Virus record (IMG/VR): IMGVR_UViG_3300042484_002226
Location: 1 to 57,742 of that record
Reading direction: 5' to 3' (one strand)
DNA: 57,742 bases
DNA from: a virus
Taxonomy: Duplodnaviria; Caudoviricetes
The notes under the pieces were generated by a model. It saw only the letters and a program-made list of their open reading frames with translations, did no database searches and was not told the origin of the DNA. Made by a program: the position numbers and the translations under genes. Below are positions 1 to 57,742 of this stretch, piece by piece (position 1 is the first letter of the stretch; every line of letters starts with the position of its first letter).

Positions 1-2
1 TT

Positions 3-377
3 GCTGAGTACGGAGAAGAAAACATCAAGGGCTACTTCCTAAGTGATCCTCAACAAAGCGTATCCCGGAGAACACGCAAGGGCTTTAACACCACACACAA
101 GCCCAAGCTTGCTGCTTGTGCTAAGTTAAAGAATCTAGTCGAGACTGATAGAATGAAGATCAACAGCCCGTCTCTTATATCCGAGCTCAAGAACTTTGTT
201 GCTGTGGGCACTAGTTATCAGGCCAAGATAGGGGAAACCGACGATCTTGTAATGTCCACCATACTAGCGGTACGCATGTTGCAGGTGCTGCAAAGTTACC
301 ACCAAAATCTTGACGAGCAAATGCGGGATCACCAGGATGTTTCTATCGAACCGTTGCCGTTCATTGCTACGTTCTAA
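3..377 (+). CDS. Terminase large subunit, C-terminal nuclease part (5'-truncated by the window edge)
   Basis: Frame is open from base 3 (AEYGEENIKGYF...RKGFNTTHKPKLAACAKLKNLVE...ISELKNFVAVGTSYQAKIGETDDLVMS); ELKNF...DDLVM matches the T4 gp17-type C-terminus. Confidence 0.85.
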   Translation, partial: AEYGEENIKGYFLSDPQQSVSRRTRKGFNTTHKPKLAACAKLKNLVETDRMKINSPSLISELKNFVAVGTSYQAKIGETDDLVMSTILAVRMLQVLQSYHQNLDEQMRDHQDVSIEPLPFIATF

Positions 378-404
378 CAAGCATAGTATGGCATAAATAT
401 TATT

Positions 405-1811
405 ATGCAAAATTCTTCTTCACAAACACTTTATGATTTGCTGATAACGCACGACTTTGAGCCCGAGGCACTAGATGCTGCGGGCAAGTCTACTGGCGAC
501 ATTGAAAATGCAAAGATGTTCAGCTTTGATTTCAAAACTCCCAATAAGAATTACGGTACCGTGGTAATTCTTATTGGCCCAGAGAACGATCTTCAGATGT
601 TTGCCTCTGACAATATCGGCAAGACCATGGAAGGTGATGACAAGAAGCAGTGGTTTGATTTTATTCAACAACTGAAACCGTTTGCTATACGTAACAACTT
701 TTCTGGCTTTAGTATCCAAAACATCAATCGATTAAAGTACACCATGCAAGGCATGGCTGCAATCAAGGAAGGCCTGTTTGAGGGCTACTACGGCAATCGT
801 TCGTTTAGCTACAGTGACCAACCTAAACAAACTAGATTGGTTATCAAGCACAGCCGGCCCTTGGGCGAAACTGACGCACGTCATCACAATATCGACAGCC
901 TGTATGTTGAAACTGAAGACGGAAGCCGATACAGATTACCTCACCGCAACTTGTCTGCTGGCAAGGCCATGGCACGCCACTGTGCCGAAGGCGGCAATCC
1001 GCATGACGCTTTTGGTCAGCACATCAATAGCCTGGTAACTGAGCTTGCTACACTGGGTAGATTTATACGTGCTGCTCGCGGACGCGAGTTTGATGGCCCT
1101 GCTGCTGAGTTGGTCGAGACAGCAATACGGCATTATGGTGCACTCAAGAACAAGGCCAAGCAAATGATCAGCCAGCGCGGCTACTACGAATCTAGGGACA
1201 GCTTTGACCCTGCTGCTATTTCTGATCGTGAACTGGCGGTCGAATCAATCCGTAACATGTTTATTGAACAGTCTGTGGATCAGCGTATCGAAGAAGCACT
1301 ACCGATTCTAGCACGCCTACAAAAACCTGCCGAGCCTGCAATGCGAGAAGCAGACGAGTTCGAAAGCTGGGCCGCTGGCATCACTGAAGGAACCTGGGCC
1401 TTGCCCGATGCTCCAGACACCCAGCAGCAGCTTAAAAAACTGATGAGCGAGCCGCTGATTGTTGGCCCTGACGCAACCAATGCAACAGAACAACTGTACA
1501 ATCTTGTTGGTGATGATGAGTTGTTTGACATTCTATCTGATATTGCTGCCCAAAATCCCAACGCCAATGCTTGGGAAAATCCGGAAGTCATGAACCGTTT
1601 GGCTGAACTGGGTGTTGATGTACCTGGTGGCGATGAGCAGAATCCTGACCAACCAATTGATCCCAAGGCAGCTGACACTCCGCCCGAGGACGCTATGGGA
1701 GAAGACCTGGATACTGACGGGGTCATGATGACCCAACCCAGCAATATGAGCAGCGAAAGCAGAGAAGTTAATTCAGAATTCACCCGCTTGATGGAGTTGC
1801 TCAAACACTAA
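405..1811 (+). CDS. Hypothetical protein, probably late/head-associated
   Basis: 468-aa ORF, TAAATA 5 nt upstream of the ATG, acidic tail, several [LIV]xE motifs. Confidence 0.6.
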   Translation: MQNSSSQTLYDLLITHDFEPEALDAAGKSTGDIENAKMFSFDFKTPNKNYGTVVILIGPENDLQMFASDNIGKTMEGDDKKQWFDFIQQLKPFAIRNNFSGFSIQNINRLKYTMQGMAAIKEGLFEGYYGNRSFSYSDQPKQTRLVIKHSRPLGETDARHHNIDSLYVETEDGSRYRLPHRNLSAGKAMARHCAEGGNPHDAFGQHINSLVTELATLGRFIRAARGREFDGPAAELVETAIRHYGALKNKAKQMISQRGYYESRDSFDPAAISDRELAVESIRNMFIEQSVDQRIEEALPILARLQKPAEPAMREADEFESWAAGITEGTWALPDAPDTQQQLKKLMSEPLIVGPDATNATEQLYNLVGDDELFDILSDIAAQNPNANAWENPEVMNRLAELGVDVPGGDEQNPDQPIDPKAADTPPEDAMGEDLDTDGVMMTQPSNMSSESREVNSEFTRLMELLKH

Positions 1812-1841
1812 GATTTAGAGCAATAAAAGTTCCTTTCAGTC

Positions 1842-1870
1842 TTGTAATACTAAATAAAATCGCATATACT
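1842..1870 (+). promoter_or_regulatory. Sigma70-like promoter with an embedded TAAATA late-type element, upstream of the SSB gene
   Basis: TTGTAA-17 nt-TATACT, with TAAATA at 1851-1856. Confidence 0.55.
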
Positions 1871-1942
1871 GTACTCAGTACATGCACTTAGGCATTTACT
1901 AGGCAACTTAAAGCTAATATAGGCACATGAAAGGAAAATATT

Positions 1943-2941
1943 ATGGCATCTCTAGCTGATATCCGCGCACGTCTTCAATCCGCTGAACAAAACAAAGGCG
2001 GTCAATCCCAAGGAGGCGGTGACAACGCAATTTACGCACACTGGAACATGGATGAGGGACAATCGGCAAACGTTCGATTCCTCGCTGATGGTAATCCCAA
2101 GAACACATTCTTCTGGGTTGAACGTGCAATGATCAAACTGCCCTTTAACGGCGTCAAAGGTGAAACGGACAATAAGCAGGTTATGGTCCAAGTCCCTTGC
2201 GTTGAAATGTATGGTGACTCGTGTCCAATTCTGGCCGAAGTCCGTACTTGGTTCAAGGACAAGAGTCTCGAGGACATGGGTCGTAAGTATTGGAAGAAGC
2301 GTAGTTACTTGTTCCAGGGCTTTGTTCGTGAAAATCCCATCTTTGATGACAAGACTCCCGAGAATCCGATTCGCCGTTTCATTATCGGACCACAAATCTT
2401 TACTGGTATCAAATCCGCACTGATGGATCCTGAACTGGAAGAATTGCCCACTGACACTATGCGCGGTCTGGACTACCGCATTGCCAAGACTGGCAAGGGC
2501 GGCTATGCTGACTACAGCACTAGCAAGTGGGCACGTAAAGAGTCTGCACTTACGCAAGCAGAGATGGACGCAATCGAGAAGCATGGCTTGTTCGACCTGT
2601 CTGAGTTCTTGCCCAAGAAGCCCAGTGATGTTGATCTCAAGGTCATGAAGGAAATGTTCGAAGCAAGCGTCGATGGTAAGCCATACGATCTTGCTCGTTG
2701 GGGACAGTACTTCCGTCCAGCTGGCATGAATGCTCCTCAAGGTTCTGCACAACCGGCTGCTGCAACTGAGTCCGCAGCACCGGCAAGCCGACCTGCCCCT
2801 GCAGCTGATCCTTCTCCCTGGGAAGATGATGTAGCTGCGGCTGAACAGTCGTTCTCTGCGCCTGTCTCTAAGCCTGCGCCAGCAGCAGGTGGGCAAAGTG
2901 CTCAAGACATTCTTGCAATGATCCGAGCACGGCAAAAATAA
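1943..2941 (+). CDS. gp32: Single-stranded DNA-binding protein (T4 gp32-like)
   Basis: VRFL, PC...CPI, RKYWKKRSY, K...GYADYSTSKW motifs; Ala/Pro linker; AAGGA SD; lies next to uvsX. Confidence 0.85.
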   Translation: MASLADIRARLQSAEQNKGGQSQGGGDNAIYAHWNMDEGQSANVRFLADGNPKNTFFWVERAMIKLPFNGVKGETDNKQVMVQVPCVEMYGDSCPILAEVRTWFKDKSLEDMGRKYWKKRSYLFQGFVRENPIFDDKTPENPIRRFIIGPQIFTGIKSALMDPELEELPTDTMRGLDYRIAKTGKGGYADYSTSKWARKESALTQAEMDAIEKHGLFDLSEFLPKKPSDVDLKVMKEMFEASVDGKPYDLARWGQYFRPAGMNAPQGSAQPAAATESAAPASRPAPAADPSPWEDDVAAAEQSFSAPVSKPAPAAGGQSAQDILAMIRARQK

Positions 2942-2947
2942 TACCTA

Positions 2948-3562
2948 ATGAAGATATTAGTAGTTGGTGATAGTTTTGCAGCAGATTGGTCAGTTAAGCA
3001 TAAAAATAGTGTTGGCTGGCCAAATCTGCTTGCAAAAGATTTTGATATTACTAACTTAGCACAGGCTGGTGTAAGCGAATATAAGATCTATCGACAAGTT
3101 TTATCTGTTGATACCTGTCAATTTGATTTGGTCTTAATCGCTCATACTAGCCCGTACCGAGTTGTTACACGTGAGCATCCAATTCACTGCGGCGATCCAC
3201 TACATGATCAATCTGATCTGATTAGTGAAGATGTTGCTTTTCATGCCAGCCGAGTAAGGAACTGGTTAACTCCAGGAATTCAATCAGCAAATGCATATTT
3301 CAAGCATCACTTTGATATTGAATACCACGAAACAATCTACAAGCTATTGCGTAAAACAGTAGAAGACTCTGTTGTTGACGCAAAGAAGATTGTAATTGAT
3401 AACTATCGATTTGATTTTAAAATTGAGAAAACTATAGATTGCATGGACTTTTGTGATATACGAGACCAGCATCCCGGACTACTCAATCATTTATCGTCTC
3501 AAGGAAACGAAATAGCACATGCTCGAGTTCTTGCTGCAATACGTAACCGTCAAAAACAGTAA
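2948..3562 (+). CDS. SGNH/GDSL hydrolase-like protein
   Basis: VVGDSF block I, NLAQAG block II, C-terminal NHLS..G. Confidence 0.6.
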   Translation: MKILVVGDSFAADWSVKHKNSVGWPNLLAKDFDITNLAQAGVSEYKIYRQVLSVDTCQFDLVLIAHTSPYRVVTREHPIHCGDPLHDQSDLISEDVAFHASRVRNWLTPGIQSANAYFKHHFDIEYHETIYKLLRKTVEDSVVDAKKIVIDNYRFDFKIEKTIDCMDFCDIRDQHPGLLNHLSSQGNEIAHARVLAAIRNRQKQ

Positions 3563-3568
3563 CTGTGA

Positions 3569-4465
3569 ATGTTAGCCACATCGGGATATAAAAACAATGA
3601 TTTACATGTTTTTGTATTCTGTTGTGCCGAATACAAAGATATTGTTAACGATTGTATCAGTTCGATTGATCAATATGTATTAGATCCAGTTGCATCTTAT
3701 AACATTGTTTCGAACACAGAAATCCATATCGATGGGTATAACTTAGTTAAGGATAGAGATTTCTGGTCCTTGATTGATCCAGATTTAAAATATCGAAACT
3801 TGTACAATCATAATTGGATTAAACAACAACTATTTAAATTAAATCTGGATCAAATTGTATCTGGAAATATACTAATCATTGATGCAGAAGTAAGGTTTCA
3901 AAAACCAACTCGTTGGTTTAACAACAATCGACATACAGTATTTTACACTCCTCAAAGATGGAAACAGCTTAGTAGTGTTGCAGAGTTTGTTAAGCAACTG
4001 TTAGGTCTCGATATTGATCTGACAAAAAATTTTATCGTTGAAGCAACAGTGTTTTCAACAGATATATTAAAAGAAATACGAACTCAAATTGAAAACATGC
4101 ACGGAGTAGATCAACTAACAGCATATCAACAAATATTATTTGATGATCCGACATCGTTGCATCCGATGCCAAAATTTTTTATGTCTGAGTATGAGATGTA
4201 CATGAATTACTTAATAACAGCTCATCCAGAAAAAGTAAACAAACTGATAGATATCGACGAGGACAATTCATTCTTAAGTATCGAGCATACGATAAAAAGT
4301 AATTCCATGAATAATCAAACTAAATGGATTACATTTTATGAACAAGTTAGAGATAACTCGTGGCCGGACTGCTGCTGTGAAGAAGACTTTTATAAATTAC
4401 CTAACCATATACAAGATGAGTGCATTACTGTATTTGGGTACAACCCAAAATTTGTCAGGGATTGA
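3569..4465 (+). CDS. GT-A/DUF6492-like protein carrying the shared C-terminal module
   Basis: WIKQQLFKL, IIDAE and FMSEYEMY motifs; C-terminal FYEQVRDNSWPD...LP.HIQDEC. Confidence 0.55.
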   Translation: MLATSGYKNNDLHVFVFCCAEYKDIVNDCISSIDQYVLDPVASYNIVSNTEIHIDGYNLVKDRDFWSLIDPDLKYRNLYNHNWIKQQLFKLNLDQIVSGNILIIDAEVRFQKPTRWFNNNRHTVFYTPQRWKQLSSVAEFVKQLLGLDIDLTKNFIVEATVFSTDILKEIRTQIENMHGVDQLTAYQQILFDDPTSLHPMPKFFMSEYEMYMNYLITAHPEKVNKLIDIDEDNSFLSIEHTIKSNSMNNQTKWITFYEQVRDNSWPDCCCEEDFYKLPNHIQDECITVFGYNPKFVRD

Positions 4466-4535
4466 TAATTTTAATAAAACTTTGTTAGCACAGCATTGCA
4501 CATCATAAACATAATTTTTACACAAGGAAATAAAC

Positions 4536-5597
4536 ATGGGAAAACCGTTTGACGTAAGCAAGTTCCGCAAGGAAATCACCAAAAGTATCGATGGCTTGAG
4601 CATCGGTTTCAATGATCCCACTGATTGGATCTCAACTGGCAACTACGCCCTAAACTATCTAATCTCTGGAGACTTTAACAGAGGCGTCCCATTGGGCAAG
4701 GTTACTGTGTTTGCAGGCGAGTCTGGTGCAGGAAAAAGTTACATCTGCAGCGGCAACATTATTAAGAACGCACAGGAACAGGGCATCTATGTGGTGCTGA
4801 TTGATAGTGAAAATGCGCTAGATGAAAAGTGGCTGCATGATCTCGGAGTTGACACTAGCGACAGCAAATTGCTCAAGCTGTCAATGGCCATGATTGATGA
4901 CGTTGCTAAGACCATTAGCACCTTCATGGGCGATTACAAGGCATTGCCCGACGGCGAGCGCCCCAAGGTTCTGTTTGTGATTGATAGCCTGGGCATGTTG
5001 TTGACCCCAACTGATGTGAACCAGTTCGACGCAGGCGACATGAAGGGCGACATGGGCCGCAAGCCTAAAGCACTTACAAGTCTTGTCCGTAACTGTGTCA
5101 ACATGTTTGGCAGCTACAATGTAGGGCTGGTGTGCACTAACCACACTTATGCCAGTCAAGACATGTTTGACCCCGACGACAAAATCAGCGGCGGTCAAGG
5201 TTTCGTGTACGCAAGCAGCATTGTGGTTGCTATGAAAAAGCTCAAGCTCAAAGAGGACGAGGATGGCAACAAGATCACTGACGTCATGGGCATTCGAGCT
5301 GCTTGCAAGGTAATGAAAACTCGTTATGCCAAGCCGTTTGAAGGTGTGCAGGTCAAGATCCCGTACGAGTCGGGGATGAGTCCTTACTCGGGTCTTACTG
5401 ACTTGATTGAAAAGAAAAACATGCTCAAGAAAGAGGGCAATAGCTTGGTGTTTACCACAGGCGATGGCGAAATCATCAAGAAGTTCCGCAAGGCCTGGGA
5501 AGCAAACACAGACGGATGCCTGGACAAGGTCATGGCTGATTTTGAAAATCAGATTAAAAAGGTAAGTACACCAGAAATAGAATCTGAAGAGGAATAA
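4536..5597 (+). CDS. uvsX: RecA-like recombinase UvsX
   Basis: Walker A GESGAGKS, IDSE, VIDSLG, TNHTY, SGG; AAGGA SD. Confidence 0.93.
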   Translation: MGKPFDVSKFRKEITKSIDGLSIGFNDPTDWISTGNYALNYLISGDFNRGVPLGKVTVFAGESGAGKSYICSGNIIKNAQEQGIYVVLIDSENALDEKWLHDLGVDTSDSKLLKLSMAMIDDVAKTISTFMGDYKALPDGERPKVLFVIDSLGMLLTPTDVNQFDAGDMKGDMGRKPKALTSLVRNCVNMFGSYNVGLVCTNHTYASQDMFDPDDKISGGQGFVYASSIVVAMKKLKLKEDEDGNKITDVMGIRAACKVMKTRYAKPFEGVQVKIPYESGMSPYSGLTDLIEKKNMLKKEGNSLVFTTGDGEIIKKFRKAWEANTDGCLDKVMADFENQIKKVSTPEIESEEE

Positions 5598-5603
5598 CAT
5601 TAG

Positions 5604-5849
5604 ATGTCAGTAGAACTAACACACGATCTTTGGCAAGAGCTCAAGCGTTATATCAGCGTGGTTGACAGAGACGAAGCAGCTGATATTGTTGTCAACATGT
5701 TGATCGACAACGACTATGATATCACCGATATTCGTCAAGCATTCAAAAGCGACAGTGATGTCAAGCGAGCATTACAGCATCATGTTGACGATGCCGACGA
5801 TGACGAAGAAGAATTTGACGATCACGACAGCGACGAATACGAGGAATAA
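5604..5849 (+). CDS. Small acidic hypothetical protein
   Basis: 81-aa ORF between uvsX and uvsY with a D/E-rich tail. Confidence 0.7.
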   Translation: MSVELTHDLWQELKRYISVVDRDEAADIVVNMLIDNDYDITDIRQAFKSDSDVKRALQHHVDDADDDEEEFDDHDSDEYEE

Positions 5850-5851
5850 GA

Positions 5852-6304
5852 ATGTGGTATAATCGCGTAGTAGCGAGTCTTGCCAACATTCCTGACTTTG
5901 TTGCTCATTATGAAAATGAGCTAGAGTCAGCTAAACGCGAATGTCACATCAGCGGATTAGTTGAGACCAACATCAAACAGCTTCCCGGTAATACCGAGCA
6001 CCGCTTTAATCAGCTACAAGAGATCGAAGCGGTGCTTAATTTTCTTGGCATTCAGTTGAGGAAAATACGCCGCCGCCACTTTCAGAAGTATCTAGAAAGC
6101 TATGCTAGAGCATTGACATCCAGGGATGCCGAAAAGTATGTGGATGGCGAAGACGAAGTCATTGACTTTGAAACTTTGATTAACGAGGTTGCGTTGCTAC
6201 GCAATCGTTGGTTGGGTATCATGAAAGGTCTCGAAAGTAAGAATTTCATGATGGGACATATCGTAAGATTGCGCACAGCAGGAATGGAAGACGTACAAGT
6301 ATGA
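5852..6304 (+). CDS. uvsY: UvsY-like recombination mediator
   Basis: 150-aa helical protein with LTSRDAEKYVDGE motif, adjacent to uvsX. Confidence 0.7.
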   Translation: MWYNRVVASLANIPDFVAHYENELESAKRECHISGLVETNIKQLPGNTEHRFNQLQEIEAVLNFLGIQLRKIRRRHFQKYLESYARALTSRDAEKYVDGEDEVIDFETLINEVALLRNRWLGIMKGLESKNFMMGHIVRLRTAGMEDVQV

Positions 6305-7065
6305 TACATCGCGGATTTCGAAATCCACAAGAGAGCCACCAACACAGCCTGAAGACACTGGACTTGCTGTACGAGTTTGACGACTTCATGCTCAGTATCA
6401 GCACACTTGCAGACATGGGGTGTGGGGACGGCATGGACTTAGCCTGGTGGGCATCAAGAACCACTCGGGGAGATAACCCGGTACCACTAAACATTCAGTG
6501 TACTGGGGTAGATACTGCACCAAGACTGGCTGTTGCCGAACAAACACGCAACATACAGTACAAGTCTCAGAATTTCGAAGATCCAATCTTGCTGCATAAA
6601 ATCAAGTATGATATTATTTGGTGTCACGATGCATTTCAGTATGTGTTGAACCCATTTGAAACCTTGCGTAGTTGGAGATCAGTTGTTAGTGACAGCGGAA
6701 TGCTGATTCTGGCAATACCGCAAACTACTGTTATGGAGTTTAACGATCAGGAGTATGATCAACCGGACTTCCACTACTACAACTGGACCATGGTAAGTCT
6801 AATACACGTCCTTGCAGTTACTGGCTGGGATACCCGCAGCGGGTTCTTTAAAAAGGAACAAAATGATCCTTGGCTCTATGCAATTGTCTATAAAAGTGAA
6901 CAAGAGCCACTAGACCCTAGAACAACCAAGTGGTATGACTTGGTTGAAAAGAACCTAGTACCCGAGACCGCAATTGCAAGCATACACCGCTATGGCTACT
7001 TGCGGCAGCGTGATCTTGTGGTGCCCTGGTTAGATGGCAGCTTAACCTGGATGGGACATCAATAG
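6301..7065 (+). CDS. Class I SAM-dependent methyltransferase
   Basis: DMGCGDG motif I, YDIIWCHD, SGMLILAIP. Confidence 0.8.
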   Translation: MIHRGFRNPQESHQHSLKTLDLLYEFDDFMLSISTLADMGCGDGMDLAWWASRTTRGDNPVPLNIQCTGVDTAPRLAVAEQTRNIQYKSQNFEDPILLHKIKYDIIWCHDAFQYVLNPFETLRSWRSVVSDSGMLILAIPQTTVMEFNDQEYDQPDFHYYNWTMVSLIHVLAVTGWDTRSGFFKKEQNDPWLYAIVYKSEQEPLDPRTTKWYDLVEKNLVPETAIASIHRYGYLRQRDLVVPWLDGSLTWMGHQ

Positions 7066-7067
7066 AT

Positions 7068-7250
7068 ATGGGTACTCTTAAATCTGATACAAACGTAGTT
7101 AGCTGGAAAATCGACGCAAGACTTGCGGAGCTAGTGGATAACATGCTGTGGAATGATATTCGTCAAGCAGCACAGGTCAACCCTGTATTACAAGAAATGC
7201 TCGATCGAGTCGTAATATTATACCGACTCAGTGACAAGAATCCAAAATAA
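7068..7250 (+). CDS. Hypothetical protein
   Basis: 60-aa ORF 2 nt after the upstream stop. Confidence 0.55.
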   Translation: MGTLKSDTNVVSWKIDARLAELVDNMLWNDIRQAAQVNPVLQEMLDRVVILYRLSDKNPK

Positions 7251-7255
7251 GTTGC

Positions 7256-8101
7256 TTACTTAAACTGTAATCCAGGCAGTAATCGTTTGATTGGGTAACC
7301 AGTAGCAATCTCCTCTACTGTCCATTCAGTATGTGCAATATCAACCAGCCAGTTAGCTCTATCGGGGCACACTGGCTTTTCTATTTGTGATAGATCTAGA
7401 TTGCCCACAGGTGCCGCTAGGCTACTAGCACCAACAAACACCGGAACTCCGGCTATAGCAGCTTGTACCCCAGGGCCGCTATTCCAGTTAATCACAGCCC
7501 AAGCGTCTTGCAAGCATTGATCAAAATCAAAATCATCATAACTGTTGGCCAACTTTTGTGGCACTTGATATGTGCATCCTGGCGGAGGTACAACACGTTG
7601 TCTAGGATGTGTGCGTAGTATAATGGGCCGATTGCTGCGGGTTTGCACTTGTTTCACTGTATCGGCTACCCAGGTAGCTGCGTCTGGTTGGTCTCGCCAT
7701 TGCTCGCTATCAGATCTTTGAGTAGCAATTACAATGTTTCTGCCAGTGCTGCGCCAGGGCGTTAACGCAAGTCCTAACTGGGTAACTCTGTTAGCATCTA
7801 GTCCTTGCCCCCAGTACGCAGTATTACCGGTACCGTTGATTCCTACCTTCCAGGTTTTTCCTCGATCAAGCAACCCTACTTCGAGCACGACGACAGGGCG
7901 ATGATTGTTTCTAAAGTATTGCCAAACTTGTTGGTTGCCCTGCATTCTACCTGCCCAAACTTGACTCCAGATGACTGCAACATCGGCATTAACATCGTGC
8001 GACTGGTATTCTAGCCCTAATTGTTTTAATCCGTGTTCAAATGCCTCAAATACAGGCTGACTGTTTAGTGCACCAAATTTATTAAAAATACCAAATCGCA
8101 T
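7256..8101 (-). CDS. Capsule-polysaccharide-biosynthesis-like (KpsS/GT-B-like) protein, paralog 1
   Basis: PWR..G.NI, RPIILRTHP, INWNSG...AAIAGVPVFV. Confidence 0.6.
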   Translation of the reverse strand: MRFGIFNKFGALNSQPVFEAFEHGLKQLGLEYQSHDVNADVAVIWSQVWAGRMQGNQQVWQYFRNNHRPVVVLEVGLLDRGKTWKVGINGTGNTAYWGQGLDANRVTQLGLALTPWRSTGRNIVIATQRSDSEQWRDQPDAATWVADTVKQVQTRSNRPIILRTHPRQRVVPPPGCTYQVPQKLANSYDDFDFDQCLQDAWAVINWNSGPGVQAAIAGVPVFVGASSLAAPVGNLDLSQIEKPVCPDRANWLVDIAHTEWTVEEIATGYPIKRLLPGLQFK

Positions 8102-8126
8102 ATGTTAAATACCTTGCACTTTAATT

Positions 8127-8948
8127 ATGGTAAACAACATGGTTCGTAAATTTGCAGTAGTCACTACGTTTAATCAATCAGGATACAGCCATTACGGTAG
8201 TAAAATGATTGATACTTTTCTAGCCACATGGCCGCAAGAGGTTGATTTATATGTATATGCAGAAGATTGTGTGGTACTGCAACTTGACCCTAGATTGCAT
8301 GTGATTGATCTCAACAGCGCAGCACCGGACTTGGTTGCATTTAAAAAACAATGGAGTCAAGTGCCCAAAGCCGTTGGGCAGGTACCAAAAGGGCCGATTG
8401 ATTCCAGGGGTAAACAGCACGGAATTGGATTCAAATGGGATGCTGTACGTTTTTCTCACAAGGTATATGCAATATTTCATTGCGCCGGTACACAGCCAGC
8501 CGATTGGTTATTGTGGATGGATGGCGATACTGTGTGCCACAGCACAATTAGCCTTGCCCAATTGGGTAAGCTTTGTCCACAGGATAGAGACCTGTGCTTT
8601 TTGGGACGTAATCAAAAGTACTCTGAATGTGGTTTGTATGCAATGAATCTTGCTAGGCCGGTTGTGGGAACTTTCTTGAAACTGTTTCAACGCTATTATG
8701 ATGATGCCGAAAACGGAATATTCACCCTGGATGAATGGCACGACTCATTTGTGTTTGACGCTGTGAGAAAACAATGCACCCTGAACGAATTAGATTGGTC
8801 CGGTAATCTGATCACCGGAGAAGGCCATCCCTTGATCAACTCGGAATGGGGTGCATATTTGGATCATCTCAAAGGTGCCAGGAAAGATTTAAAACGTAGT
8901 AAACTTACAGATCTTAAAATAAAACGTACAGAAGAGTATTGGCAATGA
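8127..8948 (+). CDS. GT-A glycosyltransferase
   Basis: VVTTF, RFSHKVYA, WMDGD (DxD), EWHDSFVFD, DHLKG. Confidence 0.7.
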   Translation: MVNNMVRKFAVVTTFNQSGYSHYGSKMIDTFLATWPQEVDLYVYAEDCVVLQLDPRLHVIDLNSAAPDLVAFKKQWSQVPKAVGQVPKGPIDSRGKQHGIGFKWDAVRFSHKVYAIFHCAGTQPADWLLWMDGDTVCHSTISLAQLGKLCPQDRDLCFLGRNQKYSECGLYAMNLARPVVGTFLKLFQRYYDDAENGIFTLDEWHDSFVFDAVRKQCTLNELDWSGNLITGEGHPLINSEWGAYLDHLKGARKDLKRSKLTDLKIKRTEEYWQ

Positions 8949-9751
8949 CCTGGACATTTTTAAGCAAGAATAACCAGGACGAGTATATAGAAATGTTTGC
9001 TCGAGGATCTGGGTCTGTGCCCACTGCACTAGAAACCTGGCAGTACGAGCATGACCAAAATACAATTGTGGTACGTGGCATAATGAAGCATAAGATTATC
9101 AAGAAATGTTGGCAGGATCAACGCCCATTTTTGTACATGGATTCAGGTTACATGGGGAATCGTGCAAGTATTAACAATCCCAGTGGATGGAAACACTATC
9201 ATCGAATTGTATTCAATGACTTGCAGCACGATAAAATTATACCACGTTCGGCTGATCGGTGGGAACGACTACGAATTAAAATACAACCCTGGCGCCGTAC
9301 CGGTAACAAGATATTGATTGCAGCACCAGATGAAAAACCTTGCATATTCTACGGCATTGACCTTGAACAATGGATATCACAAACTGTAGCCACAATAAAA
9401 CAACACACTGATCGTCCAGTAGAAATACGTCAACGTAATTCAGATAGAAAAGTTAGAGTTAAAAATAACTTAGAGTCTGCGCTGGACGATGTGCATGCTG
9501 TGGTCACATTCAACTCAATTGCTGCCACTGAAAGCATACTAGCAGGCGTGCCGGCGTTTGTCATAGCACCTGCGGCCAATGCTGCAAAACCAGTCTGCAA
9601 TACAGATTTAAGTAAAATAGAAACACCCTGGTTACCCGACAGCGATCTGATATATAAGTGGGCTTGCCACCTGGCATATGGACAATTCCATACTACAGAA
9701 CTAGCCAATGGCACAGCCACCCGAATACTTAAGGAGACTCTTAGTGCGTGA
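8945..9751 (+). CDS. Capsule-polysaccharide-biosynthesis-like protein, paralog 2
   Basis: YMDSGY, PWRRTGNKIL, TDRPVEIR, VTFNSIAATESILAGVPAFV; ATGA overlap with upstream gene. Confidence 0.6.
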   Translation: MTWTFLSKNNQDEYIEMFARGSGSVPTALETWQYEHDQNTIVVRGIMKHKIIKKCWQDQRPFLYMDSGYMGNRASINNPSGWKHYHRIVFNDLQHDKIIPRSADRWERLRIKIQPWRRTGNKILIAAPDEKPCIFYGIDLEQWISQTVATIKQHTDRPVEIRQRNSDRKVRVKNNLESALDDVHAVVTFNSIAATESILAGVPAFVIAPAANAAKPVCNTDLSKIETPWLPDSDLIYKWACHLAYGQFHTTELANGTATRILKETLSA

Positions 9752-10391
9752 ACAATATGGATGGTACTTTCCGGACATTGAAACACATTTCCCAGAAATG
9801 TTAGGCAAGAATATCAAAAAGGGCGGACCCGCTGAGTATCAACAACCGGTACGACTGCTCAGTTTACAACATGTGAAGAACAAACGAACTGCCCTGGACA
9901 TTGGTGCTAACGTAGGGTTGTGGTCACGTGACTTAACGCAACATTTTGATCAAGTGATTGCATTTGAACCTGTGGCAATGTTTAGAGAATGTTTACAACG
10001 CAATGTCACTGCATCAAATATCACAATAGAGACTGTGGCCTTGGGTGATTCGGAAGGACAGGTGCGCATGATAATTACAGAGGGCAATACAGGCCACACA
10101 CATGTGGATCCCACTAGTAACGGTGGTGATACTCGTATTATCCGACTTGACAGTTTAATCTTGCAGAATGTTGACTACATCAAGATCGACTGCGAAGGTT
10201 TTGAATATCGTGTGCTACAAGGTGCCCGGCAAACTATACAGCGATGCAGGCCTGTTGTTGTGATAGAACAAAAGCCGCATGATATGTATTCGAAGGAGTA
10301 TGGTCAGTTTGCTGCAATTGGCCTGTTGGAAGATTGGGGCATGATCAAACTAGATCAAGTTAAAGACGATTGGATCATGGGCTGGCAATGA
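9744..10391 (+). CDS. FkbM-family methyltransferase
   Basis: LDIGANVG, AFEP, IKIDCEGFE..VLQG; GTG start after AAGGAG. Confidence 0.88.
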   Translation: MREQYGWYFPDIETHFPEMLGKNIKKGGPAEYQQPVRLLSLQHVKNKRTALDIGANVGLWSRDLTQHFDQVIAFEPVAMFRECLQRNVTASNITIETVALGDSEGQVRMIITEGNTGHTHVDPTSNGGDTRIIRLDSLILQNVDYIKIDCEGFEYRVLQGARQTIQRCRPVVVIEQKPHDMYSKEYGQFAAIGLLEDWGMIKLDQVKDDWIMGWQ

Positions 10392-11341
10392 AAATTAGAT
10401 TTTTCAGTGATGCATATAAAAGCAAACGTGCTAGTCATAGACTACGTGGAGATGTGACATGTCAAGCTCTGATGGAACAAGGCTATGATGCAAAGATACT
10501 CACCGACTGGAGTGAGGTTGATTCAGATACTGTTGTTATCTTTTTAAAACGTAGTTCAGTAGCCAGTATACAACGTGCTCGAGACCAAGGTGCCAAAACC
10601 ATTTACGATCTATGCGATAACAAATTTGAAGAAAAAGGTGAATACGAGCCGTGTTGTCGCCTGGCTGATTTGGTATCTGTTAACAGTGTTAACATGGGAA
10701 TTAGTACTAAAAATTTCACAGGCAAAGACAGTATTGTGATGCCAGATCCGTTTGAGCGTCCTAAACTGTCTCCAAAATTTTCACCTGGCAGTGATATCAG
10801 TTTGTTATGGTTTGGTTCTCAAAGTAGTTTTAAATTTTTACCTCTATTAGAAATATGGCAACGGTTAGAAAAAGAAGTATGCAATTACTCTTATACCATG
10901 ATCAGTGCCAAGACTGACAGAGTACTTAGTAAATTCAAATTAAGACAAGCCAAAGATGCAGTAAGCGGTATCAACTTTGATCGCCTGGACATGCGAGAGT
11001 GGACCTGGGAGTTGCAAGGAAAGTTGCTGGAGCAAACAGACATTGTGTTAATGCCGGTATTGACCGAGAATCCACGCACTGATACCAAAAGTGCCAATCG
11101 ATTAATTGACAGCTTAATCTCCGGACGTTTTGTTATTACTACCTCTTTGCACAGTTACCTAGAGTTTGCACCTTACACCTGGCAAGGAGATTACATTGAA
11201 GGTATTCGATGGGCCAGAGCCAATCCTGAGCAAGTGTTGGATATGATCACGCAAGGACAAAAATATGTTGAAGAAAATTACTCAGCACGAGTGTTATCTA
11301 AACGATTTATAGACGAAATTATTAAACAACTTAGGAAATAA
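10388..11341 (+). CDS. GT-B glycosyltransferase-like protein
   Basis: ASHRLRG, YDLCD, LWFG, KSANRL motifs. Confidence 0.65.
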   Translation: MKIRFFSDAYKSKRASHRLRGDVTCQALMEQGYDAKILTDWSEVDSDTVVIFLKRSSVASIQRARDQGAKTIYDLCDNKFEEKGEYEPCCRLADLVSVNSVNMGISTKNFTGKDSIVMPDPFERPKLSPKFSPGSDISLLWFGSQSSFKFLPLLEIWQRLEKEVCNYSYTMISAKTDRVLSKFKLRQAKDAVSGINFDRLDMREWTWELQGKLLEQTDIVLMPVLTENPRTDTKSANRLIDSLISGRFVITTSLHSYLEFAPYTWQGDYIEGIRWARANPEQVLDMITQGQKYVEENYSARVLSKRFIDEIIKQLRK

Positions 11342-11342
11342 T

Positions 11343-11945
11343 ATGGGAAGTCCAAACGATTTAATTTACATTAAGACAGTGTGTCCAACATTTACAGGTT
11401 CGGTGTTGGAAATTGGGGCCAGAGAAAACTCCACAGGGTTTCGAGGACATTTTGTCCCTACTAAAGGTCAGCCTCGCCTAGCCACAGAATACATTGGCAC
11501 TGATATAGAGCCCGGTACAGACGTTGATGTTGTGTGTGATTTAACAGCTCCTGAAAATCCCTTGCCTAAAAATCATTTTGATCTTGTGATCTGTTGCAGT
11601 GTAATGGAGCATGTGCCAAATCCCTGGGTCATGGCTGAAAAAATATCAGAGCTGGTAAAGCCGGGCGGTAAACTATACATTGCAGTTCCGTGGGTTTGGA
11701 AATATCACGGATACCCCAAAGACTATTATAGATTTACACATACTGCTATAGAATATCTATATCCAAATTTTACCTGGGGCAATTTTGCCTGGTCCAGCAC
11801 CTCTGCAGATGATATTCAATTTCAAGAGATGGATCGAATTAGTGAACGTAAAATGATAATTGCTGATTACGATGAGGCTGGACGAAAAACTAAGAAATAT
11901 ATTAAATATTTGTCTATCAATATGCTCGGAACAAAAAATGCTTAA
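11343..11945 (+). CDS. SAM-dependent methyltransferase (type 11-like)
   Basis: VLEIG, FDLVICCSVMEH, KPGG, HGYPKDYYRF. Confidence 0.85.
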   Translation: MGSPNDLIYIKTVCPTFTGSVLEIGARENSTGFRGHFVPTKGQPRLATEYIGTDIEPGTDVDVVCDLTAPENPLPKNHFDLVICCSVMEHVPNPWVMAEKISELVKPGGKLYIAVPWVWKYHGYPKDYYRFTHTAIEYLYPNFTWGNFAWSSTSADDIQFQEMDRISERKMIIADYDEAGRKTKKYIKYLSINMLGTKNA

Positions 11946-12495
11946 TGAGAAGATAACCGAACTAATAAACAGCGGACAAAAAGTAAAATTGCATCTTGGC
12001 TGTGGTAGCCGGTTATTCGACGGATACCTAAATGTAGACGGCGACTACATGGCGCATGATCCCAATGTCATGATTCATGATATAACTCAACCATTTTCAC
12101 TACCAGACAGTTGTGTAGATGAAATTTTATTAGTGCATGTAATAGAACATATTAGTAGGCAGCACATTCAACCTATGTTCACGGAATTTTTGAGAATTTG
12201 CAAACCCGGGGGTTTTGTTGCGATAGAGTGGCCAGACCTGTTGAAAATGTGTCAGGAGGTTATAAAAAATCCTGATTGTTTTTGGACCCATGACAAACGT
12301 TTAATCAAACGAACAATATCGGGCATCTATGGAGATAGTGCCCGATATCCGGACCCAACAATGCTACACAAGTGGGGGTACAGTGCCGAAAGCATGTGCA
12401 AAATATTTGAACAGGTGAGATTTGCCCGTACCGAAATTCAAGGCAACCATCATGGTAAATCATCAATCGACAGCAGAGTAGTAGCATACAAATAA
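11938..12495 (+). CDS. SAM-dependent methyltransferase
   Basis: LHLGCG, HVIEH, RICKPGG..IEWPD. Confidence 0.85.
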   Translation: MLNEKITELINSGQKVKLHLGCGSRLFDGYLNVDGDYMAHDPNVMIHDITQPFSLPDSCVDEILLVHVIEHISRQHIQPMFTEFLRICKPGGFVAIEWPDLLKMCQEVIKNPDCFWTHDKRLIKRTISGIYGDSARYPDPTMLHKWGYSAESMCKIFEQVRFARTEIQGNHHGKSSIDSRVVAYK

Positions 12496-12496
12496 C

Positions 12497-13240
12497 ATGG
12501 CCGCCAAAGTAGTTAAAGAGCTCTATGGTTTTTCTGGCAATCAAATATTGTTGATGCAAAAACACAATAGACTTTTTGTGCGCAAGATCGGAAATATCAC
12601 ACGGAACATAGAGCGCATGCAAGCATTGACTGGAGAGTATCCACTTCCTCAATTGTACACAGTTTCAAAAAAAATGATTGATATGGAGTACTTGCACGGG
12701 CTAGATATAAAATCGTATCTTAGAACAAACAACTATGAAAAGTTGTTGGAGTTTTTATTGTGTATATTAGAAAAATTTTCTACTGGCTCTGTGAACAAAG
12801 ATTATACAGAAATCTATATCAAAAAATTACAAGAAATTAACTTTGATGACTTGCCATTCACTTGTGAACAACTGTTGGATCGATTGCCCCGGAACTTGCC
12901 CAGTTCAAACTATCATGGAGATCTAACACTAGAGAACATTATCTGGACCACGGATAGAGGATTTTTTCTAATAGATTGTGCAACAATAGAATACGATTCA
13001 TACATATTTGATATTGCAAAATTAAGACAGGATTTAGAACTGGGGTGGTTTACTAGAAAAGACAATGCCAGGCTGAATGTCAAAACAAAACATATACAGC
13101 AAAAAATATTGCAACAACATCCAACCGCAAACAATGACTACTTGTTGATTCTGATGTTGTTGAGAGTGTATCGACACAGTCTGCCTGATACACTTGAGAG
13201 AAATTTTTTATTAGAAGGAATTACATCGCTATGGAAATAA
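12497..13240 (+). CDS. APH/choline-kinase-like phosphotransferase
   Basis: MEYL hinge, HGDLTLENI Brenner motif, LID, DIAKLRQDL. Confidence 0.75.
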   Translation: MAAKVVKELYGFSGNQILLMQKHNRLFVRKIGNITRNIERMQALTGEYPLPQLYTVSKKMIDMEYLHGLDIKSYLRTNNYEKLLEFLLCILEKFSTGSVNKDYTEIYIKKLQEINFDDLPFTCEQLLDRLPRNLPSSNYHGDLTLENIIWTTDRGFFLIDCATIEYDSYIFDIAKLRQDLELGWFTRKDNARLNVKTKHIQQKILQQHPTANNDYLLILMLLRVYRHSLPDTLERNFLLEGITSLWK

Positions 13241-14253
13241 TAATGCCAGCAGCTGGCTTGTCAGCAAGATTTCCTAACATGCGGCCAAAATATATTTTGT
13301 CCGATTTCAAGGGCCGGATGATGTTTGAGCGATCCTTAGAGTCCTTTATCGGCAAGCACAACATTACCATTGGTATTTTAAAAGAGCACAACGACACCTA
13401 CAATACCTCGGAATACATCAAACGCGAATACGGAGATTCTATACAAGTAGTAGTGTTAGCAGCACGAACCACCGGTCCTGCAGATACTGTTTATCAAATT
13501 TTGAAACAAACAGGATTAACCACTGAAGAGTTCCTGATCAAAGACTGTGACAGTTTCTTTGATCACGCGCACCAAGAAGGAAATTATATTTGCGTTTCTA
13601 GTGTAAAAGATCACGAAATACTAAAAAGATTAGCGTCTAAAAGTTTTATAGTGTCCAATGATCAAGGAATCATCACCAGCATCATTGAAAAGCAAGTTGT
13701 GTCGGATAAGTTCTGTGTGGGCGGTTACAAGTTTGAATCTGCTGATTTGTTTATATCTGCATTCGATAAACTACAAAATTATCACGTGAAGGAAATATTT
13801 GTCAGTCATGTTATTGAGGAATGTTTAAATTCTGGAGTAGTTTTTAAAGAAAGTACAGTGCATAATTATGTTGATGTGGGCACTGCCGAAGACTGGTTTG
13901 AGTACAACGACAAGGCTGTGATTTTTTGTGACATAGATGGAACTATTATCAAAGCACAATCTAGAACAGAAATAGGATCCAGACCAGTAGCATTAGAACA
14001 AAATATATTAGCAATTAAAAAATTAATAGCAACAGGCAGTGAGGTTGTTTTTACAACAGCTCGACCTGCTCAGCATCATGCTATTACAGAAAAAATGTTA
14101 ACTGAATTAGGATTTGTTAATTTTAAATTACTATCTGGGTTATCAAATGCTAAACGCATCTTGATTAACGACTACAACGAGGCAAATCCTTACCCTAGAG
14201 CAGTGTCTATAAATATCAAACGCGATCACGATAATCTTCAAGATTTTTTATGA
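13231..14253 (+). CDS. Sugar nucleotidyltransferase fused to a HAD phosphatase
   Basis: IMPAAGLSARF..PK, DCD, DVGT; C-terminal CDIDGT, TTAR, IND. Confidence 0.8.
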   Translation: MEIIMPAAGLSARFPNMRPKYILSDFKGRMMFERSLESFIGKHNITIGILKEHNDTYNTSEYIKREYGDSIQVVVLAARTTGPADTVYQILKQTGLTTEEFLIKDCDSFFDHAHQEGNYICVSSVKDHEILKRLASKSFIVSNDQGIITSIIEKQVVSDKFCVGGYKFESADLFISAFDKLQNYHVKEIFVSHVIEECLNSGVVFKESTVHNYVDVGTAEDWFEYNDKAVIFCDIDGTIIKAQSRTEIGSRPVALEQNILAIKKLIATGSEVVFTTARPAQHHAITEKMLTELGFVNFKLLSGLSNAKRILINDYNEANPYPRAVSINIKRDHDNLQDFL

Positions 14254-15110
14254 AACAAAAAATAGCAATATTCTACACAGGTGATCGACGACACAACCTA
14301 GAAATTACCAAACAGAATCATCAACGACTGTTTGATCAAATTGAACAAATTGCAGACATCAATATCTATTGGTTTACAAAAGATGACTCTGCTCGTGGCG
14401 TATGTCCGTACGAGGAAGGAGACCCTAACCTGGATACTGCTTATCGCCGGGGCCAAGGCGGAGGGATACAAGTTTGGGATTTTGTAAGAGGTTGCGAACG
14501 CACTACTGAACCTTACGTAATGAGGTTACGTACCGATGTTTGGTTCACTGATTCTAGCATAGATATAATTTGCGAAGAGATTAAAAATATCCTAGCAGGT
14601 CGAACAGACATTGCTTATTTTGGCAGTGACTGGATTCACGAAAATGCCGGAAAAGTTTATCAAAAACTAGTCGTAATTGACAGAATCGCTGGCGGTGTAC
14701 AAGACTTTGTTATCATTGCCAATCGGACTCGAATGAAACCGGGTCCGGAAGTAATAGACTATATCACAAGTCTTGCAGCAAAAAAACGTCGTAGTGGCAA
14801 CAATCTTTTTAAGTTGTTGATTCCCATGCGAGTCACAGAAGACGGACTGTACTTTCAAGAGATTGATGCTTTTAGAATACTATGTCAAACCTGGCTGGTT
14901 CGCAAAACCTATAGTGAGTATCCACAAGACCTGGAGGTTTGCAAGGACTATATACAAAGTTATATACTTGACGATAAATCAGAAATAGGTAAAAAAACAT
15001 TTATAATTCCACACCCTATGCAAGATGCTGTCAATTGGTGGCGCAGTCAACACGGATGGGAACCACAAGATCTAGACATACAGGATTTTAAAAGATGGCA
15101 ATTGCTGTAG
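14250..15110 (+). CDS. Hypothetical GT-like protein, paralog of the next gene
   Basis: GGIQVWDF, RLRTD, DFVIIA, SGN, CQ motifs shared with 15095-15769. Confidence 0.55.
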   Translation: MKQKIAIFYTGDRRHNLEITKQNHQRLFDQIEQIADINIYWFTKDDSARGVCPYEEGDPNLDTAYRRGQGGGIQVWDFVRGCERTTEPYVMRLRTDVWFTDSSIDIICEEIKNILAGRTDIAYFGSDWIHENAGKVYQKLVVIDRIAGGVQDFVIIANRTRMKPGPEVIDYITSLAAKKRRSGNNLFKLLIPMRVTEDGLYFQEIDAFRILCQTWLVRKTYSEYPQDLEVCKDYIQSYILDDKSEIGKKTFIIPHPMQDAVNWWRSQHGWEPQDLDIQDFKRWQLL

Positions 15111-15769
15111 TATATATCGGCCAACGAAAATTTGACGCAACTTCTAAAAAAAATCACACAGCATTGTTTGATTTGTTAAGCGCCAGGTCCAAAATAAATG
15201 TCTATGATTTTACCCGGTCCGGCCCCAGTACCGACGGTCCATTTATGTCTAGTGGTGGAGTGCAGGTATGGGACTTCTTGCAAGCACTAAAACAAACACA
15301 AGAAGACATTATTATTAAACTCAGAACCGACACATGGTTTACCCCGAGCTCTATGCTGGCAGTGTCAAGTGAACTGGGTGCTATACTAGACAACAGTAAT
15401 GATGTAGCATTCATGGGCGTGGACTTTACCAATCATTATGATAAAACTCACGAACGAATCGATGCCGGCACAACAAAAAAAGTAACAGACTTTGTGGTGA
15501 TTGCAAAAAGATCCAGTATAGACAACCAGGAATCTGTTGTGACTCGACTGAGTGGTCCCAAACACAAAAGTGGCAATGTGATGTTCAAGTACATTTTGGC
15601 ACCCGATGCCAGAGCAGTCAGTGTTAGTTGTCAAATGTATTTGTTGAGGAAAGACTACACAGCGCCATCAAATTGGCAAATATATAGCGACTGGACTAGC
15701 GAATATTACAAATCAGAAACTGCTCAACAGTGGGTAGCAAACAATAAACAACTTATAGAAGAACTGTAA
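15095..15769 (+). CDS. Hypothetical GT-like protein, paralog of the previous gene
   Basis: GGVQVWDF, KLRTD, DFVVIA, SGN, CQ. Confidence 0.55.
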   Translation: MAIAVVYIGQRKFDATSKKNHTALFDLLSARSKINVYDFTRSGPSTDGPFMSSGGVQVWDFLQALKQTQEDIIIKLRTDTWFTPSSMLAVSSELGAILDNSNDVAFMGVDFTNHYDKTHERIDAGTTKKVTDFVVIAKRSSIDNQESVVTRLSGPKHKSGNVMFKYILAPDARAVSVSCQMYLLRKDYTAPSNWQIYSDWTSEYYKSETAQQWVANNKQLIEEL

Positions 15770-16401
15770 TGCCAAGTGCGTATTATCTAGAAAGTGTAGA
15801 AATAGGTAAACGATTTCAAACAGAGAATTCTAGTTGGGGCGGCGATGATTGTAAAAATTATCACAATCAAATCCGGGTACTGATGGACAAGTATGATGCT
15901 AAAACAGTACTAGACTACGGATGTGGCAAGGGTAGACAATACACAAATCTTGTGCCATACGGATTGCCCGGAGATCAAGTGACACAACCAATGACTTTTC
16001 AGACCAGAATCAACGCAGAAAGTGTTTATAAATTTGATCCTTGTGTCCCGGAGTTTGATACAGAACCCGCAGAACAAACGTTTGATGCGGTTATTTGTAC
16101 ACAGGTGCTGGGCAGCATTCCGGATATTGATATGCCTTGGTTGCGTGATAAGTTGATGAGTTATGCTACAAAATTTGTATTCATAGGTCTACACAATCCT
16201 GTGAAACCGATAAAAGCCAAAAAAAGAATGTATGATTATACCCGAGTAACCTATCCCAGAAGCATAGAATGGTACCAAGAACAATTTGCTGGCTGGACCG
16301 GGTCTGATTTGTACTGGTGGTTTAGAGAGACTGAACATTCAGTCAACAACTGGTATTCTATATCCTCCGGCGGCATCAACCCTGACAGGCCCAGGTCTTG
16401 A
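15769..16401 (+). CDS. SAM-dependent methyltransferase
   Basis: VLDYGCGKG, FDP, FDAVICTQVL. Confidence 0.82.
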   Translation: MPSAYYLESVEIGKRFQTENSSWGGDDCKNYHNQIRVLMDKYDAKTVLDYGCGKGRQYTNLVPYGLPGDQVTQPMTFQTRINAESVYKFDPCVPEFDTEPAEQTFDAVICTQVLGSIPDIDMPWLRDKLMSYATKFVFIGLHNPVKPIKAKKRMYDYTRVTYPRSIEWYQEQFAGWTGSDLYWWFRETEHSVNNWYSISSGGINPDRPRS

Positions 16402-16470
16402 TCAGCCCGGCATCAAAAACAAACTATACACGTTAGATCCCTCAGTGATGAGTAGACCGACGGGGATTTT

Positions 16471-17160
16471 TTATGACTTAAACAAATATCGTTTATGCAG
16501 GTGCAGTCGTGCTTGATTATACTGAACAGCAGTAACAACCAAGGCAAATGCCCACGGCATAACAACTGCTGCCCAAGGTACTAGTCCTGCCCACCATGTG
16601 GCCATTAATGGTTCTTTCATCAACATCAACATAGCAACAGCAAACAACACAAACGATCCTGTAAACACTGTGTCGGGCCAGCGTTGAAGAATCTTGCTGA
16701 CCATGGTAGCACCGAACAAAATGATAGGCACACTGATTAACAAGCCAGCAATCACCAACACAAAATTTCCATCAGCGGCTGCAGCAATGCCTAGTGCATT
16801 GTCAATGCCCATGACAGCATCAGCAACTATAATGGTAGACAGGGCGCCCCAAAAAGTGTCCCGGGCGTTTACATTGTGTTCGCCTGCATCAAATACTAAC
16901 TTCCAACCAATCCAGACCAGTGCTGCTGCACCGATGGCTCGGAGTCCCGGAATCAGTAACAAGTAAGTCAATGCCGCAACTGAAACAAAGCGTATGGCAA
17001 TGGCACCAAAGGTACCCCAGAAGATCGCCTTCTTGCGTAGGTGTTCTGGTAATTTGTTAGCCGCCATTCCGATAACAAGAGCGTTATCGCCGGCTAATAC
17101 AATGTCTATCAAGATGATAGCTAAAAATGCCCAAAGGGCTTGGATCGTAAAGAGTTCCAT
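16471..17160 (-). CDS. terC: TerC/YjbE-family membrane protein
   Basis: IDIVLAGDNALVI and ADAVMGIDN motifs, multiple TM helices, AAGGA SD. Confidence 0.9.
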   Translation of the reverse strand: MELFTIQALWAFLAIILIDIVLAGDNALVIGMAANKLPEHLRKKAIFWGTFGAIAIRFVSVAALTYLLLIPGLRAIGAAALVWIGWKLVFDAGEHNVNARDTFWGALSTIIVADAVMGIDNALGIAAAADGNFVLVIAGLLISVPIILFGATMVSKILQRWPDTVFTGSFVLFAVAMLMLMKEPLMATWWAGLVPWAAVVMPWAFALVVTAVQYNQARLHLHKRYLFKS

Positions 17161-17219
17161 ATATTCCTTAAAAGTTATGGTATCACAGTTTTGTCTATAG
17201 CCTGTTGAACAAAACGTAT

Positions 17220-17903
17220 TTATAATTTCAATTTGTCAACAACCCAGTTTGAAATCCATTGGGCACCGTCGATACCAAAGTGAAATCCTTTGTCTATAAC
17301 TAGATCTAAAAATTTTTCAGTGCCTAATAACTTTTCTACACAGGGTACATTTTCTAGCCCCGGAACTTCTCTATATAGTTTTCTGTGAAAGAATACTAGA
17401 TCGGATAACGATCTTGCTCTGTGAGAAAATGCTCTGTACTCAGGATCAAAATGATTTTGATCTTCATGCATGACCATAAGATTTTTTAGGAATTGAAATT
17501 TTTCTGCCGTTACAGGATTAGACAAATTTTCCTTGGTTTGTCTTTTTCCGCTGAGACCATTGAACGGCCAAATGCCTTTGATGCTCATCGGTAACACCGA
17601 ATAATTATCTGAAATTTGTAATAGGTCTTGTTCTAGATTTAATTTAAATCCTGGATCATAAAACGTCATTCTTGTTGGTTCGGTAAGTTGTGTTATCACT
17701 AAATCTGATTTTAATTGTTCAGACACTTGATCAATCATGTTTAACGAAAATAATACGCTGGTTGCTTGTCTTCCAAAATTATAAACTTTTAAATCTGGTC
17801 TTGCCAATGACAATTGATATGGCCAAGACTGTCTTGGTTCACAAGAATCAAACACACCCCCTGTAAAACTACAACCAAAACAAGCAATAACTTTTTGTGA
17901 CAT
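17220..17903 (-). CDS. SGNH-like hypothetical protein
   Basis: FGCSFT, SWP, YNFG, QLT...R, C-terminal HFG..G. Confidence 0.55.
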   Translation of the reverse strand: MSQKVIACFGCSFTGGVFDSCEPRQSWPYQLSLARPDLKVYNFGRQATSVLFSLNMIDQVSEQLKSDLVITQLTEPTRMTFYDPGFKLNLEQDLLQISDNYSVLPMSIKGIWPFNGLSGKRQTKENLSNPVTAEKFQFLKNLMVMHEDQNHFDPEYRAFSHRARSLSDLVFFHRKLYREVPGLENVPCVEKLLGTEKFLDLVIDKGFHFGIDGAQWISNWVVDKLKL

Positions 17904-17904
17904 A

Positions 17905-18804
17905 TTAAACAAGATAAGGTAAGAATTTTTTGTAGATCAATCCTTGACGGCTTTCCTCGTCGGTCCAGTGGCATGCACTTAAATCATTTAACCATTGTGC
18001 ACGATCGAGCATAGTCGGATTGTGAATTGTTTTGACATCAGTGTTGGCCACCGGCCAACACACACTACTGGGATCATCTACCCACAACGGAACTCCTGTC
18101 AGTGTTGCAGCAACACCACTGCTGCTGTTAAACACAAAAGCGCCGGCAGCATGTTTTAAATCTTTCAATAACGAGTGTTGGATTGGATCACTTACTGTGA
18201 CTCCGGGTCGTATCAACGCAGTTGGATCGGCCATTTTTCCCGGATGCGGGCGTAACACGATGGGCATGTCAGTGTGTTGCTGTATGAGTTTTATTTTTTG
18301 TTCGGTCCAGTCTAGTGGATGCAGGCCTTTCATGGTAAACCCACCGTCCCGTTGCATCAGCAACAGTATGTAATTTCCAGTTGAGCGCCACCCATGCACA
18401 GCAATTCCAAGATCTTTTGACAATTGCTTCCATCTGGAAGAGTCTGAATTTTTATTAGCATAGTTGCCGGTGTCGTAAAACGGACTGCCTATACTGTACC
18501 GTAGATACCGACTGTCATGGTCTGCAAATTTAAAACAATTTGCATCAATACACATTGTGTGATTGCCCGACTGCTGCTGCTGCTGTATTATGTGTGCTCG
18601 TAGTTTTATGTTGGGTGTGTGTTGTTCAGGACTGGCCCACCCTAATATTACGGCCAACTTTGAAGGAGTATATGTATTTTGTTTTTCTACGTGTACTGTG
18701 GCACCGTGAGATCGTGCGCCATCCGCAAACGCTGTCAAGGTATCAACTTTTCTACCGGGACTTTGTTTTTGTAAGGAACTTAGATAAACAACAACATCAT
18801 GCAT
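17905..18804 (-). CDS. Capsule-polysaccharide-biosynthesis-like protein, paralog 3
   Basis: WRSTGNYIL, PIVLRPHP, FNSSSGVAATLTGVPLWV. Confidence 0.6.
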   Translation of the reverse strand: MHDVVVYLSSLQKQSPGRKVDTLTAFADGARSHGATVHVEKQNTYTPSKLAVILGWASPEQHTPNIKLRAHIIQQQQQSGNHTMCIDANCFKFADHDSRYLRYSIGSPFYDTGNYANKNSDSSRWKQLSKDLGIAVHGWRSTGNYILLLMQRDGGFTMKGLHPLDWTEQKIKLIQQHTDMPIVLRPHPGKMADPTALIRPGVTVSDPIQHSLLKDLKHAAGAFVFNSSSGVAATLTGVPLWVDDPSSVCWPVANTDVKTIHNPTMLDRAQWLNDLSACHWTDEESRQGLIYKKFLPYLV

Positions 18805-19807
18805 GTTCGTTCAGTATACGCCAGGCTGTGCCATCGCGCATGTCTACTTCAGTAAATTGGCAATAGGCCATGTGTCGCGCCCAGGCGTCTACTTCGTCCA
18901 GTGTGGGTATTTTTAAATTTTCAATCTCCGCAACTGATTGACTGCACAGCGCAGCAGCAGCATTGGGACCAAGTGTGATAGCCGGTTTACCGTGCAATAA
19001 TGCTTCGCCGGCAGCAATGCTGGAGAATGTCACAAGGCAATGCACGTCGCGGTCCAGGGCCATTTCCATGGTATCATCATTAACCCTGGTACTACGACCC
19101 TGTTTGGTTCTGAACACAATAGGTCGATCTGTAACTGATTCAATCTCTGTTTTTACTTGTTCTAGCCATTCTTCAAGATTGATGTTGTAGATATTCAATA
19201 GTTTTTGACTGGGCGGGGCCAACAATATGTTAGAGCCGCCTCTAAATTTTCTTAATTTTACACCAGTGGCACCAAACCTATCACCGGGTCGTTCAATTAT
19301 AGGGCCAAAGTTTTGTACATCGTTGTGCGTAATTCTATGATAGGTTTTTTTGCGACCATTACCAAAATATCCTGTGTCTATGTAGTAAAAGTCGCGGCCA
19401 ACAGAACGACAGATCTCCATTTCTTTGCGTTTGGTTATGCCTCTAAATACCGCTGGAACCATGCTGGCACTGTGTTTTTCCCAGTCAGAAATTTGTCCGC
19501 CAGATCCCAGTATAAAACTTTGCAAAAATGGATCGTACATTTTGCCCTTCCTCTCAAATTTTGTATCTTTTTCGTCTGTTCCGATTGCCGCGGCCGCACT
19601 GTTGTCTAACTGTGTTAGCTGATTAACTAAAACGTCTAGTGTTATACCATAATATGTGCCGGCCGGGTCAACTCGATATTTGAGAATGTCATCGAATAAT
19701 GTTTTAACTGTTGGCGGTATCATGTCAAACACATGCGGTGGCGGAGGTGGAGGCGGTGGCGGAGGTGGAGGCGGAACATACGATGATCCTACCTGTTCCC
19801 AGTTCAT
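18797..19807 (-). CDS. Capsule-polysaccharide-biosynthesis-like protein, paralog 4, with N-terminal polyproline
   Basis: YIDTGYFG, TDRPIVFR, VTFSSIAAGEALLHGKPAI; ATGA overlap supports a start at 19807. Confidence 0.6.
   Translation of the reverse strand: MNWEQVGSSYVPPPPPPPPPPPPPHVFDMIPPTVKTLFDDILKYRVDPAGTYYGITLDVLVNQLTQLDNSAAAAIGTDEKDTKFERKGKMYDPFLQSFILGSGGQISDWEKHSASMVPAVFRGITKRKEMEICRSVGRDFYYIDTGYFGNGRKKTYHRITHNDVQNFGPIIERPGDRFGATGVKLRKFRGGSNILLAPPSQKLLNIYNINLEEWLEQVKTEIESVTDRPIVFRTKQGRSTRVNDDTMEMALDRDVHCLVTFSSIAAGEALLHGKPAITLGPNAAAALCSQSVAEIENLKIPTLDEVDAWARHMAYCQFTEVDMRDGTAWRILNEHA
19736..19774 (-). repeat. 18-bp tandem duplication encoding a 13-proline run
   Basis: (cggtggcggaggtggagg)x2 + cgg on the + strand. 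Confidence 0.85.
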
Positions 19808-20490
19808 TCGATTGATCTTTGCTGACAATACTCTGTTAGCATACGTTCCCGGTGCCATTCACTGCCTTGATTAGTAGTGGCAAATTCGTGGAAGCAAGGC
19901 GTGCCTAGGGTATAATGCAACAGTTTGGCATCCTCATTTGGGCCGTACTCATCTGGCAACCAGTTCCACTCCGGGGGCAGCTCTCCGATACGCTCGTCTT
20001 GTAGCCAGGTAAAACGGTGTAGTTCTGCGCCAGTAGACTTCTGAATAAACTCTGGTGTAAGCTTACGGTTAGGGAAGCTGTTACAGTTCCATAAAATTAC
20101 CGAGCTCCAGTTCTTGCGCGGATAGTCCTCATTCTTGGCGCCTAGGTATTTCTCTGACATGCGTGTTTTATAGTCATGCATGACCACTTGAACATCTAGC
20201 TCCAACCGACGCAAGTCCCATAACTTGATAATATCGTCACAGACAACCATATCGCCATCAATAAAGATTGCATGCCCTTGAAAGTTCATAAGGTGAGGAA
20301 CAAGGAATCTACTGTAGATAAATTGATTGCTGCCGTCGGTGTGTGTTTCTTTGTAGTCGTCGAACAAGTTCAGGGCCAAGGGGATGATGGCCACTGGCCG
20401 ACTGGCGTACCTAATGATAGAGTTTGCGCATACGTGGAATGCAATTGCTTCACGTGGGTCGTATCCGATGAAAATTGGAATAGGTTTCAT
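19804..20490 (-). CDS. GT8-like glycosyltransferase
   Basis: IFIGYDPRE, F.YSRFLVP, IDGD, RKNWSS, EWN, LHYTLGTP. Confidence 0.85.
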   Translation of the reverse strand: MKPIPIFIGYDPREAIAFHVCANSIIRYASRPVAIIPLALNLFDDYKETHTDGSNQFIYSRFLVPHLMNFQGHAIFIDGDMVVCDDIIKLWDLRRLELDVQVVMHDYKTRMSEKYLGAKNEDYPRKNWSSVILWNCNSFPNRKLTPEFIQKSTGAELHRFTWLQDERIGELPPEWNWLPDEYGPNEDAKLLHYTLGTPCFHEFATTNQGSEWHRERMLTEYCQQRSIE

Positions 20491-21251
20491 AATCTTCTTT
20501 CTACATCTTCTTCTGCACAACGACTACCGTATTGAATTTCAATAAGAGTCAATGGATTCGAAGTTTCATTGACCAACTGATGCCAACAATGTAGTCCAAT
20601 ATGCAAGTATTGATGCTGGGTGTACCGTCCCTGTAGTTCTAGATCAGTACCAGCATCGAGCGTGTATATGCTAGCCTCGCCTTTGGTCACAAGCCAGAAT
20701 TCGGCGCGATCCTGGTGTCTTTGCATACTTAGTGCGGCCCCGGGCTCTACTGTAAGTTCTTTAACCTTGGACCCGGGCGAATCATGAACTACGCAATAAT
20801 GTCCCCACATGCGGCGCGTTTTGGGCGCACGCCATTCTTCCAGTAGCCAACTACTGGAGTTTTTCTCGATGACACCACCCACGTTAAACTTAAATTCTAA
20901 ATTAGCGTCTATTAATCTCAGCTCGGACATATTTTTGTCTGTGCGCTGATTACCATCGGCCACGATAATCTTATCCTGTGGATAGCTCTGACGAACCATT
21001 TCAATGGCATGCCGTGCACTGTCGTCACGATCGTCAAATGTGATTACAAAATCTACACCTTTGATATTCTGGACGAGCTCGGTGCGTTCTAAGATTGGCA
21101 TGAATGCTCGTCCCTTTCTGCGAGCTACCCACTCATCTGAGTTTACGCCAACTACAAGAATGTCGCCCAATTGACGTGCGGCTTTAAGATATGCAATGTG
21201 TCCCGAGTGGATGGGGTCAAATCCACCGGTTGCAAGAACGATAGTTTTCAT
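20487..21251 (-). CDS. Cytidylyltransferase (HIGH family) fused to a ManC-type cupin
   Basis: TGGFDPIHSGH, VGVNSD; C-terminal WG.Y, VKELTVEPG..LSMQRH..RAEFW, IEIQYG..C.E.D.ER. Confidence 0.85.
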   Translation of the reverse strand: MKTIVLATGGFDPIHSGHIAYLKAARQLGDILVVGVNSDEWVARRKGRAFMPILERTELVQNIKGVDFVITFDDRDDSARHAIEMVRQSYPQDKIIVADGNQRTDKNMSELRLIDANLEFKFNVGGVIEKNSSSWLLEEWRAPKTRRMWGHYCVVHDSPGSKVKELTVEPGAALSMQRHQDRAEFWLVTKGEASIYTLDAGTDLELQGRYTQHQYLHIGLHCWHQLVNETSNPLTLIEIQYGSRCAEEDVERRL

Positions 21252-21256
21252 TGTTC

Positions 21257-21286
21257 TATTTATATGTGTACTTTTTGATGTAAATA
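21257..21286. promoter_or_regulatory. Divergent T4-type late promoters
   Basis: TATAAATA on the - strand (21257-21264) and TAAATA on the + strand (21281-21286), 5 and 4 nt from the respective ATGs. Confidence 0.6.
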
Positions 21287-21290
21287 CAAA

Positions 21291-22040
21291 ATGAAGAAAC
21301 ATAAGAATCATGCTGACCAAAAGAATTTTGCCTGCGTGATACACGGAAACATGTATGACTGGCGGTATGTTGAAAACTTGTACAATATGCTGCAAGCTAA
21401 CACCCAGCACAAAATAAAGTTTCATGTGTTTACTGAACCATCGAGACCGGTGCCGGCACCGATGATCAAGCACGACTTAATAAACTGGCCTGGTATCAGT
21501 GGTCCAAAAAAGGCCTGGTGGTACAAGATGCAGATGTTTGATCCAGCGCACATACCCGGGAATCTGCTGTACATGGATCTTGACGTGGTGATCACCGGCA
21601 ACATTGATTGGATCTGGGGACTGAGCCCTCACCACTTTTGGGCCGTACGGGATTTTAGACACCTCTGGAGACCCTCCTGGGCCGGTCTAAACTCCAGCAT
21701 AATGTACTGGGACACAGAACGGTGGAAACGTATCTGGGCCAACTTTCAGACTCGTAATGTCCTGGACACTGCCCGGCAATTCCACGGTGATCAGGATTTT
21801 TTAAATGTAGCTGTTGACTTTAAAGACCGTAGATTCTTTGATAGTGATGCTGTGCAAAGCTGGCGCTGGCAAATCAAAGATGGCGGACTTGACATAAAAA
21901 CACGTACATATCGTTTGCCTGGCACCGGTACTGTGCTAGATCCCAAAACCCGTGTGATGATTTTTCACGGCAGCCCTAAACCACATGAAGTAACAGATTC
22001 TGTTGTATCTGGCTACTGGAACACTACGCCGACTAAATAA
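21291..22040 (+). CDS. GT-A glycosyltransferase
   Basis: YVENLYNM, WWYKMQMF, YMDLDVVI, NSS, GDQDF, FHGSPKP. Confidence 0.8.
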   Translation: MKKHKNHADQKNFACVIHGNMYDWRYVENLYNMLQANTQHKIKFHVFTEPSRPVPAPMIKHDLINWPGISGPKKAWWYKMQMFDPAHIPGNLLYMDLDVVITGNIDWIWGLSPHHFWAVRDFRHLWRPSWAGLNSSIMYWDTERWKRIWANFQTRNVLDTARQFHGDQDFLNVAVDFKDRRFFDSDAVQSWRWQIKDGGLDIKTRTYRLPGTGTVLDPKTRVMIFHGSPKPHEVTDSVVSGYWNTTPTK

Positions 22041-22058
22041 AGCATATTGGAGAACTGT

Positions 22059-22628
22059 ATGGCAACGACACTAGAATCGACTATCACTCGAACTTTTAAA
22101 CAACTAGGACTAGGATACGATGTGGTGCCCGGCACAACCGGAGTAATCTCGGTATCACTTGATGGACAAGTAATTTATAATGGACCAGTGCCCGGAGTAC
22201 CTGACCCGGTACCTGACCCAGTACTCGAACTAGTAGAGTCGGGTAGTTCCGTTAACCTTGCACTTGTTCCCTCAGACCCACACCAGGAGTTGTTTACATG
22301 GCCGTTGGATATTGATGACATGGGTCCCATGGAAATGAAGATTGAGGTCTGGGACTGTACGTTACAGTTGGGTGCCACAATGTCGAATTACACATCGCCT
22401 GTAGTCGGCGAGCATTCAGAATTTAATCGAATAGCGTATGAACAAACGGTAAACGGGTTAGAATGCCAGGACCCGTTTACTAACGTTCGGCTTAATGGTA
22501 CTCCTATACAACGTAATACTAGTCCGCCTGGCGCGCCGGCAATCCTATTACCTGGACAATGTTGGTGGGTAATCACAGAAGGCTGTATTTTTGAAGCAAC
22601 CCTTAACGTAGAGCCAGGCTGGCTTTAA
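22059..22628 (+). CDS. Hypothetical beta-rich protein, possibly virion
   Basis: TAAATA at 22034 and GGAG SD upstream; followed by a terminator. Confidence 0.55.
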   Translation: MATTLESTITRTFKQLGLGYDVVPGTTGVISVSLDGQVIYNGPVPGVPDPVPDPVLELVESGSSVNLALVPSDPHQELFTWPLDIDDMGPMEMKIEVWDCTLQLGATMSNYTSPVVGEHSEFNRIAYEQTVNGLECQDPFTNVRLNGTPIQRNTSPPGAPAILLPGQCWWVITEGCIFEATLNVEPGWL

Positions 22629-22648
22629 TTCAACTAAACTCCAATCAC

Positions 22649-22676
22649 AAACCCACCTCGTTGTGGGTTTTCCTTT
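22649..22676 (+). terminator. Intrinsic terminator
   Basis: aaacccac/gtgggttt stem followed by a T-rich tail. Confidence 0.65.
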
Positions 22677-22678
22677 GG

Positions 22679-22707
22679 TCGACCAGAAATGGCACCCGTG
22701 CTATAAT
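22679..22707 (+). promoter_or_regulatory. Early sigma70-like promoter
   Basis: TCGACC-17 nt-(TGc)TATAAT. Confidence 0.7.
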
Positions 22708-22739
22708 GTATGCATACGGTAAGGAACAAGGAGCAAGCA

Positions 22740-22937
22740 ATGAGCTGGAACAAAGAAGGCAAGCAGATCACTGCAATGTACCAAGGGCAACAGGTTACTG
22801 GCACTGTGGAGTCTAGCCGTGTAAAGTACGGTGCGGGCAAAGTTGAACACTTGCTGATTCTGGACCGGCCCATCCAGTTGCGGTGGCGCACGGAACCCAC
22901 AGATCGCTTGCTGATCAACGAGGACGAGGTCGGTTGA
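22740..22937 (+). CDS. Small early hypothetical protein
   Basis: AAGGAG SD, downstream of an early promoter. Confidence 0.65.
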   Translation: MSWNKEGKQITAMYQGQQVTGTVESSRVKYGAGKVEHLLILDRPIQLRWRTEPTDRLLINEDEVG

Positions 22938-22962
22938 CCAATAATTCCCGTTCTGCTATAAT
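22934..22962 (+). promoter_or_regulatory. Early sigma70-like promoter
   Basis: TTGACC-17 nt-(TGc)TATAAT. Confidence 0.8.
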
Positions 22963-22982
22963 ACACGCTTACTAGGAGATTT

Positions 22983-23219
22983 ATGAGATTTGAAGTCAAA
23001 GTGTGCGACAGCATCTACAATGTAATGTTCATTGCCCAGGTCGATGACATATACGTGTCGGTTTTCTCTCCTCTGGTCAAGTCCTTTACGAGTTCCATCA
23101 AGAGGGTTCACCCGGGCGAAGGCAACTGCGGTGAGCAGAACGAATACGAAGCGACTTACTCGGGAATCTGTATCAAGTACCCGGACTTTGTCAAACTGAT
23201 GAACAACATAGACATTTAG
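22983..23219 (+). CDS. Small early hypothetical protein
   Basis: AGGAG SD, own promoter. Confidence 0.6.
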   Translation: MRFEVKVCDSIYNVMFIAQVDDIYVSVFSPLVKSFTSSIKRVHPGEGNCGEQNEYEATYSGICIKYPDFVKLMNNIDI

Positions 23220-23271
23220 TTCGACGCTCGTTATCCAGGGCGTATCATGGTGCTTTGCGGAACCGAAGCGG

Positions 23272-23300
23272 TTGACCAATAAATCAGCTTGTGCTATAAT
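23272..23300 (+). promoter_or_regulatory. Early sigma70-like promoter
   Basis: TTGACC-17 nt-(TGc)TATAAT. Confidence 0.8.
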
Positions 23301-23329
23301 GTATTTACTGTAGCAAAACGGAGCAAGAA

Positions 23330-24358
23330 ATGACCCAAGTTCAAGTGATTAAAGGTACATACCGTAATACCCCGGTGCAGAATGCATCGTTTGAGCTAGT
23401 CAAGGATTTTACTGTTGGCGCCCGCGGAAACGGGTTCGTTACAGTCAAGAGCGACGGGTATTTTGGTCCCGATTTTGATGTTGTGCGTATTAAAGTGAAC
23501 GGAATTGAAGACGTGATTATTACCGGATCCTCTACTCCTGTTGCAGGCATTACTGTGACTCCCATGTCGGCTGTGCTGCAAGAAACTGACGACGAAGTCA
23601 TGGCGCGTATTGAAACGCGGTTTAACATGCTTGACGAGATGACACTGGCTGCAATTGCCGGCGACATTCGTGCTATGATCGTTGTGGGTCCCCCGGGCGT
23701 GGGCAAGAGCTACGGTGTTGAGCATCAGCTAGAGAAGTCTGGGCTGTTTGACGTTGTGGGTAATCGCAAACCCAAGTACGAAGTCATCAAGGGTGCAATG
23801 ACCCCAATTGGCCTGTACTGCACTCTGTATAAACACAGTGATGCCAAGAACGTGCTAGTGTTTGACGACTGCGACAGCATCCTGCTTGACGATGTTGCGC
23901 TGAACATTCTTAAGGCTGCATTGGATTCAGGCAAGAAGCGTCGCATACATTGGAACGCTGACAGCAACATGTTGCGCCGCGAGGGAGTGCCAGATCAGTT
24001 TGACTTCAAGGGTTCTGTGATCTTTATTACCAACTTGAAGTTTGATCACCTCAAGAGCAAACGACTGCAAGATCACTTGGAAGCTTTGCAGAGTCGTTGT
24101 CACTTTCTTGATCTTACGCTGAACACCATGCGTGACAAGATCTTGCGCATCAAACAGATCTTCCGTAGGGGTAGCTTGTTTCAAGACTACGATTTTACCC
24201 CGGAACTGGGCGACTCTATTATCGAGTTCATGACTGACAATCACATGCGCCTGCGCGAAGTGAGCTTGCGCATGGCGTTGAAGATTGCTGACTTGACCAA
24301 AGTGTCCCCGAGCAATTGGAAGTCGCTTGCTGAATGTACTTGCATGCGTAACGCATAA
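23330..24358 (+). CDS. P-loop/AAA-type ATPase
   Basis: GPPGVGKS Walker A, LVFDDCD Walker B, IFITN sensor, ALQSRC arginine finger. Confidence 0.85.
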   Translation: MTQVQVIKGTYRNTPVQNASFELVKDFTVGARGNGFVTVKSDGYFGPDFDVVRIKVNGIEDVIITGSSTPVAGITVTPMSAVLQETDDEVMARIETRFNMLDEMTLAAIAGDIRAMIVVGPPGVGKSYGVEHQLEKSGLFDVVGNRKPKYEVIKGAMTPIGLYCTLYKHSDAKNVLVFDDCDSILLDDVALNILKAALDSGKKRRIHWNADSNMLRREGVPDQFDFKGSVIFITNLKFDHLKSKRLQDHLEALQSRCHFLDLTLNTMRDKILRIKQIFRRGSLFQDYDFTPELGDSIIEFMTDNHMRLREVSLRMALKIADLTKVSPSNWKSLAECTCMRNA

Positions 24359-24392
24359 GAATCATGCTGCCCCTGTCGGGGCAATCCTTTGT

Positions 24393-24423
24393 GGGACACC
24401 CGTAAAACGGTGTCTCTTTTTTT
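24393..24423 (+). terminator. Intrinsic terminator
   Basis: gacacc/ggtgtc stem followed by a T7 run. Confidence 0.75.
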
Positions 24424-24450
24424 GACTTTACTTGGCCAATGCTATATAAT
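24422..24450 (+). promoter_or_regulatory. Sigma70-like promoter
   Basis: TTGACT-17 nt-TATAAT; ATG 5 nt downstream. Confidence 0.75.
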
Positions 24451-24455
24451 TAACT

Positions 24456-25706
24456 ATGATTGTTAAACACATTGTCTGTATTGATCGTAAAAGAAATCCG
24501 TTTTTACCATTGACGCAAGCGCACCATCTACTAGATCAATACACAGCCGCAGACAATGTTGTTATACTTTTAGATCATCTTTGGGAAGATCGGTTAGTGC
24601 CTGCTTTAATAAAAACTTTTGTTGCTGTCATTAAGGAAAGATGTCCTTGGAAAATATTGCTGATAGCAAATTCATGGGAAAGACCTAATGCAGGATTTAT
24701 ACAAGAAACAGGAGTCGACGATGTGTTGTATGTTGACTTTTTTTTGTATCGCGTGTTTAAAGAAATTGTAGTGAATAAAAAAAGTGCATTTAGGCAAATA
24801 GAAAATTCACTGACATTCGATAAACAAAAATTTTTATTTTTAACTGGGAAAGCAGCTAAAGTTAATCGCATAGGACTACTGAAAAAATTTGTAGATGCTG
24901 GATTAATGACTCATGCAGAGTGGTCTTTTTATTATTTTGAATTAACTAAAAAATACAATCAGTCGGTTAAAAATCAACTACCAGAATTAACTGATGAAGA
25001 ATTTGAAGAATTTGTAAAAACATGGTTGCGTAACCCAGACAACATTGACATTGCTCTATCTTCCGATGGATTAAGTTACGAATACAATGGCATTCCATAT
25101 GATATTGGTCTGTATATGCAGACTGACTTTTCAGTAATAAGTGAAACCAGTTTTTGCCAAACTAACAACCCGTGGATAACTGAAAAAATATGGATCCCAA
25201 TACTTAACAGGCATCCATTTATCATAGCAGGGGACACAAACATCTTACAAAAATTAGAACAAATGGGATTTGAAACTTTTAGAAATTTCTTAAAAATACC
25301 CAACTATGATCAAATTGTAGATACTGCTGATCGATTGGCAGCAGTTGTAGAGAATACTCGATATTTTTTAGACAACATAAAGAAAAATTCTGCATGGATA
25401 AATCAAGATGTAAACTGTAATTTCTCAAGACTCTCTACACTATATTTTTTGAATAACGAACGCATTTTAAATTTTATGTATACTCATAAGTTGACAGAAT
25501 TTACAATTGATGATATAGTTCCCACAGTTGGGCGGAAGAACAATATAAACAAACAAGAAAAAGATCGTGCCTTTGTTATATTTTACAATAATGTCAAAGA
25601 TTCTACCTGGCCGGACGCAAAATCAATTGATGAGTTTTATAAACTGCCAAAACATATACAACACGAATGCATTAACACTTTTGGTCTTATGCTACCTACA
25701 AAATGA
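24456..25706 (+). CDS. Glycosyltransferase-like protein (ET...TEK...PF motif) carrying the shared C-terminal module
   Basis: VISETSF...ITEKIWIPILNRHPFIIAG..LEQMGFETF resembles GT10-like C-terminal domains; C-terminal FYNNVKDSTWPD. Confidence 0.5.
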   Translation: MIVKHIVCIDRKRNPFLPLTQAHHLLDQYTAADNVVILLDHLWEDRLVPALIKTFVAVIKERCPWKILLIANSWERPNAGFIQETGVDDVLYVDFFLYRVFKEIVVNKKSAFRQIENSLTFDKQKFLFLTGKAAKVNRIGLLKKFVDAGLMTHAEWSFYYFELTKKYNQSVKNQLPELTDEEFEEFVKTWLRNPDNIDIALSSDGLSYEYNGIPYDIGLYMQTDFSVISETSFCQTNNPWITEKIWIPILNRHPFIIAGDTNILQKLEQMGFETFRNFLKIPNYDQIVDTADRLAAVVENTRYFLDNIKKNSAWINQDVNCNFSRLSTLYFLNNERILNFMYTHKLTEFTIDDIVPTVGRKNNINKQEKDRAFVIFYNNVKDSTWPDAKSIDEFYKLPKHIQHECINTFGLMLPTK

Positions 25707-27160
25707 AAAACGCCAAGATAATAATTCAAGACGAAGTAAATATCAAGATTGATGGACTAGACTTGGATGCCCGCAAAGCTCTAGTTAAAAAATTCAAATA
25801 TGATGTTCCGTATGCACGATATCTACCAGCGGTGAGACTGGGTCGATGGGACGGCAAAGTTAGTTATTTCCAACTCGGCGGTAGCACTTATACTAATTTA
25901 CTACCCGAGATTCTCCCCATACTCGACGACTACAATTATGAAATTGAACTTGACGATCGTCGCGAGTACACTAGAACTTTTGAGTTTGCACTAGCCACAG
26001 AAGATACCTTTAAGGATCGGTGTTGGCCCAAAGGGCACCCACAGGCTGGAGTGCCGATTCAGCTGCGAGATTATCAAGTTGAGATCATCAACAACTTTCT
26101 TAGCAACCCACAGTGCATCCAAGAGGTTGCTACCGGCGCCGGTAAGACTATCATGACTGCTGCGCTAAGTTGCCTGGTTGGACCCTACGGTCGCAGCATT
26201 GTTATTGTGCCCAACAAGAGCTTGGTGACACAGACCGAGAAGGATTATATCAATATTGGATTAGATGTTGGTGTATACTTTGGGGATCGAAAGGAGTTTG
26301 GTCGTCAGCACACTATCTGCACTTGGCAAAGCCTTAATGTTCTATTGAAAAACACCCGATCGGGCACCGCCGACTGTACCATACAAGACTTTATTGAAGG
26401 CGTGGTGTGTGTCATGGTAGACGAAGTGCATATGGCCAAAGCCGATGCACTCAAGACTTTGCTCACAGGGGTAATGAGTCAAATCCCGATTCGGTGGGGA
26501 CTTACAGGCACTGTTCCTAAGGAAGCATTTGAATTTCAGGCCTTGCATGTAAGCCTAGGACCTGTAGTGAGCCGTCTTGCAGCTAGCGAGTTACAGGAGC
26601 GTGGTGTACTAGCACAATGTCATGTAAACGTGGTACAGTTAGTAGATCATGTAGAGTTTAAAGAATATCAAGCCGAGCTTAAATACTTACTAGAGGAACC
26701 AGGTAGACTTGATACAATTGCTGCCTTAGTTGCTCGGGTAAATGAGACTGGCAACACCTTGGTACTTGTAGACCGGGTGGCTGCCGGGAAAGCACTAGTT
26801 GAAAGGTTAGGAGAGAGTGCAGTATTTGTATCAGGTGCAACCAAGGCAAAAGATCGTCAGGATGAATACGACGAAGTAGCCGACGCAACCGGTAAGATCA
26901 TTGTAGCCACATACGGAGTTGCTGCTGTGGGTATTAATATTCCGCGTATTTTCAATCTAGTTATGTTAGAACCTGGCAAAAGTTTTGTTCGAGTTATACA
27001 GAGCATAGGCCGTGGTATACGTAAGGCAGAGGATAAGGATCATGTTCAAATCTGGGACATAACATCCACTTGCAAATTTGCCAAACGACATTTGACCAAA
27101 CGCAAAGTATTTTATAAAGAAGCCAATTATCCGTATACTCAGGAAAAACTAGAATGGTGA
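25703..27160 (+). CDS. uvsW: UvsW-like SF2 helicase
   Basis: LRDYQ, ATGAGKT, DEVH, GLTGT, GINIP, QSIGRGIR. Confidence 0.9.
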   Translation: MKNAKIIIQDEVNIKIDGLDLDARKALVKKFKYDVPYARYLPAVRLGRWDGKVSYFQLGGSTYTNLLPEILPILDDYNYEIELDDRREYTRTFEFALATEDTFKDRCWPKGHPQAGVPIQLRDYQVEIINNFLSNPQCIQEVATGAGKTIMTAALSCLVGPYGRSIVIVPNKSLVTQTEKDYINIGLDVGVYFGDRKEFGRQHTICTWQSLNVLLKNTRSGTADCTIQDFIEGVVCVMVDEVHMAKADALKTLLTGVMSQIPIRWGLTGTVPKEAFEFQALHVSLGPVVSRLAASELQERGVLAQCHVNVVQLVDHVEFKEYQAELKYLLEEPGRLDTIAALVARVNETGNTLVLVDRVAAGKALVERLGESAVFVSGATKAKDRQDEYDEVADATGKIIVATYGVAAVGINIPRIFNLVMLEPGKSFVRVIQSIGRGIRKAEDKDHVQIWDITSTCKFAKRHLTKRKVFYKEANYPYTQEKLEW

Positions 27161-27996
27161 TGTTAACCTCTGAACAATTTGCCACAGACAGAATAATTAT
27201 TGTTGCATATCCCAACGGCGCAGGTGGAAAATTCTTGATAAACAGCCTGGCATTGAGTAATCAGGCAGTGCTTCAACACTGTTCCCTTACAGCACTTAAC
27301 TCGTCACAAAAGATAGAGTTATTGTGTCACAGATACAATAATCGGAAAGGGGAAAGATGGGGCGACATTGGCTTGGGCTGTTTCCAATTATTTGGGGTCA
27401 ATCAGATCCCCCATTCACAAACAGATCTAGAATATCGAGACGTAATTGCTAGATTAATCAATCAACAAAAATATTTCTTTCTTGTGGTACATAATCCCGA
27501 CCATCTAGCCCATGTGGTAAGAATATGGTCGAATGCCAAGGTAATACATTTTACAAACTATCAAGATTTTATGTTAACACACCGTTGGTTACCTGGTCAT
27601 CATCAGTTAAGTAATCGATTACGGGCTTTTAAAACCTGGTGGAAAAGTCGCAGGCAACCCGACTGGCCGGACCGGCCACCGTCTACTTTCATAGAATATC
27701 AACGGCCAGAGTATCAACGGATTGCCGAACATATTAAATCGATTGAACCGCTAATGATCCGTAATTTGCCAGAATATCCAAATGTAGATTTTCAATCAAT
27801 GTTGGGACCAGAAAATTGGCACCACCAGTGGGATGCATCGTGGTACCTAGACTGGGAGCAATACCGATCACATATACAAATGTTGTATGCCCAACTTGGA
27901 TTTGATGATTTTGATGCTGATAAGATACAGAGGTTATACAATTGTTGGATCTCGGCAATGCAACGGCATTTACACTATCTGATAGATCACTGTTGA
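27154..27996 (+). CDS. Hypothetical protein with a Gly-rich N-terminal loop (sulfotransferase-like?)
   Basis: IIVAYPNGAGGKFLINSL. Confidence 0.45.
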   Translation: MVMLTSEQFATDRIIIVAYPNGAGGKFLINSLALSNQAVLQHCSLTALNSSQKIELLCHRYNNRKGERWGDIGLGCFQLFGVNQIPHSQTDLEYRDVIARLINQQKYFFLVVHNPDHLAHVVRIWSNAKVIHFTNYQDFMLTHRWLPGHHQLSNRLRAFKTWWKSRRQPDWPDRPPSTFIEYQRPEYQRIAEHIKSIEPLMIRNLPEYPNVDFQSMLGPENWHHQWDASWYLDWEQYRSHIQMLYAQLGFDDFDADKIQRLYNCWISAMQRHLHYLIDHC

Positions 27997-28021
27997 CTTT
28001 GCGTCACTAAGTGTGTATAAT
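27993..28021 (+). promoter_or_regulatory. Sigma70-like promoter
   Basis: TTGACT-17 nt-TATAAT; ATG 6 nt downstream. Confidence 0.75.
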
Positions 28022-28027
28022 AAAAAT

Positions 28028-28528
28028 ATGAGAATCCTAACCCTTGAGAATCAGCACTACGACCTGGACACACTTCCTGATGAAGTCGACGACATGCGTT
28101 TTGCTATTCTAGACAACTCAGACCCTAACAGTCCTGACTACTATTATATTCCGTTGATTTTTTTAGAAAGCTTCAGCGCCCCTGCCCTAGTGCTGCGTAT
28201 CGGTGACAAGACTATTAAAATGCCAGTGGATTGGCAAATCCTAATAGGGGAGCCGGATCTAGGAGACTTAGAAATGCTACCGTTGACCAGTATCAATGAT
28301 CGTGGGTTCAAGGCGTTTGAGTTTAACCCGCTAAGTAGTTTTAGGCCCAGTTTTCCTGATATTGAAATTGTAGATGTGTATCATGAAGTAACCTGGTATG
28401 CTCCCAAACTTAAAAATGGGCAAATTTTATCGGTACCCATTGACGATGGCCCGAAACCTCGATGCGTGTACTTTGTAAAAGACATTAGTCGAAACTGTGA
28501 AGTTGTACAATATGACAAGGCATGGTAG
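28028..28528 (+). CDS. Hypothetical protein (possibly a degenerate Hint-like fold)
   Basis: Intact beta-rich ORF behind its own promoter. Confidence 0.6.
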   Translation: MRILTLENQHYDLDTLPDEVDDMRFAILDNSDPNSPDYYYIPLIFLESFSAPALVLRIGDKTIKMPVDWQILIGEPDLGDLEMLPLTSINDRGFKAFEFNPLSSFRPSFPDIEIVDVYHEVTWYAPKLKNGQILSVPIDDGPKPRCVYFVKDISRNCEVVQYDKAW

Positions 28529-28529
28529 T

Positions 28530-28736
28530 ATGGAACAATACGAAAAAAGTGGACCCAGAGTTGATGCACTGCCCCAGGCACCTGAACAAAAGCAAGTTGG
28601 CTCGAAGATTGATTTGTTAGATCAACGGCTGCAAGATCAATCCCGCACTATTGCTATCATGCAACGCGAAATGCGACGCATGCAAAATCAACTTGACGAA
28701 GCAACCGGCGCAATCAACAGTATACGTCGTGGATAA
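28530..28736 (+). CDS. Small coiled-coil hypothetical protein
   Basis: Heptad pattern; start 1 nt after the upstream stop. Confidence 0.55.
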   Translation: MEQYEKSGPRVDALPQAPEQKQVGSKIDLLDQRLQDQSRTIAIMQREMRRMQNQLDEATGAINSIRRG

Positions 28737-29175
28737 ACTTAGCATTCAAAATGAGATGAATTGTTTCGATCTCAAGGATCGAGAGTTTTATAACAGTCTC
28801 ACAGATGAGGAACGTAAAAAGTTCTCCAACTATCTTATGATACGGTGGGGATCGGCGGTGCATGGTAGTCGAGAACTGCAAGAGTTTTATCTAATCTCAT
28901 GCAACGAGCGCCTCAACAAACACTTCTTTGCTATAAACCGTCACCCTAAGTTACAGTGGTTGTGCGCTACATCTGTAAGTCCGGGCATGGGTACACACCG
29001 GCATCAGTGGATCTCGCCCAAGAAGAAGGAAGCAGGATCCAACGAGATCAAGAAAACTCTCATGGAGCTTATGCCTAATGCCAAGCTGTCGGACATTGAC
29101 ACACTGTCTAAACTCATCAACAAGAAAGATTTGAAAGAGTATTTGCGTGAACACGGCTACACTGACAAAGACTGA
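28729..29175 (+). CDS. gp62-like clamp-loader small subunit (putative)
   Basis: FSNYLMIRW.S...NE.LN...HPKLQW...QWISPKK resembles the T4 gp62 pattern. Confidence 0.5.
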   Translation: MDKLSIQNEMNCFDLKDREFYNSLTDEERKKFSNYLMIRWGSAVHGSRELQEFYLISCNERLNKHFFAINRHPKLQWLCATSVSPGMGTHRHQWISPKKKEAGSNEIKKTLMELMPNAKLSDIDTLSKLINKKDLKEYLREHGYTDKD

Positions 29176-29845
29176 ATACACTTGCAACCATTGTGCCCGT
29201 GCATTCAAGCGGGAACCAAGCTTGGCCACACATGTGTGTGAATCCAAACGTCGTTATCTTGAGCGGGACGAAGTAGGTGTTACGATTGCTCTCCAAGCAT
29301 ACTTGAGATTTTACGAGATTACCCAAGGCACAGCAAAGAACAAAAGGTTCAAGGATTTTTCTGCCAGCCCCTACTACAGGGCATTTGTTAAATTTGGACG
29401 TTACTGTCAAGAGATCCGAGCAGTCAATGTGCCCCAGTTTGTGAACTGGGTGGTTAAGAAAAATAAAAAGATTGATCACTGGTGTCACGAATCTGTATAC
29501 TATGAATACTTGATGGAGTACTTGCGCACTGAATCTGTAGGTGATGCCTTGACCCGATCAATTGAATCTAGTATCGACTGGCAGGAAAAAACCGGCAATG
29601 CAGCACACGACTATCTTCGATATGGCAACGCCAACACACTGTGCTATGCGATTTCGACCGGGCGGGTATCAGCCTGGACTGTATACAACTGTGATTCTGG
29701 ACATGAGTTGTTAGCAAGACTTAACTCCGAGCAGTTGACTATGATTTGGCCCATGGTTGAGACTGGTGTTTGGAGTCAACGACTTCGTGACCACCCCGAA
29801 GATCGTGACTATGCACGGACAATTTTAAAACAAGCAGGCTGGTAG
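29147..29845 (+). CDS. Hypothetical protein with an N-terminal C2HC zinc finger
   Basis: YTCNHCARAFKREPSLATHVC. Confidence 0.65.
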   Translation: MNTATLTKTEYTCNHCARAFKREPSLATHVCESKRRYLERDEVGVTIALQAYLRFYEITQGTAKNKRFKDFSASPYYRAFVKFGRYCQEIRAVNVPQFVNWVVKKNKKIDHWCHESVYYEYLMEYLRTESVGDALTRSIESSIDWQEKTGNAAHDYLRYGNANTLCYAISTGRVSAWTVYNCDSGHELLARLNSEQLTMIWPMVETGVWSQRLRDHPEDRDYARTILKQAGW

Positions 29846-29846
29846 C

Positions 29847-30827
29847 ATGGTATGTATAGACTTTCAAGGCGGCAGCCACGGTAACTATTTAGAGTTTATT
29901 TGTAACAAATTTCTAGCATGTGTACCTACCGCAGGGCCGACCCCATTTAATCACCTTGGGGCGTCACACCAACAAAATTATCTCGGCTCCCGGATATTTC
30001 AAGGCGGTCACTATTCATTTTGGCCAGAAATTACCCACGTACTTGAGAAGAATCAAGTAGTATCTATACAGATTGATATAGATGATCTTCTCCCGTTAAC
30101 ATCAGTAAGTTTGCTGCGCGCCGGAAATTATAACTATGCCAATAACGAACTAGAGTTGGATACCTATAATAAATTGAATAATCGAGATTATAAGTGGGTA
30201 CTTGACAATATTGTTACTAACTTTTTTAGCAATCAAATTCAAGGTAGTTACAATGCAGTAAAGGACGACACATGGCCTTGCGTAAATAACCTACATGAGT
30301 TTAATCAATTGCCAATTTGGATCCAAGATGAATGTTATAACATTCATGGATTAGTCTTGTTGCAGCTTGATAAAGAGCACCCAGATTGTCCAAGACATGT
30401 ACTCCGAGAATTTTTTAAACTAGGGTTTAAATATCCACTCCAATCGGGTTTTATTCAGCAACAGAAAAAAATGGTGTACTCCGAGTCGATCTCAGTATAC
30501 TCGATGCCATTTTCTGCATTTTATAATATTGAAACATTTGTAACACATTTGCACGCCATTGCTAGTATGGCTGGTTACACAGTGCATAATCTACCCGACT
30601 TGTTAGTAGTGCACCAACAGTTCCTAGATTTACAAATTTACAAAACATCTAAACTCCGGTGTGACCAACTGATTAGTGATATTCAGTTAGGGCAATCTTT
30701 TGCATTGCCTAAATTAACACTATTAGAAGAAAGTTATGTTAGTGCACAGCTTGAACTATGCTATAATAAAGAATTAACCCACTGGTTTAATAATAGCCAG
30801 GACATATTGGATTATTTGACCACATGA
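29847..30827 (+). CDS. Hypothetical protein (Gly-loop family) with the shared module internally
   Basis: IDFQGGSHGNYLEF; internal YNAVKDDTWP...LP.WIQDEC. Confidence 0.5.
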   Translation: MVCIDFQGGSHGNYLEFICNKFLACVPTAGPTPFNHLGASHQQNYLGSRIFQGGHYSFWPEITHVLEKNQVVSIQIDIDDLLPLTSVSLLRAGNYNYANNELELDTYNKLNNRDYKWVLDNIVTNFFSNQIQGSYNAVKDDTWPCVNNLHEFNQLPIWIQDECYNIHGLVLLQLDKEHPDCPRHVLREFFKLGFKYPLQSGFIQQQKKMVYSESISVYSMPFSAFYNIETFVTHLHAIASMAGYTVHNLPDLLVVHQQFLDLQIYKTSKLRCDQLISDIQLGQSFALPKLTLLEESYVSAQLELCYNKELTHWFNNSQDILDYLTT

Positions 30828-31387
30828 GCGCAGACATTGATATTGACTTTGCAGATCGATCACTGGTATTAAAGTTGATTGACCATATCCCGGCTATGCA
30901 ACGGGTAGACAGCACAGTCCGTAAGCATAACTCGGGAGTATACGTCACCGATATTCCCGTAGATCCTGTGCATGGATGTGCTGCGATTGATTACGCTATA
31001 GCCGATCAGCGCGGATATTTCAAGATTGACTTCTTGAACATGAGTGTGTATCAACTGATTCAAAGTCCCGACCACTATGCAACTATGTTAGCAGCGGCTC
31101 CGCCTTGGGATCGAATTTGGAATGACATAGCTTGGGCTAAACAGTTGGTGCACGTGGGAAATTATGCAGAGTTGTTGGCATCAATGCGACCAGATTCTAT
31201 ACCCAAGATGGCTGCGTTCATTTCGATTATCCGTCCAGGCAAAGCACACCTGCAAAACTGTTCCTGGGTAGAAGTGTTCGAATCAGTCTGGAATGGGGAT
31301 GATAGTCGGGGTTACACCTTTAAAAAGGCACATGCACTTTCGTATGCAATGCTAGTGACACTACACATGAACTTGCTTACTACTTAA
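30824..31387 (+). CDS. dnaE: Minimal DNA polymerase III alpha (DnaE/family C)-like catalytic core
   Basis: DIDIDF, KHNSGVYV, KIDFL, IRPG and GYTFKKAHA.SY appear in DnaE order within 187 aa. Confidence 0.8.
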   Translation: MSADIDIDFADRSLVLKLIDHIPAMQRVDSTVRKHNSGVYVTDIPVDPVHGCAAIDYAIADQRGYFKIDFLNMSVYQLIQSPDHYATMLAAAPPWDRIWNDIAWAKQLVHVGNYAELLASMRPDSIPKMAAFISIIRPGKAHLQNCSWVEVFESVWNGDDSRGYTFKKAHALSYAMLVTLHMNLLTT

Positions 31388-32153
31388 AGTAGTCAGATTT
31401 GTTCCAGGTCTCTCCCCAGACAACAAGAGAATCGGGACTTGTTGCTAACGGTAACTGACAGTCCCAAAAATTATGATATCTTTCAGAGACTTCCGGGAGA
31501 CCCAGTATGTTACAAAGATATCTACTACCTCCGGGTTGAAATAATAGATTATAGTCTGCTTTCTTATGCGGAATTGGTAGAGCAAGAGGCGGCATACCGC
31601 CGTAGAGTCGATTTATTCCTCTGAGTAAATATTCTTTAACTAGTGAAATGCGATCGGAGTTTGTCACTCCACTGTTATCACTATCTGGTGTTGTGCTATA
31701 TTTAATAATACGTCCATCGACTTGCCATGTTCTCCTCCAAAGATTAAATGCCTCCCGAGTTCTGAGTTGCGATAGATATGTTTTAACTGTGCACTCCCAG
31801 TGAATATGACTAAAGCACACAGCGGATGTATCTATTATTAAAAGTTCAGCTTGCTCTGAATTAACTGCGCCCAGGATATTTTCTGGCATGTTTACATGTA
31901 ACGCACCAGCATACCAAAAATCTGCTGCGGGATTCAGAGTGAAATGCTCTTCAAATAAATCTGAAAATCGATCAAATTTTTTGTGATCGAGCATTTTACT
32001 GTGCCGCATGAATCCATAACTTTGCCCTGTTAATGGGTCGATATGCCATTCATTATCGAGAAATTGCGGCAAGGTTCCTAACCATCCAGCCACAAAGTCT
32101 ATTCTGGCACCACCTTCGCCGGCTACTAAAATAACTTTTTTAATTTCTACCAT
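31380..32153 (-). CDS. Hypothetical protein (Gly-loop family), tandem paralog A
   Basis: VILVAGEGGARIDFVAGWL; colinear with the next ORF. Confidence 0.6.
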   Translation of the reverse strand: MVEIKKVILVAGEGGARIDFVAGWLGTLPQFLDNEWHIDPLTGQSYGFMRHSKMLDHKKFDRFSDLFEEHFTLNPAADFWYAGALHVNMPENILGAVNSEQAELLIIDTSAVCFSHIHWECTVKTYLSQLRTREAFNLWRRTWQVDGRIIKYSTTPDSDNSGVTNSDRISLVKEYLLRGINRLYGGMPPLALPIPHKKADYNLLFQPGGSRYLCNILGLPEVSERYHNFWDCQLPLATSPDSLVVWGETWNKSDYFK

Positions 32154-32905
32154 GAGTTGATCTGTTCATTGAAGTAATCCGCTTTGTTCCAAGTTCGCCC
32201 CCATACGACGAGCGAAGTGGGGCTTACAGTTAGTGGTAGATAACAGTCCCATGCTGCATGATATCTGCTATCGATCGCTGGCAGATTTAGTTGTTTACAC
32301 AGATACTTGCTACCACCTGGTTGAAACAATAGATTATAGGCTACCGTTTTATGTGGCAGTTGAATAGCTCCCGGCCGTACAAGCGGCTGATTCTTTAGAC
32401 TCTGCAACTGCTGCTCGACTAATGTAATACGATCCTGATTTGTTATTTCAGATTTCTTAATGTTCCTGTCAATCTGCTGCCAAGTCATGTTTGTTTCGAT
32501 TGCGCCTCGAGTTCTGAATTGTGGGAAATATGTTTTAACTACAAACTCCCATGCCAAGTGATCGGTACTAACACTTGATGTATCGATAGACACTAGTTCT
32601 GCTAGGCCAGATTCAATAGCGCCTTGGATATTTTCTGGTTTATGACCGTGCAAGGTACCGGCATAATATAAATCTGCTGCAGGATTTATAATGAAAAACT
32701 CTTTAAAGAAATCGGAGAAACTGTCAATTTTTACGTAATCGAGCATTTTAGTGAACATCATGGATCCGTGACTTAGCCCAGTTTGTGGATCTATGCGCCA
32801 AGTAGTGTCAAGGAACAACGGCAGAGTACTTAGCCATCCGGCAACAAAGTCCATTCTAGCTCCGCCTGCACCGGCTACTAAAATAACTTTTTTAATTTCT
32901 AACAT
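32147..32905 (-). CDS. Hypothetical protein (Gly-loop family), tandem paralog B
   Basis: VILVAGAGGARMDFVAGWL; identical 31-bp 5' segment shared with paralog A. Confidence 0.6.
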   Translation of the reverse strand: MLEIKKVILVAGAGGARMDFVAGWLSTLPLFLDTTWRIDPQTGLSHGSMMFTKMLDYVKIDSFSDFFKEFFIINPAADLYYAGTLHGHKPENIQGAIESGLAELVSIDTSSVSTDHLAWEFVVKTYFPQFRTRGAIETNMTWQQIDRNIKKSEITNQDRITLVEQQLQSLKNQPLVRPGAIQLPHKTVAYNLLFQPGGSKYLCKQLNLPAIDSRYHAAWDCYLPLTVSPTSLVVWGRTWNKADYFNEQINSW

Positions 32906-33282
32906 TAGTTGATTCGTCTGACCAGGGTTATACTCTTGCGTTTGGACTTTTTGCGTCCGAGGTCGTTTAAGCTGCATACAGGGCCGTGGATGATCTCAAG
33001 ATCTCGGTTACTGAATGTGCGTAGATAAGGACGGAACAGGTCCCACTCGTGCTTGAGGAAGATATTGATGGGGATACTGCGGTTGCTTTCCCACCACCAA
33101 GTGTTGGCCAACTCAATGAATACTCGCTTAAGAGCAGCATCTAGTATGTTACCAAAGTCGTAAATGGTGGTGATGGCGTCGTCACGATTTTGAATGATAC
33201 CGACATACTCCACGCCGGCGTATGAACACAGGGTGATAAAAGGGTACTTAGAAGTTAGAGTTTGGAATATGTTTTCACCCAT
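32905..33282 (-). CDS. Hypothetical protein
   Basis: YPF...EYVGIIQN...WWWESNRSIPINIFL, basic tail; TATAAATA on the - strand at 33322-33329. Confidence 0.65.
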   Translation of the reverse strand: MGENIFQTLTSKYPFITLCSYAGVEYVGIIQNRDDAITTIYDFGNILDAALKRVFIELANTWWWESNRSIPINIFLKHEWDLFRPYLRTFSNRDLEIIHGPVCSLNDLGRKKSKRKSITLVRRIN

Positions 33283-33303
33283 AAATATCAATGGAGACAG
33301 CGA

Positions 33304-34089
33304 ATGTACGCAACCACAGCCTATTTATATCAGCAAATTCAGACAGTTTTATTGATTGATATCAGTGGGGCTTACTTTGACCGGAGATGGCAACCAGTGT
33401 ATGCAAAGAACTTAAAACTCAACTTGGGTGTGGATAACGTGATCCTATTCCAATTTCAAAATCAAGATCAGAAACCCGTAAACATTTCTGGTTGCACGTT
33501 TACCTTCCGCATTATTAGTCAAAACGGTGAGGACTTGCTATATGCAACTGAATTAGTTGCACTTAGTACCGCACTGGGCCGAGCCAAGGTTACAGTTCCT
33601 GCCGCCGACACTGCATATTTCCAAGCACAACCTGCAAGCTGGAGCTTGGAGATATCATCGGGTAACCTGGATCAAGCTGTGCTAGTTGATGCATATTCAA
33701 ACGCCCGGGGAGATATTGATATTGTTAATTCTGTGTTCCCGACTTTTGTTGCCAGTCAAGTCTTGACTATCCCTAGTCAGGCAGCCCAAAATAATGTATT
33801 CTATTCTAGTACCGTAACAACTGATGGCTGGGCCATGACTACATTCCAAGTTGACACTGTTGGCTTAACAGGTAACTTGACAGTGCAAGGTAGTACTGGC
33901 GGAACTGCCAACACGGTAGAGTGGTATAATATTGCCTTTGAAGATCTCAAGGCCGGAAACATTGCTAACTCAGTTTCGTTTACTAACTCTACAGAGCGGT
34001 TGGGGTTCGATGTCGAAGGTTACCACCCACAACTACGCCTGGCAGTACAAGTTCAATCAGGAGCACTACCAGTTATTGTCTACCGGTGA
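33304..34089 (+). CDS. Probable virion structural protein (BppU/baseplate-like N-terminus)
   Basis: GVDNVILFQFQNQDQKPVNISG; T/S/V-rich; TAAATA and GGAG upstream. Confidence 0.5.
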   Translation: MYATTAYLYQQIQTVLLIDISGAYFDRRWQPVYAKNLKLNLGVDNVILFQFQNQDQKPVNISGCTFTFRIISQNGEDLLYATELVALSTALGRAKVTVPAADTAYFQAQPASWSLEISSGNLDQAVLVDAYSNARGDIDIVNSVFPTFVASQVLTIPSQAAQNNVFYSSTVTTDGWAMTTFQVDTVGLTGNLTVQGSTGGTANTVEWYNIAFEDLKAGNIANSVSFTNSTERLGFDVEGYHPQLRLAVQVQSGALPVIVYR

Positions 34090-34112
34090 CCGCTTAGTGT
34101 GCTAATTACTTG

Positions 34113-34802
34113 ATGAGTAAGATTAAAAAACTGGTTGTATTTGGGGATAGTTGGACCTTTGGTGACGAATTAATGGCACCGGGGTTGGCGAGTCGCCTAG
34201 ATTCGTATAATGCGATGCCCGAGAATGATCAATATCGACTACAGCATTGTTGGGCACGTCATGTAGCTGACCACTTTGGGTTAGAGCTAGTTAACTTGGC
34301 CTTTAATGGCATGAGCTTGCAGAGCATGATTTGGACGGCGTTATGGTGGATTAACAATCACGATGTGTCTGACAGTGTAGCAATAGCGGCACTTACGCTA
34401 GATCATAGGACCAGTTGGTACCAAGACAATGTACCTGGTCGAACCCCCGAATGGAACATGCACACGCACTCGGCGTGGGAACAAACATTTGGGCCCTGGA
34501 GGGAAGTAAAACAAAATTATTTCCAACATAGCCAAGGAGATATGCTGGATCAATATCAACGACAGCAAGCGGTGTTATGTTTTGATAGCATTGCTGATCG
34601 CCACCAGATCCCAGTAGTCCAATTTGATATACACCCCGATCAAACTCCTTACTACGGTAAACAACATGCTTATGTTGGCGAAGCTGCTTGGAACTGGATC
34701 GAAGATAATCGGGCCAAGGACAAACACCCTAACGAACAAGGACATGTTTTGATTGCCAACAGGTTGATTTCTTGGATAGAATCTGTTAAACTTATGAAGT
34801 GA
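34113..34802 (+). CDS. SGNH-like hydrolase
   Basis: VFGDSWTFG, NLAFNG.S, HPNEQGH..IA. Confidence 0.6.
   Translation: MSKIKKLVVFGDSWTFGDELMAPGLASRLDSYNAMPENDQYRLQHCWARHVADHFGLELVNLAFNGMSLQSMIWTALWWINNHDVSDSVAIAALTLDHRTSWYQDNVPGRTPEWNMHTHSAWEQTFGPWREVKQNYFQHSQGDMLDQYQRQQAVLCFDSIADRHQIPVVQFDIHPDQTPYYGKQHAYVGEAAWNWIEDNRAKDKHPNEQGHVLIANRLISWIESVKLMK
34764..34792 (+). promoter_or_regulatory. Sigma70-like promoter for primase
   Basis: TTGATT-17 nt-(TGt)TAAACT; GTG 6 nt downstream. Confidence 0.55.
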
Positions 34803-35782
34803 TAGATCTACTTGCTTATTTGCCAGCGCGCCGAAAACAAACCTCTTCGGGCTGGCTCAGTTTCAACTCGCCCTGTTGTGTACACAACGGGCAGTCGGCC
34901 GATCGTAGGCAGCGAGGCGGGATCAAAGCAACCCCAGATGGCTGGAGCTTTCATTGCTTTAATTGCCGATTTACTGCTAGTTGGCAATTGGGCCGAAATC
35001 TAAGCATCAAAGCTCGTAAGTTTTTGGGATGGGTAGGGGTGTCGGAACATGATATTGAAATGCTTAATATCGAAAGCTTACGACATCGAAGTATACATGG
35101 AATCATCCAGGATCGACAGCGAACGGCCGAACTGCTGTTAGGTGTCGAGTTTAAAGAACGCGACTTACCGCCAGCTGCTGAACTAATTGCACCTGAGCAT
35201 AGTGAGTTTTGGCAGTATGCTCGTAAGCGATGCGTACCTGAAGACTTTCCCTTGATGACACAGATACGCAATGATGGCGTCCACTGGACTAGGCCACACG
35301 TGATTGTGCCATTTACCTATGACAACAAGATTGTAGGTTCTGCCTGCAGGTTCATAGATAACAAGCAACCAAAGTTCATAAACGATACCCAACCAGGTTA
35401 CGTATTTGGCACAGACTTACAGCACGATGACTGGCAACATGTACTGGTCATGGAAGGCGTGTTTGATGCAATCTGTATTGGGGGGGTCGCGGTATTGCAC
35501 AACGATATTAACGATGCACAGGCCAGGCTGATACGAAACCTAGGGAAAGAAATCACAGTAGTCCCTGATCATGACAGTGCAGGTATGGCCCTAGTTGATC
35601 GTGCAGTGGAACTAGGGTGGGCTGTGAGCATGCCCGATTGGCCCCCGGAGATCAAAGACGTCAACGATGCAGTGGTCACATTTGGCCGTTTGGCTACACT
35701 GCTAACCATAATGCAAGCTAGGGAAACTAGTCGAATCAAAATAGAACTAAGGAAGAAACAACTTGTTAAACACCTACGTTAA
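34799..35782 (+). CDS. DNA primase (gp61/DnaG-like)
   Basis: Zn ribbon PCC..H...FHCFNC; TOPRIM MEGVFDA, PDHD..G, KDVND. Confidence 0.88.
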   Translation: MIDLLAYLPARRKQTSSGWLSFNSPCCVHNGQSADRRQRGGIKATPDGWSFHCFNCRFTASWQLGRNLSIKARKFLGWVGVSEHDIEMLNIESLRHRSIHGIIQDRQRTAELLLGVEFKERDLPPAAELIAPEHSEFWQYARKRCVPEDFPLMTQIRNDGVHWTRPHVIVPFTYDNKIVGSACRFIDNKQPKFINDTQPGYVFGTDLQHDDWQHVLVMEGVFDAICIGGVAVLHNDINDAQARLIRNLGKEITVVPDHDSAGMALVDRAVELGWAVSMPDWPPEIKDVNDAVVTFGRLATLLTIMQARETSRIKIELRKKQLVKHLR

Positions 35783-36566
35783 AAAGGTCATATTATTTCC
35801 GGCAGGTGCGAGCGGGCATTTCTTAGCTAGCTTTTTGTGCGCAAACCCGAATGTAATCCCCCCAGCATTTAGACTTGATATGAATCAGGACTTTGGGGGT
35901 GTATCTAAATTTTGTAAGACCTATGACGATATCGTAAGTGAGCTAGACAACAGCACAACTCGTATCATAGTAAGTCACTTTCAAGAAGTAACTAAGCTTC
36001 GATCTCATAAAAACGCACCGCAGCTATATAAAATATATCCCAAGACAAACGTGTTTGGGTGGATTAAGAATGTATTTGCTAAAAAGCAGCTATTGGAAAC
36101 TGTGGATTATTCCGGGGCAGATTTTGTAATGCAAATAGATATACATTTCATGCACATACATGATTTTTATACACAACTTAAATTAGATCAAGATTTGCCC
36201 GATGATGTGGTTATAGACTTTGGTCAATTATACGATATAGAGTACTTAACAGAGTTGTACACTGTAGTTAATCGGCATCCTCCGGCCCAGGAGACATTAG
36301 ATTTTGCAAGACAGTACATTGACAAGCAATTCCCTCCAATGGATGACTGCGTGTCCTTGGATCTTCAGGAGATTATAAGTCATGTTAACCCGCAAGATAA
36401 CTTTGATCTTGCAACTTTGATTTTTATATATGAGAAAAATCATAACACTGTGGACAGAAATAGATTATGGAGCATTGACGATCTACCGACTACTATAGAA
36501 GGTAGCATTGAGTTTTTGTTAAAAAACGAAAAAAATTACACAATCTTCAGGAACACTGTACGATGA
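35763..36566 (+). CDS. Hypothetical protein (Gly-loop family)
   Basis: VILFPAGASGHFLASFL. Confidence 0.5.
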   Translation: MLNTYVKKVILFPAGASGHFLASFLCANPNVIPPAFRLDMNQDFGGVSKFCKTYDDIVSELDNSTTRIIVSHFQEVTKLRSHKNAPQLYKIYPKTNVFGWIKNVFAKKQLLETVDYSGADFVMQIDIHFMHIHDFYTQLKLDQDLPDDVVIDFGQLYDIEYLTELYTVVNRHPPAQETLDFARQYIDKQFPPMDDCVSLDLQEIISHVNPQDNFDLATLIFIYEKNHNTVDRNRLWSIDDLPTTIEGSIEFLLKNEKNYTIFRNTVR

Positions 36567-37597
36567 AAGAGTACCGGCCAAGAGTTAGCAGTCATACAGG
36601 ATTTCAACCCTTAAAGGAAGTTTGGGTCGGAGATTGTTATCCTGCAGCATTTGCTGATGCAGTTGACTCCAAACATAAGGAATTATTTTACAAGATTACT
36701 GAATCTACCCAGCGAGATCTTGATCAATTGGTAAAAAAAATACAAGAATTTGATATTGTGGTCAGGCGGCCTGAGTTTAACGATATTTCTACTTTCCTTG
36801 ATGACCGTGACAAATTGATCAAGCCACCAATTACACCAAGGGATTGGGCAATAACATTAGATGATACCTTGTATATTACACCGCAGTATCCTGACTCATT
36901 TACTGCGTTCGAGTCCACAATTAATCTTTATAAGAACAACAATCAAAAAGTTAGAATTTTAGATCGAACCATAAACGAACCCATGTGCTATATGGTATTC
37001 CCGGCGGTGGTGCGGGTAGGGGATGATTTGTTTGTTGATATCCCTCTAGAATCAAATATATTAGAAATAATACATCCGGTGTTAGAAGAACTATCTACAA
37101 AATACCGAGTTCACGTGACTCGTAACGGTGACCACTCCGACGGAGTATTCTGTCCAGTTGCAGCCGGGCAGATTTTTAGCACTCACTATCGACAAAAATA
37201 TAAAAGTACATTCCCCGAGTGGGATGTATTCTTTTTAACAGATACTACTGCCCTAAGAGACAATAATCATAATGGAAAATGGTGGCTACCGGGGATTGAT
37301 TATCCACAGTTCGGCGAAGAAGTATTTTCCCAATGGATTGGTGATTCTAGGGAAACGGTGTTTGAAGTTAACATGCTAGTGATAGATGAACACAATATTA
37401 TTTGTATAGCCGAGGACGACTTGGCTTGCAAAAAATTAGAGTCATTGGGAATCACACCGCATGTAGTAGATTTCAAAACACGAGGATTTTGGGACGGCGG
37501 CGTACATTGTTTAACATTGGATATTCATCGAGCAGGTGATAAAATTAATTACTGGCCTGGCCTGCGCACCAGGAATGGAATTTATTATCATGAATAG
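36563..37597 (+). CDS. Amidinotransferase (glycine/inosamine-phosphate type, pentein fold)
   Basis: PLKEVWVG, TPRD, HSDG, NML, GGVHCLTLD catalytic Asp/His/Cys pattern. Confidence 0.82.
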   Translation: MKEYRPRVSSHTGFQPLKEVWVGDCYPAAFADAVDSKHKELFYKITESTQRDLDQLVKKIQEFDIVVRRPEFNDISTFLDDRDKLIKPPITPRDWAITLDDTLYITPQYPDSFTAFESTINLYKNNNQKVRILDRTINEPMCYMVFPAVVRVGDDLFVDIPLESNILEIIHPVLEELSTKYRVHVTRNGDHSDGVFCPVAAGQIFSTHYRQKYKSTFPEWDVFFLTDTTALRDNNHNGKWWLPGIDYPQFGEEVFSQWIGDSRETVFEVNMLVIDEHNIICIAEDDLACKKLESLGITPHVVDFKTRGFWDGGVHCLTLDIHRAGDKINYWPGLRTRNGIYYHE

Positions 37598-37605
37598 TAT
37601 GCCAT

Positions 37606-37634
37606 TTGAATTTACTAACATAATCTGTTATAAT
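37606..37634 (+). promoter_or_regulatory. Sigma70-like promoter for helicase
   Basis: TTGAAT-17 nt-(TGt)TATAAT; ATG 5 nt downstream. Confidence 0.7.
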
Positions 37635-37639
37635 AAACT

Positions 37640-39067
37640 ATGATTAAAGAATACGGAATCGACGTTCAGAAGTTATTTTTGGAGATGATGTTAGAGGATG
37701 CATCTAGCTATGTTCGCGTCCAAAATATCTACAATCCCGAGAACTTTGATAAGAGTCTACGCCCTGCGGCTGTGTTCATCAAGGAGCACAGCGATAAACA
37801 CAAGACCATGCCGGATCGACTGCAGATCTCTGCCACAACGGGTATCAAGCTACAAGCTGTGCCGGACTTGAATGAGGGACACTTTGAATGGTTCATGGAA
37901 GAGTTCGAGTCCTTTACACGTCGACAAGAACTTGAACGGGCAATTTTAAAAGCAGCAGACTTGTTGGAAAAGGGCGATTACGATCCGGTTGAGAAACTGA
38001 TCAAGGACGCAGTGCAAATCAGCTTGACCAAAGACTTAGGCACAGATTACTTTGCAGACCCGGCTGCACGGATCAACAAGTACTTTAACAGCGGAGGCCA
38101 GGTCAGTACAGGTTGGCCACAGCTGGATAGATTGCTGTACGGTGGGTTTAGCCGCGGAGAATTGAACATCTTTGCAGGTGGATCAGGGTCGGGCAAGAGC
38201 TTGGTCATGATGAACATTGCACTAAGCTGGGTGCAGGCCGGCCTTAGTGGAGTGTATGTCACACTGGAACTAAGTGAAGAGTTGACCAGCTTGCGTACAG
38301 ATGCCATGCTGACCAGCATGAGTACCAAGGACATTCGCAAGGATATTGGTACAACTGAGCTCAGAGTCAAGATGATAGGCAAAAAATCTGGCAACTATCA
38401 AGTCAAAGGACTTCCGGCACAAAGCAACATCAATGACATTCGTAGTTTCTTGAAAGAGTATCAAATCCAAACTAACAAGCGTGTGGACTTTGTCATGATT
38501 GATTACCTGGACTTGCTGATGCCAGTCAGTGCCAAAGTTAGTCCCAATGACTTGTTTGTCAAGGACAAGTACGTGAGTGAAGAACTGCGTAACTTGGCCA
38601 AGGAACTAGGTGTACTGATGGTAACTGCAAGTCAGTTGAATCGTAGTGCTGTGGAAGAGAATGAGTTTGATCACAGTCATATTAGTGGGGGCATTAGTAA
38701 GATCAACACAGCAGACAACGTGTTTGGTATCTTCACCAGCCGCAGCATGCGCGAGCGCGGCAAGTATCAGATCCAGTGCATGAAGTCGCGCAGTTCAACC
38801 GGAGTAGGACAAAAGATCGATCTTGAGTACAACATTGAAACCATGCGTATCACTGATGAGGGCGGGGATAGTGCCAGTGACCGCCCAACCAGTTCAATTA
38901 TGGATGCGATCAAGACCCGTAGTCAAGCACAGGCGGCCGACAAGCTTGAGAGTAGCGATACTGTAAAGTTTGAACGTGCACCCAGGACCGACGACGTACC
39001 AAAGATCTCGGCTGAAATTCAATCAACCAAGCTCAAGCAATTACTAGGGCAGATTAAGAAATCTTAA
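37640..39067 (+). CDS. gp41: DnaB-like replicative helicase (T4 gp41-like)
   Basis: STGW..LD, GGSGSGKS, TLE, IDYLDL, TASQLNR, MKSR. Confidence 0.92.
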   Translation: MIKEYGIDVQKLFLEMMLEDASSYVRVQNIYNPENFDKSLRPAAVFIKEHSDKHKTMPDRLQISATTGIKLQAVPDLNEGHFEWFMEEFESFTRRQELERAILKAADLLEKGDYDPVEKLIKDAVQISLTKDLGTDYFADPAARINKYFNSGGQVSTGWPQLDRLLYGGFSRGELNIFAGGSGSGKSLVMMNIALSWVQAGLSGVYVTLELSEELTSLRTDAMLTSMSTKDIRKDIGTTELRVKMIGKKSGNYQVKGLPAQSNINDIRSFLKEYQIQTNKRVDFVMIDYLDLLMPVSAKVSPNDLFVKDKYVSEELRNLAKELGVLMVTASQLNRSAVEENEFDHSHISGGISKINTADNVFGIFTSRSMRERGKYQIQCMKSRSSTGVGQKIDLEYNIETMRITDEGGDSASDRPTSSIMDAIKTRSQAQAADKLESSDTVKFERAPRTDDVPKISAEIQSTKLKQLLGQIKKS

Positions 39068-39120
39068 TCACTCTACGTACAGGCAGTAATTTAAATAAAT
39101 AATTCAAAGGCCATGTGAGC

Positions 39121-39378
39121 ATGCAGAAAAAGACACGCAGCATATTAGAAGAATTAGACACGCTGTACCAAGAAAAGCATTCTGATCAAGATCGCCGGTA
39201 CATCATTGAATCTCGCGCAGCTAATGTGATTGCCAGTGCTATCCGTCTGGTGGAACAAATTGAGTCCAGCTACACACCGGAACAGGCAGATAACCTGGTG
39301 CGCAAGTTGTTTAATGCAATACGCACCAAGGATCAAAGTAAATTTACACGAACAATGAGGAGAACCGATGCTAACTGA
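39121..39378 (+). CDS. Late hypothetical protein
   Basis: TAAATAAATA upstream; ILEE/IIES motifs. Confidence 0.6.
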   Translation: MQKKTRSILEELDTLYQEKHSDQDRRYIIESRAANVIASAIRLVEQIESSYTPEQADNLVRKLFNAIRTKDQSKFTRTMRRTDAN

Positions 39379-41302
39379 AGGCGGGAACGTATTCAAAGGT
39401 GCCGATGGTACGATTTTAACACAGCGTATCAACCAGGCCGATGTCATGCCTACAGTGAAGTGGCTGGAACAGATCACCGGTGTTGATTTTACACAAGACA
39501 AAGCTGCAGACGGCAAGCCAGCCAAGTGGTTGGGCAGTACCGGGCGCAAGGCCACCTCGGGTGACCTGGACCTGTTGGTGCACGATGCTGACATTAGCAA
39601 AGAGCAGCTGGCCGCCAAGCTACAAGCATGGTGTGTGGCACAGCGTGTAGATCCTAAACAGTACATCAAGAAGACTGGCATCTCGGTGCATTTTTTCACA
39701 GCAATCGACGGCGACCCCAGTCATGGATTTGTACAAACAGACTTTATGTTTACTGCAAACCCATCATGGACTGTGTTCTTCTTGAGCAGTGATCCTACGT
39801 CGGCATACAAGGGCATGAGTCGTAACATCTTGTTGAGTTCTGTGGCCAAGGCCATGGGATACAGAATCAACTCCAACATTGGTCTAGTAGATCGCACCAC
39901 TAACCAATTGGTTCCCGGGGGAGACAATCCTGAAACTGTTGCCAAAATCCTGCTGACCCCGCAAGCCACTACAGAAGACATGTACAGTGTAGAGCGTATT
40001 GTTGCTGCACTCAAGAATGATCCCAAGAAGGATGCCAAGTTATCGGACTTCCGTGAGTTCATGCTCAAGTCTGGCACTCCGCTAGATGAGAATGTCAACT
40101 ACACAGATGTGGACTGGATGGCACGACTACGTGACAGGATCATGGTTCAGGGCATGCAGCCCTTGATTGAATCCTCGCTCAAAGAAGCCGAGGAAGCAGG
40201 CATTGGCGGCAAGGCCAAGGGTATTGAGCACTTGGAAGATTATGTGTTTCGTTTCGGGACACCGGGTATTCAACGCGCCCTGGACATTGTTAACGCAGCG
40301 GCTGCATCGCCTGGCAAAACTACCACAGTCAAGTGGGACGGCAAACCGGCTGTTATATTTGGTCGCAAGCCTGCCACAGGCGAGTTTGTACTCACAGACG
40401 GATCCGGGTTCGAAGCAAAGGGATACGATGGTTTGGCCACAAGTCCTAAAATGATGGCACAGATCCAGAACATGCGCAAGGGAGACCGCGAAGTGCTGAT
40501 CAGCATCTATGCCGGGCTGTTTCCTGCGCTCGAAGCTGCCCTTCCGGACAACTTCCGTGGCTATGTCAAGGGAGACTTGCTGTACTATCCACAAAACCCC
40601 TGGAAAGAAGAAGCCGGCAACTATGTATTCACACCCAACACTGTAACATACCGCATTCCGGCAAATAGTGCGCTGGGACAAAAGATCAAGCAAAGTCAAA
40701 CAGGCGTTGCTATGCACACACGGTACGATGATGTGGGTGCACCCCGCCAGCCACTAGGGGATATTAAATTCAAACCTGTGCAGGGATTGCTGCTAGTTGA
40801 CCCCAGCACAAGCGTCCCCCAACAAATTACCCCAGATGCACAATCAGCAGCCGCATTACAGCAAATTATCAAAACACAAGGGGCAAACATCACAGCCTTG
40901 TTCAATCCCGATGATTTAAGAGCAAGCAAGATCACTGACCTTGCTCGGTTATGCGTGGACTTTGTTAACACCAAGGTGGGACAAACTTTGCCTGATGCTC
41001 GGACACTAGTAGCCGACTTTGGCAAGTGGCTGCAAAGTAAAGTGTCTCCGCAGAAGTTCAGTAACATTGTGACTTACCTTAAGAGCAAGCCGGGTAACTT
41101 GTCGGGCATGGCCGCCGCTTTCCAAGCATTCTTGCTGCTGCACAACATCAAAGAGAATATCCGTGCACAGTTAGATGCACAACACCCCGGACAAGAGGGA
41201 TGGGTCATGGCTACACCTTCCGGCTATGCCAAGGCAGTGGGTCGCTTTACCCCAGATGCGTTTGCTGCGAAGAATCGTGAACAGAATAATCCAACTGCAT
41301 GA
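39368..41302 (+). CDS. Pol-beta-type nucleotidyltransferase fused to a DUF6267-like ligase-fold domain
   Basis: N-terminal LGS...SGDLDLLV...QTDFMF; C-terminal HLED, TVKWDG.PA, GDLLY, EGWV, K. Confidence 0.65.
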   Translation: MLTEGGNVFKGADGTILTQRINQADVMPTVKWLEQITGVDFTQDKAADGKPAKWLGSTGRKATSGDLDLLVHDADISKEQLAAKLQAWCVAQRVDPKQYIKKTGISVHFFTAIDGDPSHGFVQTDFMFTANPSWTVFFLSSDPTSAYKGMSRNILLSSVAKAMGYRINSNIGLVDRTTNQLVPGGDNPETVAKILLTPQATTEDMYSVERIVAALKNDPKKDAKLSDFREFMLKSGTPLDENVNYTDVDWMARLRDRIMVQGMQPLIESSLKEAEEAGIGGKAKGIEHLEDYVFRFGTPGIQRALDIVNAAAASPGKTTTVKWDGKPAVIFGRKPATGEFVLTDGSGFEAKGYDGLATSPKMMAQIQNMRKGDREVLISIYAGLFPALEAALPDNFRGYVKGDLLYYPQNPWKEEAGNYVFTPNTVTYRIPANSALGQKIKQSQTGVAMHTRYDDVGAPRQPLGDIKFKPVQGLLLVDPSTSVPQQITPDAQSAAALQQIIKTQGANITALFNPDDLRASKITDLARLCVDFVNTKVGQTLPDARTLVADFGKWLQSKVSPQKFSNIVTYLKSKPGNLSGMAAAFQAFLLLHNIKENIRAQLDAQHPGQEGWVMATPSGYAKAVGRFTPDAFAAKNREQNNPTA

Positions 41303-41323
41303 TCGCCGTTTTTTATCATCTTG

Positions 41324-41331
41324 TATAAATA
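41324..41331 (+). promoter_or_regulatory. T4-type late promoter
   Basis: Perfect TATAAATA upstream of a gene with an AGGAG SD. Confidence 0.7.
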
Positions 41332-41370
41332 AAGTTAGGGATTCGATTCCCATAAATTAGGAGATTTAAA

Positions 41371-41832
41371 ATGGCATTTTTCCCCCCAGCAAATGGTGAC
41401 TCACAACCGGTATTCGCGTTAGACATCAACAATGGCGCACAAACAGGTGATATTAGTTCAGCTGCATTGGTGCAGATGGCAGGCCCCAAGCTTGAGTTCT
41501 TCAAGATTATTGTTCAAGATGGATCACAATCAAACATCGACCTAACTAACGAGTTAGGTAATGTCACAGCCGGTGTGTTTACACCAGGGCTTGTTAACCA
41601 AATCAATCAGTGCATTCAGTTGAAGACCACGATTGCTATGTATCAAGTCGAAGCAACATCTGCGGGCCAGATCAGCATTGCTGTGTACCCGCAAGCTGCT
41701 TGGACCGCTGCTGATTTACAAGTTGCTCTTCGCGCCCTGGGCAACGTTCAGATCACAGCCAGCAATGGTACAGTGACTGGTGTTGACGTGGCTGGTACAG
41801 ACGTTACTAACGTTGGCTTCAAGATAGCTTAA
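41371..41832 (+). CDS. Probable abundant virion protein
   Basis: Late promoter, strong SD, own terminator; A/G/T/V-rich. Confidence 0.55.
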   Translation: MAFFPPANGDSQPVFALDINNGAQTGDISSAALVQMAGPKLEFFKIIVQDGSQSNIDLTNELGNVTAGVFTPGLVNQINQCIQLKTTIAMYQVEATSAGQISIAVYPQAAWTAADLQVALRALGNVQITASNGTVTGVDVAGTDVTNVGFKIA

Positions 41833-41851
41833 TAGTTTTTGTGTTATCACA

Positions 41852-41880
41852 GACCCCGGTTATTATCCGGGGTTTTTTCT
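41852..41880 (+). terminator. Intrinsic terminator
   Basis: accccgg/ccggggt stem followed by a T run. Confidence 0.8.
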
Positions 41881-41899
41881 TGGCCTTAAATACCCCGGT

Positions 41900-42313
41900 A
41901 TGCGTATACGTTGCCGTGCCTTTTTTGATATCACCCGGACTGAAGTTAAACACAACTTCCACAAAAACAGAATCCCGTTCACTGATGCAACCGGCCGGCT
42001 GATTGAAGATGTAGCCGGCTGGCACCGTGCTAGGAATCAGCAACGCAATTGGGAAACTGTAAACCAGGTTATATCGTTGCGTACACTGCCAGAGGAAATT
42101 GTTCCCTCTAAGTGCATTGAACAAGACGGGCAACGTGCCTGGCAGTTTGACTTTGTTGTGAACAACCCTGCGTCAATCGAGCTTGACGGGAACCCTGTGG
42201 GTGTTTTTGAATCAGACTCTAGAGATGTGCCCATGCTAGTTGGACTTGATGAAACACACCAGTTAGCCGACCGCTTGCTGCCCGGCGTCAACATTATGTT
42301 TGAAGTTATTTAA
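41900..42313 (+). CDS. Hypothetical protein
   Basis: RNQQRNWET..QVISLR motif; TAAATA 7 nt upstream. Confidence 0.65.
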   Translation: MRIRCRAFFDITRTEVKHNFHKNRIPFTDATGRLIEDVAGWHRARNQQRNWETVNQVISLRTLPEEIVPSKCIEQDGQRAWQFDFVVNNPASIELDGNPVGVFESDSRDVPMLVGLDETHQLADRLLPGVNIMFEVI

Positions 42314-42346
42314 GCTAAATATTGTCACTATAACAAAGGCAGCGCA

Positions 42347-42607
42347 ATGGACTCCAAAGATATCGAAAAGAAAAATCTCGAAGCACATGTTGAATTATGC
42401 GCTGTGCGTTATAAATTCATAGAAGAAAAATTAGATGCAGTAGACGACCAATTAGTCAAGTTGGCTACTGCAATCGGCGATGTTAAAACAATGATGCAGC
42501 ACATGACAGAAAAGCGTAATACTCAACTTATCAGTTGGGGCCTGGGGATCATGGCTGTAAAGGTCTCAATCATTGGATATTTGTTGGCTACTTACGTTAT
42601 TAAATGA
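42347..42607 (+). CDS. Coiled-coil plus single-TM protein (XhlA/holin-like)
   Basis: HVELCAVRY, coiled coil, C-terminal hydrophobic helix. Confidence 0.5.
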   Translation: MDSKDIEKKNLEAHVELCAVRYKFIEEKLDAVDDQLVKLATAIGDVKTMMQHMTEKRNTQLISWGLGIMAVKVSIIGYLLATYVIK

Positions 42608-43104
42608 AACCACAAGTACTTGAAAGATTGAAACGTATTGTTGAGCCCGACTTATCGGAACTGGAAAAGAATTTAATTTTTCCCGAGTCTGATGGATATC
42701 GAGTTTTTAAGCAGTATTTTATGACTCCCGAAGAAGGGGCTATTAAAGTATTTAAAAATGAAAGTGCACAGGCTGTATTCTCCAGTGTTAAGACTGCGCT
42801 GAGCTGGTGTGTATCTGACAAGTACAGCCAACGCAGATTGCGGGACGAGATTGAACGCTTGGATGCCAAGAAGATGCTGCTGCAGGCAGATCTTGCAGTG
42901 CGGTCAGCATCGCTGGGTAAAGGCACAAAACGAGAGCTGCGTGCCATAGCCGAAGACAAGATAAATGAAAGAAAATATCGTTTAAAACGATTAGACCTTC
43001 AATTAGCCAAATGTATTAATTTGGCTAAATATTGGCAATTAAGAGGATTTAACAATGAAACTTCACGAACTGGGCAGCAGCCGTCCCACCGAACAAGTCG
43101 CTAA
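42604..43104 (+). CDS. Hypothetical protein
   Basis: 166-aa ORF overlapping both neighbours. Confidence 0.65.
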   Translation: MKPQVLERLKRIVEPDLSELEKNLIFPESDGYRVFKQYFMTPEEGAIKVFKNESAQAVFSSVKTALSWCVSDKYSQRRLRDEIERLDAKKMLLQADLAVRSASLGKGTKRELRAIAEDKINERKYRLKRLDLQLAKCINLAKYWQLRGFNNETSRTGQQPSHRTSR

Positions 43105-44278
43105 GGTATTCGAAAGTATACTAGGGGACCGCGTTGATTTCTCCGGCATCAACCGTGCAAAAGCACGTCGTATGCTTGATAAAGTTCAGGCCTTGGTGCG
43201 CGAACACAAAAACAGTCCCAGCCGCCATTACAGCGAACGTAATCCGGACTACATGCGTTTGGTCATGATGGGTCAGGCATTGACTAGCGTCATTACAGAA
43301 GGCAAAGTCAAAGAACTTATGGCTGATATTGCAGATAGCAAAATGTCAGCTGCTGACTTCCTGGCCAAGTACAAGAAGACCAAGGCCGAGGCCAAGAAAG
43401 AGATTTCTGGCAAGAAGGAAGAAGTCAAAGAAGCCGCCGACGTTACTGACTTTAATCCAAAAAGCCAAGGCGGATCAAGAAAAGAGCTGCTGGCAAAGTA
43501 TGCCAAGTCCGGAAGTGCAAAGCATGCTGAGGCTGCTCGTCGTGCCGGCGCTACACAGGCTGAATTGAAAAGTGCTAAATCTAAAGCATTAGGCGAAGCT
43601 ATCATTCCTGGCTCAACCGCAGTCCCTGGCACCGCTCCCGGAACACCACAAACACCCCAGCAAGCTGATGCTGCCAAAAAAGCACAAGCTGCACAATCAG
43701 CTCAAGCAATAGCAGCAACCAAAGATCCTAAACTAAAGATGGCACTAGGCAAGGCTGCTAAGGGACAAAATCTCAACCCCGACGAACAAAAGCAAGTGGC
43801 AGGTGCTGCTCTTATGAAGACAGAAGCCCGTTTACGTCGTCGTCTGCGGGAAGAAAACGAGCTGCAAAAGAGCCAAACAATCCTGGCCATGCAAGACATG
43901 GTTGATCGTATTCAGAAAATGACCGAAGATGTTTCTGAAATGCAATTCAAGGACTTGCCGGCTATTGTTCAGACGCTCAAGAACGAAGGCAACCAAGACC
44001 AAGCTACTCAGCTGCAAACCAGCACTTCTGCTGCGCTGACCCAACTGCTGCAATCGCTGCAAGAAGGTAAGACACAGATGGAACAGTCCCAGGGTATCTT
44101 GACTGGACAAGCTTCACAGATCCCAGGCATGGATGCAGGCGCAGCCCCGGGCGCCCTGCCTTCCCCTGATGAGCTAGACGGTGCTGATGGTATGGGCGGT
44201 GCGCCTGAATTACCACTCATGCCAGACGATGACGAAGACGAACTGCCAGCAGTCAAGCTGGGCCGTGAGCGTCGATAA
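43055..44278 (+). CDS. Probable internal head/scaffold protein
   Basis: MKLHEL start, repeated [LIV]xE sites, Ala/Lys/Gln-rich, acidic tail; TAAATA and GAGG SD. Confidence 0.5.
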   Translation: MKLHELGSSRPTEQVAKVFESILGDRVDFSGINRAKARRMLDKVQALVREHKNSPSRHYSERNPDYMRLVMMGQALTSVITEGKVKELMADIADSKMSAADFLAKYKKTKAEAKKEISGKKEEVKEAADVTDFNPKSQGGSRKELLAKYAKSGSAKHAEAARRAGATQAELKSAKSKALGEAIIPGSTAVPGTAPGTPQTPQQADAAKKAQAAQSAQAIAATKDPKLKMALGKAAKGQNLNPDEQKQVAGAALMKTEARLRRRLREENELQKSQTILAMQDMVDRIQKMTEDVSEMQFKDLPAIVQTLKNEGNQDQATQLQTSTSAALTQLLQSLQEGKTQMEQSQGILTGQASQIPGMDAGAAPGALPSPDELDGADGMGGAPELPLMPDDDEDELPAVKLGRERR

Positions 44279-44619
44279 TGTTCTTATTTGAACTTGGTGA
44301 GTTTGATCCCGACACAGCAAAGCTGGCAGCACTAAGCCAGTTTTTGTTGGGTCGCGCCGACGATACCGATGCTAAAAAAACAATTTCAGTCAAGAGCTTT
44401 TTGCAATTGGCTGCAAATCAAGGCATTAGTCTAACTCAACAACGTTTGCAGGAACTATCCCAACAACCTCCCTTGAGCAACATAATTGCCGCAGTCGAAG
44501 ACGACACTGGCAATGTGGTATTCAAGGGCGGCGATACTGAAAAGCCAGAAATGACTGTGGACAAAGCACAGGACACTGTCGATCGACTAGCCAAACGCGC
44601 TGCATCTCGCAGCATGTAA
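44278..44619 (+). CDS. Late hypothetical protein
   Basis: MFLFEL start; TAATG overlap with the upstream gene. Confidence 0.65.
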   Translation: MFLFELGEFDPDTAKLAALSQFLLGRADDTDAKKTISVKSFLQLAANQGISLTQQRLQELSQQPPLSNIIAAVEDDTGNVVFKGGDTEKPEMTVDKAQDTVDRLAKRAASRSM

Positions 44620-44643
44620 CCAAACTTACTTGTTTTTTATCTC

Positions 44644-44676
44644 AAGTTCTAGTAAACTCCTTACTAGAACTTTTTT
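44644..44676 (+). terminator. Hairpin/terminator
   Basis: Perfect 12-bp stem aagttctagtaa/ttactagaactt followed by a T run. Confidence 0.65.
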
Positions 44677-44681
44677 AACCT

Positions 44682-45581
44682 ATGACACGACTTTTACTTA
44701 GTAGGCTCGAATTCTACATCACCAACGTATGCAACTTGACCTGCAGCGGATGTAATCGGTACAACAATTATAACTTCAAAGGCGCACAGAACTGGAATGA
44801 TTATAGCGAGAATCTAGCCAAATGGGCAGAGAAAATTGAAATCAATCATCCGGTAATTTTAGGTGGCGAACCCTTGCTTAATGCAACTATTAATCAATGG
44901 GTTGTAGGACTTCGTAAGCTATGGCCTAGACTAGGTGCAGTACAGATACAAAGCAATGGTACACGTATTGATCAAGTGGCCGGGCTGTACGATGCACTTG
45001 ATAACGGTAATAATGGCTGGATTGGAGTCAGTGCACATAGTCCAGATGATCTTGAAGAACTATCTCGACGGATCAGACGATTCCTTCGAGGTACTATAAC
45101 TGAAACCGCTGATCCTAACCATATCACTGGGTCTAAATATCAATTTGCCGACAGTAACGGTACAAAAGTCAATATATGGATGAATGACCACTTTGTACAG
45201 AGCAATATCATTGAGCAGCCTAATGGAAGATTTGGATTATACAATAGTGATCCCGATGCAGCTCATGCCAACTGCACATTTGTTAAATTTAAAAATTATC
45301 ATTGGATACGTGGAAAAATTTATAAGTGCGGCCCTGCTGCGTTGATGCCTGAATTTGATCGACAACACAATTTTGATATCAGTGACGAGGATCGAATTTT
45401 GTTAAATAGCTATGATGCATTAAGTGTTGATGAGTTCGATCAGCGAGGCGAAGAATTTTTTCGAACAATTGACAATGTCATCCCCCAGTGCAAATTTTGT
45501 CCAGAGCAGTTTACATACGATCCCATAAAATTTTCCGATCGAAAGAAAGATTGGAAACTAGTAGTTAACAAGGAACAGTAA
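44682..45581 (+). CDS. Radical SAM protein
   Basis: CNLTCSGC, LGGEPLLN, SNG; C-terminal Cys (C, YKC, CKFC). Confidence 0.88.
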   Translation: MTRLLLSRLEFYITNVCNLTCSGCNRYNNYNFKGAQNWNDYSENLAKWAEKIEINHPVILGGEPLLNATINQWVVGLRKLWPRLGAVQIQSNGTRIDQVAGLYDALDNGNNGWIGVSAHSPDDLEELSRRIRRFLRGTITETADPNHITGSKYQFADSNGTKVNIWMNDHFVQSNIIEQPNGRFGLYNSDPDAAHANCTFVKFKNYHWIRGKIYKCGPAALMPEFDRQHNFDISDEDRILLNSYDALSVDEFDQRGEEFFRTIDNVIPQCKFCPEQFTYDPIKFSDRKKDWKLVVNKEQ

Positions 45582-45582
45582 C

Positions 45583-45939
45583 ATGAAACAAGGTAAAGTG
45601 TGGGGACAAACAGAATTGCTAGAAGCCAACGGTGTTTTAGAATTTCATCGCATTGAAGCCAAAGCCGGCGGAGTGTGTAGCAAGCACAAACATAAATTTA
45701 AATGGAATGGATTCTTTGTTGAATCTGGAAAAATGATAATTCGTGTTTGGAAAAACAATTACGATTTAGTCGATGAAACTATTTTAGAAGCAGGTCAATA
45801 TACCAAAGTTGCACCGGGAGAATATCATCAATTTGAAGCTGTCACAGACTGTGTTGCATTTGAATTGTATTGGGCAGAATTTGATCACGATGATATCGCA
45901 AGAGAAACTGTGGGGTTCAATAAACATGGGACAACTTAA
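45583..45939 (+). CDS. Cupin-fold protein
   Basis: CSKHKH..K.NGFFVESG...PGEYHQF; D.I.RE. Confidence 0.75.
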   Translation: MKQGKVWGQTELLEANGVLEFHRIEAKAGGVCSKHKHKFKWNGFFVESGKMIIRVWKNNYDLVDETILEAGQYTKVAPGEYHQFEAVTDCVAFELYWAEFDHDDIARETVGFNKHGTT

Positions 45940-45978
45940 TAGTGTATTTTTATTGGTCTGCGCACTCCCTACAGCAGA

Positions 45979-46050
45979 TTCATCGGAGGGTCAGATATCA
46001 TGACAGAAATTTACGAGCCTGGCGAATTACAACAATTATTAAAGGATTAA
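45979..46050 (+). pseudogene. grxD: Remnant 3' end of a monothiol glutaredoxin (GrxD/Grx4)
   Basis: Reads FIGGSDIMTEIYEPGELQQLLKD*; in-frame stop at 45940 and no CGFS region upstream. Confidence 0.7.
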
Positions 46051-46051
46051 C

Positions 46052-46459
46052 ATGGCATATTCATCCCAAGTGATTGATCACTACGAAAATCCACGTAACG
46101 TGGGTAGCTTTGCCAAGGACGACGAGGATGTCGGCACCGGCATGGTCGGAGCCCCGGCTTGTGGCGATGTGATGAAATTACAAATCAAAGTCAACCCCGT
46201 AACAGGACTAATCGAAGATGCGAAATTTAAAACGTATGGCTGCGGGTCGGCGATTGCAAGCAGTTCTCTTGTTACAGAATGGATCAAGGGTAAAACGCTT
46301 GCCGAGGCAGGTAGCATTAAGAATACACAGATTGCAGAAGAACTCGCACTCCCTCCGGTTAAAATACATTGTAGCATTTTGGCCGAGGATGCCATTAAAG
46401 CGGCAGTAGCAGATTACCGTAAACGACATGACCAGACGGTTACATCTACTAGCTCATGA
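46052..46459 (+). CDS. iscU: Fe-S scaffold IscU
   Basis: DHYENPRNVG, APACGDVM, YGCGSAIAS, LPPVKIHCS. Confidence 0.96.
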   Translation: MAYSSQVIDHYENPRNVGSFAKDDEDVGTGMVGAPACGDVMKLQIKVNPVTGLIEDAKFKTYGCGSAIASSSLVTEWIKGKTLAEAGSIKNTQIAEELALPPVKIHCSILAEDAIKAAVADYRKRHDQTVTSTSS

Positions 46460-47481
46460 CACCATCAGACATTCAGATTCTTCAATTTGAACCTACTAGT
46501 TTTTGCAATGCCAGTTGCCCGCACTGCGGAAGATTTGATGAAGAAGGTAATCTACATCCCGATCTTACATTATCACATTTAGATACCGATCAAATTATAA
46601 AAAATTTACAATTGTTAACATTGACATCCTTGTCTTATGTAATATTTGAAGGAGACAAAGGTGATCCGGTTATGCATCCAGGGATCGAAAAGTTTGTCAA
46701 ATGCTTTTATGATTTGCCATCTCGCCCCATCATTGAGTTAACAACAAATGGCAGCATTCGAGATACTAAGTGGTGGAAAAAATTAGGACAAACTTATCCA
46801 AATTTAAAAGTAATTTTTAGTCTTGATGGATTAGCCGACACCAATCATCTGTATAGGGTAGGTGTAAATTATAGTAAAGCTATGAATAACGCTATTGCTT
46901 TCATTGAAGGCGGCGGGCATGCTATCTGGAAATGTTTGATATTTAAACACAACGAACATCAACTCGATGAGATTAAATCATTGTCGAAAACTTTAGGATT
47001 TGCTGAATTACGTTATGGGCCAGGGGATCGAAATAGATTTAACGGAGTAAGTAAGTGGCCAGTTAGAGTAAACGGGACAGTAAATCACTATATAGAACCT
47101 GCTTCCCCGGGTATTGAAGAAATGTGTCATATTCACTACAAAGAATATGCTTTTTCCAAATCTGATAGTCAACCAGGCAACAAGATTTGTCCTAATTTAA
47201 GCGTCGGGCGAATATATATTAACCACCAAGGCTATGTAGTTCCTTGCTGTATGATGCATTTTGATACCGAACTAAATTATTTTGGGAAGGATCATATGGT
47301 ACAGTTAACTGAAGGGTTAGACAACCAATCACTGCTAATTAACACCCTGTCGACTGTGTTAAATAATAAATTCTTTAATAATAATTTAGTCGATTCCCTA
47401 CTAGGGCCCGAAGAACAATGGCATTTTAATTGTCAAAGATCTTGTAAACAACTTATTATTAAGAATAAAAATAAACTATGA
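46456..47481 (+). CDS. Radical SAM/SPASM protein
   Basis: CNASCPHC, GDP, TTNG, FSLDG, C...G.VVPCC...C..C. Confidence 0.88.
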   Translation: MTPSDIQILQFEPTSFCNASCPHCGRFDEEGNLHPDLTLSHLDTDQIIKNLQLLTLTSLSYVIFEGDKGDPVMHPGIEKFVKCFYDLPSRPIIELTTNGSIRDTKWWKKLGQTYPNLKVIFSLDGLADTNHLYRVGVNYSKAMNNAIAFIEGGGHAIWKCLIFKHNEHQLDEIKSLSKTLGFAELRYGPGDRNRFNGVSKWPVRVNGTVNHYIEPASPGIEEMCHIHYKEYAFSKSDSQPGNKICPNLSVGRIYINHQGYVVPCCMMHFDTELNYFGKDHMVQLTEGLDNQSLLINTLSTVLNNKFFNNNLVDSLLGPEEQWHFNCQRSCKQLIIKNKNKL

Positions 47482-47795
47482 TAACACTTACCGAAGCAGC
47501 AACTAATAAAATACAAAAACTTTTATCAACTAGGGGAGGAGTTGGTGTTCGCCTTGGGGTCCGCACCACTGGTTGCAGCGGACTTGCATATGTGTTAGAA
47601 TATGTAGATAGGCCAGCACCTGATGATCAATGCTTTAACTGTCAAGGATGCAGTTTGTTTCTAGATCCTAAAAGTAGTGTATATTTAACAGGTATGACAG
47701 TAGACTATGTGCGCAACGGTCTCAACGAGGGGTTTGAGTTTCGTAATCCAAATGAAAAGGATCGCTGCGGTTGCGGTGAGAGTTTTAGAGTATGA
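47478..47795 (+). CDS. iscA: A-type Fe-S carrier IscA
   Basis: GCSG, F.NPN...CGCGESF. Confidence 0.93.
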   Translation: MITLTEAATNKIQKLLSTRGGVGVRLGVRTTGCSGLAYVLEYVDRPAPDDQCFNCQGCSLFLDPKSSVYLTGMTVDYVRNGLNEGFEFRNPNEKDRCGCGESFRV

Positions 47796-48001
47796 CCGAG
47801 CGTGAGCTGGGACAGCTAATCAAACAACAACTTGTAGACCTTAACGAGACTATACGGCACTTGGCGTTACTGGGTGTTACTTGTGAATTAAAATTAACCA
47901 ACACCCGTTACGGTGACGATCAAGTGCAGCATGTGTATTCCTCAATTGAGGTTGACTCTTTTCGCAAAGTATCGGTCGGTCGTAAGCCCATTGAAGATTA
48001 G
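47792..48001 (+). CDS. Hypothetical protein
   Basis: 69-aa ORF with ATGA overlap. Confidence 0.5.
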   Translation: MTERELGQLIKQQLVDLNETIRHLALLGVTCELKLTNTRYGDDQVQHVYSSIEVDSFRKVSVGRKPIED

Positions 48002-48008
48002 TAGTACA

Positions 48009-48485
48009 ATGGACGAAGAAAAATCCAACGTTGCCAAGGGCAGGCACAGTTTTGATGCAAAAGTAGATGGCATGTTGGTGCCATTTTTTAATAGAAATGT
48101 TACACCTTATCCCACCGAAGCAGGCGGCCACAAATTTGATCTAGTCCCGGTTACACAACAAAAAGACATAATGATCAATCATGCCAGGATGTATGCCCAG
48201 CAAGAGTATGATCGTATTGTAGAACTAGTGGCGGTATTAGAAAAACAAGCACAGCAAATTAGGCGACGCTTAGAGGTTACAGATGCTGTGCACGCAGCCG
48301 AGTATCAGTTTCAAATTGTAATGGGCAATTGCTACTGGTTGGCCTGGGACAGCAGAAAAGAAATAATGATACTGACCCATCATGGTCCAAACGACTGGAG
48401 CAGCGGTACTCCGGTTGACTTGGTGTATCAAATCAAAGTAAAATACATGGGCGACCATACTTGGCTAGAAATCAATGAAGAATAA
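48009..48485 (+). CDS. DUF2452-like protein
   Basis: PYPT, coiled coil, A.YQF....G..Y.L, P.DW. Confidence 0.55.
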   Translation: MDEEKSNVAKGRHSFDAKVDGMLVPFFNRNVTPYPTEAGGHKFDLVPVTQQKDIMINHARMYAQQEYDRIVELVAVLEKQAQQIRRRLEVTDAVHAAEYQFQIVMGNCYWLAWDSRKEIMILTHHGPNDWSSGTPVDLVYQIKVKYMGDHTWLEINEE

Positions 48486-48915
48486 ATTTATACAGTTGTA
48501 CAGTGACATTGCGTTAAGGGTCTCGAAACTTAGCCATGCTAGGCGACTACAGGTGGGTGCTATTGTGGTCAAAGATGACCGTATCATCAGCATTGGCTAT
48601 AACGGCATGCCTGCAGGATGGGATAACAACTGCGAAGACGAAATTCGTTATCCTGATGCACACGGTGTTACATTAAAAACTAAACCAGAGGCGTTGCATG
48701 CAGAGTCTAACGCGATTTCGAAACTGGCTCGATCTACAGAGTCCGGACTGGGGGGAGAGTTATTCATTACCCATAGTCCTTGCCTTCAGTGTGCTAAACT
48801 TATTCTACAGTCTGGGATTTGTCGTGTTTATTTTGGTAAACAGTATCGAGATGATCTTGGGGTAGAGTTCCTTAAAAAATCTGGCGTTGAAGTACACCAA
48901 GTAAATGCTGAATAA
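48475..48915 (+). CDS. dCMP deaminase
   Basis: GYNG, HAE, SPCLQC. Confidence 0.92.
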   Translation: MKNKFIQLYSDIALRVSKLSHARRLQVGAIVVKDDRIISIGYNGMPAGWDNNCEDEIRYPDAHGVTLKTKPEALHAESNAISKLARSTESGLGGELFITHSPCLQCAKLILQSGICRVYFGKQYRDDLGVEFLKKSGVEVHQVNAE

Positions 48916-49903
48916 AAAAATTCAATTCTTTCCAGGTCGAATAGAAATTAACACGCAATTTCTAAGACAAGGTCTTTCTCTTGACCATAAAGAATTGTTT
49001 CATGACATATTTGCTAACTATTACACTGATCAAAACATCAACATACTAGCAGTCGACGGAGAAGATGTAACGTCAATCGGTCTAGTAGAATTTTTTATTG
49101 ATATTTGTAAATTGTATAATATTCCGTTTAAAAAAATTAAGTTTATAAGCCCTGCAACTAATATTGATGATCGATTCAGTAGCCAACTACAAAAATTAAA
49201 CATATTTTGGACTACTTTAGATTCGTTAAACTCATCAATGCCAATGGAGATCAACACTGATGCAGTGTTTGTAGGATATACAGTTGGGAGATTTAGTCCC
49301 TTAAGACTGAGACTAATGTACGAGTTAGATCAAATTTTCCCTAACGATGCATATTTAATACATCGGTTTAAACCATTCCGTATAGAAAACTTATACGAGG
49401 GAGTATTGGCATATCAACCCGAGCTAGACTGGATTAAAAATCGAGTGTTCCAGGTTGATTCACATATAGACCCAATTTGGGATGAGAGGAACGCTCTGCA
49501 CTGGTCACTTAGTATTAAATTTTATCATAGTATTTTTTCAAAATTTTATATTGAAGTAGTTCCCGAAACTGATCCCTTTAGCAATTGGTGGTTTACTGAA
49601 AAAACAGCTAGATGTTTGTGTACTGGTAAACCTTTTGTACTACTGGCCGGGCAACACAGTTTAACAAACTTAAAGAAGATGGGGTTTGAAACATATTCTA
49701 CAGTTATCGATGAAAGTTATGACTCGGCTGCGACTCCATCCTTGCGCACAAAAGCAATATTAAAATCACTTAAAGAGTTATATGATAGTCCAAATCGTCA
49801 ATCTCTAATCGACCAAATGTACAGTATAGCACAACGAAACATGGTAAATTTTCGCAAGCTTGATCCTAAACATAAACAAACAAATGATCCCACAACGATA
49901 TAA
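48905..49903 (+). CDS. Glycosyltransferase-like protein (ET...TEK...PF), related to 24456-25706
   Basis: IEVVPET...FTEKT...GKPFV...LKKMGFETY...DESYD. Confidence 0.5.
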   Translation: MLNKKIQFFPGRIEINTQFLRQGLSLDHKELFHDIFANYYTDQNINILAVDGEDVTSIGLVEFFIDICKLYNIPFKKIKFISPATNIDDRFSSQLQKLNIFWTTLDSLNSSMPMEINTDAVFVGYTVGRFSPLRLRLMYELDQIFPNDAYLIHRFKPFRIENLYEGVLAYQPELDWIKNRVFQVDSHIDPIWDERNALHWSLSIKFYHSIFSKFYIEVVPETDPFSNWWFTEKTARCLCTGKPFVLLAGQHSLTNLKKMGFETYSTVIDESYDSAATPSLRTKAILKSLKELYDSPNRQSLIDQMYSIAQRNMVNFRKLDPKHKQTNDPTTI

Positions 49904-50594
49904 TTACACTCCTATTGACCGCACAACCATCAATGGCAAGCGGCACTACTGTTTGCCCGACGGTACCAAGGTCCCTAGTGTTACAACAATCCTGGACAAA
50001 ACCAAGCCACAAGAATCTCGCGATGCACTGGCTAACTGGAAAAAGCGGGTAGGCGAACAACGAGCACAAGAGATTACTACAGAGGCAGCCGGCCGTGGTA
50101 CCCGCATGCACTCTTACCTTGAGCATTATGTGTTGCAGGATGACATGAAACCGTTGCCAGCTAATCCTTTTGCACAACCCAGCTGGTTCATGGCAGCGCA
50201 GGTTATTTTGGAGGGCTTGTGTCACGTGGATGAATATTGGGGTGTAGAGGTACCTGTATATTACAGCGGTTTATATGCAGGTACTACAGACTGTGCGGGA
50301 GTGTGGAAAGGGCAGCCTGCAATCATGGACTTTAAACAAACCAACCGGCCTAAAAAACGTGAGTGGATCGGAGATTATTTCATACAACTTGCAGCTTATG
50401 CCGCAGCGCACAACAACATGCACGGCACTAACATACGCGATGGTGTTATTTTGATGTGTGCTCAACCCACCTTGCTCGAAGACAGCAGCTATACCAAACC
50501 TCAGTACCAAGAATTCCATATTAGCGGGGATGAATTTGATCACTGGCATGATCAATGGTTACGCAGAGTAGACATGTACTACGCAACCAACTAA
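49884..50594 (+). CDS. PD-(D/E)XK exonuclease
   Basis: PSVTTIL, RGTRMH, E...AGTTD...DFKQ, QL.AY. Confidence 0.85.
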   Translation: MIPQRYNYTPIDRTTINGKRHYCLPDGTKVPSVTTILDKTKPQESRDALANWKKRVGEQRAQEITTEAAGRGTRMHSYLEHYVLQDDMKPLPANPFAQPSWFMAAQVILEGLCHVDEYWGVEVPVYYSGLYAGTTDCAGVWKGQPAIMDFKQTNRPKKREWIGDYFIQLAAYAAAHNNMHGTNIRDGVILMCAQPTLLEDSSYTKPQYQEFHISGDEFDHWHDQWLRRVDMYYATN

Positions 50595-50621
50595 ATACTG
50601 GATCACACAAGGAATCCAGTC

Positions 50622-52205
50622 GTGGCCATAGTCCAAGTATCCAGAATAACCAACCGTAAAGGTCTTACGGAAAATCTCCCCCAGTTAGCCGGTGCCGAAC
50701 TGGGATGGTGCCTGGACAGTCGTAGACTGTTCATTGGCAATGGCACCTTAGAAGAAGGTGCGCCGGCAATTGGTAATACTGAAATTGTTACACAATTTTC
50801 AGATATTGCTGTTCTAAGCCCGTACACCTATCAGGACAGCGCAGTTGGTTATACAGCACAAACGGGCCTGACACCATCAGATCCCGTAGTGCGAACCATT
50901 CAACAGCGCCTTGACGATTACGTGAACGTACGGGACTATGGTGCTGTAGGTGACGGCACAACGGATGACTACTCTGCTATTAACCAGGCATTGGCCGACT
51001 TGTACTGTCGGGCCACCAACACACAAGTACGCCGCGTCTTGTTCTTTCCTGCCGGCACATATCTAATTACCGAAACATTAGTCATCCCTACCTATGCTAG
51101 TTTAGTTGGTGAAGGTGCCCAGTCAACTATTATTGTACTGGGGGACAACGAAGATAACAGCACAATAACTGCTGTTTACGTGGCACAGTACGGCGATAGT
51201 AAACAACAAACTGGGGTTAATATTGGCAACAACGGTGCCATTGCTCCTAGAAACATTACAATCTCGTCGATTGCATTACAGAGCAACAAGGTTACTGACT
51301 TGTTCCTAGTCGAACAAGCAACAGAGTGTTGGTTCGACAGTGTTGATTTCATCGGAGTATTATCGGCAGCAGACATAACTGCTAATTTAGACACAGACGA
51401 TATTGCTGGAATTCGATTCACCAACACCAACGGTGCTAGTAATATTTGTAACTATATCACGTTCGACAAGTGCAGATTTTCGAACTTGACATATGGACTC
51501 GACACAGATGAACAAGTTCAATCTGTAACTATAAGCAATGGCAAGTTTGATACCCTGTATCAAGGTGTTGTGCTGGGTGCCGGAACACCCCTTAACGGTG
51601 GACCTACCGGATTCCGCACTGTGCAGAACATGTTCGACAACATCTATGCCGAGGGCATTGTGTACGACGACGTAAGCTTAAACGCCAGTGCATACAACGT
51701 ATTTTACAATGTCGGTAACAGCTTTGGTGGCAGCAATCCCACTGGACCTTGTATTAGATTTGGATCCGATAACAACGTATCAATTAATGATATGTTTGAG
51801 CGGTCAGACGCAGCCGCCACAACTTACTATCCTAGAATTTTTGTCACTAGCACCGGCACAGTGACTGGAGGTACGCAACAGCAGCTGGGTCGATTTGTTC
51901 GCGAGAATGGCCGGTACATGTTGTTGACCGATGATGATTCCGGCACAGTGTTTACTTTTAATAAAACCCAAACCAGTGCAATTAGTATAGATTATACTGT
52001 AACACGCGGAACCTCCGCGCGGCACGGAGTAATGTTTGTCTCGGCCGGCGCAACAGCGTCGTATAGTGATGACTTTACCCAAACTGATGACACTGGAGTG
52101 ACATTAGCAGCTTCTTTGGCAACTAACACTGTGAGTATAATATTTGCTACGACTAGTACCGGCACCGACGCCGAACTAACTTACTCAGTTAACCACCTTG
52201 CTTGA
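50622..52205 (+). CDS. Tailspike/tail fibre: Mtd-type N-terminus plus pectate-lyase-like beta-helix
   Basis: LPQLAGAELGW..D..RLFIGNG; VNVRDYGAVGDGTTDD..AIN.A...FFPAGTY; TAAATA at 50592. Confidence 0.8.
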   Translation: MAIVQVSRITNRKGLTENLPQLAGAELGWCLDSRRLFIGNGTLEEGAPAIGNTEIVTQFSDIAVLSPYTYQDSAVGYTAQTGLTPSDPVVRTIQQRLDDYVNVRDYGAVGDGTTDDYSAINQALADLYCRATNTQVRRVLFFPAGTYLITETLVIPTYASLVGEGAQSTIIVLGDNEDNSTITAVYVAQYGDSKQQTGVNIGNNGAIAPRNITISSIALQSNKVTDLFLVEQATECWFDSVDFIGVLSAADITANLDTDDIAGIRFTNTNGASNICNYITFDKCRFSNLTYGLDTDEQVQSVTISNGKFDTLYQGVVLGAGTPLNGGPTGFRTVQNMFDNIYAEGIVYDDVSLNASAYNVFYNVGNSFGGSNPTGPCIRFGSDNNVSINDMFERSDAAATTYYPRIFVTSTGTVTGGTQQQLGRFVRENGRYMLLTDDDSGTVFTFNKTQTSAISIDYTVTRGTSARHGVMFVSAGATASYSDDFTQTDDTGVTLAASLATNTVSIIFATTSTGTDAELTYSVNHLA

Positions 52206-52630
52206 TGTGGCCAAACACAGTCGACCAACGCCTACAATCTTGGTACGAGTTAAGGCAACAGGCCTCTACGGTCGATCTTGAATCTGCACTAGATCTTGTT
52301 AACGTCTGGTGGTTCAACGCGCCCTGGCGGCCCTACCATCTTCATTGGGACGATCGGCAAAATTGGCCAGATCCCTGGCAATTATTAAGCGATAACATGT
52401 TCTGTCCACTTGCTCGCGGGCTTGGTATACTGTATACTATAACAATGCTAAACCGCCCAGATATTCAGGATGCCGAATTGACCGACTCCGACAATGACAA
52501 TTTAGTCCTGATCAGCAACGGGAAATATATACTGAATTGGGACCCAAAACAGATCGTAAATACCAGCCTACCTGTGCTGGTAGGACAAAACAATTTTACT
52601 CAAGCAGTAGCAAAAATCAAAGTCGGATAA
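52205..52630 (+). CDS. Hypothetical protein (weak transglutaminase/BTLCP-like pattern)
   Basis: W.DPWQLL...FC..ARGLGILYT. Confidence 0.5.
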   Translation: MWPNTVDQRLQSWYELRQQASTVDLESALDLVNVWWFNAPWRPYHLHWDDRQNWPDPWQLLSDNMFCPLARGLGILYTITMLNRPDIQDAELTDSDNDNLVLISNGKYILNWDPKQIVNTSLPVLVGQNNFTQAVAKIKVG

Positions 52631-52632
52631 CA

Positions 52633-54957
52633 ATGAAATCAATTACCGTTTTAAAACGCGATGGTAATCGCGAAGACCTGTCCTTGGAAAAATGGCAGAA
52701 TCAGATTGCGAAAATCTGCCAAGGTATAGCTGACGTAAGTCAAAGCATGATCGAGATCAAAGCGCAGGTACACTTTTATGACGGTATCACCACCCGCGAC
52801 ATCGACAACTTGACCTTGCGGGCCATCGTTGACTTAATCGATGTAGAAAGCAATCCCGATGTTGGTCATACTAACTATCAGTACGTGGCAGGCAAACAAC
52901 GACTGAGCATGTTGAGGAAAGATGTGTATGGCTCCTACGAGCCTCCTCACCTGTACGAGATTGTGAAACGAAATGTAGAAACTGGATTATACACTCCGGA
53001 ACTGTTGGAGTGGTATACCCGCGAAGACTGGAACAAGATGGAAGCAATCATCGACCACGAAAAGGATGAGCTATATGGTTATGCTGCGGTTGAACAACTG
53101 ATTGAAAAGTATCTAGTTAAGAATCGTGCTACCAAGGAAACATATGAAACTCCACAAGTTCGATACATGGTCGCGGCCGCTACTGTATTTCACAAAGAAG
53201 AACCGAACAGCGCGAGAATGCGCTACATCAAGGAGTACTACCAAGCGGCCAGTGATGGTTTATTCACTCTCGCTACTCCTGTTCTTGCTGGGCTTGGGAC
53301 CCCTACAAAGCAGTTCTCTAGTTGTGTGCTCATTCGCAGTGATGATGATCTTGACAGTATATTTGCTAGTGGGGAAATGATGGCCAAGTATGCCAGCAAA
53401 CGTGCTGGCATTGGTTTAGAAATTGGACGACTACGACCACTTGGTAGTCCCATTCGTGGTGGTGAAATCATGCACACAGGAATGATCCCGTTTCTGAAGA
53501 AGTGGTTCGGCGACCTGCGTAGTTGCAGCCAAGGCGGCATACGCAATGCTAGTGCTACTGTATTCTATCCTATTTGGCATCATCAGTTTGATGATCTTAT
53601 TGTACTTAAAAACAATCAAGGTACTGACGAGACCCGGGTGCGACATATGGATTATGGGGTCGTGCTGTCCGCTTTCTTTTGGCGCAGATTTAAAAACAAA
53701 GAGGCTATCACCTTCTTTGACCCAAACGAGGTACCCGATTTGTATGAGGCATTTTACACTAACACCCAGCGGTTTGAAGACTTGTATGTAAAGTACGAGA
53801 AACAAGCGGGCCTGCGTAAAAAGACCATGAATGCAGAAGATGTGTTCAAGGGCGGCATTCTTAAAGAGCGCACCGATACTGGACGTATCTATCTTGTATT
53901 CATTGACAATGTTATGAATCAAGGTCCATTTGATCCTGAGTATCATACCATATACCAGAGTAACTTATGTTGTGAAATTCTATTACCTACTAAATCTTTC
54001 AAGCGCCTCGACGATGATGCTGGCCGTATTGCTCTTTGCACACTCGGAAGTATCAACTGGGGTGCGTTCCGTAATCCTGAAGACATGCGCCGGGCTTGCC
54101 GCATCTTACAGCGTAGCCTCTGTAATATACTGGATTATCAAGATTTCTTGAGCATTCAGAGTAAACTAAGCAATGATGAGATTCAACCCCTGGGCATTGG
54201 TGTTACTAATCTGGCCTACTGGCATGCCAAACGCGGCCACAAGTATGGGGAGAAAGATGCACTCCAAGAAGTCAAATCCTGGATGGAGCACTTGGCGTAC
54301 TACTTGACCGAAGCCACTGTGGAACTGGCTCGGGAACGTGGCCCTTGCCTGCACAGCGATAAAACACGGTACGGACAAGGCACCTTCCCCTGGGAACTAC
54401 GTGCCGCAGGAGTCAATGAGTTGGCAAACTTTGCACCCGAGCTTGACTGGGAGACACTGCGCAGCAACATGAAGCAGTACGGTGTACGCAATGCTACACT
54501 TATGGCCATTGCTCCTGTGGAATCTAGCAGTGTGGTTATCAACAGCACCAATGGCATTGAAATGCCCATGAGCTTGATTAGTGTAAAAGAAAGCAAAGCG
54601 GGATCGTTTACACAAGTGGTTCCGGAGTACCACAAATTAAAAAACAAATACCAACTGATGTGGGATCAAACTGACTGCGACGGGTACTTGAAAACTGCTG
54701 CGGTACTTGCAGCATATGTGGATCAAAGCATAAGTACTAATACATTTTATTCGCCAAAGCATTTCCCGGATCGCAAAGTGCCATCTACTTTAATTGCTAA
54801 GAATTTAATGCAAGCACATTTATGGGGGTTGAAGACAATGTACTACTCACTTCTCGATAAACAAGGTAGCAAAATGGATGCAGAAACGCCTCCAAATATG
54901 CCACTTGAACAAATTGATTTTGATGACGAGGAAGATTGTTTGGCCTGCAAATTATAA
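52633..54957 (+). CDS. nrdA: Ribonucleotide reductase class Ia alpha subunit with ATP cone
   Basis: VLKRDG, QFSSC, SNLCCEI, ALCTL, LKTMYY, C-terminal CLAC. Confidence 0.96.
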   Translation: MKSITVLKRDGNREDLSLEKWQNQIAKICQGIADVSQSMIEIKAQVHFYDGITTRDIDNLTLRAIVDLIDVESNPDVGHTNYQYVAGKQRLSMLRKDVYGSYEPPHLYEIVKRNVETGLYTPELLEWYTREDWNKMEAIIDHEKDELYGYAAVEQLIEKYLVKNRATKETYETPQVRYMVAAATVFHKEEPNSARMRYIKEYYQAASDGLFTLATPVLAGLGTPTKQFSSCVLIRSDDDLDSIFASGEMMAKYASKRAGIGLEIGRLRPLGSPIRGGEIMHTGMIPFLKKWFGDLRSCSQGGIRNASATVFYPIWHHQFDDLIVLKNNQGTDETRVRHMDYGVVLSAFFWRRFKNKEAITFFDPNEVPDLYEAFYTNTQRFEDLYVKYEKQAGLRKKTMNAEDVFKGGILKERTDTGRIYLVFIDNVMNQGPFDPEYHTIYQSNLCCEILLPTKSFKRLDDDAGRIALCTLGSINWGAFRNPEDMRRACRILQRSLCNILDYQDFLSIQSKLSNDEIQPLGIGVTNLAYWHAKRGHKYGEKDALQEVKSWMEHLAYYLTEATVELARERGPCLHSDKTRYGQGTFPWELRAAGVNELANFAPELDWETLRSNMKQYGVRNATLMAIAPVESSSVVINSTNGIEMPMSLISVKESKAGSFTQVVPEYHKLKNKYQLMWDQTDCDGYLKTAAVLAAYVDQSISTNTFYSPKHFPDRKVPSTLIAKNLMQAHLWGLKTMYYSLLDKQGSKMDAETPPNMPLEQIDFDDEEDCLACKL

Positions 54958-55001
54958 TGGACTATCAAAAAATATATAATAATTTAACAAAGGAAAATTG
55001 A
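54957..55001 (+). pseudogene. Possible N-terminal stub of an HNH homing endonuclease
   Basis: Reads MDYQKIYNNLTKEN*, translationally coupled to the nrdA stop. Confidence 0.5.
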
Positions 55002-55002
55002 A

Positions 55003-55566
55003 ATGAAAAAATTATTAGTTATATTAGGATTTATTTTAGCGTTTAATGCACAAGCACAAACCAAAGGCATTACCATCTGTGACGGGCACTATGCATTGTG
55101 TGCAGCATCAACTTGCAAGCCCACCGGAAAAACAATTACCGGCACCTCTGGCATAACCTATCCAGAGGTAGAATGCCGTTGCCCAATACTTAAAGGACGT
55201 GCAATTGCCGACACCACAGCAGGTAATATGCAAGGGTCTTGCACCGCTACAGATGATAAGCACGTTTGGAGTTTATTTGCTCCTAAACTTGTCTACCCAC
55301 AAGAGGCTAGTGACTTTAGCAAAAAGCCAAAAGATATGAAAGCAACGCTACAAAAATGTGATGCTAGTTTGAATCTTGGGAATAAATCTAGCAACTGTTT
55401 TAGTTGGAATTGCCTTAAAGGGGCTGATGGTATAGCAGTATGTTCATGCCCGACCGGGCAAGTACCTGCAGCAACCACATTCTTAACCGAAGCAGGACAG
55501 GGCAATCCCGATGCTTGCTCGAAATACCCAGTAAGTCTGCCCATCCAAAACCCACCCGGCAACTAA
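55003..55566 (+). CDS. Secreted cysteine-rich protein
   Basis: Signal peptide MKKLLVILGFILAFNAQA; 12 Cys. Confidence 0.75.
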   Translation: MKKLLVILGFILAFNAQAQTKGITICDGHYALCAASTCKPTGKTITGTSGITYPEVECRCPILKGRAIADTTAGNMQGSCTATDDKHVWSLFAPKLVYPQEASDFSKKPKDMKATLQKCDASLNLGNKSSNCFSWNCLKGADGIAVCSCPTGQVPAATTFLTEAGQGNPDACSKYPVSLPIQNPPGN

Positions 55567-55574
55567 GATAAAAC

Positions 55575-55766
55575 ATGAACAGTCTTGAAAAAATCTGGGC
55601 ACGAGCCACCGGGCATTTGATGGGCGAGTCAGACCATGATCGTCCGGGTGTGCCTATATTAACTCTTCGGGAAGCCCGAATAGCCTTGTTTTTCAAGACG
55701 TTTTGGGTTATAATACATGTTATAACTTGTGGCTTTATTATAGCCAACACAATCAGGCACTGGTAA
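55575..55766 (+). CDS. Small membrane protein
   Basis: 63 aa with a C-terminal hydrophobic helix. Confidence 0.6.
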   Translation: MNSLEKIWARATGHLMGESDHDRPGVPILTLREARIALFFKTFWVIIHVITCGFIIANTIRHW

Positions 55767-55767
55767 A

Positions 55768-56868
55768 ATGTCAAGACAACAATATGATTTAAAAACTAAA
55801 ACAGACTATCTTAATCGGACGATGTTCCTGGACCCGGCTGGCCCTGTGACTATACAGAGGTTTGAAGAAGTCAAGTATCCCAAGATTGCCAAGTTCGAAG
55901 AAACTGCACGTGGGTTCTTTTGGCAACCTGAAGAGATTAGTCTAAGCAAGGATGCCAACGACTTCAAAGACGCTAGCGAATCAGTAAAGCATATTTTCAC
56001 CAGCAACTTACTCAGGCAAACGGCATTGGATAGCTTGCAGGGTCGAGCACCTAGCCAGGTATTCATGCCTGTTGTTAGTTTGCCCGAGTTAGAGGCCCTG
56101 ATCTACAACTGGACATTCTTTGAAACCAACATCCATAGCAAGAGCTACAGTCACATTATTCGTAACATCTATAATGTGCCCAAGGATGTGTTTAATACAA
56201 TCCACGACACCCAAGCCATCATAGACATGGCTAGCAGTGTGGGACGGTACTACAACGACTTGCACCGTGTAAACTGTGCAAAGGAGCTAGGACAGCCAGT
56301 CGACGAAACTGAACATGTCAGGGCAATTTGGATGGCCCTGCATGCCAGCTACGCACTGGAAGCATTCAGGTTTATGGTGTCGTTTGCTACCAGCCTGGCC
56401 ATGGTAGAGAACAAGATCTTTATCGGTAACGGTAACATCATTGGCCTCATCCTACAGGACGAGCTGCTGCACAAGGGCTGGACTGCGTACATTATCAATC
56501 AAGTGATCAAGGAAGATCCCAGGTTTGCTGCTATCAAAGCTGAATGCGAGCATGATGTGTACCAGTTGTACCTGGATGTGGTAAGAGAAGAAAAAGAATG
56601 GGCTGACTACTTGTTTAATCGCGGCCCGGTGATTGGGCTCAACGCAAACATCCTTAAGGACTTTGTGGACTATACCGCAGTCGGTGCCTTGAAGGATATT
56701 GGCATCAAGTATCTTGAGTCAGCACCTAGGTCGACCCCGATCCCTTGGTTCAACAAGCACAGCGATACATCTAAGAAACAAACAGCACTACAAGAATCTG
56801 AAAGTACCAACTACGTGATAGGTATTATGTCTGACTCGATAGATTACGATCAGTTACCCAATTTATAA
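55768..56868 (+). CDS. nrdB: Ribonucleotide reductase class Ia beta subunit
   Basis: FFWQPEE, D, ETNIHSKSY, LEAFRF, DELLH, QE.E...Y. Confidence 0.95.
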   Translation: MSRQQYDLKTKTDYLNRTMFLDPAGPVTIQRFEEVKYPKIAKFEETARGFFWQPEEISLSKDANDFKDASESVKHIFTSNLLRQTALDSLQGRAPSQVFMPVVSLPELEALIYNWTFFETNIHSKSYSHIIRNIYNVPKDVFNTIHDTQAIIDMASSVGRYYNDLHRVNCAKELGQPVDETEHVRAIWMALHASYALEAFRFMVSFATSLAMVENKIFIGNGNIIGLILQDELLHKGWTAYIINQVIKEDPRFAAIKAECEHDVYQLYLDVVREEKEWADYLFNRGPVIGLNANILKDFVDYTAVGALKDIGIKYLESAPRSTPIPWFNKHSDTSKKQTALQESESTNYVIGIMSDSIDYDQLPNL

Positions 56869-56881
56869 TAAGGAAAAACAA

Positions 56882-57103
56882 ATGCAAGCTATTGTATGGA
56901 GCAAAGACCAATGCACTTATTGTGTACAAGCCAAGGCGCTGTTGGAAGCCCGTGGAATTGATTATGAAGAACGCAACATCATGCAAGACTGGACGCGGGA
57001 ACAACTGTTAGAGGCGGTACCAACAGCCCGCACCCTACCACAAATCTTTTTGGACAATGAATACGTGGGCGGTTTTACAGAGCTACGGCAACGATTGAAC
57101 TAA
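56882..57103 (+). CDS. Glutaredoxin
   Basis: CTYC, RTLPQIF, VGGF. Confidence 0.92.
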   Translation: MQAIVWSKDQCTYCVQAKALLEARGIDYEERNIMQDWTREQLLEAVPTARTLPQIFLDNEYVGGFTELRQRLN

Positions 57104-57111
57104 ATTAATAC

Positions 57112-57414
57112 ATGACTACACCATCAGCAAACCAAATTTATACATTCAAGATGACCACAGGCGAGGAAATTGTCGCTAAGATTGTTTCCATCTCCGACGA
57201 TCACTTGATTGTTTCTCACCCTATCTTGTGCGCTCTTAGCCCTAATGGCTTGCAAATGATGCCAGGCCTGTTTAGTGCAAAAATGGAGCAAGATGTACGG
57301 CTAAATACTAACAACATAGTAATGATCGCCGAAACACGCGAGGATGTTCGCACCAACTGGTACCAGGCCACAACAGGTATTGTGCCAATTTCAAGATCGA
57401 TTATTACTGGATAA
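57112..57414 (+). CDS. Sm-like-fold phage protein
   Basis: FKMTTGEEIVAK. Confidence 0.55.
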   Translation: MTTPSANQIYTFKMTTGEEIVAKIVSISDDHLIVSHPILCALSPNGLQMMPGLFSAKMEQDVRLNTNNIVMIAETREDVRTNWYQATTGIVPISRSIITG

Positions 57415-57429
57415 TCAAAGGATCATATA

Positions 57430-57708
57430 ATGAGGCCAGTTGCATCTGTTGGAGACGTAGGAGTCATACATCCTGGAATGCCAGTAATTCTAACAGGGAA
57501 TCCAACAGTATTAGTAAATGGCCGACCTGTTGCTACTGTGGGCAGCCGTTGCTGCCCACATTTGATCGGTAAAAAAATCCATGTTTGTGGAGTTATCTCT
57601 GGTAATCCCACAGTATTGATTGGTGGGTTACCGGTGGCTCGTGTAGGCGATGTCCTTGGCCCACTATGCACAACCATAACAACTGGTAGTTTTAATGTAT
57701 TTGCATAA
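57430..57708 (+). CDS. PAAR-like baseplate spike-tip protein (gp5.4-like)
   Basis: Repeated GNPTVL.[NG]G.PVA.VG, CCPH, GS.NVFA. Confidence 0.8.
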   Translation: MRPVASVGDVGVIHPGMPVILTGNPTVLVNGRPVATVGSRCCPHLIGKKIHVCGVISGNPTVLIGGLPVARVGDVLGPLCTTITTGSFNVFA

Positions 57709-57742
57709 TCTATGAGTTACGGTGCATATAGTCCATTGATGT

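What the first reader, a model, noticed from the sequence alone, without database searches (positions are those of the whole stretch)
30824..31387. Miniaturised family-C (DnaE) polymerase inside a T4-type replisome
Seen: a clean 187-aa ORF holds, in DnaE order, DIDIDF (two catalytic Asp), KHNSGVYV, KIDFL (third Asp), IRPG and GYTFKKAHA.SY. Known: DnaE is >1000 aa with PHP, fingers, HhH and OB domains, and T4-like phages normally use a family-B gp43. Inference: spacers were deleted while every motif was kept, which fits selection rather than decay. It could be a stripped palm acting as one subunit of a split replicase (with the upstream zinc-finger and gp62-like proteins) or a repurposed nucleotidyltransferase. 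No other replicative polymerase is in this window.
Basis: partly seen in the sequence, partly recalled or inferred. Interest (0 to 1): 0.85.

Follow-up and report, generated by a model that had tools for sequence, protein, structure and literature searches.

The report
Back half of split mini-DnaE polymerase
This 187-residue giant-phage gene is real and strongly conserved, but it is only the metal- and template-binding half of a two-piece, stripped-down relative of the bacterial replicative polymerase DnaE, an oddity already described from sequence in 2021 whose activity is still untested.

Summary
ORF 30824-31387 (+) is intact and carries the five motifs in DnaE order.

- **Homology:** a profile of 77 homologs hits only Pol III alpha chains in the PDB (9 of 9, best E 3.5e-6). 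The AlphaFold model (pLDDT 96.4) aligns over 174-186 of 187 residues to C-family polymerases at Z 6.0-9.7. The next fold scores Z 3.5.
- **Selection:** D4, D6, K67, D69, R137 and P138 are invariant. dN/dS is 0.035 against the nearest relatives.
- **Not a whole polymerase:** the protein starts exactly at the DxD strand. The NTP-binding GRGSS half is a separate ~174-aa gene (PF07733), found in 4 of 4 related genomes 43-224 kb away and absent from this window. A natural 375-aa fusion joins both halves. A co-fold scored 0.91 against 0.01 for the best control.
- **Not the only polymerase:** the window is about 17% of a genome, and 4 of 4 relatives carry a family B polymerase.
- **Prior work:** Iyer et al. 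2021 (PMC7824862) describe exactly this split minimal Pol III alpha in group 2.2 jumbo phages. This scan met it before on other DNA.

Verdict: already known, function untested.

The parts
30824..31387 (+). Gene for the C-terminal (metal- and template-binding) unit of the split minimal Pol III alpha, 187 aa
   Evidence: ORF. PHROG 11778 at E 3.8e-51. Profile against the PDB hits only Pol III alpha. Model pLDDT 96.4. VIA Z 6.0-9.7 to C-family polymerases.
30833..30850 (+). DIDIDF (residues 4-9), the first two catalytic Asp on strand 5-9. D4 and D6 are invariant; D8 is kept in at least 90% of sequences.
   Evidence: Equivalence to E. coli D401/D403 is inferred from the VIA range 399-777 and from recall of the E. 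coli motif.
30923..30946 (+). KHNSGVYV (residues 34-41). H35 and G38 are kept in at least 90% of sequences. The thumb of DnaE would lie before this point and is missing.
31022..31036 (+). KIDFL (residues 67-71). K67 and D69 are invariant and align to E. coli K553 and D555 (third catalytic Asp).
31229..31240 (+). IRPG (residues 136-139). R137 and P138 are invariant and align to the E. coli FRPG ending at residue 641.
31310..31345 (+). GYTFKKAHALSY (residues 163-174). K167 and H170 are kept in at least 90% of sequences and align to E. coli FNKSH (K758, H760).
29147..29845 (+). Context: conserved upstream neighbour, 232 aa, with an N-terminal C2H2-like zinc finger and a helical body (PHROG 11058). 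Function unknown.
   Evidence: PHROG at E 1.5e-51. Weak zf-C2H2 hit. Upstream on the same strand in 73 of 80 loci and abutting in 31. Found in 93 phage records. No fold match: best Z 4.9, Foldseek E >= 0.74.
29847..30827 (+). Context: 326-aa ORF inserted between the zinc-finger gene and the polymerase unit. It is lineage-specific and is not part of the polymerase.
   Evidence: No PHROG. Homolog in 14 of 80 loci only. The nearest relatives L009 and L010 have a 3-nt gap here instead.
32905..33291 (-). Context: conserved convergent downstream neighbour, 128 aa, of unknown function.
   Evidence: Downstream on the opposite strand in 79 of 80 loci, and also in Phosso and Paride.
25703..27160 (+). 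Context: UvsW-type DNA helicase opening the conserved replication block.
   Evidence: PHROG 16 at E 1.2e-76. Synteny with Phosso and Paride.
34799..35782 (+). Context: DNA primase.
   Evidence: PHROG 47 at E 5.1e-31.
37640..39067 (+). Context: DnaB-like replicative helicase.
   Evidence: PHROG 19 at E 2.9e-69.

Best explanation
The ORF encodes the C-terminal unit of the two-piece 'minimal DNA polymerase III alpha' of group 2.2 (RaK2 / PA5oct / Atu_ph07-like) jumbo phages.

**Shown**
- It is a homolog of the DnaE/PolC palm from the DxD strand onward, plus a shortened finger region.
- It lacks the PHP domain, the thumb, most of the fingers, the clamp-binding region and the OB domain.
- Its acidic triad (D4, D6, D69) and the dNTP/template-contacting K67, R137, K167 and H170 are conserved under strong purifying selection.

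**Shown in relatives, inferred for this phage**
- The missing N-terminal palm part, carrying the triphosphate-binding GRGSS loop, is a separate ~174-aa protein encoded tens to hundreds of kb away.
- The two chains are predicted to complete one beta sheet and one active site.
- The phage also has a family B polymerase as its main replicase.

**Inferred mechanism**
The heterodimer performs two-metal nucleotidyl transfer on a primer-template. With no thumb, clamp-binding region or proofreading domain, it would be a distributive auxiliary polymerase rather than the replicase. Possible roles are gap filling, repair, or extension of primers in the primase-helicase module where the gene sits.
For: **Identity**
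- PHROG 11778 matches at E 3.8e-51.
- 96 phage records carry the protein, 94 of them full-length. All are jumbo phages, at 33-41% identity.
- The family profile hits only Pol III alpha in the PDB: 9 of 9 sequences, best E 3.5e-6. K67/D69 align to E. coli K553/D555, RPG to residues 639-641, and KxxH to K758/H760.
- The AlphaFold model has pLDDT 96.4 and pTM 0.88.
- In VIA-align the top 15 entries are all C-family polymerases, at Z 6.0-9.7 and rmsd 3.2-4.4 A with 174-186 of 187 residues aligned. The aligned ranges are E. coli 399-777 and PolC 970-1292. The next fold scores Z 3.5.

**Selection**
- In 77 sequences at 27-64% identity, D4, D6, K67, D69, R137 and P138 are invariant.
- All 80 IMG/VR homologs are intact.
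- Window against L009/L010: dN 0.026, dS 0.72, omega 0.035. Over 192 unsaturated pairs the median omega is 0.117 and the maximum 0.233.

**Split enzyme**
- PF07733 positions 21-97 match a small ORF in 4 of 4 related genomes (Phosso, Paride, G001, G002; E 7.9e-13 to 2.9e-8), 43-224 kb from the C-unit.
- The G001 N-unit ends ...GRGSS...DLDPTEFLR, and the window protein starts MSADIDIDF.
- G142, R143, G144, S145 and S146 are invariant in 36 N-units.
- The N-unit occurs in 93 phage records with nearly the same genus tallies as the C-unit's 96.
- P0177 (375 aa) is a natural N+C fusion. Its residues 78-180 match the N-unit (E 4e-20) and 190-373 match the window protein (E 9.9e-26). PF07733 runs unbroken across the joint, residues 97-207.
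- Co-fold of the G001 N-unit with the window C-unit: ipSAE 0.91 in all 3 runs, against 0.01 for the best of 3 controls. That mark was reached by 58 of 80 solved complexes and 2 of 110 mismatched pairs. Run agreement was at least 98% and partner pLDDT at least 91. N-unit residues 139-140 pair with C-unit residues 7-9.

**Second polymerase**
PF00136 matches in 4 of 4 related genomes, including G001 (345 kb, 99% complete).

**Literature**
Iyer et al. 2021 describe exactly this arrangement (passages seen).
Against: - The N-unit and the family B polymerase are not in this window. Their presence in this phage is inferred from relatives, because the record is about 17% complete.
- The co-fold used an N-unit from another phage, whose own C-unit is 73% identical to the window's.
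- The two chains are halves of a fold solved as one chain, so the co-fold pass may reflect likeness to DnaE structures rather than binding (caveat stated).
- Foldseek gave no match at E <= 0.001.
- The single sequence has no Pfam or NCBIfam hit.
- I could not read model coordinates, so the distances between the three Asp were not measured.
- I found no enzymatic data in any paper. Polymerase activity, template dependence and biological role are inference.
- 3036 of 3240 codon pairs were saturated and left out of the omega summary.
Confidence: 0.88

Rival explanations
1. A stand-alone miniaturised DnaE that works alone as the phage's replicative polymerase, replacing gp43.
For: - No family B, A or C polymerase was found elsewhere in the window.
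- The gene sits among helicase, primase and DnaB genes.
Against: - The ORF lacks the GRGSS NTP-binding part of the palm. That part is a separate gene in 4 of 4 relatives.
- 4 of 4 relatives have a family B polymerase.
- The window is only about 17% of the genome.
- There is no thumb, clamp-binding region or exonuclease.
Confidence: 0.03
2. The split enzyme's partners are the upstream neighbours: the zinc-finger protein 29147-29845 and the ORF 28651-29175. They would act either instead of the distant N-unit or as extra DNA-binding subunits.
For: - The zinc-finger gene lies upstream on the same strand in 73 of 80 loci. The 7 loci without it have at most 1382 bases of upstream sequence. In 31 loci it abuts or overlaps the C-unit start.
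- The block is kept in Phosso and Paride at 30-34% identity.
- The zinc-finger gene occurs in 93 phage records, against 96 for the C-unit.
Against: - The neighbours show no sequence or fold similarity to any DnaE domain. The profile search gave only weak C2H2 hits (E >= 0.019), Foldseek gave E >= 0.74, and the best VIA Z was 4.9.
- In 42 of 73 loci other genes or gaps intervene.
- In Xoo-sp13 the zinc-finger gene lies about 10 kb from the C-unit.
- The whole replication block is syntenic, so adjacency is not specific.
- The 'gp62-like' label got no support from PHROGs, Pfam or NCBIfam.
- Binding was not tested, because the one complex job went to the N-unit.
Confidence: 0.1
3. A repurposed Pol-beta-fold nucleotidyltransferase that no longer copies DNA. 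It might act as a terminal transferase, or as a nucleotide-signal or modification enzyme.
For: - Thumb, clamp and proofreading modules are all missing.
- No activity has been reported in the papers found.
- The window is rich in modification genes, according to scan notes I did not test.
Against: - The residues that contact the incoming dNTP and template in DnaE fingers (RPG, F-K-K/S-H...Y) are retained and near-invariant.
- The gene lies in the helicase-primase block in distant relatives.
Confidence: 0.12
4. A decaying fragment of a once full-length dnaE gene.
For: It is one sixth the length of bacterial DnaE.
Against: - At least 7986 near-length homologs exist, and 362 representatives at 50% clustering.
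- All 80 homologs examined are intact ORFs of 183-198 aa.
- Omega is 0.035-0.233.
- The catalytic residues are invariant.
- A search among longer proteins found 1 hit, a 335-aa chimera with Helicase_C and not a DnaE.
Confidence: 0.01

Closest known systems
Split minimal DNA polymerase III alpha of group 2.2 jumbo phages (Iyer, Anantharaman, Krishnan, Burroughs, Aravind 2021, Viruses 13:63, PMC7824862)
   Same: - The paper describes a phage-specific minimal Pol III alpha split into an N-terminal NTP-binding protein and a C-terminal Mg- and template-binding protein. The two are encoded by distant genes and accompanied by a family B polymerase (passages).
- The window protein is the C-terminal unit. 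It is 33-41% identical to those of RaK2, PA5oct, Atu_ph07, CBB, GAP32 and Phosso, with the same gene neighbourhood.
   Different: - Nothing in kind. This copy comes from an uncultured relative: 73-77% identical to long IMG/VR contigs and 96% to L009/L010.
- It has a lineage-specific 326-aa gene inserted just upstream.
- The 375-aa natural fusion (P0177) and the near-constant zinc-finger neighbour are not mentioned in the passages I read.
Bacterial replicative C-family polymerases DnaE / PolC (e.g. PDB 2hnh, 2hpi, 3e0d, 3f2b)
   Same: - Pol-beta-like palm with a DxD plus third-Asp triad.
- K553-, RPG- and FNKSH-type residues.
- The fold aligns over 174-186 of 187 residues.
   Different: - 187 aa against about 900-1200 aa in the solved chains.
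- No PHP domain, thumb, distal fingers, clamp-binding, HhH or OB parts.
- The N-terminal palm half is on a separate chain.
- No Pfam or NCBIfam DnaE model reaches threshold on this chain.
'Truncated DNA polymerase III alpha' CBB_328 of Pectobacterium phage CBB (Buttimer et al. 2017, PMC5259590)
   Same: It belongs to the same two-piece system in a cultured relative. The paper notes a 172-aa Pol III alpha-like protein, calls it truncated, and lists a gp43 homolog, CBB_263 (passages).
   Different: By its size (172 aa), and because the CBB record labels the N-unit match at 243187-243486 'DNA polymerase III alpha', CBB_328 is probably the N-unit. It would then be the partner of the CBB homolog of the window protein, which lies at 209085-209663 and is annotated as a membrane protein or DNA polymerase. 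I did not check the locus tag.

Membership tests
Split minimal Pol III alpha, C-terminal unit (Iyer et al. 2021; PHROG 11778) | Stand-alone protein of about 190 aa that begins at the DxD strand of the C-family palm | tested here: met
   The protein is 187 aa with DIDIDF at residues 4-9. PHROG 11778 covers residues 3-186 of the protein and positions 7-192 of 197 in the profile, at E 3.8e-51. The 80 homologs examined are 183-198 aa.
Split minimal Pol III alpha, C-terminal unit (Iyer et al. 2021; PHROG 11778) | Homology to the Mg- and template-binding part of Pol III alpha (palm C-half plus finger motifs) | tested here: met
   The profile hits only Pol III alpha in the PDB, best E 3.5e-6. VIA gives Z 6.0-9.7 over 174-186 of 187 residues.
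Split minimal Pol III alpha, C-terminal unit (Iyer et al. 2021; PHROG 11778) | Conserved acidic triad and dNTP-contact residues | tested here: met
   D4, D6, K67, D69, R137 and P138 are invariant. D8, H35, G38, K167 and H170 are kept in at least 90% of 77 sequences.
Split minimal Pol III alpha, C-terminal unit (Iyer et al. 2021; PHROG 11778) | A separate N-terminal NTP-binding unit encoded elsewhere in the same genome | tested here: inconclusive
   None was found in the window, but the record is about 17% complete. It is present in 4 of 4 related genomes and in 93 phage records.
Split minimal Pol III alpha, C-terminal unit (Iyer et al. 2021; PHROG 11778) | Host genome is a group 2.2 jumbo phage with a T4-like replication set and a family B polymerase | tested here: inconclusive
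   UvsW-type helicase, primase and DnaB are present, and the block is syntenic with Phosso and Paride. No family B polymerase is in the window, but it is present in 4 of 4 relatives.
Split minimal Pol III alpha, C-terminal unit (Iyer et al. 2021; PHROG 11778) | The two units assemble into one active enzyme | not testable with these tools
   Only a prediction is available: ipSAE 0.91 against 0.01 for the best control, plus the natural fusion P0177. I found no biochemical data.
Canonical bacterial DnaE / PolC (full-length C-family replicase) | N-terminal PHP domain | tested here: not met
   The protein starts at the DxD strand, and its model aligns from E. coli residue 399 onward. It has no Pfam hit.
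Canonical bacterial DnaE / PolC (full-length C-family replicase) | Complete palm on one chain, including the Gly-Ser NTP-binding loop | tested here: not met
   GRGSS lies in the separate N-unit of relatives. There is no PF07733 match in the window.
Canonical bacterial DnaE / PolC (full-length C-family replicase) | Thumb, full fingers, clamp-binding, HhH and OB domains | tested here: not met
   187 residues cover E. coli 399-777, with about half of that span missing and nothing beyond residue 777.
Canonical bacterial DnaE / PolC (full-length C-family replicase) | Catalytic Asp triad in the palm | tested here: met
   D4, D6 and D69 are invariant, and D69 aligns to E. coli D555.

The most novel reading that the evidence does not exclude
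The N+C pair, about 360 aa in total (375 aa in the natural fusion), is a catalytically active DNA polymerase and the smallest known of the C family. It would work with the phage primosome, for example extending primase products before hand-off to the family B replicase, much as Pol alpha does. The near-constant zinc-finger neighbour (29147-29845) might substitute for the missing thumb or DNA-binding parts.
Probability: 0.2. Interest if true: 0.65.

Novelty: already known. Interest (0 to 1): 0.28.

Why it matters
The finding itself needs no new category. It is a further copy of the split minimal Pol III alpha reported in 2021, and this scan has flagged the same family in other genomes.

It still marks an open biochemical question: can about 360 residues of C-family palm and reduced fingers, on two chains, copy DNA? 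If so, what does a second polymerase do beside a T4-type family B replicase? The family is very large, with at least 7986 near-length homologs in metagenomes, and it is under strong selection. An assay would therefore bear on many uncultured giant phages and on ideas about the minimal or ancestral form of the bacterial replicase.

Tried and rejected
**Single-sequence searches that gave nothing useful**
- Pfam at E <= 10 found no families.
- NCBIfam at E <= 0.1 found none.
- A PDB phmmer search gave two chance hits.

**Foldseek against the PDB**
No row reached E <= 0.001 for either model.

**Upstream zinc-finger protein as a hidden DnaE piece: rejected**
- The profile against the PDB gave only weak C2H2 hits.
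- Foldseek gave E >= 0.74.
- pdb_via_wide gave a best Z of 4.9, with no chain at Z >= 5 among 48161.
- The Atlas showed only viral hypothetical clusters.
- This does not show that the fold is new.

**Other searches in the window**
- DnaQ-type exonuclease (PF00929): none. The CBB paper mentions one in that phage.
- Family B polymerase and PF07733: none.

**Full-length homologs**
The 'longer' search found 1 protein, P0391 (335 aa). It is a C-unit piece joined to Helicase_C and is probably a chimera or a gene-call artefact.

**Constant adjacency of the zinc-finger gene and the C-unit**
This is not universal. In Xoo-sp13 they lie about 10 kb apart, and the N-unit is only about 14 kb from the C-unit.

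**Literature on activity**
- Searches (0 papers; 12; 1, Iyer et al.; 8; 24) turned up no assay.
- I read passages of PMC7824862, PMC5259590 and PMC11895373 only. The rest I saw as listings.
- The library holds open-access papers only.
- The supplements of Iyer et al., which may list accessions of both units, were closed.

**Rows left out**
- A1 used 76 of the 150 listed representatives, those covering nearly the full length. Fragments, P0177, P0254 and P0268 were left out.
- A2 used 35 of the 120 listed proteins.
- A3 used 41 of the 71 complete upstream ORFs.
- The omega summary used 192 of 3240 pairs, because the rest were saturated or too close.

**Not done**
- The Asp-Asp distances in the model were not measured, because coordinates are not exposed.
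- No reads were laid.
Full report
**What is there.** ORF 30824-31387 (+) is a clean 187-codon frame. Its ATG overlaps the TGA of the upstream ORF.

The single sequence has no Pfam or NCBIfam hit and only chance hits in the PDB. It does match PHROG 11778, annotated 'DNA polymerase', end to end at E 3.8e-51.

**How large the family is.**
- tblastn finds the protein in 96 phage records, 94 of them full-length. All are jumbo phages at 33-41% identity: Phosso, the PA5oct/Paride group, Atu_ph07, CBB, RaK2, GAP32 and 121Q-like coliphages.
- In metagenome proteins, at least 7986 near-length relatives were scored.
- At 50% clustering, 362 representatives reach E <= 0.001.

**Is it DnaE-like?** I aligned 76 of the 150 listed representatives with the window protein, giving alignment A1 at 27-64% identity. 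I chose representatives that cover nearly the full length.
- The A1 profile hits 9 PDB sequences at E <= 10, and all 9 are DNA polymerase III alpha (best E 3.5e-6).
- KIDFL aligns to E. coli K553/D555, IRPG to the FRPG ending at residue 641, and FKKAH to FNKSH (K758/H760).
- AlphaFold2 on A1 gave pLDDT 96.4 and pTM 0.88.
- Foldseek found nothing at E <= 0.001, but its top 18 rows are all C-family polymerases at E 1.2e-3 to 0.15.
- In VIA-align the top 15 entries are all C-family polymerases (PolC, T. aquaticus, M. tuberculosis and E. coli enzymes), at Z 6.0-9.7 and rmsd 3.2-4.4 A with 174-186 of 187 residues aligned.
- The aligned ranges are E. coli 399-777 and PolC 970-1292. The next fold scores Z 3.5.

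So the protein is the palm from the DxD strand onward plus a shortened finger region. The thumb, much of the fingers, and everything before residue 399 or after residue 777 of the E. coli enzyme are absent.

**Selection, not decay.**
- D4, D6, K67, D69, R137 and P138 are invariant in A1. D8, H35, G38, K167 and H170 are kept in at least 90% of sequences.
- All 80 IMG/VR homologs fetched are intact ATG-started ORFs of 183-198 aa.
- By Nei-Gojobori, the window against its nearest relatives L009/L010 gives dN 0.026, dS 0.72 and omega 0.035.
- Among 3240 pairs, 192 had dS between 0.05 and 1.5. Their median omega is 0.117 and the maximum 0.233. 3036 pairs were saturated and left out.

**It is half an enzyme.** The Gly-Ser triphosphate-binding part of the Pol-beta-like palm is not in this ORF.
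- Pfam PF07733 (DNA_pol3_alpha) finds nothing in the window at E <= 10.
- The same model matches positions 21-97 in a small ORF in 4 of 4 related genomes: Phosso, Paride, G001 (345 kb, 99% complete) and G002.
- By the coordinates, these ORFs lie about 224, 43, 95 and 84 kb from the C-unit.
- The G001 copy is 174 aa and ends ...GVGRGSSVASY...DLDPTEFLR. The window protein begins MSADIDIDF. By my recollection of the E. coli sequence, this is the loop between the FERFL helix and the PDFDVDF strand.
- The N-unit passes the Pfam cut-off for PF07733 (E 1.1e-7) and has at least 7995 near-length relatives.
- G142, R143, G144, S145 and S146 are invariant in 36 N-unit sequences.
- The N-unit is absent from the window by tblastn.
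- It occurs in 93 phage records with nearly the same genus tallies as the C-unit's 96 records.

**A natural fusion.** P0177 (375 aa), one of the 150 listed representatives, joins the two halves.
- Its residues 78-180 match the N-unit (33% identity, E 4e-20).
- Its residues 190-373 match the window protein (38% identity, E 9.9e-26).
- PF07733 runs unbroken over residues 97-207, across the joint.
- NCBIfam DnaE models cover residues 92-206.

**Predicted assembly.** I co-folded the G001 N-unit (alignment A2) with the window C-unit (A1).
- The score was 0.91 in all three runs, against 0.01 for the best of 3 controls.
- That mark was reached by 58 of 80 solved complexes and 2 of 110 mismatched pairs.
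- The runs agreed in at least 98% of contacts, and partner pLDDT was at least 91.
- N-unit residues 139-140 pair with C-unit residues 7-9, so one sheet continues across the two chains.

Three caveats apply. The two chains are halves of a fold solved as one chain, so the pass may reflect likeness to DnaE structures. The N-unit comes from another phage. My own alignments were used, so the calibration counts hold only roughly.

**Not the only polymerase.**
- The record is the whole of what is held for this virus: 57.7 kb, about 17% complete.
- It has no family B polymerase.
- PF00136 matches in 4 of 4 related genomes: Phosso in a 1013-aa frame, Paride in two frames of 825 and 379 aa, G001 in 886 aa and G002 in 944 aa.

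**Neighbourhood.** The block is conserved from close IMG/VR relatives to Phosso and Paride. Its gene order is:
1. UvsW-type helicase
2. PHROG 11279 protein
3. PHROG 11758 protein
4. zinc-finger protein (PHROG 11058, 29147-29845)
5. C-unit
6. convergent 128-aa gene
7. (further downstream) primase
8. DnaB

- The zinc-finger gene is upstream on the same strand in 73 of 80 loci. The other 7 loci have at most 1382 bases of upstream sequence. It abuts the C-unit in 31 loci and is separated from it in 42.
- Its model (pLDDT 90.3) has no convincing fold match and no DnaE likeness.
- In Xoo-sp13 it lies about 10 kb from the C-unit.
- I therefore treat it as a possible accessory that remains untested.
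- The 326-aa ORF between the zinc-finger gene and the C-unit in this window is a recent insertion. The 96%-identical relatives L009 and L010 have a 3-nt gap there.

**What is known.**
- Iyer et al. [quoted passage not shown] - They suggest it may help synthesise one strand or act in repair, and that it may resemble an ancestral form.
- Buttimer et al. 2017 (PMC5259590, passages) had already noted a 172-aa 'truncated' Pol III alpha in phage CBB. This is probably the N-unit.
- GenBank annotators label both halves of Phosso 'DnaE-like DNA polymerase III alpha'.
- I found no assay of activity (searches, open-access library only). Supplements were closed.
- This scan has noted the same family on other genomes. 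Two follow-ups reached the same reading.

**Mechanism.**
- Shown: homology, the missing domains, conservation of the catalytic and dNTP-contact residues, and the split in relatives.
- Inferred: the N-unit supplies the triphosphate-binding loop, and this chain supplies the three metal-binding Asp plus K67, R137, K167 and H170. Together they perform two-metal nucleotidyl transfer.
- Also inferred: with no thumb, clamp-binding region or proofreading domain, the enzyme should be distributive and auxiliary to the family B replicase.
- A role in primer extension is suggested only by its place in the helicase-primase block.

**Verdict.** This is a further copy of an already described system, so its interest is low to moderate. 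What remains open is the biochemistry.

Noticed in passing
window 27154-27996, 29847-30827, 31380-32153 (-), 32147-32977 (-), 35763-36566: ORFs with no PHROG are inserted into the otherwise conserved replication block. Homologs occur in few of the 80 related loci: 1, 14, 9, 9 and 3 respectively. L009 and L010, whose C-units are 96% identical to the window's, lack the 326-aa one. These look like recent lineage-specific insertions. A scan note calls them a Gly-loop paralog family.
   Followed up: partly
window 29147-29845: A 232-aa protein with an N-terminal C2H2-like zinc finger and a helical body. It is found only in viruses and has no fold match (best Z 4.9). It lies upstream of the polymerase half in 73 of 80 loci and occurs in 93 phage records.
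   Followed up: partly
protein P0177 (metagenome representative, 375 aa): A natural single-chain fusion of the N- and C-units of the minimal Pol III alpha.
   Followed up: partly
protein P0391 (335 aa): The only 'longer' relative found. It is a C-unit piece followed by a Helicase_C domain, and is probably an assembly or gene-call chimera.
   Followed up: partly
L003/L005/L007 (Pseudomonas phage Paride, record 88906-92683): The family B polymerase matches fall in two separate open frames of 825 and 379 aa. The gene looks interrupted or split in that phage.
   Followed up: no
L096 (Xanthomonas phage Xoo-sp13, record about 144113-144445): The N-unit match lies in a stretch with no annotated gene, just after the helicase. 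Here the N- and C-units are only about 14 kb apart.
   Followed up: partly
window 39368-41302: A 644-aa protein with a DUF6267 match (E 1.9e-30) and a PHROG 455 match. Another scan note reads it as a nucleotidyltransferase-ligase fusion. I did not examine it.
   Followed up: no
window 52537-54957: Class I ribonucleotide reductase large subunit (PHROG 84, E 6.7e-266).
   Followed up: no
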